A DNA stretch of 63,231 nt, counting the filler, from Craspedostauros australis (lineage: Eukaryota): assembly GCA_030167865.1 (NCBI GenBank). It is 14 parts of 14 records of this genome, joined end to end, with 100 filler letters (N's around TTAATTAATTAA, not from the genome) between each part and the next. Parts side by side here need not be neighbours in the genome. Positions count along the whole stretch, not along the records: positions 46,634 to 61,014 come from JALAGF010001085.1; 13 more parts are not named here. One strand, written 5' to 3'. This document shows positions 1 through 63,231 of the stretch, one piece after another. Numbering within the stretch: the first letter of the stretch is position 1; the number at the start of each line of letters is the position of its first letter. The notes under the pieces are model-generated. The model was given only the letters and a program-made list of their open reading frames with translations, was not told the origin of the DNA and did no database searches. The position numbers and the translations under genes were made by a program.

Positions 1-548
1 TACCAACCCCACTCAACCACTTCGCCACGACGAAGCAGACCTGATGATGTTGCACATCGTGATATCATTGGTGTTTCGTGACGAAGTATCCAATTTCGTG
101 ACGTTGATGACGGATTGGACAAGCACATGGTGTAAGTAACGTAAACGCGGATTCACCGCTTCCCCCAACATTCTACAACTAGTGCTATCGTGGATGGACT
201 GTTGGATGGTCTCATCCGAACACCTGAAAAAGAGACTAAACAATTCAAAATCGGAACAAAGTTGCTGAAACAAAGAACAGCAAAAGGTTAAATTGGATCG
301 ATGTAGTCGGAGGAAAAAGGCTGAGTCCCTAAAGCAGTCTAAAAATGCTCACATTGACGGGTCCATAAAACTTAAAATAGGATCTAACTTAAAAATCNNN
401 NGGTTAATTATTTATATGGAGATTACGAGGATTACGAATATGTGCTTTGTTTGGATATCGGAGACAAATGTTATTGAGTCCCATGACAAAGTGCAGGTCG
501 ACTCACTGATCGGGCTCTTAAACAAGTCGCATTCCAAGATCTGCGCAT

Positions 549-1457
549 TCATTGCGATGAAGGCAAACCAAAGAACTGCGTCATCAGTGTCGTGACTTGA
601 CGTATACGCGCCGATTCCATGTCGTTGGCCGATTGGAACACATCCCACGGTCCTCGTTTCCCATTGCTACTGTTGCTGTTGCTATTCGTGGGTCGATCCA
701 GCATAATACCGTCATTGAGAAGCACCTGCCGTACATCCCGCACCGATCCGGAGGGTGAGTCCCGTTGGCCGCCGCCACCTCCAAGATTCGGGTTGGTATT
801 TTTGTGGAACTGTGGTGTCGCGATGGAAGTTGGGTGATGCATGAGTATGTGACATGATGTGAGGAAACAAATGTGGTCGCGCAACCAACACCACCACACT
901 GCAATGCAACATCGACGTCACCCCATGCGTTTCAAATACACCCACCCACACCCACACGCACACCCACACGTATTATATCATCAACACCGTGAATAGCGTA
1001 CCTTCCGTTGCAACACACGATAGATCTCTTGATCCTTACGCCCCAAACTATCTCGCAACCGCTTGTTCTCATCCTTCTCCACATCGACGTTGCGTTTCTG
1101 CGCATCGCGATCTTCCTCAAGCTGCTGGAAATGCAGCAGCCACTGCCGCTCGCGCTGCTCCAACGTGGATTCCAACTCCTGCGTCTTGCGACATTCCTGA
1201 TCGAGGCGCGCCGTGAGATCCTGGTAGACACGTTCCTGCTCCATCTTGCGCTGCTTCTTGGAGCGGTGCACTTCGGCCGTCGCCATGCGCTGCTGTAGCG
1301 GGGTTGGTTGCTGCTGCTGTTGCTGCATTGAATGATGGTTCGTTGTGGGACCGCTGTGATGCGAATGCTGACTTGTGCTGCCGCTGTTGTGCAGATCGAT
1401 GGAGTTACGATCGCGACGTGTGAAAGCTGGTGAGACGGGATCGAACTGATCCATCAT
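549..1457 (-). CDS. Hypothetical coiled-coil protein, 2 exons (1457-1002, 809-549)
   Basis: ATG at 1457; Q-rich then coiled-coil ORF; GT donor at 1001 (AAG|GTACGC) and CAG acceptor at 810 join in phase 0 (VLQRK|FHKNTNP) to the ORF ending at 549. Confidence 0.65.
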
Positions 1458-2126
1458 TTTGTGCGCCTGTGGTTGTGGTATGCTGTGTTATGGATGGGTG
1501 GTGGGGCTGTGTTGCTCGCAACGCCGTGGCAGAGTATTGCAGAGCAACGCAGGCTTCCTGGTCTGCTGCACTTTCGTGCTTCCTGTTTTGCGCTTTTGAA
1601 TTGTGTTGTCTCTTGGTTCTTCGCAGATGGATTCTGTTCGCCTTGGTACTCGATGGGTTAAAGGGTATGATCATGCAATGGAATGTCCTGCTCTCATCTC
1701 TTCCGCTTCGCTCTTCTCCTCTTCGCTGTGCGCCCGATCGGTACTTCGATTGTCTTCGCCCCAGGAACAACGTCGAGAACAAGGACAAAGACAAGGACAA
1801 CACAGCGAAGAACACAACGAGCATCAGCGAAGGCCACTGCGCTTTTTTTCCTTTCTTCGTTTTCCACGCCGATCCATCACAGCGCCGAGTTAGCTTCTTT
1901 GCTAAATTCAGTCAAGTGCAGAAAATGCCTGATTTTGCGAACTCGTATTTCCAAAAGGGGTATCTATGGCCCGAGAGAGGCTCCATCGAAGTTGGTGAAA
2001 CTTCAATCTGTTTTGTATTGGTGCGTGTTACTGCGATACATGCACAAGGACAGCAATGAGATAGCCTGGATTGTGTTTGCACTCCACTCTACAATGCTAC
2101 AGAGTATTAGTACTTGTTTGATTATG

Positions 2127-3836
2127 CTACGTCATGAAGCAAAGGACCATCGCACCTATTGATAGCGTGATACCCACGTGCAGGAACCTGTTACGCTGGG
2201 CAGCGGATCCGTCAGGTGCTTGCGCGCCACTGGCGTCGCCCCCGTCGCTGATCTGTGATGGTTGAGAACTTTGTTCTGAGGCTTGAGATGGCCGCAATGA
2301 TGGTGTCGATGTCGTCTGCGAAGGTGAAGCAGTCGGCGAAGAAGTCGGAGAGGAAGTTGGTGCCAGAGTTGCTATTTGCGTTGGCGCAAGACTTGGCACA
2401 AGGGTTGGCGAGGACGTTGGCATTGCAGTTGGTACTGCAGTTGGAGCACTCGTGGGAGACGCCGTCGGTGATTCTGTTGGTGATCCTGTCGGTACCGCGG
2501 TCGGTGCACTCGTCGGTGTTATCGTTGGCTGTGTTGTTGGTTGAGTGGTGGGCGATGACGTCGGCAATGAAGATGGTGATACTGTGTCAGCGGCAGTTGG
2601 TTCGATTGATGGAGTGCCAGTTCCACCACCTGCCTTTAACGTAGGCACTGCCGTCGGTACTGCCGTCGGTACTGCCGTCGGTAACGCTGTTGGGCTTGGC
2701 GTTGGCGACAGTGTCGGACTTGCTGTGGGACTTACTGTGGGACTTACTGTGGGGTTTGATGTTGGCTGTGCTGTTGGCCGCATCGTCAGTGACACAGTTG
2801 GTGACACAGTCGGCGTAACCGTGGGTGCATTCGTGACCTCTCCCACGAGCTGCAAATTGTATGTCTCCACTAGCTGAAGCAAGTTGCCCTCGCTCCAAAA
2901 GTCCACCGAGATGAAGTTCGGCAGCTTCTGCCCGTATCGCGCTTGGCAGGCCTGCACCAATCGGTCAGCGAAGTCGACCGTGTTGATGTTGCGGGCGGCA
3001 TCGCGGGAGGGTTGGAACTGTCCCAAGAAAGTGTTGCGCGTCACGAAGTTGTTGATGTAGAGCCAATCCCCGTTCGAGTCCCATCCGCGATCCGTCGGGC
3101 AGTTGCCATCGATGATGATGCTTTCAATCTCCTCCTCGTCTTCGAACGAGAATTCCATCTCCCTCGTGTAGTCATAGAGATAGTGAATGCCGTCAGGGTG
3201 CACACCATCGCCCGTCGGGCCGCGGTGATAAAACAGGATGACCTGCTTGCCGTCATTCAGCAAAGAACCCAGCGTCGGCCAGTCGGTTGGTGAGCTGGGT
3301 GGGTCCGGTTCCGGGTGATGGTACAGGCGACCCGCGAATCCATTCTGCACTCCATTGACGATGCTCTCCACATCCTGCAGCGTCACGGGTCCATCGGCTT
3401 CTCCGTTCAGTTCCAGATTGAGCACGATCAATTCGCCTGGATTCGCGATGAGCCACTCATTCACGATGCCCAAAATTTCGACCGGATCGAGACGCCCAAC
3501 GCCGCAACCCACGGCACTGGAGCCATGGCACAGCTGCAACTGGTCGTTGCAATTGCAGACGTCGAGGGAGAGGCCGCGGTAGCCTTTGTCCAAGGCATCA
3601 TTGAATGGGTCCTCGAAGTGATTGGCAGCGAAGACGAAGCCTCTGTCGACCGATGACATTGCATTGTGGATCATTCCCATCATCATTTCGTTCACGCGAA
3701 CGTTGCAGAGGTTGCTGAGGCCATTGCAGACCGTGATGGGAGCGTCGTTGGCCGCGACTTCTGCCATCATCATCGTTGTCGTCGTGGTTGCCCCAAGCAG
3801 CATCACGATGAATGGAAAGACATGACGGTGCAACAT
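2127..3836 (-). CDS. Secreted/surface PI-PLC-X-like phosphodiesterase with Pro/Thr/Ser mucin stalk and hydrophobic C-terminus (TM or GPI signal)
   Basis: Signal-peptide-like start MLHRHVFPFIVMLLG; motifs CNG..LC, HNA, GYRGLSLD, LCHG, EWL..NP.E.I.L, PNFISVDFW typical of PI-PLC X-domain-like proteins; about 170 aa of PT repeats; hydrophobic tail. Confidence 0.85.
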   Translation of the reverse strand: MLHRHVFPFIVMLLGATTTTTMMMAEVAANDAPITVCNGLSNLCNVRVNEMMMGMIHNAMSSVDRGFVFAANHFEDPFNDALDKGYRGLSLDVCNCNDQLQLCHGSSAVGCGVGRLDPVEILGIVNEWLIANPGELIVLNLELNGEADGPVTLQDVESIVNGVQNGFAGRLYHHPEPDPPSSPTDWPTLGSLLNDGKQVILFYHRGPTGDGVHPDGIHYLYDYTREMEFSFEDEEEIESIIIDGNCPTDRGWDSNGDWLYINNFVTRNTFLGQFQPSRDAARNINTVDFADRLVQACQARYGQKLPNFISVDFWSEGNLLQLVETYNLQLVGEVTNAPTVTPTVSPTVSLTMRPTAQPTSNPTVSPTVSPTASPTLSPTPSPTALPTAVPTAVPTAVPTLKAGGGTGTPSIEPTAADTVSPSSLPTSSPTTQPTTQPTITPTSAPTAVPTGSPTESPTASPTSAPTAVPTAMPTSSPTLVPSLAPTQIATLAPTSSPTSSPTASPSQTTSTPSLRPSQASEQSSQPSQISDGGDASGAQAPDGSAAQRNRFLHVGITLSIGAMVLCFMT

Positions 3837-4312
3837 GGTCGATATGAAGTGATGTTGAGTGCTGTGTGTCTGATACGAGTGTGTCCGTGGGAAGCCTTTT
3901 GTGTTCCAGTTTGTGAGGGGAGTGTTGTCCTGATCGACGTGATCTCGGTCCTTCCCTCGATCCTCTTCTTTGTGCTCCACTCTATGCTCTACTTCCTTGT
4001 TCCGTGTTGGTATTGTCACACAAACGATTCCACGCTCAACGCACGCGATCAGGTCTCAGCAGATTGTTTCATGATGATCCTTGCAAGGTCGCTTTTGATC
4101 GCATCACACTGCATCGCATCGCATCGTATCGCATTGATGGGCTACAGCTCATTTCCTCCCCAGCTTCCCCTCCACTCTCTTGTTGGCCGTTCCCACCTTT
4201 TTGTCGTGTCGATCATCGTTGCGATTCGTGTTGGGTCGTGTTGTTGGTCATTCGGAAGAAGATCCACGTTTTGCGTTGTCGCTCTTGCATTCCGAGTCGT
4301 GTATAGTGAGTC

Positions 4313-4733
4313 TAGATTAGTCTACTCGTCGAATTCGAAATGAAGCCTCTTTACCTCTCTCTTCCATGTCACGCTCGCCGTCGCAGCTCAGATTGCTCGA
4401 TGCACGACAATTCACCAACAAGCTGGATGATCGAAATGCTCTCGCTTCGCTACTCTCTCTCCCCTCTGTCTCTGGAGTATCCTTCATCGGTACTCCCTTG
4501 GCGTTCTGAGATGTTCTCCAACTGCCGATACCCAGGCTGCAATCAAGCTTGGTGGAGCTGTGGGACATCGATCCTTCATCGTTGATGATGTGGCGAGCCC
4601 GCTTCCTAATGCCAGTCTGAGACTGGAGGTGGTTGTAAGGGTCATAATTTCATAACTGGTCAGCCTCGTTCACCCCGATTTCAAGTCACGACCATCAGTC
4701 CCGTAGACAAATCTGCCCCAAAAGACTAAATCA
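4313..4733. mobile_element. Candidate old solo LTR (421 bp)
   Basis: Imperfect inverted termini TAGATTAGTCT...AGACTAAATCA; flanks GAGTC/GTGTC (5-bp TSD with one mismatch); CT-rich core resembling the family B LTR; no second copy in the window. Confidence 0.35.
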
Positions 4734-5976
4734 GTGTCCGCCAATCCATCGAGTCCTTCCCCGCACCACCATTTCTCTGCATGGCCACTTTCCTTGTATG
4801 ACCCCGTTCGGGGTTGTCATGTTGTCATTTGCGGATTGTTGAGATACGCACTTAGTTCATCCTCTTATGTTGTGGAGAGTATAGTTTATTTTTCATACCA
4901 TAGGATGAGTCACTGTGCTCCATTGTATTATATAATATTATGCTGCATAGTTAGTATTCGCAAGTGTTGCTGTTGCCGTGAACGTAGGCGTGGACGTGCA
5001 GGGATGCCACAAACAACACTGTGCTACTTGACACAACGCACACAAGGGAGGAAGCACACAACAGAGCCCAATCGTCCACAATGTGAGGAATCAATGCAAC
5101 ACCAAAGCTCTCACAACATCACGACCCACACTGTTGGATACCATCGCAGTCTGATATCGACCAACAGCGACGGCATCATTTCTGTCCACAGTGAGCACAA
5201 GCCATGCACTTGTGTTGTAAGAGCTATCTACATATATCTAACCCTAATGGACAACATGCCACATAGATTGCTAAAAATGTCATGTTGTCCGATTCAATAT
5301 TGGCAGGATGATACTCAACCTCGCTGAATGGGGCTGTATGCTGACACATCCACAGCTCCAGTTTTGCACATCTCTTGCTGCTTCACACATTCACAAATAT
5401 ATGTGTCTTGCCCAAGTGCAGTGTTCAACTTCCGTATACCAGATGGATGCGTATGTTTGTACATATGTGTTGCTCCTCGCCATCCGCAGTTCATCTCCAT
5501 ACTACTCACTTTGAGTTGCCACTTTCCTGCTTCCCCCGTCTTCCTTTCTCCATTGACTGTGCTGCTGGTGTTCACTCCTTCATTCATTGAATGCTCAACG
5601 TACCTATCCCAACTATCGCAGCATTCAGTGCAATCGTCGGCTCAGCAATCGTCTCATTGTCAATGCTTTGATGATACAAATGGCCATTGTAGCTTCCCAC
5701 TCGCACCTTCTTTGCTTCTGGGCATCATTGATGCATTCCACATCTTCCTTTGCTTTCTTCTCAAGAGCCATCACTTTGTACGTCAGGTTACAATTGTCAT
5801 CCATAGTCCCTGTTTGACGAGAGTGCTCTTCCATTGCCTCGACTTCAGCCTCTGCCATGTCCATTGCTCTCCACATCCTCCAAGATCTCTTCCGACCTTC
5901 CAACGAAGGCAGATCCTACCAGAAATGGTTCTTCAATTCTGACTTGGAAGTCAGATACTTCATTGCAATGGCAGTG

Positions 5977-6076
5977 NNNNNNNNNNNNNNNNNNNNNNNN
6001 NNNNNNNNNNNNNNNNNNNNTTAATTAATTAANNNNNNNNNNNNNNNNNNNNNNNNNNNNNNNNNNNNNNNNNNNN
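5977..6076. other. Artificial contig linker (first of 13)
   Basis: N44-TTAATTAATTAA-N44 (stops in all frames) at 5977-6076, 10146-10245, 11525-11624, 13732-13831, 15264-15363, 17179-17278, 23674-23773, 24872-24971, 26757-26856, 29378-29477, 31228-31327, 46534-46633, 61015-61114. Confidence 0.99.
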
Positions 6077-6890
6077 CAAACGTTCTCGCAAGTGCCTCCG
6101 AAGTGCCACTGTTCTTTTGTTCAATCCAACACATCAACTGTTCCGACGAACGTGTCTGTGTTGCCACACCACAGAAGAAGTGATTTCTTTGGCGATTGAT
6201 TCGTTCAAAGGCGAGGCCCACCAAATTCAGCGGTTTGTTCTGGTTGTGGATCTTGTTGAGTTGGTAACACTTGGTTGGAATTTGGCGGATGCCGACCGAC
6301 AACCACAAATTACCACGAGTGAGGAAACCATTTCCTCGCACAACCAACACATCCAACACATCCAACACAACCAACGTGCGAGTAGCATCGTGAACATCGA
6401 TGCACCCGATGATGAGGCCATGGTCGATCTCCGTGGAGGCACCTCCTCCATCAAACACTTCGTCTCGCGCCCATTGCACTATGCTCACACCGTCATGGCC
6501 CATCCAATCAACGAGGGCGACGACACCTCCAAGACGATCAGCAGCAGCAGCAGCAGCCGAAGCCATCACGGGTCGCCACACATGACACCCAACGTCTACT
6601 CCGGGAAAGGCATCACCTGCGGACTCCGCCAACCGCTTCGATGGAGGATGCAGGCTCATTGGCAACACCTCCGGCTGCCAACCACGCAAGCCTTCACACC
6701 AGCGGCTACGACAAGAACAACTGCAGGAGTCATCGACCTCCGCCACGACCATCAACTTCCAACCACAGAGGAACCGCTCATCGATCGTGAGGATTAGGAG
6801 TAGATGCTGTCGAGGTTTCCGACGCACGACCTCCCCCACATGCCCACCTCCGCTTTTCAGAAGCCACACCGTCGGCTTCGCAGCACAAGC

Positions 6891-6923
<33 letters not shown>
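6891..6923 (+). repeat. (GAT)n microsatellite
   Basis: 11 consecutive GAT units. Confidence 0.95.
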
Positions 6924-7676
6924 CGTGACGAGGAGGATGAAGAGGAGGAGGATCCAACCCATGCGGCTCCTGCTGCTGCTTCCGTCATTGAGCACGATGC
7001 TAATTGTGCCAATGATCTTGCCCCCACCCACCTTCACCCAGCAAGTGCAATTGATGGTGAGTGCGATGGCAAATATTGTACAGGATGACCATGACGACAA
7101 GGACACACAATCTGATGAGCATTGGCTCACGTGAATGATGTTGTCCGAATCGGATGATGAAAGTCAGCTTGTTCCAAAGTCCCAAAAACAACAGCAACCG
7201 CAACCGCAACGGCAGCAACAACAATAGCCAACACCACGTCGAAACCTGCGGAGACTGTGCTCCCAACAACAGCACAGATCCCTGACATCCTTAGCAGCCT
7301 GCTGCCGAACGTCATCATCTGGAAGTTGCCCTTCTCCACAAATGGTGAATCAGATGCATCCACGGTCCAAAACGCAACGATGCTCTCCACATACGAATCA
7401 AGGAGTCTCACATCCTTGTCACGCAGCTACTACACGGATGCCTCGTCGTCACATGCTGATGATGAGTCGGATCACAACAACAGTCGCACGCAGCTACTGC
7501 AAATGGTATACGAAACAGGCGACGAATAATCTGAGCTCGTCATTCAAGAAGTCCAACGGAATCTCAAGCGCAACCCTGAGTCAAATGAGCCCGATGATGA
7601 GTGGTCCTTTCTGTCATCGCCACTGGAGGGACCAGCCAGACAGCAGCCTCAACCACGCGCCCCGCCGATCCAGTCT

Positions 7677-8033
7677 CATGGCCGAGTCAAAAAGCTCTTC
7701 AGACTGAAGCAGGCCTACCTGCGATCCAAGAACCGCTGTGAGATTTTCATCGTCGATGGTGTTGCAGGCGTCGGCAAGATTGCTATCTGCCAGTACTTCT
7801 TCGACAATGTGCACGACGCCACGCTGATCTTGGGATGTGCCAAGTTCGAACCGCCGATCGGGATGTCACCAGCATCCATCCATACGGACCCATCTGCACT
7901 GCCTTCGCCTCCCTCCTGCGTCAGGTCACGCAACGGAATGCATCCTGGATCCAACAGCATTTGCCGCAGGCTGCTGAGGCTCTCAACCTCATTCTTGCAC
8001 AAACGCGCTGCTTCATCTTCATGGACACAATAA
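7677..8033 (+). pseudogene. Degenerate P-loop AAA-ATPase (AAA_16-like) N-terminal fragment
   Basis: Translates HGRVKKLFRLKQAYLRSKNRCEIFIVDGVAGVGKIA...LGCAKFE, matching the YGRExE...GxxGxGK[T] pattern with the Walker A Thr replaced by Ile; frames upstream are broken by stops and the ORF ends early. Confidence 0.55.
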
Positions 8034-8569
8034 CATAGAAATAATGGTAGAACAGTTGTAGCACATACTAAAGCAAGAAGTCAGTATTTATTCAATCATT
8101 GCACTATTACTATTGACTATCGTTTTCCGTTGCCCTCATGGCTGTGCTGTTTGTGTCCTGATCTGCACTGGTTGGAGGGGGCGGGAGGGGGGCGGCTGCT
8201 GCTTCTGGGCCAGCAGCAGTTGCGGCTACCATTGTTGACGCTGTCGTCGTTGCGGTCAGCGTTGTCATTGTTTGCGCTGCTGCCGTTGTTTGCGTTGCTT
8301 CCTAATCTGCACTAGGTGGCGGAGCGGCGACGGCTGTTGCTTCTGGGCCAGCAGCACTTGCCGCTGTCGTGGGCGTCCTTGTCGTGGGCGTCCTTGTTGT
8401 CGGCGTGCATGGCTTAGCCATCTTCATGGCTGCCGCACGCGGAATCAATGAAGGGGTCCCCGGAGGCAAAGAAGTCTTCTACACGTTCCTCGATTCGGTC
8501 GGCGGTACGTCGAAGAACATTTCTCGTCCCATTCCAAATCTGTTCGAACCAAGTGGGTCCATTCGAAGG

Positions 8570-9007
8570 CTACAAGCTCACTTCAGAGCGCTCCACTTCA
8601 CCCTGCTCCTTACCCTGGCGTTCCTGTACATTGTTGAGGCCACTGCCGACTTGACGAAGCACCTGCTGTTGATCTTGAGAAGGGGCGTTGCGCAGGGCGT
8701 TGCGCAGGGCGCGGAAGGGATTGCTGTGATGTTTGACCAATATCACGAGCCCAGAAAAGTCTCCTCGCACGATGATGACCTCTCTTCCCCAGTTACGTGG
8801 GTTTCTCTTGACCTTCTTTGCTGACTTCTTGAAACATGTCAACAATCTCTTCTTCTCCTCTTGCGTGAAGAGCGTTTCAAGGTTTTGGATTACCTGGGCA
8901 AGGAAGTCCTTCAGTAGGTCAAGGCTCCACCCAACTGCCTCGCGGTCGCTAGCGATAGCCAATAGTTTCCGAATAGCTTGTTTCTCGGCGTCTGTGAAAG
9001 TCACCAT
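8570..9007 (-). CDS. Hypothetical helical protein, possibly truncated
   Basis: ATG in ACCATGG context; 145-aa ORF with protein-like composition; no recognisable domain. Confidence 0.35.
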   Translation of the reverse strand: MVTFTDAEKQAIRKLLAIASDREAVGWSLDLLKDFLAQVIQNLETLFTQEEKKRLLTCFKKSAKKVKRNPRNWGREVIIVRGDFSGLVILVKHHSNPFRALRNALRNAPSQDQQQVLRQVGSGLNNVQERQGKEQGEVERSEVSL

Positions 9008-10245
9008 GGTTGACGTTGTTGTTCAGGTGTGTGCGTGAGCTGATGGGTATTGCTCCTTCAGATCAATCGTCGGTTGATGTGGAAGGGGTGTGTTGAAGAT
9101 TTGTTGCGAAGTTGCTCCATTTATGAAGAGGCAAATGGAGGACGAGGAGAACAAGGAAAGAACTTGCGCTTGCCGCGTTCTACCGCGTTGTCTTTGGCGC
9201 AAAGTCGGAGAGGAGCTCGACGTGAGTGTGCATGTTGTGCACTCCGTGTTTTGACGCCGCAGTTCCAATGCTCCTTCTAACGGTATTCCTCACATCCAAA
9301 GCCATGGCAGTTGACTTTGAGCAAGATGCGCACGAACTTGCGACGTGCAGAAAGCGTGGATCCACGATCGCAGTCGGCCGTTTGTGATCCAGGTTTGCCT
9401 TCTTGAAATCGTTGGTCTGTTGTTCATGGGCATGTTGACCACCGTGTTGGGTGGAGATGCACACAACAAGGAAGATACCAACGCCAAAAATCAGTCACTT
9501 GGATCCGTGTGCGTCTTTTGCAATGTTTGGACTTTTAGTCCATTGAATCAATCGCCGTGTCTCTCTCTCTGATGGATCCGTTGATTGATTGTTCGGTGGC
9601 ATCAAGATACCAAAGCACACCATGTCCCCGCGCGTATTGTGCCACTCCGATTGGCAAAGTTCCAGGCTTCAAGCACACATCACACCACTCGAAGCGCCGA
9701 AGAACTGTATCGATCGGAGTGGTATCGTGGTCGACTCCCCCAAGACCATCACAGAGGGATGTGCCTACTCAGATAACACGGTCTATGGTATCACATGAAG
9801 AGGCACAACTGCACAGCGTGGACAAGTTGGGCACGATCGAAAGTCGTATCGTGCGAGCGAGCGAGCCAGCCAGCCTCGGATCATAATGTGGCTGTCCACG
9901 GTCGTATCACACCACACCATACCATACCACGCCATACCATACACAGTGGTGGAACTGCGCAAGTCCATGAAGGTGTGTTGACTGACGACACGTTGCTTCG
10001 TGATCCATGCACAAGATCATGGAATGGAGGACAGCAATCTTGAGCAAATGAGCTCATAATTGCCATCCAAGCGCAACTGATTTGGGACCACATACCTACT
10101 CTACATACTCTGCCTGCTCTGTCAGCTCTACTCATACGATTGTGCNNNNNNNNNNNNNNNNNNNNNNNNNNNNNNNNNNNNNNNNNNNNTTAATTAATTA
10201 ANNNNNNNNNNNNNNNNNNNNNNNNNNNNNNNNNNNNNNNNNNNN

Positions 10246-11524
10246 GTTGGTTCGATACACTCGGTGTTGCATGGAACATCGAAGTAGTACGCAGCAAAGC
10301 TGTCTGGATTGCCTGAGCCGCCTTCGCCGTCATCACTTGGAAGGCTGCATGCCTCGCAGTTCTCACTGACAAAGTCATCGCCAGTGTAGATGTAGATCAC
10401 CACATTCGTGGACATGTCCACACACTCGGCAGAAAGNGAGATTGGAGTGTTCTCTCCGACATTTGTAAACTCAGCGCATTCCTTCATACCAGTCTCAGAC
10501 TTGTGGTACTTGATGAAGACATGCGGGATGACTCCGTTGATGATGTTCTGAACGAAGTCGAACTCAACGAGTGTTGCATCATCGCTCTCGAATGTGAGGA
10601 TGATTGGCTTGGGGTCGGCAGCGTAGGAAGGATCGGTGGATTCGACGAGCTTGGCGCCATCTGGATCAACGCAGTTGGTTGGTGCAGCACTGGCTGTTGG
10701 CTGGGATGTTGGGTGTGAAGTTGGTCCGCTGGTTGGTCCAGAAGTAGGTCCGGAGGTTGGTCCGCTGGTTGGTCCAGAGGTTGGGCCGGAAGTAGGTCCC
10801 GAGGTTGGGCCAGAGGTTGGTCCCGAGGTTGGTCCGCTGGTTGGTCCGCTTGTTGGTCCAGATGTTGGACCTGAAGTTGGTCCGCTAGTTGGGCCGCTTG
10901 TTGGGCCAGAGGTTGGTCCAGAAGTAGGTCCAGATGTTAGCCCGCTGGTTGGGCCGGAAGTTGGTCCGGATGTTGGCCCAGAGGTTGGTCCAGATGTTGG
11001 TCCGCTGGTTGGTCCGGAAGTAGGTCCAGAAGTTGGTCCAGAGGTTGGGCCGGAAGTAGGTCCCGAAGTAGGTCCCGAGGTTGGGCCAGAGGTTGGTCCG
11101 CTGGTTGGTCCAGAAGTTGGTCCACTAGTTGGGCCGGATGTTGGTCCAGATGTTGGGCCCGAAGTAGGTCCGCTGGTTGGTCCGCTGGTTGGTCCAGAGG
11201 TNTGGGCCGGAAGTTGGTCCGCTCGTTGGTCCGCTGGTTGGGCCCGAAGTTGGTCCACTGGTCGGTCCGGAAGTAGGTCCCGAAGTAGGTCCCGAGGTTG
11301 GGCCAGAGGTTGGTCCAGAGGTTGGTCCGCTGGTTGGGCCAGAGGTTGGTCCAGATGTTGGGCCGGATGTTGGTCCAGATGTTGGGCCCGAAGTAGGTCC
11401 GCTGGTTGGTCCAGAGGTTGGTCCAGAGGTTGGTCCGGATGTTGGTCCGCTGGTTGGTCCACTGGTTGGTCCACTGGTTGGTCCAGATGTTGGTCCAGAT
11501 GTTGGTCCTGATGTAGGTCCGCTG
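10246..11524 (-). CDS. Partial mucin-like secreted protein: long (PTSG)n tract plus Cys-containing globular domain
   Basis: About 800 bp of 12-bp degenerate repeats encoding TSGP with synonymous variation, then a domain ending C..C..P...AAYYFDVPC; both ends at contig breaks; apparent frameshift coincides with an N near 11202. Confidence 0.8.
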
Positions 11525-11624
11525 NNNNNNNNNNNNNNNNNNNNNNNNNNNNNNNNNNNNNNNNNNNNTTAATTAATTAANNNNNNNNNNNNNNNNNNNN
11601 NNNNNNNNNNNNNNNNNNNNNNNN

Positions 11625-13731
11625 AATATCCTGCGTGGATTTGTTCTCTCCGCTGTTGTCACCTCGGAAGATGATCTGTTGGTCACCTGTCTGTGACTTG
11701 ATCGTTTGGACGAATCGTTTGATGTATCCTGGTTGATCACTTTTGTTCTTGAGAAAGAAACTCCAGCAGTGATCCGTGCAGTCGTCCACGATNNNNNNNN
11801 NNNNNNNNNNNNNNNNNNNNNNNNNNNNNNNNNNNNNNNNNNNNNNNNNNNNNNNNNNNNNNNNNNNNNNNNNNNNNNNNNNNNNNNNNNNNNNNNNNNN
11901 NNNNNNNNNNNNNNNNNNNNNNNNNNNNNNNNNNNNNNNNNNNNNNNNNNNNNNNNNNNNNNNNNNNNNNNNNNNNNNNNNNNNNNNNNNNNNNNNNNNN
12001 NNNNNNNNNNNNNNNNNNNNNNNNNNNNNNNNNNNNNNNNNNNNNNNNNNNNNNNNGTTCTTGACGATGGCTGTGCAAGCCTTGTCGTCGTTCGTTGGCA
12101 TGATGGGATGCATCTGCACTCCCGTGATGAATCCGTTGGCTGTGGGAAAGACTCGGTCGAATATGATCTTCGTTCCGGATCCGTTGATGATGTCCATCAG
12201 AATGCCGTTGCTGCCAAGCTGGTAACCGTTGTACAGAGCCTTGTTCGTGGAGAAAAGGTTCACCGCCATTTTCGGTGTGTACTTCACGTCATCGAGCCGG
12301 ATGANNNNNNNNNNNNNNNNNNNNNNNNNNNNNNNNNNNNNNNNNNNNNNNNNNNNNNNNNNNNNNNNNNNNNNNNNNNNNNNNNNNNNNNNNNNNNNNN
12401 NNNNNNNNNNNNNNTTGAAGAGAGCGGCGTCTGAATTGACGATGTGACACGAAGCTCCACTGTCGGCGAGCCAGGTGTCCTTGTTGACCTTGTCCTTGTA
12501 TCGAGTGCTTAGCTCGTGGAGCTGCTCCACAGCTGCTGCAGCTGTATCGGTCATGAAGTTATCTTCGTCTTCTTCGTCGATGTGGACTCCATATTCGTTC
12601 CATGGATTCTCGTGATGCTCGTCGTCGGTCTCATCGGATAGTTGCGTGTAGTCCAATGGAATGGTGTTGCTTCGGTGTGATCCTGTGGCTGGATCGTATG
12701 GGTGGACGCGTGATCGCTCTCGCAAGAGTACACGCATACATCCTCCAAGGATGTAGTGCAGATCCGTCTCTGGGATCGTCTCCGTGTTGTCCGCTTCCAG
12801 TATGCGGTTGATGACGACCGAATTGGCGAGAATCTCTTCGATTGATTCGAAGTTCTCGGATAGGATGGATCCCATCATGTTCACCCATATCGGTCTGAGC
12901 ACTCCTCGTGCGGTCCCTGAGAACAGTCGCATCCCCGCTTCCATTACTGCGTCAAAGATGAGCTGCTTTTGGATTATCAATGCTGTTGCTGTTGCGTTTG
13001 GGGTGATGCTGTGACGGAGGAGGTAGTCGACACTGTTGGGATCCTCAATATCTGGGAAGTCGATATTCGCTGGATAGACGACACGCTCGTTTGGATTGAA
13101 GCTGTCGTCTGGATGATCTTCGGTTTCGTCGCTGTCATCTTCGTCGAAGATGCCCGATCTGTTGTTCCCCGCCGCTGGAGGAGGCGGCGCTGCGCCGCGG
13201 TTTGTTTCATCTTGTCCTCTGTTGGTGAAGGTTCCCGTTCTCTCGTATCTCCCTGCCTGGGGAGGAGGCATTTCGTCGCGGTTCACCTCGTCGTCTTCAC
13301 TTGCGCCGTCCTCGTCGGCGTCGTCGGCGTCGTCGTCGTCATCGCTCATGGCCTCTTCGATGTCGCTATTGTTGGCCTCGTCGTCCATCTCAGCTTCGTC
13401 GCCGTATGAACCGATCAGGTCGTGCGCGTTGAAGCAGCATTCNNNNNNNNNNNNNNNNNNNNNNNNNNNNNNNNNNNNNNNNNNNNNNNNNNNNNNNNNN
13501 NNNNNNNNNNNNNNNNNNNNNNNNACTTCGTCGTCACTTCCGACGCACTCGAAGTTATCGAAGAAGGAGTCTTCGATGTAGTCGTCGGACACCAACATGC
13601 AGAGCGGCATGTCCTTCGCGGAGAGTACCATCTCGTGTCCGCTCTTATCGTGTCCTTGTGTTGCTGTGTTGGCCTGTTCGTCGGCCTTCTTCTTCTCGTT
13701 GAACTTCTTCTTTCGGCACTCCGCCTCGCGA
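11625..13731 (-). mobile_element. Ty1/copia gag-pol fragment (protease, integrase start)
   Basis: Protease motif WLADSGASCH, L.DVKYTP...VNLFS, integrase IVDDCTDHCWSFFLKNKSD...FRGDNSGEN; PR-IN order of copia; frame held across N gaps. Confidence 0.92.
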
Positions 13732-13831
13732 NNNNNNNNNNNNNNNNNNNNNNNNNNNNNNNNNNNNNNNNNNNNTTAATTAATTAANNNNNNNNNNNNN
13801 NNNNNNNNNNNNNNNNNNNNNNNNNNNNNNN

Positions 13832-15263
13832 CCTGAGTGTGTCCGCGAGCGCTTCGTGGAAGCGTGCGCCGGAAGTGCGGAGGCCGTAGAGTGCCTTGAC
13901 GATTTGCATCGTGTGACCGGCCTTGTCTCCGAACTCGTCTCCAGCGACAAAGCAGATGCGTTCCTTGGTGTAGGCTTCCAAGTACGCATTGCCGATGTCG
14001 CCGACCATGGTCTGAAGTCCGTTCATCTCCCCAGCGAGTAGTGCGAGGCGGAGGGAACGGAGGCTGACGACTCCAGCGTAGGCTGTGTCTTTGCATGGCG
14101 CTGTCAGGTGGCCGCCAGCGACGCATCTGGCCTTGTGGCGCAGATCGTGCTTCACGGCGTATACCCATTGCAACCGAATCTTCTGGAACCCATCGGGTAC
14201 CTTGGCGTGGTATCCAAGGGTCTTGAAGGTTTCGTAGCTCGTGAGCTGGTCCATTTCCTTGCGCTCGGCATCAGCCCACAGCGTGTTACCATTCTTCGCG
14301 TCAAGCATCATCGCTTCCTTGTGGTTGCGCGGTACCTGAACGCCAAATTGGAATACGGGTGTGTTGCTGCGGTTCGCCTTGTTGGTGGCGATTGCACGAG
14401 CGATCGAGTGTTGGCGAATACCGATTTGTCGGAAACGCTTCCACCCGGGAACCCCAAGCAAATCGTGTTTCCGCGCATAAATAGCGCAAGAAACCGGGTC
14501 ATCCTTCGCAATGACAGATAACGGTTCGGATGTTTTGGAACCGTCATCCCAGAGCACAGTGACATTGTACTTTGATCCCTTGTAGGATGGGGATGTCTGA
14601 GCGAGGGGACCTTCGTGATCCACGATGTCTTGGAAGGACCATTGATTCTCTGCCTGCGGGTTGTCCGCAGCACCATCTGTGGTTTGTTGCTCGAAGACGT
14701 CGGAAAGTTCGACGTACGAAATCAGTTCGTGAAGCTCCCCATCGTTGAGTGATAGGAGCATCTTGATACGCTGATGGTTCTCAGTGTCTGAATCGTTGAT
14801 CTTTTGGATCACTTCGGCACGGACGTTTTGTCCATTGCGGTGGAACAAAATTGTCTTGCCCAGAAGTTCTTCAGGAGTGAACTTTGGAACAGAAACGACG
14901 TCCTTTCCACTTGTGCTGGNNNNNNNNNNNNNNNNNNNNNNNNNNNNNNNNNNNNNNNNNNNNNNNNNNNNNNNNNNNNNNNNNNNNNNNNNNNNNNNNN
15001 NNNNNNNNNNNNNNNNNNNNNNNNNNNNNNNNNNNNNNNNNNNNNNNNNNNNNNNNNNNNNNNNNNNNNNNNNNNNNNNNNNNNNNNNNTTGCGAGTAGA
15101 GGCATCATCGGCGGCGCGGATAGCAGACCGAGGCAGGAGTTGTTGTGTTGCATCGTCGAGCACCCAGAATGTGAGGTCATCGCCCTTGTGGAGGCACGGA
15201 CCGGCCCAGTGGCCGCGGCGCTCCTTGGACTCACTCGGGAAGCCAGGACGTTCCACACGGTAG
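13832..15263 (-). mobile_element. Ty1/copia (CoDi-type) pol fragment: integrase C-terminus, chromo-like region, RT N-terminus
   Basis: FQFGVQVPRN..EA..LD..NGNTLW.DA, WVYAVKHDLRHKARCVAGGH, GDIGNAYLEA, KALYGLRTSG. Confidence 0.95.
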
Positions 15264-15480
15264 NNNNNNNNNNNNNNNNNNNNNNNNNNNNNNNNNNNNN
15301 NNNNNNNTTAATTAATTAANNNNNNNNNNNNNNNNNNNNNNNNNNNNNNNNNNNNNNNNNNNNTGTGCGTGTGTTTGCATCATGCGCACGATTTTGTTTT
15401 TGTTCGAATGGATGTCCAAACGTGGATTCGTCAAATCGTGAATCAAAAGACTCCCACAAACATTCGATGTCAGTCGTGAC

Positions 15481-15678
15481 GTTTCAATGAAAGTAATCAC
15501 GATTCAATGAAAGTAATCACGATTCAATGAAAGTAATCAGGATTCAATGAAAGTAATCACGATTCAATGAAAGTAATAGCGTTTCAATGAAAGTAATAGC
15601 GTTTCAATGAAAGTAATCGCGTTTCAATGAAAGTAATCGCGTTTCAATGAAAGTAATGACGTTTCAATGAAAGTAATA
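15481..15678 (+). repeat. 20-bp tandem array, 10 copies (G[T/A]TTCAATGAAAGTAATNNN)
   Basis: Direct reading; the invariant core contains the odd palindrome TTCA-A-TGAA. Confidence 0.97.
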
Positions 15679-16576
15679 AAATCGACGTTACCGCCTATAA
15701 CGTCTTTTTAACTGTCACAGATTGGAACATCGGAGTTGGTCTTGGCTCGTCGGCGTCGAGGAGTGCCTCGAACACGGGATTGGTGTGGCGAAGGGCGTTT
15801 GTCCGTTCTCCGGACACACTTTCAACGAATTTCCCGTGCCTTGCTGGCAGAACACAACACAAACAGTAGCAACATCAACAGATCCGCACACCACAAACCA
15901 TTCACATTGATTCCACCCGGACCCGTCACCAAGTCATAACCGTTCATACTGACATAGTATTATTCCATAGTTCATATACAACCGTGCAATACATGCATAC
16001 GAGGAGAGAGGACTCGACCTTCTCGATACCCATATTTGTACATCGCACAGTCGCAGCTGTCCAAGCCTCAACAACAAAGAGCAGATCGTTGCGAGTACGG
16101 ATCGCCGTCAACGCAGCATGGATCTCCCCTTCCCACCATCTTTCAACTCACCTCCGCGCATACCCATGCACATGGACATGCTCATGCGCAGGCCCATGTG
16201 AGTGCACTACTTGTACTCGCACTTGCCCTTGTGCTGGCGTCTCCCGAAGTGGATGCGTACATGTGCCAACACATGAAAACGTGGTAGCTGTGTGGCTGAG
16301 GGGATGGTGGTATCCTCCCTTGCATGAACGACTTGACGTCGACCTTCCTGTCTGCGAACCAGTATTTCCATTTGTTCCCCTGCCTCTTGATCGCACCTGT
16401 GTGCATTCGTACTCATACATGTGGACCTGCAGGCTGAGCGCACATGACACTGCCATCTGCTTCTACTTGCCATACACTCACATTGACGCAATCCACCCTC
16501 TCTTCCTCTCTCTTCCATCCAACTCTGAATGCATCCGCTGGGGCATATTCTCTATTCTACAATGCAATCAAAATGA

Positions 16577-17178
16577 AACTGGAATGGAAACAGTGATGAC
16601 CCCAATGACAGATGGCTTGTACGATTGTACAAAGCATGCAATTGGAACAACTTGGCATCGGTGCAGGCCTTGGTCGAATCATGCGAGGAGGGCACGCTTT
16701 GCAATGTTGTGCATGAACTTGGCGATACACCACTCCATCGTGCTTCCTATCATGGAAACATGGCCATTGTGAAGTACTTGGTGGAGTCTGATCGAATCAA
16801 GGTGGATGTCAACCTCCAGGATCGCTTTGGAATGACAGCAATCCATCGTGCTTGCTGTAATGGACACACGGATATCGTGAAGTATCTGATGGAATCCGAC
16901 CGCGTTCAGGTGGATTTCAACATTCCAGACAGGGACGGCAATACGCCCATGCACATTGCGTCCAAGCGTGGAGACAGAGATACCATTGAGTACTTCATGC
17001 AATCTGATCGAAGCGATGTGGATGTCAACGCCCGAAACAACAGAGGGCAGACATTGCTCCATCTCGCTTGCAGGAGCGGAAAGAGAGATCTTGCTGAGTA
17101 CTTGATGGAATCTGATCGAATCCACTTCATCATGGATGATACTGATGGCAACAGCTTACTCCACCATGCCTGCGAACA
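16577..17178 (+). CDS. Ankyrin-repeat protein, partial (possible 5' lesion)
   Basis: Five repeats of G.TPLH.A...G...IVKYL.ESDR..VD.N..D; cut at contig end; the nearest upstream in-frame ATG (16562) is followed by TGA. Confidence 0.88.
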
Positions 17179-17327
17179 NNNNNNNNNNNNNNNNNNNNNN
17201 NNNNNNNNNNNNNNNNNNNNNNTTAATTAATTAANNNNNNNNNNNNNNNNNNNNNNNNNNNNNNNNNNNNNNNNNNNNGTTGGTGGGTGATGGAAACGTT
17301 GGATTTCAATCGTAACGTTTCGAAACG

Positions 17328-18082
17328 TGTTGGAAATCCGGGGTTAGGTAGTAGATTAATCTGTTATCAATCTGTACCAATTTAGAACTGTGAGAACAAA
17401 CTCCTTGACTCTTCAATTCCAATTCAGCAGCAAGTGTAATCCGTAGCAGTTCACCATGATCATGCACATGTCCATGGTTGCTTTCATCTGCTTCATCAGC
17501 TTGCTCTCATGCTCTCTTCTGCAGATTCATCATGCATCATCGTGGTGATTTGCATCTTCTACATTTGAGCAGCATCTCTCATAGACGCACAGGTACCTTC
17601 AGCATGGGTCTCAGTCTGATCGATCCCACTTGACCTTCGGTTCCTCAGCATTCCTCCTGCGCCATCATCACATACTCACCGGTCACGTTCATTCCATGTC
17701 GCCTCGTCAATCGTGCTCTTGAGCGGATAGGGGCATCGCTCCCGTTTCCCTTTCTCGGAGAAGCGATCCCTTGTCAGTCGATGCGCGTCGACATGTCTGG
17801 TACATATCGACAGTTTTGCCCATAGTCTTGGCTCATGTGCGATTACATCCCTAGAGGTTGATCCATAGGTTTGTCCTCATCACAGCGGTGGTACATGGAT
17901 AGGCTCCATGGTGGGACATGACTGATGTTGATGTCATTCATGAACAGAGAGTTGATGGGGGACAGGCTGCAAGGTGGTCCGAGTGTTACCAACAAAGTTG
18001 ACCTCGTCGAGTTGTGAAGATATTATTGGGAGGTGCGGCAATCATGGGTATCTTAGTAAAAGAGTACCCCCGATTCCTGACA
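17328..18082 (-). mobile_element. LTR family A, copy 1 (755 bp; probable 5' LTR with internal region toward 17279)
   Basis: TGTTGGAAATCCGG...CGATTCCTGACA termini; homologous to 24972-25445 and 48958-49714; no TSD here. Confidence 0.88.
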
Positions 18083-18420
18083 AATAAACACATCAAGATT
18101 GACAAGATAGTAGTAACAACAAGGTAATGTTGTTACTTTCCTGGATAGTCCTGGCTCTTAAGTTTACGTAGATGTGAAGAGATATTCGATTGGGTGTCTG
18201 CAAAATCAAGTCTGAGATCGGGAAAACGGGTCCAAAATCTGTAGCCAACTGTAGGCAATAATCGCCAATTATTGGGGTCTGTTTGAGGCACCAGTATTCA
18301 TGCGTCTGACACAGTCCACAAGAATGAAAAGCTGGCCCTTACAGATTTCGGTCGGGCAAAGTTGAGATGTACGAGTATTGAGATTGTACGACTAATGAGG
18401 TTGTGCGTATTCTGATAAAT

Positions 18421-20676
18421 TTACTTCCCTCCATTTGAGATTTGTTTGGCAAGCTCGTGTACTTCTTGTGTGACAATGACGGTCAATGGGTTCATATCGA
18501 AACAATCTTTCGGAAGGCGATTGCACGCCCCTTCACCTATCAGTATCAATGTATCGGGTGGTGAGGTCGTGCAAGAATCTGAAGATGCGCAGCATCTCCC
18601 GTCGCAGGCTTCTCTCACATCGCTTGGGCTGCCAACAAAAAGGAGCCTGTTGTTGGCCACTGCTGCCAAGAATACAGCAGCATACGAATAGTTACTCGTG
18701 GCGCTGAGAAACAATTCCTGAGCAATTTCGAGACTAAGGATCCCAGGAGAGGGGCCACCACTGCACCCCAAGACGGACCTAACCATGAGGCTTGTTTTTG
18801 GATCCAAGGCCTCAACTGCAGCGACAAAGTTTGCGCACGGACCTTCAAAAGTCGGACATGTGACCAATCCAGGGATTTCATGGAATGTTGAATCAACATC
18901 TCCAGGAGTTGCAAGACAGCCAACCTTCAGTGAAGGTGGGTTGGATGGCATTGATGATGGTAGACTGGAAGGTGGATCAGATAGCTTGTCAGAGGGAGCT
19001 TGAGACTGGGTTGGTAGACTGGTTGGTAGACTGGTTGGTAGACTGGTTGGTGTCTCGGATGGGTGTGTGGACGGAACTTGCGATAGAGTACCTGACGGAA
19101 GATCCGAAGGCATCTGGGATGGCGAATTGGTTGGGGTGCTGGTTGGACTGGACGTGAGAGGTGTTGGGAAAGGAGTGGGAGAAAAAGTCGGGCAGTCTGT
19201 GGGCAAGGTGTTCTTGCCAATACAGTACTCCTCCACCTTGTCACCAGTAGGATTCATGTTGCTATCATTGCCTCCCTTTGGACAGGCTCCATCGATATCG
19301 CTGATGAAGTAGAATTCATCAGGGCTGCACTCGTCCTTCGTCATGCATCCTCTGCAGCTATCAACGCTGCCACATCCACCAGGAGGGATGACGAGGTCGG
19401 TTCTCATCATGTCATTGAAGCCCATCTTCTCGCATGACCCATCGGCAGTGCAACCACCAGCACCAATGATCAGGCTGCCTGTAGACTTGCCAGCAGTACC
19501 ATAGTTGACAGTGGAATGGGCATCCTTGCAGGCATGGTTGCCGACGCACGCATTCGAACCAATGTGGATGTGACTTTGATAGCGAAATGATGGTACCTTC
19601 TGCACAACTCGGCGTCCACTGGAATTGCATGCGTCTGGCCCAACGCATGCACCGGTCTGGATGGTCACATCACCATGAGAACGACGTCCCACTCCCTCAC
19701 AAGATTGAGGGGTGGTGCATGCCATCTCACCGACAAAGGTGACTCCCGTGATGAACGGGTTGATCTCGTTCTCATTCATCAACTCGCATGCACTCGCGCC
19801 AGTGCAGGAGGAATCGAGAATGAGCGGGTTGGGTCCCATGTCCTTGCATGCGCTGTCGCCGGTGCATGCTGTGATGGCGATGGTCATGAATGGAGGAGAG
19901 TTGGAGGCGGAACCGGTGACTGAGGTGCATCCAGAGGGTCCTTGGCAACAAGGGTCGGTGGCAGGCGGCGATTGCATTGCAGCGACGGCCGCGCACGCTT
20001 CCTTCATTGCATTCGGACGTTCTGTGACTAGGAGCGGCTTGGTGGCAGCAATCAACGCCAATTGGCCAGCAAGCATGTCGTTGGATGCGTACTGGTTGAA
20101 GAGCTTGCGTGCAGCCCCTTCGCCGAGGTCTCCTGCGCATCCGAAGAAGTTCTGCAACTCTGCAGATTCCTTTACGGCGGTCACTGCCTCGCGACAGGAT
20201 GGCTTGTTCGCATTGCAGATGATGGTCTTGGCGCTTCTCTCTTCTGTTGTGAGGGTCGTGATGTCATCGGGCTTGCAAACGACTTCGATGGTGGAATCGA
20301 AGATGGCTGGAGCGGCCGTTGGCTTTGATGTTGGCAGGAGAGTCGGTTGAGAGGTCGGCAACGCGGTTGGCTGAGCCACAGGCGTCATCGAGGGCATCTC
20401 CGAAATCAATCCTGTCGGCGGTCCAGTGGGCAATGCGGTTGGCGCGGTTGTTTCTGGATCAGCCGGGTTGTCGGTAGGTACCTCGTTGTTTCTCTTTATG
20501 CCCTTGATTGCCTTCTTGTCACCGTCGGCGTCCTTGAGGATGCGGGTCTTCATCATTATCCTGTGGAGTTCCTCGGTTGGATCCACGGGAGTCCTGTTGC
20601 CGCGGAGCACGGCGTGAACCGTTGCCGTGTCGGTGAGAGCGAGAAAGGCGACGAGGGCTGCCTTGGCGTGGATCAT
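18421..20676 (-). CDS. Secreted Cys-rich repeat protein with PT/PS linkers and an internally duplicated module
   Basis: Signal peptide MIHAKAALVAFLAL..VHA followed by VLRG; repeated I...AC.G..AC units; mucin-like linkers. Confidence 0.8.
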   Translation of the reverse strand: MIHAKAALVAFLALTDTATVHAVLRGNRTPVDPTEELHRIMMKTRILKDADGDKKAIKGIKRNNEVPTDNPADPETTAPTALPTGPPTGLISEMPSMTPVAQPTALPTSQPTLLPTSKPTAAPAIFDSTIEVVCKPDDITTLTTEERSAKTIICNANKPSCREAVTAVKESAELQNFFGCAGDLGEGAARKLFNQYASNDMLAGQLALIAATKPLLVTERPNAMKEACAAVAAMQSPPATDPCCQGPSGCTSVTGSASNSPPFMTIAITACTGDSACKDMGPNPLILDSSCTGASACELMNENEINPFITGVTFVGEMACTTPQSCEGVGRRSHGDVTIQTGACVGPDACNSSGRRVVQKVPSFRYQSHIHIGSNACVGNHACKDAHSTVNYGTAGKSTGSLIIGAGGCTADGSCEKMGFNDMMRTDLVIPPGGCGSVDSCRGCMTKDECSPDEFYFISDIDGACPKGGNDSNMNPTGDKVEEYCIGKNTLPTDCPTFSPTPFPTPLTSSPTSTPTNSPSQMPSDLPSGTLSQVPSTHPSETPTSLPTSLPTSLPTQSQAPSDKLSDPPSSLPSSMPSNPPSLKVGCLATPGDVDSTFHEIPGLVTCPTFEGPCANFVAAVEALDPKTSLMVRSVLGCSGGPSPGILSLEIAQELFLSATSNYSYAAVFLAAVANNRLLFVGSPSDVREACDGRCCASSDSCTTSPPDTLILIGEGACNRLPKDCFDMNPLTVIVTQEVHELAKQISNGGK

Positions 20677-23600
20677 GGTTGCTTGTTGGTTGCTGCTCGT
20701 CAATTGCTTGGATTGTGTGCTGCGATGCATTTTCATGTTGGACACGGATAGAGTAGCGCAGTGCAGAGTAGAGCAGTGTGGAGTGCGGGAGCATACGTCG
20801 TCGTACCGGTGAAACACGAGAGATGTGGGGTTGAGTTGAGTTGGGCAGAACAGTGGAACGTGGCAGTAGTGCATTGGGCAGAGCGGAGTTGGAGGCGATG
20901 ACACCGTATGCCACCAACATGCAATGCAAACATGTGATCGGAACGACGAGAATGGAGGTCGCGTGGCACCATCACGCATCACATTCCCATGACGATGACA
21001 GCTGATTCGATGGGAGCGTCCTCCCCAGATGCTGTTGGTGACGCTGATGCTCCCGGTGTGTGCATCTGCTTGAGGCAGCATGCCGGGTGGGACGGGTGCT
21101 GCGAATGAATCCTCCAGTCATTGGCTCCTTGCCATGTAGACATTCATTCATCTTGCAAACCTGCGTCTGCAATTGATCGATGAGCGGAACATACCTTTGG
21201 ATTGTATCTGGCGTTTCCCGGAGAGAGGCTTGTGGTCTCTTGGCAACGTTTGTCGATTGCTGTGTGGTGATGCTGTGCGTCGTAGTACAATCTGCTCGTC
21301 GATTGTTTTTTGTGGCGGGTGCTGTGTGGATGTTGTGAAGGCAAGGAAGCGATTTTCGCAGACGTAAATCCACCCTGCGCATGCAGCAACAGACACAGAG
21401 AGGAATAGTGCGATGGATACTGTGGTTTTGTTGCTGTGCCAGCAACAGATGGACGCTTCTCCCTCCACTGTTCTGCTCGTGCGTGCACACATACACCTTG
21501 TGGAGAAAAGCAATTGGAGGGACATTGCTCGTTCATTCGCCTGTTGCTCATTCGATCCTTCATCTCTTCAACACAGTCCGACAACATGATCCACACCAAT
21601 AACAGCTGGTTCTAAACCAAGGAGATTCGTTCCTGTCCTGCAGGTGTGTGTGCATGGACTCCGATTCGTTCGCACTCGCGTTGATGACGTCGTTGGTAGA
21701 AGTTGCAATGTGGTGCGCCACTGCTGGAGCGAGTCGACAAGGCCCCACTAGCTACCGCTTGCGACACACACGGATCACACCCGCACACTTTGGTCCTTGC
21801 GTGTTCACCACCATGTCCCGATTTTCTCCTCCACCGCCTTCACTCATTTCTAAATGCTATCTCGTCGAGGCTGTGATCACGACCAGCTTCGACAGAACCG
21901 AAAGCTGTTGTGCTTCACCAATGGTATTTCTTGATCCTCTCTATTTATGGGTGTGTGTCACGAAGAAACTCTGGGAATGACGTTTGTATTGAATTGGTGC
22001 CGCGACGAGACACACAAGTATGCACAGCCTCCGAAAGCATAGCAGCAAAGTCGAAATAATTGTTTGGTTAATTCTGATCGTGGCGTGTCAATGTCGTGAT
22101 ATGTTTGCACCCAGATTCGCCGACGCTTTTGTGGCCTGCCAATGCCCACAAAGTTGTTCTCGGACCGGCTCCATTCTCCCGCTTCGGTCATTCAGCGGAT
22201 GAAACTTGAAAGATCAAACACGCCCGCCAGTGCGATACTGTGTGTCATCATCGCGTGTACTACATGGTGAAGCCGCCACCATCCGATGAATTGGCAGAAG
22301 ACAGAGACATACAGTATGCAACACGAGAGAGCCAGAGCGTCGGATGGAGCTGCCAAGAGTGATGCCTCGCTTCAATGTGATTCATGTGGTATACTCGTCG
22401 ATGCTGCAGTCGAACAGTCCTCTCAATCACCCCAAACACAAGTTCTGTCTATGCTAGAAATATTATGCTTTCTCAAGGAGAAGCGTGGGAACAGCGAGAT
22501 TCGTACCAGCATCATCAGCAACAACACCAATAGTAGCGACATTGTTAACCGCATCGCCAATGGCAACGTATTATGAGCGTGTAGGCGAAGAGAAGCACAA
22601 TCGAGACCGAGACCGAGACCAACCTCCACCTCATCGGCATGTGCTTCACTGTCTTCTGCAAAGCGCCCCCACGACGAAGATTAAAAAGCCTCGGCTCAGA
22701 GCAACGCGGATGTGAAGGAAAACTCTTGGGAAGCGCGGTAAAGACGATTCTTGTGTCGGTTTTTGCTATGTTCACGTTTGGGGCATGTGTCAGGAATCGG
22801 TTGTTCTGAAACACCGAATTGCCGCACCTCCCAATGGTAAGGAGTCGAATGTTATGAAACTCCACATTACCGCAACTCCCACCGTTTGATCTTTGTGACA
22901 GAAAATTGTGAGCTACATGCATCTTGTGGTGGAGAACGCCACGTGCCAAATGCAAACTGGACTGTAATGTTCGTGACCTCAATGCAGGAATGCGAATCAC
23001 ACATGTATGTTGCAGGGGGCAGGGATGTTGGAATCATGATCAACATCATGATACACGCGACTACGGCCCCAATGTCGCAACCAATGAGAAGAGAGTACTG
23101 GAGGAAGGCCGATGTCACAAAGAGTGAGATGGCCTGTGAATGGATCATCAATGACAAACCTGCGAAGAACCGGTGAAGTGATCGGTGAGATGATTGGAGA
23201 GGTATCGGAGAAGCATCCTGATAGAACGATATTGAAAACGAGGGTAACTTACTGTACGCCGAAGGGTGATCAATCCGTGGTAGTGCAGTAGGTTGGTGAG
23301 TTTGTGTGTGAGTGTGTGTCTTAGTCTTTAAAAGCTGATACAAATCCAAATGAGACGTTCAAAAGGATTGTGAGCAGGTGATGAGCAGCATCCATTATAG
23401 TTGGATCTGCATCATCTCTATTAGTAGTAACATAGTGGAGCGTTGAGTCTCCCACGTGCAATCATCGCGGTGCCGATGTTGCCATTCGAGAGAGGAGACA
23501 TCAATTTCGTGATGGTCGGAGAGAGAGTTTGTTGTTCACTCTCTTCCGATCACTTTTGGGGAATGATGTTCATTCAACGGTCTGGTACGTTGTCCATCCA

Positions 23601-23773
23601 GGACAGGTCATGTCACGCCCATAAGTGGCGTGGGATGGCACGATCGCCCAAACCCAAATTCAGCGGACACGCGNNNNNNNNNNNNNNNNNNNNNNNNNNN
23701 NNNNNNNNNNNNNNNNNTTAATTAATTAANNNNNNNNNNNNNNNNNNNNNNNNNNNNNNNNNNNNNNNNNNNN

Positions 23774-24871
23774 CTGCCCCGCTGTGGCACCCGTCGAAAC
23801 TGCTGCTGTGATAGCGGTAGGCTCACTCTGTCACTGGCTGGGTCCCAGAACACCTCCGGCCGTTGCGACGAGTACTCGTTCCAATCTCCCAGCGCTTGCC
23901 CCAACCTTGCCGACTGGGTGCGTGACGCTTGGAAGAGGCCTCGGATGGCTTGACTCCACAAGCGCCAACTTGCGCTGCCAATGCTTCCCACTGGCGGCCA
24001 CCGCATACAAGATTGCCGAAGAGGGATGTGACCTGGCTGTTCCGCCGCTGGGTGAAGATTGCAACCGTCCGCCGTGACGATGTCCGACATCCAAAAGACT
24101 TGCTTGGATATCCTGCATAGATTGACAATTCGCTCCGCTTGTTGCCCGAGCTTGAGGGCTTTGATGCGCACCATGATTGGCGCATCACGTTCTCTTGGGG
24201 CGTGCAGTATCCGGTTCTCCCACTGCACTGTAATGCCCACCCTCTTTGTTTCCAGCCACACAGCCTTCATCCAGGATTCCGAAGCAAGATGACTCCATTC
24301 GCTAGGCTCCATTTGCATCACATCTGGTACTCCGACTTGAATAGTCATCAACCCCACCAGAGTGTGCATGAGCTTGCCTGTCAGCGTGCTCTGCATCCAA
24401 TGCCGCGCCAGGGCTTCGAGATGTTTTGTTACTTGCACATAGTACAGGTGATGCACCTCCATGCCCAGCCCTTCTGACGGCCCGAATATGATCTTTCTCG
24501 ACATGTTACGCTGCAGACCTGCTGCTGGAAGTGACGCCAACAGGACCGGCCGCATGATTCGCTCACATGCCTCGTTCGTGAAGGTTGCGCTCATTAGCGG
24601 GTATTCCAGTGCCTTCCAGATGGTCGCCTTCATTGCTATCCAAGCATGTATTCGGAGCATGCGACTTCGCCTCATTTTGTCCGCCCATTGGTTGGCCTTC
24701 TTTGTGTAGTACTGCTCGTTGTCATCCTGAATCCCATCGTGTCGCACCATTACCCCCAGCGCCTTGCGCGCTTGATCAACGTGGAGTCTCACAAGCGTCG
24801 ACCGCTGCTGGCTGTCCGGTTGTCGGATGCTGATGTCACCTGGCTGCTCGGCGACACTCTTATACTGCCAC
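23774..24871 (-). mobile_element. Non-LTR retrotransposon ORF fragment, region C-terminal to RT (Ambal-like)
   Basis: A.K.LGV...DG, W..M..TIWKALEYPL..ATF....C..I..P.L...LP..GL.RN..R..IFGP...LG...HHLY..Q, N.CR....V..SDIVTADG motifs characteristic of diatom Ambal-like LINEs; open across the whole contig. Confidence 0.8.
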
Positions 24872-24971
24872 NNNNNNNNNNNNNNNNNNNNNNNNNNNNN
24901 NNNNNNNNNNNNNNNTTAATTAATTAANNNNNNNNNNNNNNNNNNNNNNNNNNNNNNNNNNNNNNNNNNNN

Positions 24972-25445
24972 TATCAGACATGTCGACGCGCATCGACGGA
25001 CAAGGGATCGCTTCTCTGAGAAAGAGAAACGGAGGCGATGCCTCTATCCGCTCCAAAGCACGATCGACGACGTGACATGCGTTCATCATAACCAGCGTGT
25101 ATGCAATATCGGATCAGAAGGAATGCTGAGGAACCAAAGTCAAGTGGGATCGATCAGACTGAGACCCATGCTGAAGATACCTGCGCGTCTATGAGAGATG
25201 ATACTCGAATGTAGAAGATGCAAATCACCACGACGATGCGTGATGAACCTGCAGAGGAGAGCATGAGAGCAAGTTGATGAAGCAGATGAAAGCAACCATG
25301 GACATGTGCATGATCATGGTGAACTGCTACNNNTTACACTTGCTGCTGAATTGGAATTGAAGAGTCAAGGAGTTTGTTCTCACAGTTCTAAATTGGTACA
25401 GATTGATAACAGATTAATCTACTACCTAACCCCGGATTTCCAACA
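24972..25445 (+). mobile_element. LTR family A, copy 2 (partial, cut by contig start)
   Basis: Reverse-complement homolog of 17328-17800; ends CCCGGATTTCCAACA against a copia RT remnant. Confidence 0.9.
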
Positions 25446-25706
25446 ATGACCCTGAAGATTCTTACTGATGAGAGTCATGCAGCCACACGGAATGGGTGCG
25501 CGTCCCTACGACTGCCACCATTCAGCAAAGGGGCTGTCAACACGCATGTAGTACTTCTGTGCACCACAAGGAGCCTCAGAAAATGCATTGTGAATGTCAG
25601 CGCCATAGATGGTCTTGTTCTCCATGGTTGTGACAGCAATGAACAGCCAGAAATCCATAGCAGCCAGAGTAGCCGTGAATGTGTGCCCTGTGATTGTTGC
25701 CTTGCC
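25446..25706 (-). pseudogene. Degraded copia RT remnant sandwiched between two LTR insertions
   Basis: GHTFTA...IYGADIHNAFSEAP....YYMRVDSPFAEWW*...PIP....KNLQGH with an in-frame stop. Confidence 0.75.
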
Positions 25707-26512
25707 TGTTGGAATGTACATATGTGTATGTGCATCACTCACCCATTGTTCTCTTATGCTCTACGCACAAGCAGCGCAACCATTTGTGTCGTGAGTGATC
25801 TGTGATTGATCTGTGAGCAATCTGTGAGTGATCTGTGATTGATCTGTGGTTGATCGAAATCACATCACAAAATCGGGCACACACAAAAAATCTGAATTTC
25901 GGAAGGGCATTTGTGAACAATCATTTCTGAGAGCATCAGGAATGCAGTCTGTCCATCAACTGACAGAAATGCATGACATCGAGCAAGGATCGATGTATTT
26001 CATAACTAAGCCTCAAATGATGATATCCTCACCATACCACTGCATCATCGATGGAGTATGGAATCTGAAGGATCATGGAAGACAACAGCTGACATCAACA
26101 GGATGTCATCATGTCACCACATCAGATCAAGAAGGCAAAGATTCAATGACCAAGTGACATCAAGATCGTGGATATGCAAGGAAGAGTTCAGATGAGACAT
26201 TGGCGAATACTCACAGAGTAGTGCACCAGTAGAGGACGAAATGATGGAGTATGTATCGAATACAGAGTATGTATCTAACACTGATTATCGCGCAGTACCA
26301 ACACACAAGAGAGAGAGAGAGAGAAAGAGCGAGAGAGCATCTCACATGCCAACTCATAGTCGGACGATAGTTGAGAGACACCAAGAGTATTGGGAGACTC
26401 CGAGAGGCACCGGAACAACGCAATGAAATAGCAAACGAAATAGTAACAACCACCACCACCACCGTCAACAGTCGCAAGAGTATCCGTGAGCGGAACTTGC
26501 CAATGTGCCACA
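25707..26512 (+). mobile_element. LTR family B, diverged near-complete (solo) LTR
   Basis: 5' part aligns with 29105-29377 and the reverse complement of 47269-47528; 3' part aligns with 61750-62058; starts TGTTG; candidate TSD TTGCC (25702-25706 / 26513-26517); right end uncertain by about 10 bp. Confidence 0.7.
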
Positions 26513-26877
26513 TTGCCCAGGGTCCACACCTCATGTTCGCTGTTATCCATGAGATATGAATGCCGCGGTCTGGATCGCCACTACGGAATGCAACGAGCAC
26601 GATGTCCTGGGGCGATGTCAAAGACATGTAGCTGCTCTTGGTCGTTCATGCTGTTCCAGGTGATGTCAGCTGGTGGATTGTTGCCAGATGACAACATGTC
26701 AATGTCAAACGCCGTATTGTTGGGATGGCTTGATATTTTGAGCATCATGACATGCCNNNNNNNNNNNNNNNNNNNNNNNNNNNNNNNNNNNNNNNNNNNN
26801 TTAATTAATTAANNNNNNNNNNNNNNNNNNNNNNNNNNNNNNNNNNNNNNNNNNNNTTTATGTGTTAAGCTTACTAT

Positions 26878-27239
26878 TGATAGGACGATCGAGTAAAAAG
26901 GTGGGGTTCGTGCTGTCGTACTGTAGCCGTTCTTTGTTGCGCAGCAGCATGCCGTGGTGATCCTGCACACATACAGTCTTCCAGTATCGTCACCCATAGA
27001 GCAGCAGCTGATCCATTCACATGGATATGCTTCAAGATAGATGCATGTTCAACAGAATGACGAGATGGACAGATGGCAGGGGTGCATGAGCTGGAGGGCG
27101 AGCAACGCATGGATTGCAGTTCAACTACACATCGTGTGTGTGGTAGCCTTTCATCACAGTATCGGTCTTGGGTACCAAATACTGTGTACGCGGAATGGAC
27201 AGTCAGGTCCCGAGTCAGTCCCGGAGCTAGTCTGTCCCA
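26878..27239 (-). mobile_element. 3' LTR of the copia element at 27325-29104
   Basis: Preceded on the minus strand by PPT GAGAGGGAGAG (27251-27241); termini TGGGAC...GTCCTATCA. Confidence 0.6.
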
Positions 27240-27324
27240 ACTCTCCCTCTCGGCGTAGTGCGAAGCATGTCCCCGGTGTAAAAACCTCCATCGTTCGATC
27301 AACAGTTCACAATTTGCGTCTCCG

Positions 27325-29104
27325 TTACCACCCCATGAGCATGCGGCGCAGGTGCTCGAATGCATCCCGCGCGAGACCCTTGGTGAAGATATCGGCGACT
27401 TGGTGTGGTGTTGGCACGTGCAGGATTCGAATGAAGCCCTCCTTGACCCAGTGCCAGAAGAAATGCCACTTAGTGAGGAAGTGCTTGGTCCGCGCCGTGA
27501 CCTTGTGGTTCGTTGCCAGTGCAATGCACGCCTCGTTGTCTTCAAAAACGGTGCATTGGATGTTGGTTTGCAGCGGTTGGTTGAGGCTCGTTGATGCGTT
27601 GACTTCGTTGATGAGTTGTTGCATGGGGATGAGGGCACGCATGGCAAGAGACAGCGCGGCGTATTCCGACTCCATTGTTGATAGGGCGATCTCCGTCTGC
27701 AGTTTCGATTTCCACACGAGCGGGCAGCCACCGAGGATGATGACGTAGCCGGTGCGTGAGCGCACTGCGTTGGGAGAATCGTCGGGCTCGCGCTTGTATA
27801 GACCAGCAAAGTCGGCATCCACGTAGCACTCCAGGTTAAGTTGGCCCGTTGGTCGTACGATAGTGCCCATGGTGTTTGTGTGGCGGAGGTATCGCACGAT
27901 CATCTTAATGGCCTTTGCGTGCGGTTGGCGGGGATCGTTGCTGAATCGGGCCACTTGAGAGACGGCGAAGGCAAGGTCGGGGCGTGTGTTCGTAGTCAAG
28001 TAGAGCAGCATGCCGACGATGGAGCGGTAGTTCCATGCTTCCTTCATTGGTGGTTGGTCGGTTGAGGCGCCGAGGGCAAGTTGTGTTGTTGGTGTCACAT
28101 TTGGTTTGCAGTGTTGCATGCCGGTGGCCTCGATGATCTTGTTGATTAGCCCGGTTTGCTTGAGGTGGATGGTGTTGTTTTTGGGGTCTCGATGCAGTGA
28201 TATTCCCAGAAATTCCGTGAATGTGCCTTCGCGTGTGAGATCAAATCCGCGTTTGCGCATGGACTCGATGAATGCGTCTGCCTCTTCTTCCGTACGCGAT
28301 GCGATACCGGCGTCGTCCACGTAGAGAACAATCATCATGCCGTCGCGCATGAACAGGCACTTCTCTTGATCACACGCGTGAAATCCTTCTGCAAGGAGGG
28401 CGCGCACGAGATGCTGATACCATAGCTTGGGAGCTATAGTTAGACCGTAAAGGCTTTTAATCAGCTTGAGGCACGTGTCAGGTCCATTCGTTGATCGGAA
28501 GCCGCGAGGAAGGTGTAAGTAGACAGGTCGGTGGATGTCGGCTTGGACGAACGCGTTCGGAAAATCGATCGACGTCGTGACCCAGCGAAGCAAAATGGAG
28601 AGGATGAGAAAGACGCGGACGGACGACCATGCAACGACCGGAGCGTAGGTCGCTTCCGTTTCGGTCATCATATCGCCTCTGCAGCACCATCGGCCTTTAT
28701 ATTTCTTGACCGTGCCGTCGGGCATTCGCTTGCGTTGGAATACCCATGTCCCCGGGAAGATGCGATCGGTGGTGGAAGATTTCGGCACCTCAATCCACGT
28801 CCCTTTGTTGGTGAGGTCGTGAATTTCCTTGTGCGCGGCGGCCATCCATTCGCTTTTGTTGTCGTCATTCATTGCCTCGTTGAAGGAAAGAGTGTCAGGG
28901 TCAACTTTTGATGCCTTGTAGCTGTAGTGACGATCTGCGATGTCGAGGTCACCGCCGCTGGTGAAGAAGTTGAGCAGGTCGTATGTGATGACGGTACTGT
29001 GGTTGTCGTTGTCGTCGTGCTCGACCGCTGCTGCCATCGCGTAGTGTTCGTCGGTTTCGTCGTCATGCGGCGGTGGTTGGTGGGCGTAGTGAGTTGATGC
29101 CGAA
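27325..29104 (-). mobile_element. Ty1/copia pol: complete RT-RNase H, interrupted upstream by a family B LTR
   Basis: WVFQRKR.PDG..KKYKGR, IDFPNAFVQA, KSLYGL, LYVDD, RPDLAFAV, YVDADFAG, IALSTMESEY, EDN, ADIFTK; open to the stop codon. Confidence 0.97.
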
Positions 29105-29377
29105 TGTCGAGATGTACATGTGAGTATATGTCGAGATGTACGAGTATATGTGCATCGTTCACCCGCTATTCTCTCATACGCACTTGGACGGTATAACTAC
29201 ATTCGTGTCNNNNNNNNNNNNNNNNNNNTCAGAATTACAGGGGAAACGGAACACACGAAAAGGGGCAAGATTTCTGGAGGAAATTTGCAAATGACGATTT
29301 CTAAGAGAATTGGAAGATCGTCCGTCCATCCATCAATGGTACCAAGAGAATCTCGAGGTACTTCCCAACTAAACCTC
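29105..29377 (+). mobile_element. LTR family B, 5' part (cut by contig end)
   Basis: Starts TGTCGAGATGTAC; closely similar to the reverse complement of 47269-47528. Confidence 0.85.
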
Positions 29378-29477
29378 NNNNNNNNNNNNNNNNNNNNNNN
29401 NNNNNNNNNNNNNNNNNNNNNTTAATTAATTAANNNNNNNNNNNNNNNNNNNNNNNNNNNNNNNNNNNNNNNNNNNN

Positions 29478-29917
29478 CTCTAAATCAGCTTCTCCAGCAC
29501 GGACGGCAGCACCAGCATCAGCAATACCTGGACCAGCAAGGGTGGCTGCCCATGATGCTTCCCGCATCGCCGCCAATGTCGCTTTCGGCGTCAACAGCAT
29601 CCCAGATGGAGTGCAGCGACCTCGATAGCGGCATGGAAAGTGACAACGAACCCGCTCGTGCAGGCTCGCACAGCCGCAGAATCGCTAGCGTCATTTCGGA
29701 TGTGTTGGAGATGACGCGCATGGATGATCTCGAGCAGATATTCATGCCANCCGAAGTCGCGAGAAGCAACAGCAGTTCCAGCAGNGTANTAGCCGCTCGC
29801 AGCGTTGGTTCCATCGCACTTCCATTCACGCCCACGCGGCGGAGGCAGACACAGCGATGTTCCTCCCATAATGAGCATGACGACGTCACGAAGTCACTGT
29901 CCAATTCCAAGCAATGA
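29478..29917 (+). CDS. Possible C-terminal low-complexity end of a gene
   Basis: Open frame from contig start (QHQHQQ...S-rich) to a stop followed by AT-rich 3'UTR-like sequence; no domain recognised. Confidence 0.35.
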
Positions 29918-32605
29918 ATCTGGCTCATAGGAACAAAGTTACCAGAGTAGAAAAGAGGATAGCACTCCATTGTAAAATACTATTATATAATACTATATTA
30001 TATACTCCTCTCTACCCGTGAAACACAGCACTTCTGCAGCGCACCCAGTGATGTGGAAGCGTTCATCCCATGGTGGTCGCACCGATACAAGAGTGCATCA
30101 ATTCCCGATCTGTAACCGCAACACCTAGCTCCACTCTGCCAATACTCTGGATGCTTGCCAGAGTACCTGGACTCAACTCGCTGTGCTCCTGCACTGCCAG
30201 CATGCAATGCAGCAGCACACGCACTCCATGCTTGTCAATGTTTGCCATCAGATCTGCCCAAGCTGCGACATCTCCTCTTCCCATGCCCATCCATCCTCAA
30301 CATCCAAGATCGTCTGTTGCGCCACCCAAACGGATCACGGCATATTCGTACTCAAGCAGAGTGCAGTATAGTGCAGTATAGTGCAGTATAGTGGAGTGGA
30401 GTGGGTCGTAAACTGATCCAATCCATTGCAATGACCTCCGAGCACATGGGCCACCGCAATAAATCCCATCGCGCCGCGGAATGACAAGGGATAGATGGTA
30501 CGTACACCTGCCCCTGCGTGCGTTCCCCATGCCGTAACGAACCATCGAGTGCGCACCACTTTGCTCCATCTTTGTTCAACTCGGACTCTGCGCCGCGTAT
30601 CTTTCATCCTCTGTGGGAGGTCATTCTCCCTGGGCCGCGTCCATTATTCATTCTTTCATTCATGCACCCTGCCATCATCAATGCAGCCGCCCACTCATCC
30701 ACTCATCCACACATCCATCTCTCTGCGCTGTGGGCAGATCAACAAGCCAGCCCCTGCGTGGTGATGGTTGACTCCAACATCTGCGCGTGTGCGTCACCAA
30801 ATTCCAGATGGTCGACTGGGCATCTGGTTTTGTGTCTGGATTGTCCTTCTGGCGCGGCCTCATTTCTTCGAACCATTCGACTTCTTTCAAAGGCCTATCA
30901 TGACATCATCGCGAATGACATGACAATGTCGAACAATAGACTCATAGACTCTCGCTTCTTGTCGGACAGACCCAAACACGACAACCAACCAAGTCAGTCA
31001 CGGCAGAGTACTCATACTCCTCTTGTCTACTCGTGGAGTTGATAGAGTACGGCCTACTGCATACTGTACACAATGAGGTCCAGCCCATATTCCACCCGCA
31101 AGAAAGCAACAACTAACAGAGTGCAAGAGAATAGACAGTAATATTGCGCAATACATTAGCATGATAGATTATGATGAGTATCAAACCAACGACCACGCAC
31201 AGCTAACGTGCGACGTGTGAGGGTGGCNNNNNNNNNNNNNNNNNNNNNNNNNNNNNNNNNNNNNNNNNNNNTTAATTAATTAANNNNNNNNNNNNNNNNN
31301 NNNNNNNNNNNNNNNNNNNNNNNNNNNTTCTGCGGAAAAGCACCAATTATCCAAAAAAGAACGAAAATTATATATTATTCCGTCGAGGATAAGAACTAGG
31401 CGGAAACAAGTAATTTATGACTTAAGCGCTATGGAATAGAGCAAATTATTGCATTTTGAACTGCCCCCCTGGCGACTTAACAAAGCGCATCGTCGTTGGC
31501 TCGTTATTATGGCGCGGCCACCTTCGCTCATGTTGTCGGAGATCTTGTGAGATTCGTTGGAGTGAAACCTGTTCTCATTGCTGGTTTTGGCCACGCGTCT
31601 GCGCACTATGTCACGTGAAGTTCGATGTCGATGCCAACTCCGCTTCGTGCCAGCCGAAACGAGAACAGAACAGTAAAACAGACTGAGAGCAACCAGTGGA
31701 CGCCAAGGAGCAGTAGGACCACTTGCCACCAGATCTCGAATCTCGTTGTATTCAAGAAGGATCGTGCGTATGATCATCTCCACTGTGTCTGTAGGTCACA
31801 GCCAAGCGTTGCTTTCCCCCAGCGTTGCCGCTCTCTTCCGCGTCGCCTTCCGCTCTTTCCACTTTGCAGACCCGAAAGAGAAGGCGCATGGTGGTGCCAT
31901 CTCCTCGCAAACACGTGCCATCACAGTCTTGGCACGCATTGACATCGACAAGATCACGCTGTTCTGATGCAAAGAGTGGAGCGATACTGCCATGCATCGG
32001 ATTTGATTGGATGACGGAGATATCCTTTGTTCTTCATCATGGATGCGGGTACACATCCCAAGATCATCTGCTGAACAACAGTAGTCGCGAGATCAGAGAA
32101 GAGAGACATTGGCTGCACGAGAGCAGGCACAGCGAATGAGAGAAGGGGCGCGCTGCCAACAAGCTTCCCCGCTTGCGCCAAAACGCTTTCTTGCCCTGTC
32201 TCGTTGCCAGAGTTTACGAGAGCACAGTACTCGTAGTCGTGTCTTGTATCAATAGTACCTCACGCTCGTAGCTCGCACGTACGAGCGCATGATGAGAAGG
32301 CACATCGTGCTCCTTTTCCGTTCACAACTCTCGTTGCGCATCGGTGATAATGCGGGACAGCAGCCCGCCATTTTTTTGGCATGACCATTCGTTCTCGCGC
32401 AGTCTCGCTCCGCAGTGAAATGCCGTACACGACAGAGCGTGGAGTATCTTTGGTGCAACCTCGTTTTCGCCTTTGGATGTGTGGGCAGGTATGGGAACCT
32501 CGGATCCTGTTGCGTTCGATGACATGACATGATCATAAATTTGAAGCCCGAGCAGCTCGCACACGCAGCAACTCGCCAAATCTTACTCATCAAGCAACAG
32601 CCACC

Positions 32606-33616
32606 ATGATGTTCAAGACAAGCACCCTCGCAATCCTCTTCGCTGCCACCATGGCCCTGGCCAGCCACAACGCCGCCTTCGTCGCCGCGGACGACAACAT
32701 CGAGAAGGTGGATGACTTCGATACCTACAAGCCGCCACGCCAGCTCAAGGCCAAGGGCTCCAAATCCGACCCAAGCCCAGAGGCGGCAAACCTCATGGTC
32801 CGCGTCACCAACCTGACCTACCTCCAGCCATTCAGCGGCTTCTTCCTCATGGTCCACTCCAGGGCCGCCACCCCGCTCTTCACTTTGGGCTCGCCAGCCA
32901 GTTCTGCCTTGGGCACTCTCGCCGAGAACGGAGATCCATCCGCGCTGGTCGCCATGTACACGGGCCAGCCAGGTGTCTACTCCGCCATGGCTGTCCCTGG
33001 ACCGCTCCCACCAGGCCAGTACCAGGATATCCCCGTCTCGGTCGGCAAGGGACAATACGTCACCATCGCCACTATGGCTGTCAACACCAACGACTGGTAA
33101 GTGGTGAAGCGTTATACATGCCGGACTCTACCAGATTGCTGCTGCCGTGTTCGACTTTGTTTTGCACCGTACGATGCCCAAGACGAGAATGGTGTCCGCG
33201 ATTGCCTACTTCTTTCCGTTGACTCCCTGAATTCGCTTCACAATCTGACACTTTCTTGTCGCACCCAACTTTCACCTACTCTGCTCTACTCTACTGCCCT
33301 CTCCCGCCATGCTCCATGCTCTACCTCCACTTCTCCACGCACACACAGCTTCGTCGCTCTGAACGGTGCCAAGATCGAGCCAGGTGACATGTTCCGTGGT
33401 GTCGGATACGACTCGGGAACCGAGGCCAACAACCAGCTCTGCAACTCTATTCCAGGACCAGCCTGCCCAGCCGGAAACAACGCTGATGGTGGCGGCGAGG
33501 GCTTTGTCCACATCCACCGCGGTATCCAGTCCGATGTCCCAGGATCCACCCTGCCAAACCTCCAGGGCTTGGACTGGCGCAACCCAATGGTCCAGTTCCG
33601 CGTCATGTGGGCATAA
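32606..33616 (+). CDS. Secreted Spondin_N-domain protein, 2 exons (32606-33096, 33349-33616)
   Basis: Signal peptide; VTNLTYLQPFS..F..VH, LF.LG..AS..L..LAE.GD; spliced M.VNTND|CFVALNG (GTAAG...CAG); YDSGTEAN; GEGFVHIHRG. Confidence 0.92.
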
Positions 33617-34385
33617 GGCAAGCGATTTCGTGAACGCTTGACCTCACCAGTCAACTTCTTTGTCAAACCGTATCTTCTTGTCTGGAGAGTCCCCAACGGC
33701 ATGCACATAAGCAGCACATGGCGACATCTGCCTCGCGCGCGCTAGCGACGGGCTCATCACCAGCAAGACGGCACGCATATCATATTTTACAACCAACCCA
33801 CGATCGTTGCCGCAGCCAGCGGTTGGGTGGATGCCGCCCCATTAACGACGGATCCTTCTTGTCTCGTAACGCACGCGTAACATACGACAATAATACAACT
33901 AAAGGGAGACCATTTTCATCCCGACACGAACAATCTTCGACGACTTGATGGGATGGAGCGCGACTGGTCTGGCCTCGCTCTTCGTCCGGCGAATCTGGCA
34001 ATGGCCGCTGCGATGCCTGCCAGGAAAGACTTGTTTGGGCCGCCTCCCATCTCTCTAGCTTTGTCATCTTGGCCACGCGAATCGTTGTTGTGTCGTGTCA
34101 CAAACGTGGATCGAATCTTTTTCTCGTTTCTCGGCCCTGGCACGTCTGACGTGAAACACAACATCACCAATGCGCTTCTGTGCCTGCCCGCGCAGCACCA
34201 CCACGATCGTGGGAACGACGAAGAAGGCATCAACATCAGCCCATAGCTCGCATAGGTAGTATGCATGTGGAGACATACAGATACGCGTAACATGATCTCA
34301 TCGCCTGATCGTATCATAGCATATCATATCATACGAGTGAGATAGATCCATTGGAGCAAGCTACCATCCGATTGCGCCAAGAACC

Positions 34386-35627
34386 ATGCAGGCAAGTGCG
34401 GCCAACAACGAGACTGTGGACGCGTGCGAAAGAGCATGGAAGGTGCTCAAATGCGAGCCGGATCATGAGCCACCCGTGTACGAAGGTGGCACGCAGGAGA
34501 AGCAGCCGTTCATGCCGTCGCTGCGGACTCCCATTCGGTGCATGGATCTGACCCAGGATGTGTGGGACAGCATCCAGCAGAGAGGATACTCGTTCGATGA
34601 TCTGCATGCATTCGCGCAGAAGTGGTCCACCGTGCAATTCGGCAACGATCTGCGGATCTCCAACAACGCATTCTACGACAGGAGTCACTGGCAGGAAGTG
34701 GTCCGGACCCGCGACAAATACGTGCGAGTGTGCGTGCGAGTCCGCAAATCTGTGGCGCACGGCCATGGTGAGATCACGGCTGCCCTGCGTCAAGACATGG
34801 CCGCCGTTCTGGAGCTGATCTCCCAGTGCACGAAGCCCACCGGCCTTCGTTTGGAAGGATCCATGAATCTGTACCGCGAGATCATCCACCCGGCAGGTAT
34901 ACAATTCACGAAGATGGAACTTCAAGCAATTCAGAACGTCGTCGCGGACGATCTCTTGGAGATCTCAAGCGCCACAACCAACCTCCACATCAACTATGTC
35001 AGCTTTGCGGACGATGGAGACTCCCTCCTCACGCAGCTCACCGGGTTCCCGTCCACGCTGCAGGAGCTCTGCATCAACAATAGCACGGGGATCTCGACGC
35101 AGAACATGTCCGCGATTCTGAGGCGCGCCAAGGCTCGGACGATTTGGTTGTGCGGCGCATTGTCCTTCGAGGAGGAGTTGGAATGCGTCTGTGCCAACAA
35201 GAATATTGTGAAAATCGCATCCGTGCAAGAGTTGAGACATCGAAGCCAGCTGCTTGATCTGCTTCTGCGCGTTTTGGGCACGGATAGCATTCGGGAGATC
35301 TTCTTCCTTTCGCCCGTACATGAATACCACCTTGACCCTGATATGATCAACGAGATCTACGACAAGACGAAGGCGAACAAGGTCATCCAGCACATTTGGG
35401 TGGGCACCTTCGAGCAAATGCTCAAGTGGAGATCGAGAATCGTGCCTCTGCTCGCCGCCAATCGGCTCAGAAGCAGGCACATCGATCGTCTACAGGAGCT
35501 CGTCAAACACGGTGACTACTTGTCCAACTGTCTACTGGTGCTGCAGCGCCATGGAACTTTGCGCAGGGATGCCGACTACCTCTTCGAGATGCTTCGAAAA
35601 GCTCCAGGGCATCTGCGTTATGCCTAA
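34386..35627 (+). CDS. Hypothetical protein with degenerate LRR/RNI-like C-terminal half
   Basis: 413-aa intronless ORF with coding-like codon usage; LQEL.I, I..I.F and NKVIQHI patterns. Confidence 0.7.
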   Translation: MQASAANNETVDACERAWKVLKCEPDHEPPVYEGGTQEKQPFMPSLRTPIRCMDLTQDVWDSIQQRGYSFDDLHAFAQKWSTVQFGNDLRISNNAFYDRSHWQEVVRTRDKYVRVCVRVRKSVAHGHGEITAALRQDMAAVLELISQCTKPTGLRLEGSMNLYREIIHPAGIQFTKMELQAIQNVVADDLLEISSATTNLHINYVSFADDGDSLLTQLTGFPSTLQELCINNSTGISTQNMSAILRRAKARTIWLCGALSFEEELECVCANKNIVKIASVQELRHRSQLLDLLLRVLGTDSIREIFFLSPVHEYHLDPDMINEIYDKTKANKVIQHIWVGTFEQMLKWRSRIVPLLAANRLRSRHIDRLQELVKHGDYLSNCLLVLQRHGTLRRDADYLFEMLRKAPGHLRYA

Positions 35628-36019
35628 GGCGGCGATACTTGCATACAGAGCTGGAACGGGATGTAATTAACGTAGTCTTTGAGCCGTGTTCTGTTCTTCA
35701 TACTTGTACTTGTACACACGCGCTCTCTCTCTCTCTCTCTGCCTGGAGAGAAAGAGTCCTTCCGCTTCGCAAGATCTATTCCAAGTACTCGCACTCGACT
35801 GATGCACTACTCTCTCTGGAGTGTGGTAATCAACATTACTCTGCTCTGAATTGGATCAAATAATATACTAGATGGGTCTTCTTCGCAGAACACGTTGCTC
35901 TGAAAATCTGAATGGAAATCACCAGCATTCGTGCATCATCTCCAAAGTCCGTAAGTACTCTCCCAGTACTCTACTGGTGCTCCTACGGGTATCCGTGCTC
36001 TTGTGGCACTCTGCTTGTC

Positions 36020-37294
36020 TCATTCGTACTGGTTGCAATCATCTTGCCCGCCAATGAACATGCATTCGAACGCTCTCGCCATCGACTGGCCGATAAGCCA
36101 GTACGACTCAGCATTATCATTCCAATGGAACCCTCGTTTCGATGGTGACTCGGGGTATGGTTGCCGGTAAAAATGGCGTGTTTCGACAGTCGCCACGTTG
36201 CCCTTGAAATTTGCATACAATCGGGACACCGAGAATTGAGCATAGATGACCGCCTTGCGTTTTGGCTTCCGTCGGATCACCCCGTACATTCCGGAGACAC
36301 CGACAGCGACCTTCATGTCAGGTGCTCGGAATTCTGCACGCACATCCTTGATGAGGTTGACGAGGTTTGTCTGGTAATGGCTGGAAGCCTCTTCGGTTTC
36401 CCCGTCATCGTATCCCTGGAACCAGGCAAAGCCGGCGATGTCGTAGGACCCAATCTCGCTGTACTGTGGGAAGAGATCCTCCAGGTTGTCGAGGGCGTAG
36501 TGGAACGCAGTGACCATCGCTGTGTAGAAGGGACCCACGGTGCCGCCGGATGACGGTGGGCGGAAGTCCACGTCGAGAGACTTGCCACCCCACGCCGCCT
36601 TGACGAGGAGGATGGGTTGGTGCACCCGATCACCATCCTCGTCGACAAAGGCGTCCGATTTCGAAAGAGTGAGACCGAGACTCAGCTCGAGCCCGATCTT
36701 CTGCGAACTGGGGCTGTCACCTGCATAATTCACGGTCAGATTTCCGCGATATTCGAAGGTCGGCTGTTCGTTAGACTCCTTGGGGTACTTGTACGCAATC
36801 CACACATCGTCGAACACGTTCCATTGGCCAGTTTGTGCGTCCTTCAGCATGCCAAAGTCTTCCGGACGATCTCGCACCAGCTGTTCCAACGTCCCTTTTT
36901 TGTACGTCCCGTCTTGCTCCGTGGCACTGATGGAGCCTTGGCCAACCATGTTGGATTGCCCTGACATGAAGATGACCTTCAGCGTTGGCTTCGTCTTGGG
37001 TTTGACAATTTTTTCTCGGAGCTGGAACTGTTCATTATCTGTTGCATCGGCAGTTGCGTTGTGCATCCGCAGTACCTGCACTTCCTGCTTCCCAAGACCC
37101 TCGGCCTCTGCAGTGCCACCCTCCAGTGTCGCCAATCCTACCTGAGACTTCTCATGCGTCGATAGAATGGGCAGAAAGCAGATGGTCACGACGAGTGCCG
37201 CCAGCACAGCCCACAGCATGCGCGTCCGGCCTCTCCGCAGGCTCTCCTCCATCTCGGCTCCCATCTCAACTTGCGTCGTCACTTCCATCTTCAA
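36020..37294 (-). CDS. Sialate O-acetylesterase-like SGNH hydrolase (SASA/DUF303) with N-terminal TM anchor
   Basis: VIFMSGQSNMVG catalytic Ser block, G.E.S.G, PILLVKAAWGGKSL..DFRPPS, GFAWFQGY.D, Y..NL..LI.DVR, FHW..NAESY..IG. Confidence 0.92.
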   Translation of the reverse strand: MKMEVTTQVEMGAEMEESLRRGRTRMLWAVLAALVVTICFLPILSTHEKSQVGLATLEGGTAEAEGLGKQEVQVLRMHNATADATDNEQFQLREKIVKPKTKPTLKVIFMSGQSNMVGQGSISATEQDGTYKKGTLEQLVRDRPEDFGMLKDAQTGQWNVFDDVWIAYKYPKESNEQPTFEYRGNLTVNYAGDSPSSQKIGLELSLGLTLSKSDAFVDEDGDRVHQPILLVKAAWGGKSLDVDFRPPSSGGTVGPFYTAMVTAFHYALDNLEDLFPQYSEIGSYDIAGFAWFQGYDDGETEEASSHYQTNLVNLIKDVRAEFRAPDMKVAVGVSGMYGVIRRKPKRKAVIYAQFSVSRLYANFKGNVATVETRHFYRQPYPESPSKRGFHWNDNAESYWLIGQSMARAFECMFIGGQDDCNQYE

Positions 37295-38082
37295 TGAATT
37301 CCGTCGTTGATCTGTTTGCGCTCGAACGGAATAATGTTCTCAGAGCCCTTGCTCACGTGCGATTGCATGTGTCGCCGCTTCTACTGTCACTGCCGTTACC
37401 GTTGTTGTCATTGTCACCGTCGTATCTTCCTGACATGGCCATTCACGCATTGTTCATGATCGTCGCCACTTCTCTCGCGAGAAGATCACGCAACACCTCA
37501 TCGTTTCGTGGATTGCGTGATGATGGCTTTGGTTGCCTTTCTTCGGGCAAAAACTCATTGCCGCAGGCTTGTTCTTTTGTCGATGGTCTTCTGTGAATCG
37601 TGCAACAACAAACTCTTGTGACATGGTGTGTGAATTTGACGTTAAATTGCTTCGCATCTCAAACGTTCCACGACTGTTTCTTCCGGAGGGATCCAACAAC
37701 TTTTCTTCTTCAACCATATCAATATAACGTTCTGTTAACGCTCTATGATTGCGTCGAGAACGAACAACGCACTCACTTGTCAATATCCACGACTGGGGAG
37801 AATTCAAATTCAAATTCAAATTGATTTCACCAAAACAACAGAACAAAAAATGACACAACAACGACAACAAGCGAAGCTGGAAAAAAGGTGATTATCATCA
37901 TGAGGAGCAGAAGCAGCAGCACCACAGGAGCTTCGAAGACAACAACAACAACATCATATCAGTAGGAGTGTCAACATCAACATTGACATCAAAGATCGCA
38001 CCGCAATCCGACAGTCCAAACCGCATCTGCACCCCAACTCGCAGAGCCGACCAACAGTTCACGACCACGAGATCCCACAGCC

Positions 38083-38535
38083 ATGCCCGTCGCATCAGAA
38101 CAATTCAAGAACCAGATCGCGGCGACGCTCGACAAGCAACCGCAGTACGGAGCCGACGGCAGACGTCAAGATCGTGGCTGCGGCGGTGCGGCATGCGATT
38201 ACAACTACTGGTGTGCCTCCGCACCAGAATCGACGACGGGTTCCACGCGAGATGAGGATGACGACGCAACAGAAATCGCCGGCGTGCATCAGAAGGCGCG
38301 CGCCATGAAACCGCAGCACAATGCGATGGACTTCGCCATTGCTGCAGCCGCGGCGGAACGGTATCGCAAGAACCAGAAGACGATCCAATCCAAGTGCGGT
38401 GAATTGTCGCCGCGTCAAAACAAGGTTATACCGGAGCAGATGGACAAAACATTGACGGTACCGACGGCGACAATGGCTGTCGGCGCTCCTCAAAGCAATC
38501 AGGCCGGATGTGGCACGTCCTGCGTCATATCATAG
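38083..38535 (+). CDS. Small low-complexity protein ending in a CaaX box (CVIS)
   Basis: 150-aa ORF ending GCGTSCVIS*; an upstream in-frame ATG at 37900 is separated by TAG and TGA. Confidence 0.4.
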   Translation: MPVASEQFKNQIAATLDKQPQYGADGRRQDRGCGGAACDYNYWCASAPESTTGSTRDEDDDATEIAGVHQKARAMKPQHNAMDFAIAAAAAERYRKNQKTIQSKCGELSPRQNKVIPEQMDKTLTVPTATMAVGAPQSNQAGCGTSCVIS

Positions 38536-39075
38536 GCGAAATAACCCACATCAACGAAGATCAAAGCAATTCAAAGCAATTTCAAGCGCGCTGCAGTTCC
38601 CGCTGCAGATGAAACGCGCTCATTGCATTGGAACTAGTTAGTGCAATGGATGGACCTGACTGTTTCCACCATCACAACTGCAACAAGAAATGCGTCACAA
38701 AAGTTGAGGGTTCAGAGCAGATGGATTGGATGCGATCAGCTCCTGTGTCATTGGACGCACCAGTTGTGTGCATTGCATCACGTGGCCACTTTGACCATGA
38801 GATGGTGCTGCTGCTATTCCGACAGCCAAGCAATTGAATCGCCATTCTCCTGTCGTATCCTCTGTTGGCCACGTTCATCGAAACTATCAGGCTGAGCTGT
38901 TCGTCAGAGAATGAATACTCTGCGCACATACACGTGCCAGTAATAATAATTCATGTATGTATTCTATCCCCCTTTTTATTCTACTGTACGTGCTCGACAG
39001 CGGGTGAGGATCGATCCATTGGTTGCTTCCGTTCCATCATGAGTCCATCGTCTGGAAGCACTTCAGCATTGGCGG

Positions 39076-40008
39076 TCACAGCAACGGCTGGGCCTCTCCA
39101 TGAACCACGATCAAGTCCTTCTGAGAAGAGTCTCGAGACGTGGTGTCGAAGCTGCTGTAGGATGTCGCCGCACCCAGAGTCTGCCGCATCTCTGGATTCG
39201 GATCCTGCGCACAGATTGCAGTCTCGCACCCGTGCTGCGTTGCGTTTGAAGTTTCTCGCCGCGGAATGTCTGTCATCCCCATCTCCAAAGATAGGTACCA
39301 TTCGGTCGTGAAGGTGGCGTGCAGAATGCCAAGCAGGAAGGCCCCAATGAGCATGTCGCTTGAAATTGCCTTGATCTGCTCGTCAGTCGCCTCTTCAGTG
39401 AGTGCAGGGAACAGGCCCGTCCATCCATACTTGTATGTGATGATGAAGGCCATGAGCCAGAAGCGCTGCAGGGTGAAGGCTTGGAGGTACCCGACCAACC
39501 GAATGGCCCAGAACTTGTGTCTTGGGATGTCCTTGTATACGGCAGCGTATCGCCATGCCATGTAGACGCAGTAGGACACGACGATGGCGTATACGACGGA
39601 GATGATCTTGATGAAAGCAGCATCGCTGGTGGAGGCCATTCCGCACCCAGTAGCGATCTCCACCACAACGACCACCATGAGGAATCTGCCGAGGTACCTG
39701 TGCATCCATGGGAACGTCTTGCGAATGTAAGGGATGAGCTGGAAGAAGTAGAGGTTCCACCAAAGGATGGCACAGATGATATGCGGGAAGAAGTAGATGT
39801 ACCTCCTCGGGCTGTAGCATGTGGGCGAGATGTTGGGGACGGCGGTGGAGTTGTAAAACGCACCATCGACTGGATGACTGCGGAGCTGTTCCAGGCTGTG
39901 CTTGGGGTCCCAGAAGCGGTAGCCCACGAGACGTCCCAACGAGACGAACCAGGAGACGAAGAAGAGTATCACCAGCCAGGAGATTACGTAGATGTCGCGT
40001 CCTCTCAT
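39076..40008 (-). CDS. DUF2306-like multi-pass membrane protein, paralog 1
   Basis: H...ILW....FQL...IRK....HRYLGR and I..HK.W..R motifs; about 6 hydrophobic segments. Confidence 0.85.
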   Translation of the reverse strand: MRGRDIYVISWLVILFFVSWFVSLGRLVGYRFWDPKHSLEQLRSHPVDGAFYNSTAVPNISPTCYSPRRYIYFFPHIICAILWWNLYFFQLIPYIRKTFPWMHRYLGRFLMVVVVVEIATGCGMASTSDAAFIKIISVVYAIVVSYCVYMAWRYAAVYKDIPRHKFWAIRLVGYLQAFTLQRFWLMAFIITYKYGWTGLFPALTEEATDEQIKAISSDMLIGAFLLGILHATFTTEWYLSLEMGMTDIPRRETSNATQHGCETAICAQDPNPEMRQTLGAATSYSSFDTTSRDSSQKDLIVVHGEAQPLL

Positions 40009-40760
40009 CTTGTTGCTGATGGGTGTGGTGGTTGGGTGCCTTAGTCACCTGTGATCTTGCTTTTTATGGTGCTCGGTGTGCAGCACTTTCTCCAAGCCAT
40101 GATGCTGCGACACTGCGATGATACGATGCTGCGATGCTGGGGTGCTGGACCCGTATTCGCAATGACACAGCAAAGTGCAGCCAAGGTCTCGCTCCGCAGG
40201 GAATGCGTGTGCCTGGCCCTGGCCGTTTCATTCCGTGGATGACTCGCGAAGTTACTCATTTCTCCCATCATTCACGATTTCGGTTCGTCGCTTCGGCCGA
40301 TTCGCGAAAGTTTCTCGTAACACAACCACATGCATGTTCGCCGGTACGTGTAAGCTACAGTGAGCCCCCCAGATCAGCATCTCCGACCAGCGTGCTTCAC
40401 TCAAATACAAACTCCGGAGAGAGGAATTGGGTGGGCAACACCGCTCCTGTGGCATCACCGCGTTCGCAGATCACACAAATCTTTCGAAACGAACCGTGCC
40501 TGTTGAGTGTGTGACACACGATCATCGAGAAGTTGAGAAATGAGCCTTTCGTGCAGCGCGAATGCGCAGATCTTACACGCATTGTGGTATGATGATCTAT
40601 TATATGTTTGGTAAACTAGAATGTAATAGCATAATTCTTGCGCATGGTGTCAGCGATGTTCGGACCAATTTGAATTCCATGGAATGTACTTGCATGGCTC
40701 TCCTCGCACAGATCCGATCTAGATCCTGCCATTGTCCCATCAGCATCGCGTCGATGGTTC

Positions 40761-41660
40761 TCACAGCAATGACTGCGCCTCGTCGCGACGCGGTTGCTGC
40801 GACGAAGCTTTCGCGTTGTCGCTGAAGCTGCTGTACGTCGTCGAACCTTGCGGGTTGCTGTCCGTGCCGATTGCTGATTGCTGCGTCGCAGGCGACGCCG
40901 ATGCTCCTGGCTGCACGACGTCGGACACCCCCATCTCCAAGGAGAGGTACCATTCGGTCGTGAGGATGGCATGGAGGATGCTGATGACGAAGGAATCATC
41001 GAACATGCGCAACACGAGGGTGCGGATGTCTTCGTCGCTGGTGTCGTCGGTGATGGCGGGATACAAGCCGGTCCATCCGCTCTGATGGCTGATGATGACG
41101 AACATCAACCAGAAGCGTTGCAAAGCAATGGTCTGCAGGTACCCCACCAGTCGCATCACCCAGAACTTGTGCCTTGGGATATCTTTGTAGATCGCAGCGT
41201 GACGCCATGCCTTGTAGACGCAGTAGAACACGGCGGCGGCAAAGATGCACGAAACGATCTTGATGATGGAGGAATGGCTCGTGACCGCCAATCCGAATCC
41301 ACTCCACGCCTGAATGAGGACGACGACCATCAGGAATCTTCCGAGATACCTGTGCGTGCTTCGGAACCTCTTTCGGATGGATGGGATGAGTTGGAAGAAG
41401 TAGAGGTTCCACCAAAGGATAGCGCAGACGACGTGCGGGAGGAAGTAGACATACCGTCTCTGCGTGAAGTAGGACTTTGAGATCTCGGTGGTCGCAGTGG
41501 AATTGTAAAAGAGTTCCTCCGTCGGGTGTTCCTCAGCCTTTTCCAGGTTGTATTTGGCATCCCAGAAGTGGAGGCCGATGAGGCGTCCCAACGCGACGAA
41601 CCAGGAGACGAAGAACAGCAGCACCAGCCATGAGATCACGTAAATGTCGCGTCCTCTCAT
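40761..41660 (-). CDS. DUF2306-like multi-pass membrane protein, paralog 2
   Basis: Tandem paralog: identical start MRGRDIYVISWLV and shared motifs through TTEWYLSLEMG. Confidence 0.85.
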   Translation of the reverse strand: MRGRDIYVISWLVLLFFVSWFVALGRLIGLHFWDAKYNLEKAEEHPTEELFYNSTATTEISKSYFTQRRYVYFLPHVVCAILWWNLYFFQLIPSIRKRFRSTHRYLGRFLMVVVLIQAWSGFGLAVTSHSSIIKIVSCIFAAAVFYCVYKAWRHAAIYKDIPRHKFWVMRLVGYLQTIALQRFWLMFVIISHQSGWTGLYPAITDDTSDEDIRTLVLRMFDDSFVISILHAILTTEWYLSLEMGVSDVVQPGASASPATQQSAIGTDSNPQGSTTYSSFSDNAKASSQQPRRDEAQSLL

Positions 41661-42702
41661 CTTGCTCGATCGATCGTTTGTGTTGTTGGCTTTGTTGCTG
41701 CGTGTATGTATGTGTGCGTGCGTGTGCGTGCGTGGTGGCTTGGTTGCGTGATGGCTTGGTTGTGTTTACTTTTGCTTCTGTTGTTTTTGCGAGCGTGCGG
41801 CGACAACTTCCTGAGTGGTGGACTCTTTGCTCTCCTCACTCATCCGTCAAAGTTGCGATTGGAACTTCTCCTTCGTTCCACTTTGGAATCGAATAGAATG
41901 GCAGAGCAGAGCATGAACGATGCTGGGACATGATGATCATTTCATGACATTCAATGATGTGCAACAAGGAAGTCGTCCGGGTCTCGATTGCAGTCGGCAT
42001 CAGCTTCCGTCATCATCGCCTTGTTCCGCGATGGAACATCAGGGATGTTGTTCATTTTGTGCGTTGAACGCAAACAGGAGGCGGAGAAGAGTTTGTTCCA
42101 GGTTGTTCCTGTGGCGCGAAGTGCATGTTTTGCTTCGATCCGCGTCATCCCACATCACAGGTATTGACATGACGTGGCGTCATCTTGGTCGTTTTGTTCT
42201 CCATCTTTTTCTCTAGACTTGCATCATAAGCTATACTTTGCATGTGTGTCTGATAAAATGGGTGTTAACTGACCGACCAGACTATTGCACAGCCAATGTT
42301 TGAAATCAGTGGGAGTTGCGGTGATGAAATAAAATTTGACAAGACACTGAGCCCAAACAAGAACGAATACGCAAAAATCGTGCCATTCGCGACAAAGAAA
42401 AACAAGAGACATCACCACCACCATCGCAATCACAATCACGATCACAACCACCATCAAAGATCCATTTGCAGCCCGCGGTGTGCTTCAGCAACAACAAAGT
42501 TAGGGGAGCAATTCTTTGGTGACTCCAATCAATCCAATCGAAATCAATCCAACCCAATCCAATCGAACCCAACCACACTGGTGCAGAGGCGGCAACGGAA
42601 GTAGCAGCAACAGATCCACGACAGTGCTTAGTTGAGGCTTGAGAGACGCGGGACCGATTGGGCGATACTGGTAGAGAAGTGGTCCGTTCATCAACATCCG
42701 CC

Positions 42703-45085
42703 ATGGATCCATCTATGGCGTCTGCACCGGCTTCGGCATCAGCGGCTGCGCCAAAGATCGAGAAACGAAACAAGGCAACATCGTTGGCAGCGAAAAGCGG
42801 AGGATCCGATGCACCAATAACAGACGGAGACAGATATCGAAACAATGTCTATGCATTCATGTTCATCGCGGTGTGCGCCTTTTTCCTCGGGCTCACCACC
42901 TTCCGTGCGGCTCCCATCATCTTCAACCCGGCACAGCTCATTGGAGATGACTTTCCTGACATACAATCGAATGACGATGGGACGACGACGACAACGACCA
43001 CAACGACGACAGCGGTAGATTCGCAAGCAGCTAAAGCATCGCCGTTGTCACCATCGATGTCATTCCAAAGGACATGGGTGGATAGCGACGAGGAAGAGTC
43101 CGAGGGTCCAAAGAAGCCGCTCAACATTCTCTTCCTCTACGCCGATGATTGGAGCTTCACGTCCCTCGGGGCTCTCGGCAACGATTACATCCAAACGCCC
43201 CGGCTGGATGAGATGGCACGGAATGGCACCCTCTTCACACACGCCTGCGTCACAACCTCCATCTGCATGGTCAGCCGTGCATCCATGTACACTGGTCAAT
43301 ACGCTGCAAAACATCGGACTTACAGGAGCTGGAAGGACCTCCACATGTACGACGATGACAACTGGAACTACACGGTGTTCCCGCAGCTCAAGCAGGCCGG
43401 CTACTACACCGGTCTCTTCGGCAAGTACCATCACACCAAGCCACCAAAGCAGATACCAACATTCGACAAATACGTCTCCTACCAGTTTGGCCACTACAAG
43501 ACGCGGGATGGGGTCACGAAGCACATCACGGAATGGAACGAAATCGACGGTATGGGATTTTTGAAAGAGAGGCCGAAGGACCAGCCCTTCGCGCTCACGG
43601 TGGCTTTCTTCGCGACGCACGCCGAGGACGGCAGCCAGGAGCAGTACCGCCCCATGAACAGCAGCATGTGGATGTATGCCAATTCGGAGGTACCCCGTGC
43701 CAAGACCTTCACACACAACCACACTTTCAGGATGCCGCATTTCATTTCCAGCAGTCGCAACTACGGCCGTGGCCGATCGCTGAAGCGATACTATCCGGAG
43801 AGCAAGTACCAGCTCATGATGAAGAACACCTACCGGATGGCAAGCGAAGTCGATGCCGCATGCGGCCGTCTCATCGACGAGCTTGAACGGCAGGGCGTGC
43901 TGAATGAAACTCTGGTGGTGTTCACAACAGGTGCGTGCAGGACAATTCTCGTTCGAATACAGTCGCATGCTGGCATGCCGTGGTTGATGATGGATCGTGG
44001 AGACGAAGAATGACACCGGATAGTCGGGCTGGAAGGATCGATGAATCTACAGACAGTGCTCTTTAGTGAGCAGCACAATTGTCGTCTGTTTTCGACTTTA
44101 TTTCGCACATCTCACTTCGTCTTTTTGCCTTTGCCTTTGCGTCATCATCATCATCATCTTCTTCTTCTCCGTCTGATCGTACGACTTCATCTTCCAATCA
44201 CAATCGCAATCTCGACTCCACAGACAATGGCAATTTCCACGGTGAGTTGTGGCTGACTCCGCACTGCTCCACGTAGTGTGCTCTCGTGAAGGATGCAATC
44301 GCGAGCAGCACCATGCTTCATACCCACGATTGATTAGAATTCACGCATGTGTTTCCACCACCGCAAATCTTTTGGATGCAATCGAATTGATTTGGATTGG
44401 ATTGAATTGATCATTAAGTCGAGGCACAACTCCTGGCATGTTTCGTTCGTCATCGTGCCAACGCCGTATGCTTGGATGCTTCTTGTGCTCACATTCACAC
44501 TCACGCTTCACCCCTCGCCCTGCCTCTCTTTACCTTGCCATATCTTCTCTTACCCGTGTCTGTTGTATGTTTCGCAACTGAGCAGGCCAGCATGGTTTGG
44601 CTGAGAAGTGGTACGCCTACGAAGAATCGCTGCGAGTCCCATTGATCATAATGGACCCACGTTTGAAGAAAACCAAGCGCGGCGGCAAAGTATCCGAATT
44701 CGCCCTCAACATCGACCTGGCACCCACGATGCTCGCGGCCGCAAAAGTCGACGTCCCCCAGCAGATGCAAGGTCGAGACTTGGCAAACCTCTACCTGAAT
44801 CCAGAGGAAGCCAAGAAATCGTGGCGACAGGAGTTCTTTTACGAGTGGATCGGAGATATGACCGACTTACCATCAAACAATGCTCTCGTTCGAAAGGACA
44901 AGAAGTATATCCAATGGCCGCAATGGACCACGGAACAGCTGTTCGACCTGGAGGCAGATCCGTATGAGGAGATGGATCTGAACGACGAAAAATACAGGAA
45001 CAACGCCAACAGCGCAATCATGGATGAAATGAGGACCCGCATGCTGGAGCTCCAACAGCTGGCCATCGCAGGAGCGAAGATGTAG
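42703..45085 (+). CDS. Formylglycine-dependent (S1) sulfatase with N-terminal TM anchor, 3 exons (42703-43930, 44224-44241, 44586-45085)
   Basis: NILFLYADD, TP.LD..A..G..F..A, signature ICMVSRASMYTGQY, GYYTG.FGKYH; spliced VFTT|DNGNFH|GQHGLAEKW..YEESLRVPLI; NIDLAPT; EQLFDL..DPYE; canonical GT-AG junctions. Confidence 0.95.
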
Positions 45086-46251
45086 AGGAGTTGCTTCTTC
45101 TTGAATGGCATTTTCCTTACAAACATTCTATTCTAGGTGGGTGGCATGCATTAATATTCCTGCTCCACTCATTCTGTAAATTAGTCCACGGTATTGCGAC
45201 GTTCGATGCATCACATCGCATCAAAGTAGGGCCGCGACACAACAGGCACAACAAGGCACAAGGCACAGCAGACACAGCAAACAAACAAGCAAGCGCTGTT
45301 GTTGGTGCTGGCGTTGTTTGTTGCTCTGCTGGTGTAGATGGCTCGCCTCGTAAGGTTGTCCCCAAACAGCCTAACTTGACTTGTCCTTGTGGACTCACAG
45401 TTTTCGCCATTGTCGCAACACGACCACCGCGACTCGTTAACGATCGAACGATTCCGTGAGATACCTTTCAGTCGCGTGATTGGGTGCCAAACGTGGTAGT
45501 TCTCAATCCCATATCATCGAAACGGGCAGTCGTGACAAGTGGAATGACCTCGGATGACATGTCACAACAGATTTGTCCTGGCAATCGCCCATCACTCTGT
45601 TTCGTTCTTCTTTGGTTTCTTCGTGACAGGATTCTTGCTGTGCCTGTATTCGCTTTGCTGGAGAGGAAAACTACCACGAAGAATCGAGGTGTTGGGTGGC
45701 ACTGTTAGGATCATCGCCTCAATAACATCGACACTCCTTCTCTCTCTCTCTCTTTCCCTCCAGATGGTTTCGTTAAAGCCTTGTCAAAGCGGCTCTTCGG
45801 CAGTGGGGCACCAACAGAATGAAGCGACACCGCATCGAAAATGCAAAAAGGCGAAAAGCTGACACAAACTGCGAATCCAGAGTGGGAGGAGAGTTTGCTT
45901 CACATCGAAAATCTGCTCTTGGTCCACCTTGTTCTCCCAAAGCGAATGTGATCGAAAGATGAGATTTGTCGGCGCGGAGGTTCACGCTTTTTTTGCTTCG
46001 GCCAAAGAATGTCAAAATTCCTCTCTTGGCACATCTCTTTTGTTGCCGGGAGTTGAGGGAAATATGCATATATGTCATTTCTATGGAAAATACGTTGTAT
46101 CACTGTTCTACCAACAAACCCCGTTCGTGTTTGATTTCTGCTCGTCAGTCCAATGTCGAACGCATACTGTAGTCTGCGAAAAGGCAGCGCAGCTGTTGAC
46201 GACACGATGAAGTGATTGTGGCATTCAATAGGATGTGGATCACTCTTGACT

Positions 46252-46533
46252 CTAGTAATTAACTTGGTATGGACTGAAGCCTCCAGATTGAATAGACAGT
46301 TGTGTGAGAAAGGCAATTGTTTTGAACACTGCCTTATGGCGTTCTCTATCTGACCTGTATGTGCTCCCCAAGATCGCCCATCTCTTGAATTGCCGATTGA
46401 TCGTTTCATGGCGCGCACGAGCATTGGACTTAGCTCGTTTGTTTGACTTCGACACATAGCTGGTTGGCTTCAGCACATGGGGCCCACCATACCCCCCATC
46501 GGCCTCAACACATTCTCCCTCCATCAGTCGCTT
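46252..46533 (-). mobile_element. PIF/Harbinger-ISL2EU-like DDE transposase, C-terminal fragment
   Basis: E.VEADGGY...RARHETINRQFK.W.IL...YR.....H motif (second D and the E of the DDE triad); cut by contig end. Confidence 0.8.
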
Positions 46534-46633
46534 NNNNNNNNNNNNNNNNNNNNNNNNNNNNNNNNNNNNNNNNNNNNTTAATTAATTAANNNNNNNNNNN
46601 NNNNNNNNNNNNNNNNNNNNNNNNNNNNNNNNN

Positions 46634-47268
46634 TTGTTGTTGTTAAGTTATTGTTGTATTCAATTGATGATTGATGAGATTTGTGAGAACAAGATCTCAT
46701 TCATCCTAAGTTGATGCATTATGCATCATTTCTACTATCTTGCCCGATTCTACTGTTGTTCATCATCGGGTCTTCCTACTATTCTGCTCGATGTCGCCGT
46801 GGTCCATCGTGCATGATTCCTACTTTGTTGCCCAAGGTTGCTGGCTGCTTTGCGCAGTATCCCGTGTTATCTCTCCTCTTGGGTCTTTATTCATCTCTGT
46901 CTGAGCCTGCCTAGTCTTGGACTCTCTTGGTGTCCATATATCTCAGCCTGTCGATGTCAGCAGATTGCTTGCATCATCCCTGACATCATATGACTATCTC
47001 CTAATTGTTGTTACCACGTGCTCACTGATGCACCTGGCGTCACTAGACAAGTCAGCATAACATGACTATCACTTATTCTTGATCCCTCGGACCTCAGTGA
47101 CGGTCCTCTGATGTCAGTCTCTGATGTCAGTTCCTACATCAGTTCTGATGACAGCAGGACCCGAACACCATTCGCATCATCAAGACTCATCCGACTATAC
47201 TATCAATCGAGTCGAATCACGTTTCAGTCATGTGAGATGTTAGCCTAAATTCGATCTAGATGTTGACA
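46634..47268 (-). mobile_element. LTR family C, copy 1 (635 bp visible)
   Basis: Appears identical to 61115-61749; homology ends exactly at ...GATGTTGACA, with different flanks. Confidence 0.9.
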
Positions 47269-47528
47269 TTTCGCTTGGTACCATGGGTTCCATTGATGGA
47301 TGGACGGACGATGTTCCTGATACTCTCAGAAATCGTTATTTGCAGATTTCCTCCAGAAATCCTGCTCATTTTCGTGTGTTCCATTTGTGGTGTGATTTTG
47401 CCAAATCACAGTTCACTACGACACGAATGTAGTTGTACCGTCCGTACGTGAGTATAAGAGAATAACGGGTGAACGATGCACATACAGATACGTACATCTT
47501 GACATATACACGCATGTACATCTCAACA
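47269..47528 (-). mobile_element. LTR family B, 5' part, inserted in copia pol and itself interrupted by LTR C
   Basis: Reverse complement starts TGTTGAGATGTAC and aligns with 29105-29350. Confidence 0.85.
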
Positions 47529-48459
47529 CTCGACACCAGATCCTACATCGTTGAATTCCCTGATGGTGTGGAGAAAGAATACACCGCAAACATCATCGCT
47601 CAGAACATGTACGCCCAATGTGACCAGGACGGAAATCAGCTGCTGCTGATGGATGACATCATCAACTACAAGAAGGAGGCATCGGCGATTTGTGAAGCCG
47701 ATGGGTATGCCATGATCGGTGGGAGACGGCATCGGCGACGCACGACGCGAGGTTGGAAGCTATGTATCCAATGGAAGGACGGGACAACCACGTGGGAACG
47801 CCTGGCCGACCTGAAAGAATCCAATCCGATCGAGGTGGCTGAATATGCAATCGCACAGGGCATCGCGAATGAGCCAGCATTTGCATGGTGGATTCCATAC
47901 ACCATTCGAAAGCGGAACATCATCATCGCGAAGGTCAACAAGCGGCAACTCAAGAAGACACACAAGTTCGGCATTGAGGTTCCTCGAACGGTCGAGGAAG
48001 CATTGGCGCTTGATCGGAAGAATGGCAATACCCTGTGGAAGGATGCCATCGCGAAGGAGATGAAGAATGTCAGAATTGCTTTCCAAGTCTTGGAACAAGA
48101 CGAGGAGGTGCCGAAAGGGTACCAATTCATGAAATGTCACATCATCTTCGACGTGAAAATGGATTCCTTTCAACGGAAAGCTCGGCTGGTAGCCGGGGGA
48201 CACATGGTGGACACACCAGCAGCGATGACATACTCCAGTGTGGTATCAAGGGAGAGTGTACGGATTGCGTTGACGATTGCTGCACTCCACGATCTGGAGG
48301 TTCAGGCAGGGGACATTCAGAATGCGTACCTCACTGCACTGTGCAAGGAGAAGGTGCGAACAATATGCGGACCGGAATTCGGAGCTCTACAAGGGAGGCA
48401 TGCACTTATCGTGAGGGCGTTGTATGGATTGCCAAGCGCTGGGGCGAGCTTCCGGAACC

Positions 48460-48667
48460 TATTAGAGCACTATCGTAAAAAATCACGAGGGGTGAGCAAA
48501 AGCAAAGTACCATGCCGGGATTCGAACCCGGAACCTCAGTGAGAATTACTGGTGCTCTACCGTTGAGCTACAGGCGATGCGATTGCTGAACCGAACACAA
48601 GTGAAATTTACAGATAGTGGGGGCTACGGGAGTAACGTACTTAGCACTATACGGATTTGTGCTGATA
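48460..48667 (-). mobile_element. 208-bp non-coding insertion with an internal tRNA-like cassette and 5-bp TSD (GAACC)
   Basis: TSD at 48455-48459 and 48668-48672; the empty site restores GASFRNHLADC; termini TATTAGAGCAC / GTGCTGATA. Confidence 0.93.
48507..48577 (-). ncRNA. tRNA-like sequence (pseudo-tRNA; nominal anticodon TTC, non-canonical loop)
   Basis: D arm GCTC-AACGGTA-GAGC, anticodon arm CAGT-AATTCTC-ACTG, T arm CCGGG-TTCGAAT-CCCGG; intact A and B boxes; poorly paired acceptor stem and no U33; T-runs downstream. Confidence 0.8.
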
Positions 48668-48957
48668 GAACCATTTGGCGGATTGCATGCGCGAATTGGG
48701 GTACACTTCGTGCACAGCGGATCCAGACCTATGGATGAAGGAGGCCGTGCGACCGGATGACGGGTTCCGATACTACAGCTACGTACTGCTGTACGTTGAT
48801 GATGCACTGGTCATCCACCACGATGCCAGTCGGTGCCTACACGAGATCGATTGGTTCTTCAAGATGAAACCGTCATCGATGGGAGACCCAGATTTATACC
48901 TCGGTGGCAAGCTGCGACAGGTGGAATTACCAAACAATTTGATTGCGTGGTCGCTGT

Positions 48958-49714
48958 TGTTGGAAATCCGGGGTAATGGTAGTAGACTAATCTGTTATCA
49001 ATCTGTACCGTTTTAGAACTGTGAGAACAAACTCCTTGACTCTCTTCAATTCCAATTCAACAGCAAGTGTAATCCATAGCAGATCACCATGATCATGCAC
49101 TTGTTCATGGTTGCTTTCATCTGCTTCATCACCTTGCTCTCATGCTCTCTCCTGCAGATTCGTCATGCATTATCGTGGTAGTTTGCACCTTCATCATTCG
49201 AGCAGCATCTCTCATAGACGCACAGATACCTTCAGCATGGGTCTCAGCCTGATCGATCCCACATGATCCTCAGTTCTTCAGTATTCCTCCTGCGCTATCA
49301 TCACATACTCACCGGTCATGTTCATTGCATGTCGCGTCGTCATTCGTGCTCTTGAGCGGATAGGGGGATCGCTTCCGTTTCTCTTTCTCAAAGAAGCAAT
49401 CCCTTGTCCCTCAATGCGCGTCGACATGTCTAGTATATATCGACGGTGTCGCCCATAGTCTTGGCTCATGTGCGAATACATCCCTAGTGGTCGAACCATA
49501 GGTTCGCCCTCATTTCAGTGGTGGTACATGGATAGGCTCCATGGCGGGACATGACTGATGTTGATGTCATTCATGGACAGAGGAGTAAAGGGGGACAAGC
49601 TACAAGGTAGTCCGAGTGTGATCAACAATGTTGATTCCATTGAGTCGTGAAAATATTATTGGGAGGTGCGGCAATCATGGGTATCTTGGTAAAAGCGTTC
49701 CCTGATTCCTGACA
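48958..49714 (-). mobile_element. LTR family A solo LTR (757 bp) with 6-bp TSD CGCTGT
   Basis: TG...CA termini; TSD at 48952-48957 and 49715-49720; the empty site restores AWSLSSSKYAQEA. Confidence 0.93.
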
Positions 49715-50738
49715 CGCTGTCATCGTCGAAGTATGCCCAGGAGGCGGTCCGCAATGTGCGGACATTTGTGGAACCGCGACAACTGAGGATACCGAAGCGA
49801 TGCAGCGCACCATTTCCCCGGGAATATCGCCCGGAGATGGACCAAACGGAGGAACTGGATGAAGAGCAAGCTTCATTCTATCAATCTCAGATCGGAGTGC
49901 TGCGGTGGATCGTCGAACTGGGAAGGGTTGACATCATTGTGGAGGTTTCGATGCTGTCATCGCATGTGGCAATGTCGAGAGAGGGGCATCTCGATGCGCT
50001 GCTGCATGTGTTTGGATATCTGAGCAACCGACACAATGCACGAATGGTGTTTGATCCAACCTATCCGGTCGTTGATGCCAACGCATTCAGGGATGAGAAC
50101 TGGGACAATTACTATGGGGACGCGAAGGAGCCGATCCTGCCAGACGCACCACCAGCACTGGGAAAGGACGTGGACATCCGGATGTTCGTCGATTCCGACC
50201 ATGCAGGTGAGCGGAGAACGCGGAGATCAAGGACAGGCTTCATCATCTACATCAACATGGCACCGGTGACATGGTTCTCAAAGCGGCAGGCCACCGTGGA
50301 GACGTCTGTGTTCGGGGCTGAGTTTGTGGCAATAAAACAGGGAATGGAGGCACTACGTGGACTGCGCTACAAGCTACGGATGATGGGAGTGAACATATCA
50401 GGACCGTCAATGGTGTATGGGGACAACATGTCGGTGATATACAGCACGTCACGTCCAGAGTCGACACTGAAGAAGAAGTCCAACTTGGTGTGTTACCACG
50501 CGGTGCGCGAATCAGTTGCAATGAAAGAAATGGTGACTGCCCACGTTCCATCCATCACGAATCCGTCGGATCTATGCACAAAGGTCATGACCGGAGGACA
50601 GAAGCGGGACGGTCTGGTGGGCATGGTGCTATACGATATCTGTGACGAGCATAGCCCAGATGGATAGAGCATGCGTCTGGACAAGCAATAGCAGAACCGA
50701 AGACGCCATGACAGCTGAGGATATCATGCCGAGGGGAC

Positions 50739-51164
50739 TGAATCGGATCGGTCAAAATGCCAGATGGAAGATAGAGCGGTGTCCACAAAAGACCCCAATC
50801 TTTTGTGCACGCACTGCGAACACGTAACGAGAGTTTTCACCCAGGCATTGCGCCACGGTTTCTCTCATACTTTTACGACACCCTTCTCGTGTCACACACA
50901 CCCTTCTCTTTTCTCAACGCATCTTGTCTCATCGCCCAGCTGTGTTCGCACGCAAGTACAATTGCACCACCGGATTGCTTGAAAAGGGAAGCGGCAAGTT
51001 GGACTGGACCGAGTCATGACACTCACTGCCCCATTCCCTCGCTCTCGTGACTCACTCAGCCTCGCCGAAACAACTCATCCCAAACGTGCGCCAAAGCTCC
51101 TTCTTCTCGATGTCACACCCAATCTTGCACACATCAAACATTGTATTCGTTGATCCTCAATTCA
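50739..51164 (+). mobile_element. 3' LTR of the CoDi element
   Basis: Follows PPT-like GAGGGGAC; inverted termini TGAATCGGATC...GATCCTCAATTCA. Confidence 0.7.
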
Positions 51165-51275
51165 GCCCCCAGCGTGGATACAACACGATCAACAAGAGAA
51201 GGAGTACTCTCACTGGTATCATAGAATACTATTCGAATACGATACAAGCGTGTTGCTATCATCGCTTGCAGCACC

Positions 51276-52496
51276 ATGGACAGCTCAAGTCCCGCAGATG
51301 GCGCAGGTTCTTCCACGCCAGCATCGAACTCAACGAGCAGCAACAGCGGCAGCGACAGCGGCAGCGACAGCACTCGACGACCATCGCGTTGGAGATCAGC
51401 CATAGACAAGGCGTTGCCCGAGAACAACCGCAGCGTCAACGACATATCACCTTTGAAATCTCCCAACATTCTGGCCATCCTCACGGGATCAGGTTCGGCA
51501 GAGGCATCGTCGATGGCGGCGTCGCAGCAAAAGCAACAGCAGCAGCAAGGGAAGGAGTCTCAGTTATCGCTGGACTCCGTGCTCTCGGCCTTTCAGACGG
51601 GAACCCTGGGCGACTACATCTCGCAAGAGATCGATGCGGCGACCTACAAGATGGGGCTCGCCACGATGGAACATTCAATGACGATGGCGGCAGGAGTGCT
51701 GTTCGGCGCTGCGCTGTCCACGGGCATCATCTTGGGCGCTCTGGTGGTGATCGGCGGGTCCTCGTTTCGCGCTGCCGAACGTGATCCCGCTCTTGATGGA
51801 TCGACGCAACACTTCGGTGGTCAGCTGGCAAGTGGGAAGGAGGGATCCTCGTTTCAGCTCGTCTGGCCATTTGAATCATTTCTGCGATGGTACCACCGTT
51901 GCTTCCGACCTCGACCAAGGAGCTCATCGTTGGCCCGCAAAGGGTTGTCACCTCGTCGATTGGACGGTGCCGTGCAAGCGTCCGACGCGCAACCTCATGC
52001 CAATCATTCCACCACACCTTCATGCGACGAATCAACGAACGGATACACTGTCCTGATGTCATCGGGACCGACACCGCATCCACCATCAGCGTCAACCCAA
52101 GTGTCAACACCGGGACCAACACCCGCGGCACATTCCAAGCTCATTCTCTTTGCTTGCAAGCTCCACGATGCGAAGGGAAAGTCGGCGGACGAGCAACATC
52201 AAGAGTGCATCGCCATGGTCGCATCCAAGCTGGAATCGTACCGAAGCGGCGCCGATTGGGCAAATGTGCGACGTCTCATGGTCCATCTGGTGGAGACTCA
52301 CGATGTCACTGGCAACACGGGCACGGTGGATTCCGCTTCCAACTTTCGCGATCGTTTGCGTACCGCAGTGCAAGTGAGCGGATCTGCAGCACCGCAGGCA
52401 GACGTAGACGATCTATTCGCGCTCACCATCGTCTATGTTACCCGGCTGGAGAGCAAGGACTCCGTCGTTGAAATCGAGGTCATGGCCAACATATAG
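51276..52496 (+). CDS. Membrane protein with a C-terminal YjgF/Rid-like domain
   Basis: Disordered N-terminus, one long hydrophobic segment (AAGVLFGAALSTGIILGALVVIGG), C-terminal EQ..EC......L...GA.W.NV..L.V.L...T.V.V..L......VEIEV.A pattern. Confidence 0.7.
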   Translation: MDSSSPADGAGSSTPASNSTSSNSGSDSGSDSTRRPSRWRSAIDKALPENNRSVNDISPLKSPNILAILTGSGSAEASSMAASQQKQQQQQGKESQLSLDSVLSAFQTGTLGDYISQEIDAATYKMGLATMEHSMTMAAGVLFGAALSTGIILGALVVIGGSSFRAAERDPALDGSTQHFGGQLASGKEGSSFQLVWPFESFLRWYHRCFRPRPRSSSLARKGLSPRRLDGAVQASDAQPHANHSTTPSCDESTNGYTVLMSSGPTPHPPSASTQVSTPGPTPAAHSKLILFACKLHDAKGKSADEQHQECIAMVASKLESYRSGADWANVRRLMVHLVETHDVTGNTGTVDSASNFRDRLRTAVQVSGSAAPQADVDDLFALTIVYVTRLESKDSVVEIEVMANI

Positions 52497-52857
52497 TATA
52501 GTACCCGCATAGAGAACAAGCGTGGACGAAGGGGAATACGTGGAATGGTGCTGCTGTTCCACTGGGTTGCAATTGCGATACCTCCTTTTCGGAAAAAGAA
52601 CTCTCACGCATGTGAGCATTATCATATAATACATGTTTAGAGTCGATATTCTTGAACATTATAATTATACAGCTGTTTATGAATACTGAGTTACTAGTAC
52701 AGTCCATTTGGATTGCAGTTTGAGCACAGCAGCGGAACACCGCGGTTCTTCATTGTTTGCGATTGGGGCGGAGACGAAAGATCATCGAGCACTCCAATGC
52801 AAAGGCTCTCCGCTGTTCTTTCCAACCGTGCCTCTCGCACGCAGCAAGCATGAGCGA

Positions 52858-55800
52858 TCAGATGTCGCTTGGGCGCAGCTCGTAGCTTTCTTCATCAGAG
52901 TCAGAGTCGTAATTGGATTCCGCTTCGTCGTATTCATAGGATTGGGCGTCCGGTTCTTCATCGAACTTCTCGGGCTCGATCAGCGAGCCATTCTCCCATT
53001 TGCCAGACCTCATCAGGCTGCCATCAGCTCTGTACTCGGTCCCATGCCCGTGCCGGACACCATTCTTCCAGGCACCAACGTACTTGCCTCCGTTCGGCCA
53101 CGTCAGTGTGCCCTGACCCTCGATTTGATCCTTGCGGAAGTCGCCGACGTAAACAAGCGCGGAGTTGCCGAATCGGTACGTGCCGTTGGAACCGTGACGC
53201 ACGCCGTGGGCGAACTTGCCTGAGTAAGTGGATCCATCCTCGTACATCATGGTGCCCTCCAGCTTCACATTCTTCTCGAACAGACCTTCGAAGCGACGGC
53301 CGTCAGGAAAGTCCAACGTCCCGTGTCCGTTCTTCATGTTTTGAGAGAAGAAACCCTTGTACGTCGCACCGCTCCAGTAGCAGCTCTGCCCGAAGCCATT
53401 CTTGACGCCATGGACGAACTGCCCCTTGTACCACCGCAGTTGAAAATCGTGGTTCTTCGCTAGGTCCTTCAAGTGCTTCGGATTTCGCTTCTGCTGTGAT
53501 GGTCGGTCGAGGTACTGGAGCTTGCCGTGTCCGCATGGTTTGCCGCTCTCCTCGGACAGCATGCCCGAATACTTCATCCGAAGGCCGGTCTCGTCGTCGT
53601 CATATTCCATGTCATTCACCATGATCCTGTCATCGTCCAGATCCTGCGGTTCGATGGGGCGTTGCATGATGTCGAGAGAAAGCAGGAGAGTCTTGGATTC
53701 CAGCTCCTGCTGACCCTCCGGCAACGATCCCATGGCGCTCCAGCTGCGCTCCGTGCAGGATCGGTTCGTCCGTTCCGTCCTCTGCGATGGGCTGGTCGGG
53801 ACGAACTGATCTCCGCGCAGATTCAATGAGACGCTTCGTGTGGTGTGCTCCGTCTCCTCGTAGTGGAGGGAGAAGTAGCTCGAATCAACTGAGCACTGCG
53901 ACGCGCAATTGTCATCGTCATCGGTATTGTCGTCGTCATTGTTGTTGGCATCATGTTTGCCGTGAGCACTTCGAAGACCATCATAATCATCATCATCGAC
54001 GTCGTCATCGTTGACTTCGCTATCGCTCTCCTCCTGATCGTTGATGGTCTCGTCTTCGTCTGAATCTTGCATCACCTCGTGCCGAGGAGACATGTCGGCG
54101 CCAGGCGATCCGTCTACGCGACCTGTATCACCGAGATCATCGCGGCTGAGATCATGACAGTCTTCATCCTTTTCGCAATCCTCATGCTGGTACTTTGACA
54201 AATTCAGTTCGTACTCATCCTGCGAATCTTTCATCATGACGATGAATCGGTCCAGGGACAGCGAGGTGGTTCTGCTGCCATCGTTCAAGGATTCGACGTC
54301 CGAAAATGATGCATCTGCGAGCGCTTTGAAGACATCATCGCAATCACGCATGCTGGCGTGTTGGATGACTTGGAACAGGTAGGTGTGAGAGAGGTCACAC
54401 TCCAGCTGCTTCCGATGCCGTTGGAATCTTCGAGTACCCTCATCGCGGCCACCGCTACTCTTCGCCTTCGGCTTGCTTTCTGACACTTGAGAATTTGCTC
54501 CCAATTCCTTCAACGACGATTCGACGTGATCTTGGATTTCTTTCAAGATCGAGGGGGGCTGTTCCTCCGAATCGCGATCATCCTCCACTGAGCCATTCAG
54601 GCCGATCGCTCTTGACGATGTGGACTTTTTGCGCTGTCGCGTTTCCGAACGCCCTTTCCTTTCTTCCTTTCTGCTCATGTGCTTCGTCATCTTCATGTCG
54701 TTCTTTTCCGACGTCTGCGACTGTCGTCGGCGTTGCTGTTCGGCGGCGTCCTCTTTGTCCACCTTTTTCCCGTCGTGTTGCTGACCCTTCGACTTCTGCG
54801 TGTGTTCGGCTGAGACCGCACGCGCGAGGCGCTCGTTGAGTGCCTGCAGCAGGACGAGCAGTTCATTCTTGCTGACGGCGTTCACATTCTCGCCGTCCTT
54901 CGTGTCTGCGCCAAGGTCGCCAATCTCGTCGTTGCTCTTTGCCATGTGCGCAGCAAGACCAATCGATGTGCCTTCGGCTTTCGCAGCGACGGCATTTTGC
55001 AACTGGAAGATCGAGCTTTCCGAGTTGGATCGATGCCTTGCATAGACGCGTCTGCGCAGATCAAGCAGCGAACCCTGCCCTGGCAAGCCCCTGGCATTCG
55101 TCCTGTGCAGGCTTGTGCCGAGATTGCTGGATGATGGGCCAGCCATGGAGTCCATCGACGCTCGTCTGGGAATCCTTCGACGCGACAACGATGAAGATCT
55201 CGACCGTTGCTGCTGCTGCTGTGGTTGGCGCTGCTGCGATCGCGATCTTGTTGGAAACGGCGCTCTTCGGAACCTGGGCTGATGCGGGCTTTGCTGTGTG
55301 AAGAGGGAGTTGACTCGCTTGAGATCCGCCAACGAGCCTTCCGAATTGGACCGCTTGATCGGAGCCAGAGGCATGTCCGCCTCATTCTTGTTTCTGTCTG
55401 ACACATTCGCGGGTGACGAGGAAGTGAAGGATTGGAAGGCAGGCGGTGCTCCTGATGTGGTGGTGGTATTGATGGTGTCCATGGAGGAACGTCGTGGGCG
55501 TCGATGCTGGCGCCGTGCCTTGGAGGAGTGCGAGCTGCTTCTTCCGATTGGCTGCTGTTGATGCTGCTTTTGTGGCTGTTCTGACTGCTGTTGCCGCCCG
55601 GTGCTTGCTTCGTCGCGCTTGTGAGAAGCAGAGGGCATCAAGCTTCTTGTCGAGGCGGCCATCTTTGTCGACGTGTGTTGCATGCGGCGTCGGCTGTGCG
55701 ATGATCTGTCGACCTCCTCCTTGGTGAGATCGTCGCTGCTGTTGCTGCGTTGAACCGAAGGCTCTGTTGTGGACGCCTTGTCATCGGTGGTTGCGGTCTT

Positions 55801-58005
55801 TGATGATCGGTTCCGGAATGATGATTGTATTTTGTGGAGCGGTGATCGACGGTGATCCGCATGGCGAGGCCCATCAAGTTTTTCATTGTTGGCAGCGTGA
55901 TGCTGTTGCTCGTTGTTGGTGGAGTGGATGGTATTGCGGCCAGTGGGCGCCTTGGGGCTTTTGGATGGAAGTCTGCTGCTGCGACGCGGTGGCCGTTGAT
56001 CGATGATGGTGGATTCATTGCTGTCATGGAGCTTGTCGTCATGCTTGGCTGCCGTTCGGTTGTCTCTACGTCGCTGGGTTTGGCGAGGCGAAGGTTGCAA
56101 GTGACTTGACAAGGTGAGGTCGTTGCGACTGCCCGACGATACGTGCAGACTCTGCGACAAGGAGTCGTTGCTCTTGCGGCGCCTGGCTCTGTTGGTGGAT
56201 TGATGGCTGCTGTGCGCCTGCAGCCTGTCGTTGCGCGTTCGGGAGCCTCTCGATCGTGACCTTGGCGGATTCTGAGTGGAGTTCTTTCGCTGATGCGACC
56301 GATCCGGCGTCTGCGATTGCGCTGGCGACGGCGACGGTTGCTGTTGCTGTTTCTTTTGCAAGTAGCGCTGGTCTACCGGTGATATTGGAACAGAAGTGGA
56401 GGCCTTGCTGGCCTCGTCGCTCGCCTCCGGCACAAGACCCAGCCAGCTCTCGGATTGCTCATGAACCAGCCTTCGACGCGGCAGGCCCGATGACAGCGTC
56501 GAGACGGTGGAGGCCATCGACGGATGGGATTGGTTGGGATCAAACTCGGAGGAGCTGGACAGCACCGTCTTCGCCGTCGCCTTGCTGAGATTGCCGATCG
56601 ACTGCTGACGGATCATGGGCTTCGTTGCCTGAACGTGTTCATCGTTGCTAGCATCGGCTGTTGATGTTGATGCCGATGGCTGGTCCTTGCGTTGCGCATG
56701 CGGGCGCCTCCTCGCCGAACCCGATCGTTTGCGCGATCTGGAGCTGGATCGCTGCTTGGCCCGTCGACGACCGGCACTGCGCCTGGAATCAAGCGAAGAC
56801 GGACGTTTGTGGACACCCTCGTTGGTGCTGGAATCCTGATCTTCGCCGTTGCTGTTGCTGCTGCCGTTGCTGCTGGAAAGCTTGCGTCGCCTCGATGATG
56901 CTGACAGCGTCGACGATTGGCGCTGGGGTCTGGGGTCCGATCCTGATCTGTTCCTTCTGTGACGGGCACCACTGACTTCCGACTGCTGCGTCCTGCTGCT
57001 GTCGCCATTCCCCTTCTGGTTCTGACTCTCGTGTTCCGTGCCACCATCACCATCCATCCCATCGTCATCAAGTGCGCTTTCCATGCTGCCCATGCTGCTC
57101 ATGCTGCGCTCGACTGTGTCGTCCACTGTGTCGTCGGCTGTATCGCCCTCACCCAAACGTTCGGAGGATGCTGTCGTGCCCAAGGTTGCAAAGGACTCAT
57201 CTCCGAAGGACGAATTGAAGGAGGTCCACGTATCGCCGCTGGCCACCGATTGGTGGTAGTTGGCCGAGTCCTTGCTGCTGCCTCTGTGAGTGGCACTAGG
57301 AGCCATGCCTCTTTTCTCGTTTGTGCTGCGCTGGCCGTCCTTTTCTCTGCCTCTGCCTCTACCCCTGCCTCTGCTTCGATCTCTGCCATTGTGGTTGTCC
57401 TTCTGGGATTGCTTGTTCGCTCTTGCATCGGTCTCACCGTCAACGTTAACGTTAAGGTCAACGTTAACATGAACGCCAACCCGATCATGCTGATGCTGGT
57501 CTTCCTCCCCCTGCTCTTGCTCCAGATCCAGATCGACAGTTCTGAATGACTGAGAGCGCATGAGATCGCGCTTCGAAGGCGCCAGCTTGATCAACTTGGG
57601 TCTCGCGCCGCGTTCCGCCTTGCCGTCACTCCCTTGGGTGCCATGGTTGCCACCATCATCAGCATTGCCATTGAGCTTGTCAGTGGCCGACGACCTGCGC
57701 TCCCTCGGCTTGCCATGGCCGGAGGAACCAGGAAGGCACTTCATGGAGACCCGACCGATGGAGGACCCGATTGCCCTCGCGCTGGTGCTGATGCTGGCAT
57801 TGCTCTGCTTCACCTGCATCGTGGGAATGCCCTGCGTTGCCTGAACGCCCTTTTGTCTGCTATTGGTGGCAGTGGTGTCTCCTGCCATGAGCGATCTGCT
57901 GCCTGACGGTCTCTTTGTGCTGCTGTTGCCGTCCTTGCCGTTCATGGAGGAACGACGCGCCAGGAAGCGGTTGGATGGCGGCTTCAGCTCGCGCACTTCC
58001 ATCAT
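52858..58005 (-). CDS. Very large intrinsically disordered protein with C-terminal MORN repeats
   Basis: About 1715-aa ORF; about 7-8 Y.G.F..G..HG.G units near the C-terminus; S/R/Q-rich N-terminal 1400 aa. Confidence 0.88.
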   Translation of the reverse strand: MMEVRELKPPSNRFLARRSSMNGKDGNSSTKRPSGSRSLMAGDTTATNSRQKGVQATQGIPTMQVKQSNASISTSARAIGSSIGRVSMKCLPGSSGHGKPRERRSSATDKLNGNADDGGNHGTQGSDGKAERGARPKLIKLAPSKRDLMRSQSFRTVDLDLEQEQGEEDQHQHDRVGVHVNVDLNVNVDGETDARANKQSQKDNHNGRDRSRGRGRGRGREKDGQRSTNEKRGMAPSATHRGSSKDSANYHQSVASGDTWTSFNSSFGDESFATLGTTASSERLGEGDTADDTVDDTVERSMSSMGSMESALDDDGMDGDGGTEHESQNQKGNGDSSRTQQSEVSGARHRRNRSGSDPRPQRQSSTLSASSRRRKLSSSNGSSNSNGEDQDSSTNEGVHKRPSSLDSRRSAGRRRAKQRSSSRSRKRSGSARRRPHAQRKDQPSASTSTADASNDEHVQATKPMIRQQSIGNLSKATAKTVLSSSSEFDPNQSHPSMASTVSTLSSGLPRRRLVHEQSESWLGLVPEASDEASKASTSVPISPVDQRYLQKKQQQQPSPSPAQSQTPDRSHQRKNSTQNPPRSRSRGSRTRNDRLQAHSSHQSTNRARRRKSNDSLSQSLHVSSGSRNDLTLSSHLQPSPRQTQRRRDNRTAAKHDDKLHDSNESTIIDQRPPRRSSRLPSKSPKAPTGRNTIHSTNNEQQHHAANNEKLDGPRHADHRRSPLHKIQSSFRNRSSKTATTDDKASTTEPSVQRSNSSDDLTKEEVDRSSHSRRRMQHTSTKMAASTRSLMPSASHKRDEASTGRQQQSEQPQKQHQQQPIGRSSSHSSKARRQHRRPRRSSMDTINTTTTSGAPPAFQSFTSSSPANVSDRNKNEADMPLAPIKRSNSEGSLADLKRVNSLFTQQSPHQPRFRRAPFPTRSRSQQRQPQQQQQRSRSSSLSRRRIPRRASMDSMAGPSSSNLGTSLHRTNARGLPGQGSLLDLRRRVYARHRSNSESSIFQLQNAVAAKAEGTSIGLAAHMAKSNDEIGDLGADTKDGENVNAVSKNELLVLLQALNERLARAVSAEHTQKSKGQQHDGKKVDKEDAAEQQRRRQSQTSEKNDMKMTKHMSRKEERKGRSETRQRKKSTSSRAIGLNGSVEDDRDSEEQPPSILKEIQDHVESSLKELGANSQVSESKPKAKSSGGRDEGTRRFQRHRKQLECDLSHTYLFQVIQHASMRDCDDVFKALADASFSDVESLNDGSRTTSLSLDRFIVMMKDSQDEYELNLSKYQHEDCEKDEDCHDLSRDDLGDTGRVDGSPGADMSPRHEVMQDSDEDETINDQEESDSEVNDDDVDDDDYDGLRSAHGKHDANNNDDDNTDDDDNCASQCSVDSSYFSLHYEETEHTTRSVSLNLRGDQFVPTSPSQRTERTNRSCTERSWSAMGSLPEGQQELESKTLLLSLDIMQRPIEPQDLDDDRIMVNDMEYDDDETGLRMKYSGMLSEESGKPCGHGKLQYLDRPSQQKRNPKHLKDLAKNHDFQLRWYKGQFVHGVKNGFGQSCYWSGATYKGFFSQNMKNGHGTLDFPDGRRFEGLFEKNVKLEGTMMYEDGSTYSGKFAHGVRHGSNGTYRFGNSALVYVGDFRKDQIEGQGTLTWPNGGKYVGAWKNGVRHGHGTEYRADGSLMRSGKWENGSLIEPEKFDEEPDAQSYEYDEAESNYDSDSDEESYELRPSDI

Positions 58006-59468
58006 CGTGGTGGGCTCAGCCAGAGTATTACTATTCACTCTCTCACACACACACACTCTCTCTCTCTCTCTCTATTGGTGGTTGTATGTTGTGCACAAAC
58101 ACTTCCTGAGTGCAACTATCTCTATTGCCTCTTGTCTATTTTCTCTTGTCTATTGCTTCTTGTCTCTTGTCGCTATTTGTGCACAACGCAACTTGGTCCA
58201 GCTCAGACAAGAATGGAAAGAGCTGGGCAAGAAAGTGCTTCGACTTTCTTCCCTTCGTGTCTGTGCCTGTGTGGATGCGATGATCGTTCCCCTTGGATTT
58301 TGTCTCTCGTTTTCGTTGCGTGTTTTGAGTGATCTTTCGCGCCAACACTGTGACTTTGTTGCGACAGCGTGCTCGGAGCGTTTGGCGTTGCTGCGAATCA
58401 TCCTCGTCGCTCGGATGCGAGTATTCGTGGAATCCTCCGCAATTCTTCCACTACCCAAGCGCGCTGCCATGATTCTCAACGACGGAGACCGTTGGATCTC
58501 GTCGTGAGCGCATGGAGCAAGGGGAGCATAAGCCAGACATTTAAACGGTTTGTCGTCTGAATGCGGCCCACTGTTCGCTCAGGGCGCAACATGACAAGCC
58601 CAATCGAAACGAGGTTACTGCGCGGGGCACAAACAACCGCAACCAAAGCGATCTCAACAGGTGTTCGATGTCTGCGCATGGTTTCTGAATGTTCGTCAAC
58701 CGTTTCGCAGCCGGCATAAATAAACAGGTTGGGCGCACACTTTTTGATGACAACGGACGAAGGCGAGAAGCATCTATCCATTGGTCGTGAAATTTCAGCT
58801 TAAGCCTCGAGTGAATTTCGAGTCGCCGCACTACCACTGGATGGCACGGTGGTCACAAACTGGACGACGAGCGTGTCCGCGAAGCCAGCTCGTGTGTGTT
58901 GAAGGTTGACCGTGTTTGACACAATCCAAAAACATCAATGAGATCGTGAACACCGCATCAAGCAATTGTGTGATGACCATCTTCGTGAGATCAGTCATAT
59001 GAGTCGTACGAATCTCTCGCGATGTCCAGAAATGACGACGAAGCTCGCACGACTACTTTTGCGGGACTGGAAGAAGGCCTCCCTGTCGCTCCACAAAATC
59101 GCACGAAACGGTAACATCGACGTCGTTGCGATTGAACAGGATCGTTGCAGAACAAGAGGCAGGGATCATGCCGGTGCCAACAGGGTGTGGAACCATCTCA
59201 GCCTCGTCACAGGGTCTGATCATGTCGGCGATGCGACGGGTGCGAGAGAGAGAGAGAGATCAACTGGAGTCAAGTTCATGCACGTCCCTGGAGTCTCAAG
59301 CATGTGCTCTCTGCTATGTACGAGCCACGATCTATGTTATACCCTGTGTTCTCTATGCAACTGTGTCGCTGTGCATGGCTGCGTATCGCTCACATTGCTC
59401 TGCGGGTGGAGCCTCTACACCAGGGGGCACGTATAGTACACGTACAGTACACGAATAGGACACGCATT

Positions 59469-61014
59469 CTACTTCGAATCATTCGTGCTGAAGTTGATCA
59501 CCTTGTTCGTGCCCCGGGGCATGTCATCCCTCAGCTCCTTCGACCAGCCTTCTCCGGCCACCTCCAAGTACTCCGTCAAGAACAGGTCGGCCTCCGAACG
59601 CTCCTGATCGAACTGGAACAGATTCACCACGATGTGATCACGTCCGTCCCAAACGCTCACCACGGTTCCTTCCACGCAACGCGCCACCACCACAACACCG
59701 TCACCGACATCATCGTAAACCCGCATGGATTTCACGGTGAAGTCGACATCCTCGTCCTCCATCACGCTCGTCATGATGGAGGCGATGTTGGGGCTGTTAT
59801 CGTGGTCCTTGCTGCTGCGTCCAAGCTGCAGCACAGACTGACGACCGAAGGCGAGCTGGTCCTTCAGCTGCTGTTTCTCAGCACTCAGATCGTAGTCTCG
59901 TTGCGAAAACAGTGTCGCGTTGAACTCGTCGTTGTCGAGGTATCTCAGCGTTCCACCTTGCATGACGCTTGGCTTGACCATGAAGGTGTCACCGTACTTG
60001 GTGGCGATGGTGTCCTCCACACGTCGGATGCGAGGGAAGGTATCATTCATGTCCACAGTGAGGATGGACAGCTCGAATGCAGGAGCATCCATCTTGGCGC
60101 GCTTGGGTTGGACGATGATTTCGGTTCTGGTCAGAGGGTCGATGTCGAGCTTCAAGCGGATCTGCTTGAGAGTGTTGCGACGCCATTCATCCTTCGTGGA
60201 GTCTGGAAGGATGGAGACGTAGAGAGGCACGACCGTGTTCTGGAAGATGTTGCGTCGGAATGTCCAGAAGCTCGTGAAGATGCGTGCCATGGCGTACGGT
60301 GCTTCCGCATCCAGGATGACAGCTCCGATGGGTTGGTTGTGCTCGCGGATGGCGGATTTGATCTCATCCTCGATCGAATGGCGGCATTCATGCAAGTCAG
60401 CAAGGTTGCTGTTGTTGACATCGCCGTCTCCGAAGATGAGGGACTCCATCTCAGGACAGACATGGACCGGGACGATCTTCAACAATCCACTGCTGTTGTT
60501 GCTGTTGCTGTTGCTCTTCTCCAATGCGGAGGCAGAAAGACACCTGCTGGATTGGCTGCCACAGAACACAACCACCATGGAGCCATCCGCAACATCCATC
60601 GCATCCGTGATGGCACCCAGCGATGTCGCAAGGAAGTCATCGTCAGCCATCAGGCTTTCGATGGTGGCTGCAGCTGCAGGTGTTGGAGTGGTGCCGGTGG
60701 TAGTGGCAGATGGAACAGCCGCAGTTGCATCCTCCTCGGACGTATCACACTTGCGGGTGTGAGTGGTGAGATCTGGACCAATGAGCTTCGTGTCTTCCTC
60801 CCACGAGTTGTTGCCGTACATTCCAGACACGATGACGCGGTACGACGAGACGGAGCCCTTTACGGCATCGTTGCCGGCTCCGAGAGCCTTCACCAACGCC
60901 GTTCGTGTGGCGTCCATCTTCTCGAAGCGTCCCCACAGATGGATGTCCAATCCAACGTACGATCGTCCCTTCCACCAGCGGGCGATCACGTATCCCTCCG
61001 CCATCATGATCACG
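59469..61014 (-). CDS. C-terminal part of a probable diatom AdoMetDC-like/aminopropyltransferase fusion protein (long-chain polyamine pathway)
   Basis: EGYVIAR.W....Y.GLDIHLW..F.K...SSYR.I..GM.G..SW..D...IGP and terminal VGDG.V.V....EG.V..VWDGR.HI.VNLF...RD..PRG..KVINF blocks, recognised from memory of this family; the catalytic N-terminal part is beyond the contig break. Confidence 0.65.
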
Positions 61015-61114
61015 NNNNNNNNNNNNNNNNNNNNNNNNNNNNNNNNNNNNNNNNNNNNTTAATTAATTAANNNNNNNNNNNNNNNNNNNNNNNNNNNNNN
61101 NNNNNNNNNNNNNN

Positions 61115-61749
61115 TTGTTGTTGTTAAGTTATTGTTGTATTCAATTGATGATTGATGAGATTTGTGAGAACAAGATCTCATTCATCCTAAGTTGATGCAT
61201 TATGCATCATTTCTACTATCTTGCCCGATTCTACTGTTGTTCATCATCGGGTCTTCCTACTATTCTGCTCGATGTCGCCGTGGTCCATCGTGCATGATTC
61301 CTACTTTGTTGCCCAAGGTTGCTGGCTGCTTTGCGCAGTATCCCGTGTTATCTCTCCTCTTGGGTCTTTATTCATCTCTGTCTGAGCCTGCCTAGTCTTG
61401 GACTCTCTTGGTGTCCATATATCTCAGCCTGTCGATGTCAGCAGATTGCTTGCATCATCCCTGACATCATATGACTATCTCCTAATTGTTGTTACCACGT
61501 GCTCACTGATGCACCTGGCGTCACTAGACAAGTCAGCATAACATGACTATCACTTATTCTTGATCCCTCGGACCTCAGTGACGGTCCTCTGATGTCAGTC
61601 TCTGATGTCAGTTCCTACATCAGTTCTGATGACAGCAGGACCCGAACACCATTCGCATCATCAAGACTCATCCGACTATACTATCAATCGAGTCGAATCA
61701 CGTTTCAGTCATGTGAGATGTTAGCCTAAATTCGATCTAGATGTTGACA
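61115..61749 (-). mobile_element. LTR family C, copy 2
   Basis: Appears identical to 46634-47268. Confidence 0.9.
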
Positions 61750-62058
61750 AGTAAATGAACGGAGTGTCGAATGCGGAGTACGCATCGAGCACAGAATGAC
61801 GCACGGAGTAAACACGTGCTATTGAGAGAGAGAGAGAATGAGTAAGAGCAAGAGAGCATCTCGCGTACCGACTCATAGTCGGGAACGTTTCGGATTAAAC
61901 CAATCTGTGAAGAGACAGACGCGCCGAGAGCATCGGGAAAGACTACGGAGACACCGAGAGGATCAGAGTGCTTCAACTAATGAAATAGCAAACAGAGAAA
62001 CAGCAACCACCACCGTCTTACACGTTCGTAGGCTATCCAACATCGGGACACGCCAACA
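61750..62058 (+). mobile_element. LTR family B, 3' part of a 5' LTR
   Basis: Aligns with about 26230-26500 (GA tract, ACTCATAGTCGG, AATGAAATAGCAAAC, CAACCACCACCGTC); ends GCCAACA upstream of gag. Confidence 0.8.
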
Positions 62059-62137
62059 CGTTTATAAACGATAGATCAGGGCGAGCCCGTGGATCAGATC
62101 GTGCGGAGACGACACGTTCAGGAGAGCAGCAGGCTGA

Positions 62138-62845
62138 ATGAGCGAGGAAGAGGAATTGAAAGACATCCCTCTGTCCACCCCGGCTATCAAGCAAGAAGAA
62201 GGTGCGAGTGCGACTCGACCTCAACCACAGAAGGAAGTGGGTGCGCCCACTGTCCTGTCTAGCGCAGAAGCAGGCGCAATCGACGAGACCGAAGAGGTAC
62301 GGTCTGCGAGACTACGGCGAGAGCAGAAGAGCATTCTCAAGAGCGTCAAACAAGAGGAGACTGGTGTGGCGAAGAGCATTCGCACGGCCAAACAGGGTGT
62401 AGAAAGTGAGACACCATCAGGAGGAGAAATTGTGACGAAAACAATCTCCGCGCAATTACAAGCAGAAATCGAAAAAGTGGTCACACGAAAACAAGCAGAA
62501 ACAAGGAGCGTGCGCGCACCACCAACGAAACAACGAATCAAGATGGCGACGCCAGCCAACACGAACAAGCGATGCATCAAGGCGCCGATGTTCAGCAGTG
62601 ACCAAGAAGACTATAACGCATGGGAGTCCCAGGCAAGAGCGTACGCGCGTACGCAGAAGACACGAGACGTGATGTTGGGCAAGACGAAGATCCCAACAGT
62701 AAGTGAGATCGAGGCAGCCGCCAACGACGACAAGGAAGAGATGGAAGAGATTCATGACCTGGCAGCCGACTGTTTCAGCGATCTAATTCTCATGATGGAT
62801 GCAGAGAAAGGAAAGGGCAAGCAAGCCATCCAATACATCAACCAA
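62138..62845 (+). mobile_element. Copia gag N-terminus, interrupted by an insertion
   Basis: PMFS.DQEDY.AW.SQ..AYA...K..DV.LG...IP...CFSDLIL.M copia Gag pattern downstream of LTR B. Confidence 0.8.
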
Positions 62846-63231
62846 TGTGATAATCAGCAATTCAATACAGGACAGGCACCAAACACTGCACTTACTCCTC
62901 CGCCAGGGTGATCAATCCGTCAGGTGAAGTTGGTGTGTTTGGTGATAGTTGTTGCTAAGTTATGGTTGTATTCAATTGATGATTGGGTTTGGATTATGAG
63001 ATGATGATCTCCTATTTCTAAAGATGGTGCCTATTGCACGGTTGCTAACGCGCTGCTCGATTACCTCGTGGTTTCTCTCGCAGTCTTTTCTAAAACATTG
63101 CCCAAGATGGCATGTTGATTTACACGATATCCCGTGTTATTCTTGCTCTTGGGTCTTTCTTCATCTCTCCTGGTCTTGCCTAATCTTGATCTCTGTTTGA
63201 TCACATATGGATTGATCCGTCTACGTCGACG
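62846..63231 (-). mobile_element. LTR related to family C (diverged), inserted in gag; runs off the window
   Basis: Starts TGTGA at the gag break; from about 62948 aligns with 46634 onward (GTTG.TAAGTTAT.GTTGTATTCAATTGATGATTG, TTGCCCAAG, TATCCCGTGTTAT, CTCTTGGGTCTTT). Confidence 0.75.

Follow-up and report, generated by a model that had tools for sequence, protein, structure and literature searches.

The window analysed here, a stretch of 63,231 nucleotides from the diatom Craspedostauros australis, is composed of contigs joined by spacers of the form N44-TTAATTAATTAA-N44, which contain stops in six frames (17 paired, e.g. 46534-46633 and 61015-61114), so the order of the pieces and the distances between them are not biological. 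The contig located at positions 46634-61014 carries a copia-type reverse-transcriptase gene that is interrupted by two unrelated inserts, of 208 bp and 757 bp. Coordinates of the distinguished features are summarized in Table 1. The first 635 bp of this contig (46634-47268) are shared, with 100% identity, by the start of another contig (61115-61749). The assembly was interrupted at this repeat, which abuts the copia relic; the relic is truncated at its 5′ end and starts at about position 47286. Further along the contig, on the minus strand, lies a 1737-aa open frame (52861-58071) that has MORN repeats (66.8 bits) close to its C-terminus.

Two further copia reverse-transcriptase relics were found on the minus strand, at 27328-29196 (RVT_2, 134.6 bits) and at 13832-14872; both are 24-40% identical to homologues of the interrupted relic, which shows that several copia lineages are present. 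Tandem arrays occupy positions 10614-11500 and 15422-15701, with periods of 12 bp (reported in 53 overlapping 300-nt windows) and 20 bp (TTCAATGAAAGTAATCRCG-like units). Two segments lying 1652 bp apart (39248-40012 and 40900-41664) share 71-85% identity, overlap long open frames and probably represent a tandem gene duplication.

The copia identity of the interrupted gene was assigned on the basis of its homologues, since the piece upstream of the 208-bp insert alone matched the Pfam domain RVT_2 with a sub-threshold score (27.2 bits, cut-off 31.6). The frame has 2999 homologous proteins at E up to 0.001, and PF07727 is present in most of the 120 matches listed; the few of these matches that are named belong to two diatoms, Fragilaria crotonensis and Cylindrotheca closterium. 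On the plus strand, the frame reads ...GASFRN before the 208-bp insert and NHLADC... after it, and the insert is flanked by exact GAACC direct repeats that cannot be extended on either side. Deletion of positions 48460-48672 in silico yielded 426 aa with 0 stops, and the product could be aligned with the best homologue, P0002, without gaps over 405 aa (72% identity). The string SAGASFRNHLADCMR, which spans the insertion junction, is identical in the restored host and in P0002. Because the frame is restored and matches its homologue without gaps, the 208-bp unit is a genuine insertion into a diatom copia relic, accompanied by a 5-bp target-site duplication. A reading of the same DNA made without database searches (the sequence-only reading) had described an otherwise stop-free copia reverse transcriptase split by 208 bp between GAACC repeats; the split and the repeats were borne out, while the absence of stops is valid for positions 47466-48957 only. 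Two other types of duplication were considered and rejected: the restored frame holds exactly one GAACC and no TA, contrary to a Tc1/mariner-type TA duplication, and the 8-mers on both sides of the insert are not direct repeats, contrary to an 8-bp duplication of the hAT type.

Table 1. Features of the interrupted copia gene and of its two inserts (positions refer to the window; the sense strand of the 208-bp unit is the tRNA-like strand)
Feature	Position	Strand	Basis
Host copia-type reverse-transcriptase frame, 5′ of the 208-bp insert	47466..48459	+	homologue match from 47529
Target-site duplication GAACC, left copy, 5 bp	48455..48459	.	sequence, restored host frame
Inserted element, 208 bp, proposed solo LTR	48460..48667	-	exact flanking repeats, frame restoration and X1 contigs
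Terminal inverted repeat, left arm TATTAGAGCAC (sense 3′ end ...GTGCTCTAATA)	48460..48470	.	repeat comparison
Second T-run, T6, 17 nt from the sense 3′ end	48477..48482	-	motif scan
First T-run, T4, 12 nt past the end of the Rfam match at 48513; possible Pol III terminator	48498..48501	-	motif scan
tRNA-derived core: D arm, degenerate anticodon arm, T arm; non-functional as tRNA	48513..48572	-	Rfam RF00005; none by ARAGORN
B-box-like motif GGTTCGAATCC	48518..48528	-	motif scan; GGTTC conserved in Helenus
A-box-like motif TAGCTCAACGG	48560..48570	-	motif scan; fits Helenus TRGCY...YGG
Leader, 95 nt, U3-like, starts TATCAGCAC	48573..48667	-	no RNA-family match
Terminal inverted repeat, right arm (sense 5′ end TATCAGCAC)	48659..48667	.	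repeat comparison; end confirmed by foreign flank in X1
Target-site duplication GAACC, right copy, 5 bp	48668..48672	.	sequence, restored host frame
Host frame continued, up to the second insert	48673..48957	+	homologue alignment
Second, unrelated insert, 757 bp, TGTTGG...CCTGACA ends, solo-LTR-like	48958..49714	+	6-bp duplication CGCTGT at 48952-48957 and 49715-49720
Remainder of host copia open frame	49721..50664	+	homologue alignment

The 757-bp insert resembles a solo LTR from a different family. Two copies of it were identified in the window, at 17328-18082 (89% identity) and 25446-24976 (85%); the copy at 17328 is without a matching duplication, and no clear purine tract was distinguished upstream of a local copy of this family. 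Removal of both inserts restores a frame of 741 aa without a stop, which aligns with P0002 over 528 aa, again without gaps, and both insertions into the copia gene are therefore probably recent. Integrase-type insertion is probably active in this neighbourhood.

The 208-bp unit contains a tRNA-like core on the minus strand. The core was recognized by the Rfam model RF00005 with 35 bits (cut-off 29) over model positions 6-65 of 71, with an E value of 0.0013 for the whole window and of 6.7e-06 for 321 nt. No other Rfam family exceeded its curated score anywhere in the 63 kb, and Rfam revealed no further tRNA-like sequence in the window even at E up to 1. Both the D stem (GCTC/GAGC) and the T stem (CCGGG/CCCGG) are perfect, and the core contains TAGCT...CGG and GGTTC, which match the box patterns stated for Helenus elements. 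The remaining parts of the cloverleaf are degenerate: 4 of the 7 acceptor-stem pairs form (as read by eye from the sequence), one pair of the anticodon stem is non-standard in the Rfam alignment, and the anticodon loop, AAUUCUC, is devoid of U33 and of a purine at position 37. ARAGORN predicted 0 tRNA genes in the core with default settings and with thresholds lowered down to 80%, and at 70% it returned an implausible 95-nt SeC call. A functional tRNA gene is ruled out by the ARAGORN result, the partial match to the Rfam model and the non-canonical loop. A permuted or split tRNA gene was rejected as well, the arms being in normal order in the Rfam alignment, as was a Y RNA-like (YrlA) match scoring 19.4 bits against a cut-off of 69.

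The core is preceded by the leader, which gave no match to RNA families at E up to 10; a dimeric SINE with a second degenerate tRNA in the leader was discarded on the same result. Downstream, T4 is located 38 nt and T6 17 nt before the sense 3′ end of the unit, which terminates in ...GTGCTCTAATA without an A-rich or simple-repeat tail. The ends of the unit (TATCAG...CTAATA) form an inverted match of 7/11 positions without gaps, a value reached in 122 of 20000 shuffles, and the gapped anchored score was reached in 428 of 20000. The terminal inverted repeat is thus weak, yet better than chance. The motif ATAGTGCT is present twice near the ends of the unit (48643-48650 and 48466-48473). RNA folding of either strand was uninformative (z of -1.61 and -2.26). 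The anatomy proposed in the sequence-only reading, i.e. a leader, a tRNA-like core with perfect D and T arms, A and B boxes, a broken acceptor stem, an odd anticodon loop and T-runs, proved correct in the Rfam and motif scans, the comparison with RF00005 having been proposed there; the imperfect inverted ends and the motif near both of them were likewise confirmed. The suggestion, made in the same reading, that selection retained just the promoter arms finds no support from the one full copy.

Within the window, the unit has one copy, namely the element itself (blastn, word size 7), and the next match is 15 nt long, with an E value of 1.5. Searches of metagenome contigs with a first sequence pattern of the element returned 0 loci, and the three loci found with a second pattern (L001-L003) were rejected as chance matches of only 22 nt with no tRNA. 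Viral contigs (3 patterns) and prokaryote genome contigs (2 patterns) gave 0 matches. Further copies were revealed by X1, a public sequencing run that contains part of the stretch (share 0.12); its kind is guessed to be RNA and may be DNA, and no run on record as RNA was among those listed for the stretch. Comparison of X1 with positions 47400-49100 identified 11 contigs, all confined to 48461-48667, of which 10 show 95-99% likeness and one 90-95%. The depth of X1 on the copia flanks was 0 in all bins, and no run containing these flanks was found among the public sequencing runs searched. One contig (contig 8) follows the element to exactly position 48667 and then continues for 76 letters into unrelated sequence, while two short contigs end at 48461 and 48462. 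Another (contig 3) has the same left part with a 2-nt deletion, its match to the window ceasing 4 bases short of the left end. Continuation into other DNA is seen in only two of the 11 contigs, namely contigs 3 and 8, which are 224 and 226 nt long, and the X1 contigs are too short to display an LTR pair.

The 208-bp unit is therefore a member of a multi-copy repeat family with the same boundaries, as the sequence-only reading had supposed. Many variant contigs were observed in X1 over the T arm and trailer. The summed depth reaches about 311 on 48483-48539 (most of it within 48483-48547), whereas the leader half is covered by one contig, with a depth of 37. Most copies in X1 may diverge by more than 15% upstream of the anticodon loop or be truncated there; alternatively, the deeply covered part may be over-represented as RNA.

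A non-mobile origin of the unit, as filler DNA at a double-strand break, a captured tRNA gene or an assembly chimera, would accord with the single copy in the window and with a draft assembly of contigs joined by linkers, for which no junction-spanning read set was found. It is hardly credible in view of the exact 5-bp duplication with restoration of the frame, and of the 11 contigs, from another data set, that cover just the unit and have the same right end; moreover, no gap or linker lies within 1.8 kb of the insert. The contigs with the same boundaries argue for a repeat family rather than filler DNA or a chimera.

Short interspersed elements derived from tRNA genes are multi-copy and contain intact A and B boxes, and so does the family described here. 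If the unit were an atypical SINE, a LINE reverse transcriptase would have copied it from a transcript made by Pol III or arising by read-through. There are 13 putative SINE entries in the annotation of Phaeodactylum tricornutum, as far as its available part extends, and one X1 copy deviates at its sense 3′ end, as SINE tails do. Against this reading, the tRNA part begins about 90 nt inside the unit, behind a leader that resembles no RNA family (E up to 10), and both T-runs are internal, so that a Pol III transcript would miss the 3′ end of the unit. In the sole other copy that has a flank, the sense 5′ end is exact, two contigs end no more than two bases from the 3′ end of the unit, the duplication is short, and an A-rich or simple-repeat tail is absent. 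An internal head, internal terminator-like T-runs, the absence of a tail and a short, fixed duplication of 5 bp do not accord with a standard tRNA-SINE, which upholds the view taken in the sequence-only reading, and we consider even an atypical SINE quite improbable.

The duplication, the inverted ends and the fixed boundaries could also be explained by a MITE-like non-autonomous DNA transposon, in which a transposase would act on TATYAG...CTRATA ends and generate the 5-bp duplication, the tRNA relic being a captured passenger. The inverted ends exceed chance expectation, other copies in X1 have fixed ends, the unit is small and has no coding capacity, and 235 MITE entries are annotated in the available part of the P. 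tricornutum annotation. The inverted repeat is short for a MITE, however, with 7/11 matching positions, or 8/9 only when a 2-nt gap is allowed. Few DNA transposon superfamilies (Transib-like) generate duplications of 5 bp, and the unit has ends unlike those of Transib-like transposons. Such an origin would also leave unexplained the ordered leader, tRNA-like part, T-run and trailer, as well as the flanking sequences described below. No transposon partner with matching ends was seen in the window. We consider a MITE an unlikely explanation.

The two X1 contigs that extend beyond the unit provide information on its surroundings in other copies. In the sense orientation, contig 8 contains GTAGCGTAGGGGAG (ending GTAGGGGAG) directly abutting the element 5′ end TATCAGCAC, and the GTAGGGGAG flank resembles a polypurine tract. 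In contig 3, ...GTGCTCT is followed by TTCAGAG and then by TGGTAGGATGC, which starts 7 nt beyond GTGCTCT and contains TGGTAG, a primer-binding-site-like motif. The A1:U72 pair implied by TGGTAGGATGC would point to initiator tRNA. For each flank, both the side and the strand agree with the prediction of an LTR model. These flanks are the strongest pointer to full two-LTR elements, although, as 30-letter strings from two single contigs noticed post hoc, they give a hint. The element in contig 3 ends with TTCA, versus AATA for the last four bases in the window, and this contig may represent a subfamily or something else. Elsewhere in the window, the TGGTAG motif had a single one-mismatch match, inside the reverse-transcriptase frame and at chance level, and the polypurine motif from X1 had none.

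On the basis of the 5-bp duplication, the TAT...ATA inverted ends, the internal layout (leader, tRNA-like part, T-run, trailer) and the two X1 flanks, we favour the reading that the unit, seen here as a single LTR-like repeat, is a solo LTR from a non-coding miniature LTR retrotransposon (TRIM) of the Helenus/TRIMp3 type, and hold this reading with slightly more than even confidence. The 5-bp duplication is within the range of 4-6 bp expected for Helenus/TRIMp3. The genomic context is rich in copia sequences, and a second solo-LTR-like insert lies 285 bp away. The single copy of the unit in the window, the lack of copies in the other collections searched and the uneven depth in X1 count against a solo LTR, as do the T4 and T6 runs. 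Since no copy with two LTRs, a primer-binding site and a polypurine tract was seen, the unit is a candidate member of Helenus. The sequence-only reading had left the choice between a solo LTR and a MITE-like element; the evidence leans towards the former, of the Helenus type.

We propose the following course of events for such a solo LTR. In each LTR of the intact element, a tRNA-derived Pol III promoter, consisting of A and B boxes, would precede a T-run. The RNA would begin at the tRNA-like part of the 5′ LTR, cross a short internal part, in which a primer-binding site and a polypurine tract are situated, and stop in the 3′ LTR; T4 and T6 would halt Pol III inside the 5′ LTR unless they were read through. 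We infer that the RNA was copied in trans by a copia-type reverse transcriptase and that a copia-type integrase recognized the short inverted T(A/G)T...A(T/C)A ends, inserting the element with a 5-bp staggered cut. Its target here would have been the reverse-transcriptase gene of an older copia element, and recombination between the two LTRs, with loss of the internal part, would have reduced the insertion to one LTR flanked by the 5-bp duplications. No autonomous element with TAT... ends was identified as a partner.

The 208 bp might instead constitute the whole mobile element, a retroelement with a single repeat and a Pol III promoter that is inserted by a copia-type integrase and never had two LTRs. 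Such a hybrid of a SINE and an LTR element has not been described so far, and we regard it as very improbable; together with any other readings, it takes up the probability left over by the solo LTR, the MITE, the atypical SINE and an artefact or filler DNA.

The finding is probably a new case of a known element type in a new lineage, and no long-standing question is opened by it. We see about an even chance that the unit represents the first Helenus-type TRIM in diatoms or stramenopiles, having arisen there independently. In agreement with the suggestion that the unit is undescribed in diatoms, no report of TRIMp3 or Helenus in this group was found in the literature searched. If the preferred reading is true, LTR elements bearing a Pol III promoter (TRIMp3) reach a further eukaryotic supergroup, which would back the view of a repeated origin of TRIMp3 expressed in the available part of the Helenus study (PMC10886601). 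In diatom genomics, such units give tRNA-like matches that inflate the counts of tRNA genes and pseudogenes, an effect of Helenus demonstrated for rust fungi in the same source (PMC10886601). Automatic pipelines miss such units or mislabel them as SINEs or MITEs. They also mark recent copia-type integrase activity.

Several known systems share individual features with the diatom unit. Repeats of P. tricornutum carry, in the available part of their annotation, only automatic classes (putative SINE, TRIM-LARD or MITE). SINE2 elements are similarly short, non-coding and multi-copy, with tRNA-derived A and B boxes; the unit differs from them in its internal tRNA part, internal T-runs, lack of a tail and short fixed duplication of 5 bp. 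Cassandra, a plant TRIM, resembles it, by the description consulted, in that each LTR contains the relic of a Pol III gene, promoter and terminator included, and in having no coding capacity (PMC10886601), although this relic is derived from 5S rather than from a tRNA and the element is confined to land plants.

The termini, which had been thought unusual in the sequence-only reading because of their TA...TA form, are within the known range, since they have counterparts among published Helenus ends and in a documented Copia end type. "TATA" is a non-canonical end type of Copia elements, found with short LTRs (mean 229 bp in lotus; PMC9804982, citing Ou & Jiang 2018), and TA...TA is included in the LTR_retriever motif list (PMC8220671), in the parts of these sources drawn on here. 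As in the diatom unit, the 5′-TA...TA-3′ ends of these elements still form a short inverted repeat and their LTRs are short; they differ in being autonomous plant elements of about 4 kb, for which the same portion of the source reports no small-RNA relic (PMC9804982).

The closest resemblance is to Helenus, for which the following statements refer to the available parts of its description (PMC10886601), its sequences having been compared by eye in parts 1-2 of the 10 parts of DataS1, with no alignment. Helenus has been recorded in fungi, six animal phyla and Selaginella, with no mention of diatoms or stramenopiles in these parts, and its transcription by Pol III is unvalidated in its own paper (PMC10886601). 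Its fungal and plant families make 5-bp duplications, which flank many solo LTRs, and the quoted LTR lengths of 120 to 323 bp encompass the 208 bp of the diatom unit (PMC10886601). Box A (TRGCY...YGG) and box B (GGTTC) are conserved, and the tRNAs are mostly non-functional (PMC10886601). The LTRs start with T(G/A)T..., followed by a leader of tens to about 200 nt, a tRNA-like part, a T-run about 10 nt further on and a short trailer ending ...(C/T)A (DataS1, PMC10886601); by eye, this is also the order of the diatom unit. Three LTRs start with TATT, and of these Helenus-11B_PTrit and Helenus-17_PHor end ...CAATA and Helenus-1_PCor ends ...CAAAA, while several TG-starting LTRs likewise end ...CAATA (PMC10886601). 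The ends of the diatom unit fit this T(G/A)T...(C/T)A class, the TATT...CAATA cases included.

Internal parts of Helenus elements end ...GCAAGGGGGAG, a polypurine tract, and several begin with TGGTAGC, a primer-binding site (PMC10886601). An 18-nt string of the D arm is common, by eye, to the diatom core and to Helenus-4_PTrit, which is linked to tRNA-Ala-TGC predictions (Table 2, PMC10886601). This similarity hints that the core may come from a tRNA-Ala-type ancestor, and at common tRNA ancestry rather than kinship between the elements. The diatom unit differs from described Helenus elements in being a single LTR-like unit, with an internal part that is suggested by two contig ends, and from the known hosts in that its carrier is a diatom, i.e. 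a stramenopile. In common with Helenus, it is non-coding and has a tRNA-like core, non-functional as a tRNA, placed behind a leader.

What the first reader, a model, noticed from the sequence alone, without database searches (positions are those of the whole stretch)
62052..62070. Perfect 12-bp palindrome replaces the tRNA primer-binding site in two different LTR families
Seen: family B reads ...GCCAACA|CGTTTATAAACG (62059-62070) just upstream of gag. Family A, on the minus strand, reads ...TTCCAACA|CGTTTCGAAACG (17327-17316). The LTR bodies are otherwise dissimilar, yet both have CCAACA followed directly by CGTTT-NN-AAACG, and the central dinucleotide changes (AT vs CG) while self-complementarity is kept. 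Established: copia PBSs usually start TGG (tRNA CCA end) or match a tRNA-iMet half; self-priming is known in Tf1, and palindromic dimer-initiation signals are known in retroviruses. Inference: these diatom elements may prime reverse transcription without tRNA, for example through a hairpin or RNA-dimer mechanism. That the family A flank is internal sequence is inferred from only about 50 bp and the absence of a TSD.
Basis: partly seen in the sequence, partly recalled or inferred. Interest (0 to 1): 0.75.

Follow-up and report, generated by a model that had tools for sequence, protein, structure and literature searches.

The report
Palindrome replaces Copia primer-binding site
A group of Copia-type jumping genes, including several families in this probably diatom genome, carries a short self-complementary sequence exactly where such elements normally bind a host tRNA, which suggests that two copies of the element's RNA pair with each other and one serves as the primer for the other, a mechanism that has not yet been tested.

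Summary
Confirmed and much wider than reported. Both palindromes lie flush with a 5' LTR end and upstream of gag. The genome holds 132 matches (control 0) in four LTR families; all 100 listed have a self-complementary centre. In related elements from metagenomes, 49 of 56 loci with a gag start carry a perfect CG...CG palindrome there (shuffled 0.5): 13 variants, at least 22 double-sided changes on an RT tree, even at the two central bases. No tRNA (incomplete set), no Tf1-type complement in 30 complete LTRs and no fungal-type partner sequence explains it; hairpins are too weak. Best reading (0.55): two genomic RNAs pair through the palindrome and one, cut behind it, primes the other. No cut or primer was observed. 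An 8-bp half-tRNA match remains a weak rival. Closest published case: the palindromic hairpin site of fungal GalEa elements (PMC5445492), a different clade with no mechanism. This scan noted the same feature before on other DNA (e1-7528241, e1-7504256, e1-7273159).

The parts
62059..62070 (+). Family B palindrome CGTTTATAAACG at the primer-site position, no spacer after the LTR end
   Evidence: 63 of 90 family B junctions perfect, 22 of the other 27 changed only by CpG-type transitions
61750..62058 (+). 3' part of a family B 5' LTR, ending CCAACA; full B LTRs are about 770-800 bp and start TGTCGAG; here the 5' part is cut off by an inserted LTR
   Evidence: 70% identity to the 3' LTR of L068 over 61750-62056; LTR length 768 in L014
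62024..62055 (+). U5 arm of the predicted U5:leader stem (family B)
   Evidence: duplex -26.1 kcal/mol with its own leader, better than all 47 swapped partners
62071..62079 (+). Loop spacer ATAGATCAG; holds the weak second self-complementary 4-mer (GATC, 62074-62077) and has the form of fungal GalEa CHSeq2, but is not complementary to the palindrome
   Evidence: second 4-mer in 9 of 35 collapsed lineages against 3.7 expected
62079..62108 (+). Leader arm of the predicted U5:leader stem (family B)
   Evidence: fold
62138..62847 (+). 5' part of family B gag, interrupted at 62848 by another LTR
   Evidence: ORF; same N-terminus as the gag-pol ORFs of L068, L069, L071; PF14223 hits on family B copies; break point
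17316..17327 (-). Family A palindrome CGTTTCGAAACG (14 bp with the flanking A and T, 17315-17328)
   Evidence: 39 of 43 family A junctions perfect
17328..18082 (-). Family A 5' LTR, 755 bp, TGTCAGG...TTCCAACA; U5 stem arm GGATTTC at 17339-17333
   Evidence: boundary fixed by the two LTRs of L064 and by unrelated flanks after 88 of 100 listed LTR ends
17279..17315 (-). Start of the family A leader up to the contig end; stem arm GAAATCC at 17307-17301
   Evidence: identical to L067; leads into gag about 90-110 nt behind the palindrome in other copies; 7-bp stem, weak
24972..25446 (+). Family A LTR (3' or solo, 5' part cut by contig end), followed by unrelated sequence: internal control for the LTR end
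48958..49714 (-). Family A LTR (3' or solo), followed by unrelated sequence
61115..61749 (-). LTR of a third family (E, TGTCAACATC...TATCA) inserted into the family B LTR; not part of the B element
62848..63231 (-). 3' end of a second family E LTR, inserted into family B gag

Best explanation
The palindrome is the minus-strand primer site of a Copia clade that supplies its own primer in trans. The two genomic RNAs in the particle each present the palindrome in the loop of a U5:leader stem and pair through it, antiparallel (10-12 Watson-Crick pairs). One RNA is cut just 3' of the palindrome's last G; that G is paired to the first C of the partner's palindrome, flush with the U5 end, so reverse transcriptase copies the partner's ...CAACA at once. 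Because the plus strand later copies the primer and must anneal to the minus-strand copy of the template site, a site that is its own complement is needed at both steps, which would also explain why no G-U pairs are tolerated. Shown: position, zero spacer, perfect symmetry, covariation, flanking stem, ordinary PPT, absence of the three known primer signatures. Inferred: dimer formation, the cut, the nuclease (RT RNase H by analogy to Tf1), use as primer.
For: Any primer must anneal within a few bases of the LTR end (established LTR replication), and that stretch is the palindrome in 49 of 56 related loci; the other 7 are 4 decayed copies, 2 contigs too short and 1 distant element with another 14-bp palindrome. 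13 variants, pairs 3-10, 5-8 and 6-7 change on both sides at least 7, 6 and 9 times, length changes twice, on a tree of 45 RTs of median 53% identity; 34 cells changed on both sides and 0 on one side in 35 distinct 12-mer rows (rows chosen as perfect, so only the pattern counts). Central pair covaries, which needs a second strand; duplex -10 to -20.7 against hairpin 0 to -2.6 kcal/mol. U5:leader duplex -17.2 own against -11.2 swapped, best of 10,000 permutations -13.1, with 102 G-U among 905 pairs, so ordinary RNA stems in the same junctions do tolerate G-U. PPT GGAAGGG is flush with TGT in 56 of 86 loci, matching a zero-spacer primer at the other end. No complement of 9 nt or more in 30 complete LTRs or 8 nt or more in 60 nt of leader, 0 of 44. 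Best tRNA pairing from the LTR end at most 9 nt with wobbles. Precedents for the parts: RNase H cuts an RNA duplex to free the Tf1 primer (PMC7175516, passage); Ty1 RNA dimerises through palindromes (PMC6844567, passages).
Against: No RNA, cDNA or cleavage data were seen. The tRNA set is incomplete (63 of 1301 candidates scored, 50 fetched, 51 distinct genes, many organellar). Two nuclear tRNAs give 8-bp anticodon-arm matches in one register: Ile(AAT) for B with an I-A pair, Arg(TCG) for A with a G-U pair (read). The family A stem is only 7 bp and scores no better than swapped partners (22-43 of 47 better); over all, own partner is best in only 14 of 48. No inverted U5-palindrome-U5 relic was found. 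No mirror-image mutation signature: the excess of G12>A in family B fits the general CGA-context decay. Invariant C1, G2, T4 and their partners could reflect protein recognition instead. How the plus strand would stop after copying only the palindrome of a long primer is unexplained.
Confidence: 0.55

Rival explanations
1. A host RNA still primes (most likely a tRNA half cut in the anticodon stem, as in copia or Bianca) and the palindrome is kept for dimerisation or packaging.
For: 8-bp matches to nuclear tRNA-Ile(AAT) and tRNA-Arg(TCG) with the primer ending at position 40 and a 1-nt spacer (read; registers); invariant T4 and A9 face A38 and U33 in that register; half-tRNA-Ile priming is published for Bianca (PMC6317226, passage); tRNA set incomplete.
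Against: In no register does any of the 13 variants give a tRNA whose 31:39 pair could form, so bases 10-12 are never explained. In the best register five variants (10 of 49 junctions) would need U at position 37 and both 10-mers (10 of 49) fail U33. Each symmetric change would need a switch to another tRNA. Self-duplex is more stable than the best anticodon-arm duplex in all four families of this genome. None of 15 fetched non-LTR copies of the motif lies in a tRNA gene.
Confidence: 0.15
2. Fold-back self-priming in cis: the palindrome forms a 3-4 bp hairpin, the RNA is cut behind it and the hairpin's 3' G primes on its own U5.
For: Needs no partner for the first step; in context the hairpin can extend by neighbouring pairs in predicted monomer folds; the extended palindrome has T at +1 in 28 of 49.
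Against: Loop bases 5-8 cannot pair in cis yet covary 15 times; bare hairpins 0 to -2.6 kcal/mol, none for CGTTTAAACG; a cut in cis leaves a template without the site needed for second-strand transfer (inference).
Confidence: 0.12
3. The symmetry is read by protein (a two-fold site for Gag, RT or integrase, on RNA duplex or on DNA) or serves only second-strand transfer, and priming uses something else, such as a protein hydroxyl or a random nick.
For: CG ends, T4/A9 and the upstream ACA are invariant in all 49 junctions, as for a recognised site.
Against: Three of six pairs change freely in sequence as long as they stay complementary, and the length varies (10 or 12), which fits base pairing better than a protein site; no extra conserved domain in the 25-protein alignment.
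Confidence: 0.12
4. Tf1-type self-priming: the first bases of the transcript (R region) pair with the site.
For: Known mechanism; proposed for plant TAR Copia and, in unchecked scan notes, for another diatom Copia clade.
Against: Longest complement in the LTR is 4-8 nt in 30 of 30 complete LTRs, 6 in window LTR A, 5 in a B LTR, no better than shuffles (5.48 against 5.79); it would not require a palindrome.
Confidence: 0.03

Closest known systems
[quoted passage not shown] 2017, PMC5445492; passages, section 10, supplementary files 4 and 5 read)
   Same: Copia element with no tRNA PBS; a palindrome starts right at the 5' LTR end (10 bp counting the last A); a larger stem around the LTR junction was predicted in 5 of 8 elements; authors note the likeness to a dimer initiation site and have no mechanism. 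Family B's spacer ATAGATCAG has the form of their CHSeq2.
   Different: Other clade by RT/RH motifs (theirs KSRLVI, DITQAY, QTDD, CQPEA; here RARLVA, DVETAF, YVDD, SRPDI); palindrome here is 10 or 12 bp outside the LTR with CG ends and 13 covarying forms, against two main forms there; no downstream complement of the palindrome (0 of 44).
Tf1/sushi self-priming (S. pombe Tf1; proposed for plant Tcn1, TAR/Houba) (PMC7175516, PMC6317226, passages)
   Same: No tRNA; element RNA gives the primer after an RNA duplex is cut; a U5 stem structure is involved (title of a cited reference).
   Different: [quoted passage not shown]
Half-tRNA priming of copia, Osser, Bryco, Bianca (PMC6317226, passages)
   Same: Ty1/copia superfamily; site flush with the LTR; partial 8-bp likeness to anticodon arms, a possible ancestral state (speculation).
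   Different: Perfect even-length symmetry and free compensatory change cannot be met by an anticodon arm.
Palindromic dimerisation signals: Ty1 PAL1/PAL2 and retroviral DIS (PMC6844567, passages; PMC5445492 discussion)
   Same: Self-complementary stretch that joins two genomic RNAs.
   Different: Those exist beside an ordinary tRNA PBS; here the palindrome is at the PBS position and no other primer site is present.
CoDi6 group of diatom Copia elements (Maumus et al. 2009, PMC2806351; passages read, supplements not available)
   Same: Diatom Ty1/copia, tandem CCHC knuckles in Gag, near the main Copia lineage; a 90%-cluster member of the best RT hit is from the diatom Licmophora paradoxa.
   Different: The paper's main text says nothing on primer sites; no CoDi sequence was available to place this clade.

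Membership tests
Ty1/copia LTR retrotransposons | Domain order Gag, PR, IN, RT, RH with copia-type RT and Gag | tested here: met
   L064 and L068 ORFs; relatives carry PF14223, PF22936, PF25597, PF07727; profile hits Drosophila copia capsid 8vvw, E 9.7e-11
Ty1/copia LTR retrotransposons | TG...CA LTRs and a PPT next to the 3' LTR | tested here: met
   TGT...ACA ends; GGAAGGG|TGT in 56 of 86 loci and in families A and B
Full-tRNA-primed LTR elements | TGG within 0-5 nt of the LTR and at least 12 nt complementary to a tRNA 3' end (criterion of PMC6317226) | tested here: not met
   All 49 junctions begin CG; no such match among 51 tRNAs
Half-tRNA-primed Copia | Site complementary to the 5' half of one tRNA, ending in the anticodon stem | tested here: inconclusive
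   At most 8-9 nt with wobbles, tRNA set incomplete; geometry fails for the full palindrome in all 13 variants
Tf1/sushi and TAR self-primers | At least 10 nt in the 5' LTR complementary to the site | tested here: not met
   Longest 4-8 nt in 30 of 30 complete LTRs
Tf1/sushi and TAR self-primers | RNase H cleavage of an RNA duplex releases the primer | not testable with these tools
   Needs biochemistry
Fungal GalEa CHS elements | Palindrome directly after the 5' LTR instead of a PBS | tested here: met
   49 of 56 loci
Fungal GalEa CHS elements | CHSeq2: downstream 9-mer complementary to the palindrome but for one mismatch | tested here: not met
   Longest complement in 60 nt of leader 4.41 against 4.34 shuffled, 0 of 44 at 8 nt or more
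Fungal GalEa CHS elements | RT/RH motifs KSRLVI, DITQAY, QTDD, CQPEA | tested here: not met
   RARLVA, DVETAF, YVDD, SRPDI against the table
Metazoan GalEa | PBS TGGTAGCAGAGC; RH motif SDAS | tested here: not met
   No such PBS; RH reads SDSDxAGD
CoDi6 (diatom Copia lineage) | RT clusters with CoDi6 reference elements | not tested
   No named CoDi sequence was returned; supplements of PMC2806351 not available
CoDi6 (diatom Copia lineage) | Tandem CCHC zinc fingers in Gag | tested here: met
   Two CxxCxxxGHxxxxC motifs in A, B and relatives; not unique to CoDi6
Dimer initiation sites (retroviral DIS, Ty1 PAL) | Self-complementary loop that joins two RNAs, in addition to a separate tRNA PBS | tested here: inconclusive
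   Loop position and duplex are predicted; no separate PBS exists; dimerisation not observed

The most novel reading that the evidence does not exclude
A fourth way to start LTR reverse transcription, beside whole tRNA, half tRNA and Tf1-type cis self-priming: partner priming, in which one RNA of the packaged dimer is cut behind a palindromic site and primes the other. Dimerisation and priming would be one event, the primer site would be symmetrised at each cycle, and the unexplained palindromes of fungal GalEa elements would be a convergent case of the same thing.
Probability: 0.5. Interest if true: 0.87.

Novelty: new variant of a known kind. Interest (0 to 1): 0.72.

Why it matters
Primer choice is a defining trait of LTR elements and retroviruses, and surveys list three kinds (PMC6317226). 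A wide, abundant Copia clade (at least 132 junction copies in this genome; 483 matching stretches in the metagenome scan) fits none of them. The 13 natural variants say which bases may change and how, so the open question left by the fungal GalEa paper, what a palindrome at the primer position does, becomes directly testable with a few point mutants and a trans-rescue. It also gives a simple rule for annotating elements that tools call 'no PBS'.

Tried and rejected
IMG/VR: two protein scans gave no relative; the DNA pattern gave 102 matches with mixed centres (22 of 102 self-complementary) and no Copia protein nearby, so chance. Pattern for other inner variants in the own genome (positions 4 and 9 changed): 50 matches against 76 control, nothing enriched. 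A gag-only protein search scored no hit and the 7-row gag alignment had no stretch conserved enough for a scan, so the 25-polyprotein alignment was used. Mirror-mutation idea: G12>A occurs in 19 of 90 B copies and 0 of 43 A copies, but G>A in CGA context is raised all along the B junction region (80 of 453), so it is ordinary decay. Inverted U5-palindrome-U5 relic: no exact match; the near matches are ordinary family A leaders. RNA runs: no RNA holder listed, so no reads were laid. Control from the distant Copia clade of the window (27328-29196): 14 contigs fetched, none showed a clear 5' LTR junction, so clade-specificity inside this genome is untested. Second self-complementary 4-mer at +4..+7: 18 of 49 (5.4 expected), 9 of 35 after dropping 14 close rows (3.7 expected, P 0.005 before correction for nine positions): kept as a weak lead only. 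The careful tree did not finish; counts use a quick tree of 45 rows, leaving out 7 rows without a perfect palindrome. Literature: ten searches found no paper describing this motif or partner priming; the library lacks most subscription journals, and Repbase and GyDB entries could not be searched.

Full report
Observation. Both sites are as described. A scan of the window found them to be the only CGTTT-NN-AAACG sites, and showed that the window is made of contigs joined by N/TTAATTAATTAA spacers. Twelve-base palindromes alone are common in the window, so the case rests on recurrence and position. The own genome G000 (65.9 Mb, 6734 contigs) has 132 matches to CAACA-CGTTT-NN-AAACG and 0 to the reversed control; the 100 listed have centres AT (56), CG (43) or TA (1). 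The same 12-mer frame without the LTR end occurs at 24 sites, 9 with a self-complementary centre. The host is probably a diatom: a window gene's nearest Atlas cluster is mostly Bacillariophyta (a lead only) and the 90% cluster of the best RT hit holds a Licmophora paradoxa protein.

Anatomy in this genome. The matches fall into four LTR families: A (CG centre), B and C (AT), D (TA). LTR A is 755 bp, 18082-17328. After 100 listed of 347 family A LTR ends, 12 carry the palindrome or a decayed form and the other 88 are unrelated flanks, apart from two duplicated pairs, so the LTR ends at CCAACA and the palindrome is the only recurring successor. The 49 nt behind the window's LTR A are internal: identical to L067, and gag follows about 90-110 nt behind the palindrome in other copies, then PR, IN, RT, RH. 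A and B RTs are 50% identical. With the 12 bases left free, 63 of 90 B junctions and 39 of 43 A junctions are perfect; 22 of the 27 B variants differ only by CpG-type transitions and bases 3-10 are intact in 87 of 90. The window's B copy is a fragment, 61750-62847: minus-strand LTRs of another family sit in its LTR and in its gag.

Relatives. An alignment of 25 database polyproteins found 8 loci in genome contigs (Copia contigs inside bacterial MAG records, probably eukaryotic contamination) and 483 stretches in metagenomes, of which the tool kept 78 loci. Of these 86, 56 include the gag start. In 49 of 56, (A/G)ACA is followed at once by a perfect 10- or 12-base palindrome; shuffled upstream regions give 0.53 on average, at most 3. 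The 7 misses: four decayed forms (L323, L326, L328, L354), two contigs that start too late (L296, L304) and L278, which has a different 14-bp palindrome and no LTR pair. Comparison of 5' and 3' LTRs fixes the boundary at ACA in L292, L345 and L362. After merging near-identical junctions and adding nine from G000, 49 distinct junctions give 13 variants, pattern CG-H-T-W-N-N-W-A-D-CG or a 10-mer. On a quick RT tree of 45 rows (identity 33-98%, median 53%), pair 3-10 changes at least 7 times, pair 5-8 six times, the central pair nine times and the length twice; sisters differ symmetrically, for example L295 and L351. Every change is double-sided: 34 cells changed on both sides, none on one side (these rows were picked as perfect, so the unbiased figure is 49 of 56).

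The last 35 nt of U5 pair with the 40 nt behind the palindrome: mean duplex -17.2 kcal/mol for own partners against -11.2 for swapped ones, best of 10,000 permutations -13.1; 32 of 48 beat their own shuffles by two standard deviations. The stem most often closes about 4 nt left and 7-11 nt right of the palindrome, putting it in a loop where a PBS sits in U5:leader structures of other elements (recalled). The stems hold 102 G-U among 905 pairs, the palindromes none. The family A stem is short and does not beat swapped partners. A second self-complementary 4-mer at +4..+7 (GATC, GTAC, GGCC) is a weak lead. The plus-strand side is ordinary: GGAAGGG directly before TGT in 56 of 86 loci.

Which primer. 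Whole tRNA: no TGG, and at most 9 paired bases with wobbles among 51 distinct tRNA genes; the set is incomplete (63 of 1301 candidates scored). Half tRNA: nuclear Ile(AAT) and Arg(TCG) each give 8 pairs with B and A in one register, which I keep as a rival; but no register lets any variant match an intact anticodon arm, and 20 of 49 junctions break the U33 or purine-37 rule in that register. Tf1 type: longest complement 4-8 nt in 30 complete LTRs. Fungal CHS type: no downstream complement, 0 of 44. Hairpin: 0 to -2.6 kcal/mol, and the loop bases covary. What is left is pairing with a second copy of the same site, -10 to -20.7 kcal/mol. Antisense RNA would not need symmetry, so the partner is a sense RNA (inference).

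Mechanism proposed (0.55). Two genomic RNAs pair through the palindrome; one is cut behind the last G, which is paired with the partner's first C next to U5, and primes minus-strand synthesis. The plus strand then copies the primer and anneals to the minus-strand copy of the site, a DNA-DNA step in which G-U pairs of the RNA would become A-C mismatches; this would explain strict Watson-Crick symmetry. The geometry and symmetry are shown; dimer, cut, nuclease and priming are inferred. Two predicted traces were looked for and not found: an inverted U5-palindrome-U5 relic and mirror-image mutations. No RNA run was listed.

Comparison with what is known. Donnart et al. 2017 (PMC5445492; passages, section 10 and two supplementary tables read) describe a 10-bp palindrome at the same position in fungal GalEa elements, with a downstream complement, note the likeness to dimer initiation sites and state that no model fits. 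This clade differs in RT/RH motifs and lacks the complement, so it is not a member but probably works alike. Their two main forms track GC content in the table, so that change may be mutational (my inference); the 13 forms here are stronger evidence for selection on symmetry. Neumann et al. 2019 (PMC6317226, passages) list three primer kinds. Tf1 is summarised in PMC7175516 (passages), Ty1 palindromes in PMC6844567 (passages). Maumus et al. 2009 (PMC2806351, passages) do not mention primer sites; their supplements, which list CoDi elements, could not be read and may bear on clade naming. PMC6934838 and PMC6238403 (passages) add nothing on this motif. Ten literature searches found no description of it. 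Earlier notes of this scan report the same feature in other genomes; they are unchecked and not counted as support.

Verdict. Real, clade-wide and not explained by any known primer type. Filed as a new variant of a known kind, since a palindrome in place of a PBS is in print for another Copia clade; if partner priming is confirmed it would be a new priming mode. Interest 0.72.

Noticed in passing
whole window: The window is a concatenation of contigs separated by 44 N, TTAATTAATTAA, 44 N; the repeated 12-bp TTAATTAATTAA palindromes are linker, not biology.
   Followed up: yes
window 61115-61749, 46634-47268, 62848-63231 (minus): LTRs of a third family (E), about 740 bp, TGTCAACATC...TATCA; two window copies are 100% identical over 635 bp at contig ends (possible assembly duplication). 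In L369 one sits in a B-like LTR with a 5-bp duplication. Its internal part and primer site were not found.
   Followed up: partly
window 27325-29196 (minus): RT of a distant Copia clade (30% identity to the palindrome clade), with many 93-99% identical copies in the genome, so recently active; primer site not seen.
   Followed up: partly
window 11577-15307 (minus) and 47466-48542: Further Copia pol fragments (Pol_BBD, RVT_2 hits), not placed.
   Followed up: no
L064 5500-6500, L068 5000-6200: Families A and B carry several hundred extra residues between the Gag knuckles and the protease that most relatives lack; the family A insert has a CxxC...CxxC motif.
   Followed up: no
L292, L298, L309, L362, L300, L306: A second CG-bounded palindrome of 10-16 bp follows and shares the last CG of the first.
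   Followed up: partly
L278 6775-6790: A related pol in a 461-kb contig of a bacterial MAG record has a different 14-bp palindrome about 280 nt before gag and no detectable LTR pair.
   Followed up: partly
L278-L285; P0123, P0188-P0191: Eukaryotic Copia contigs and proteins are filed under bacterial MAGs in public databases.
   Followed up: no
family B junction region, 27 copies: G>A change in CGA context (80 of 453) is about twice that of other CpG contexts, only on that strand.
   Followed up: partly
window 10614-11524 and 15462-15681: A 12-bp tandem array inside an open frame and a 20-bp tandem array.
   Followed up: no
window 52858-58071 (minus), 39248-41664, 42643-44013, 36020-37339: Host genes: a 1737-aa frame with MORN repeats, a tandem pair of DUF2306 genes, a sulfatase, a SASA-family esterase.
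   Followed up: no
G000 tRNA loci L033, L042, L043-L045, L081-L100: Several tRNA genes occur as pairs differing by T or C in the D loop (GGTAGA against GGCAGA).
   Followed up: no
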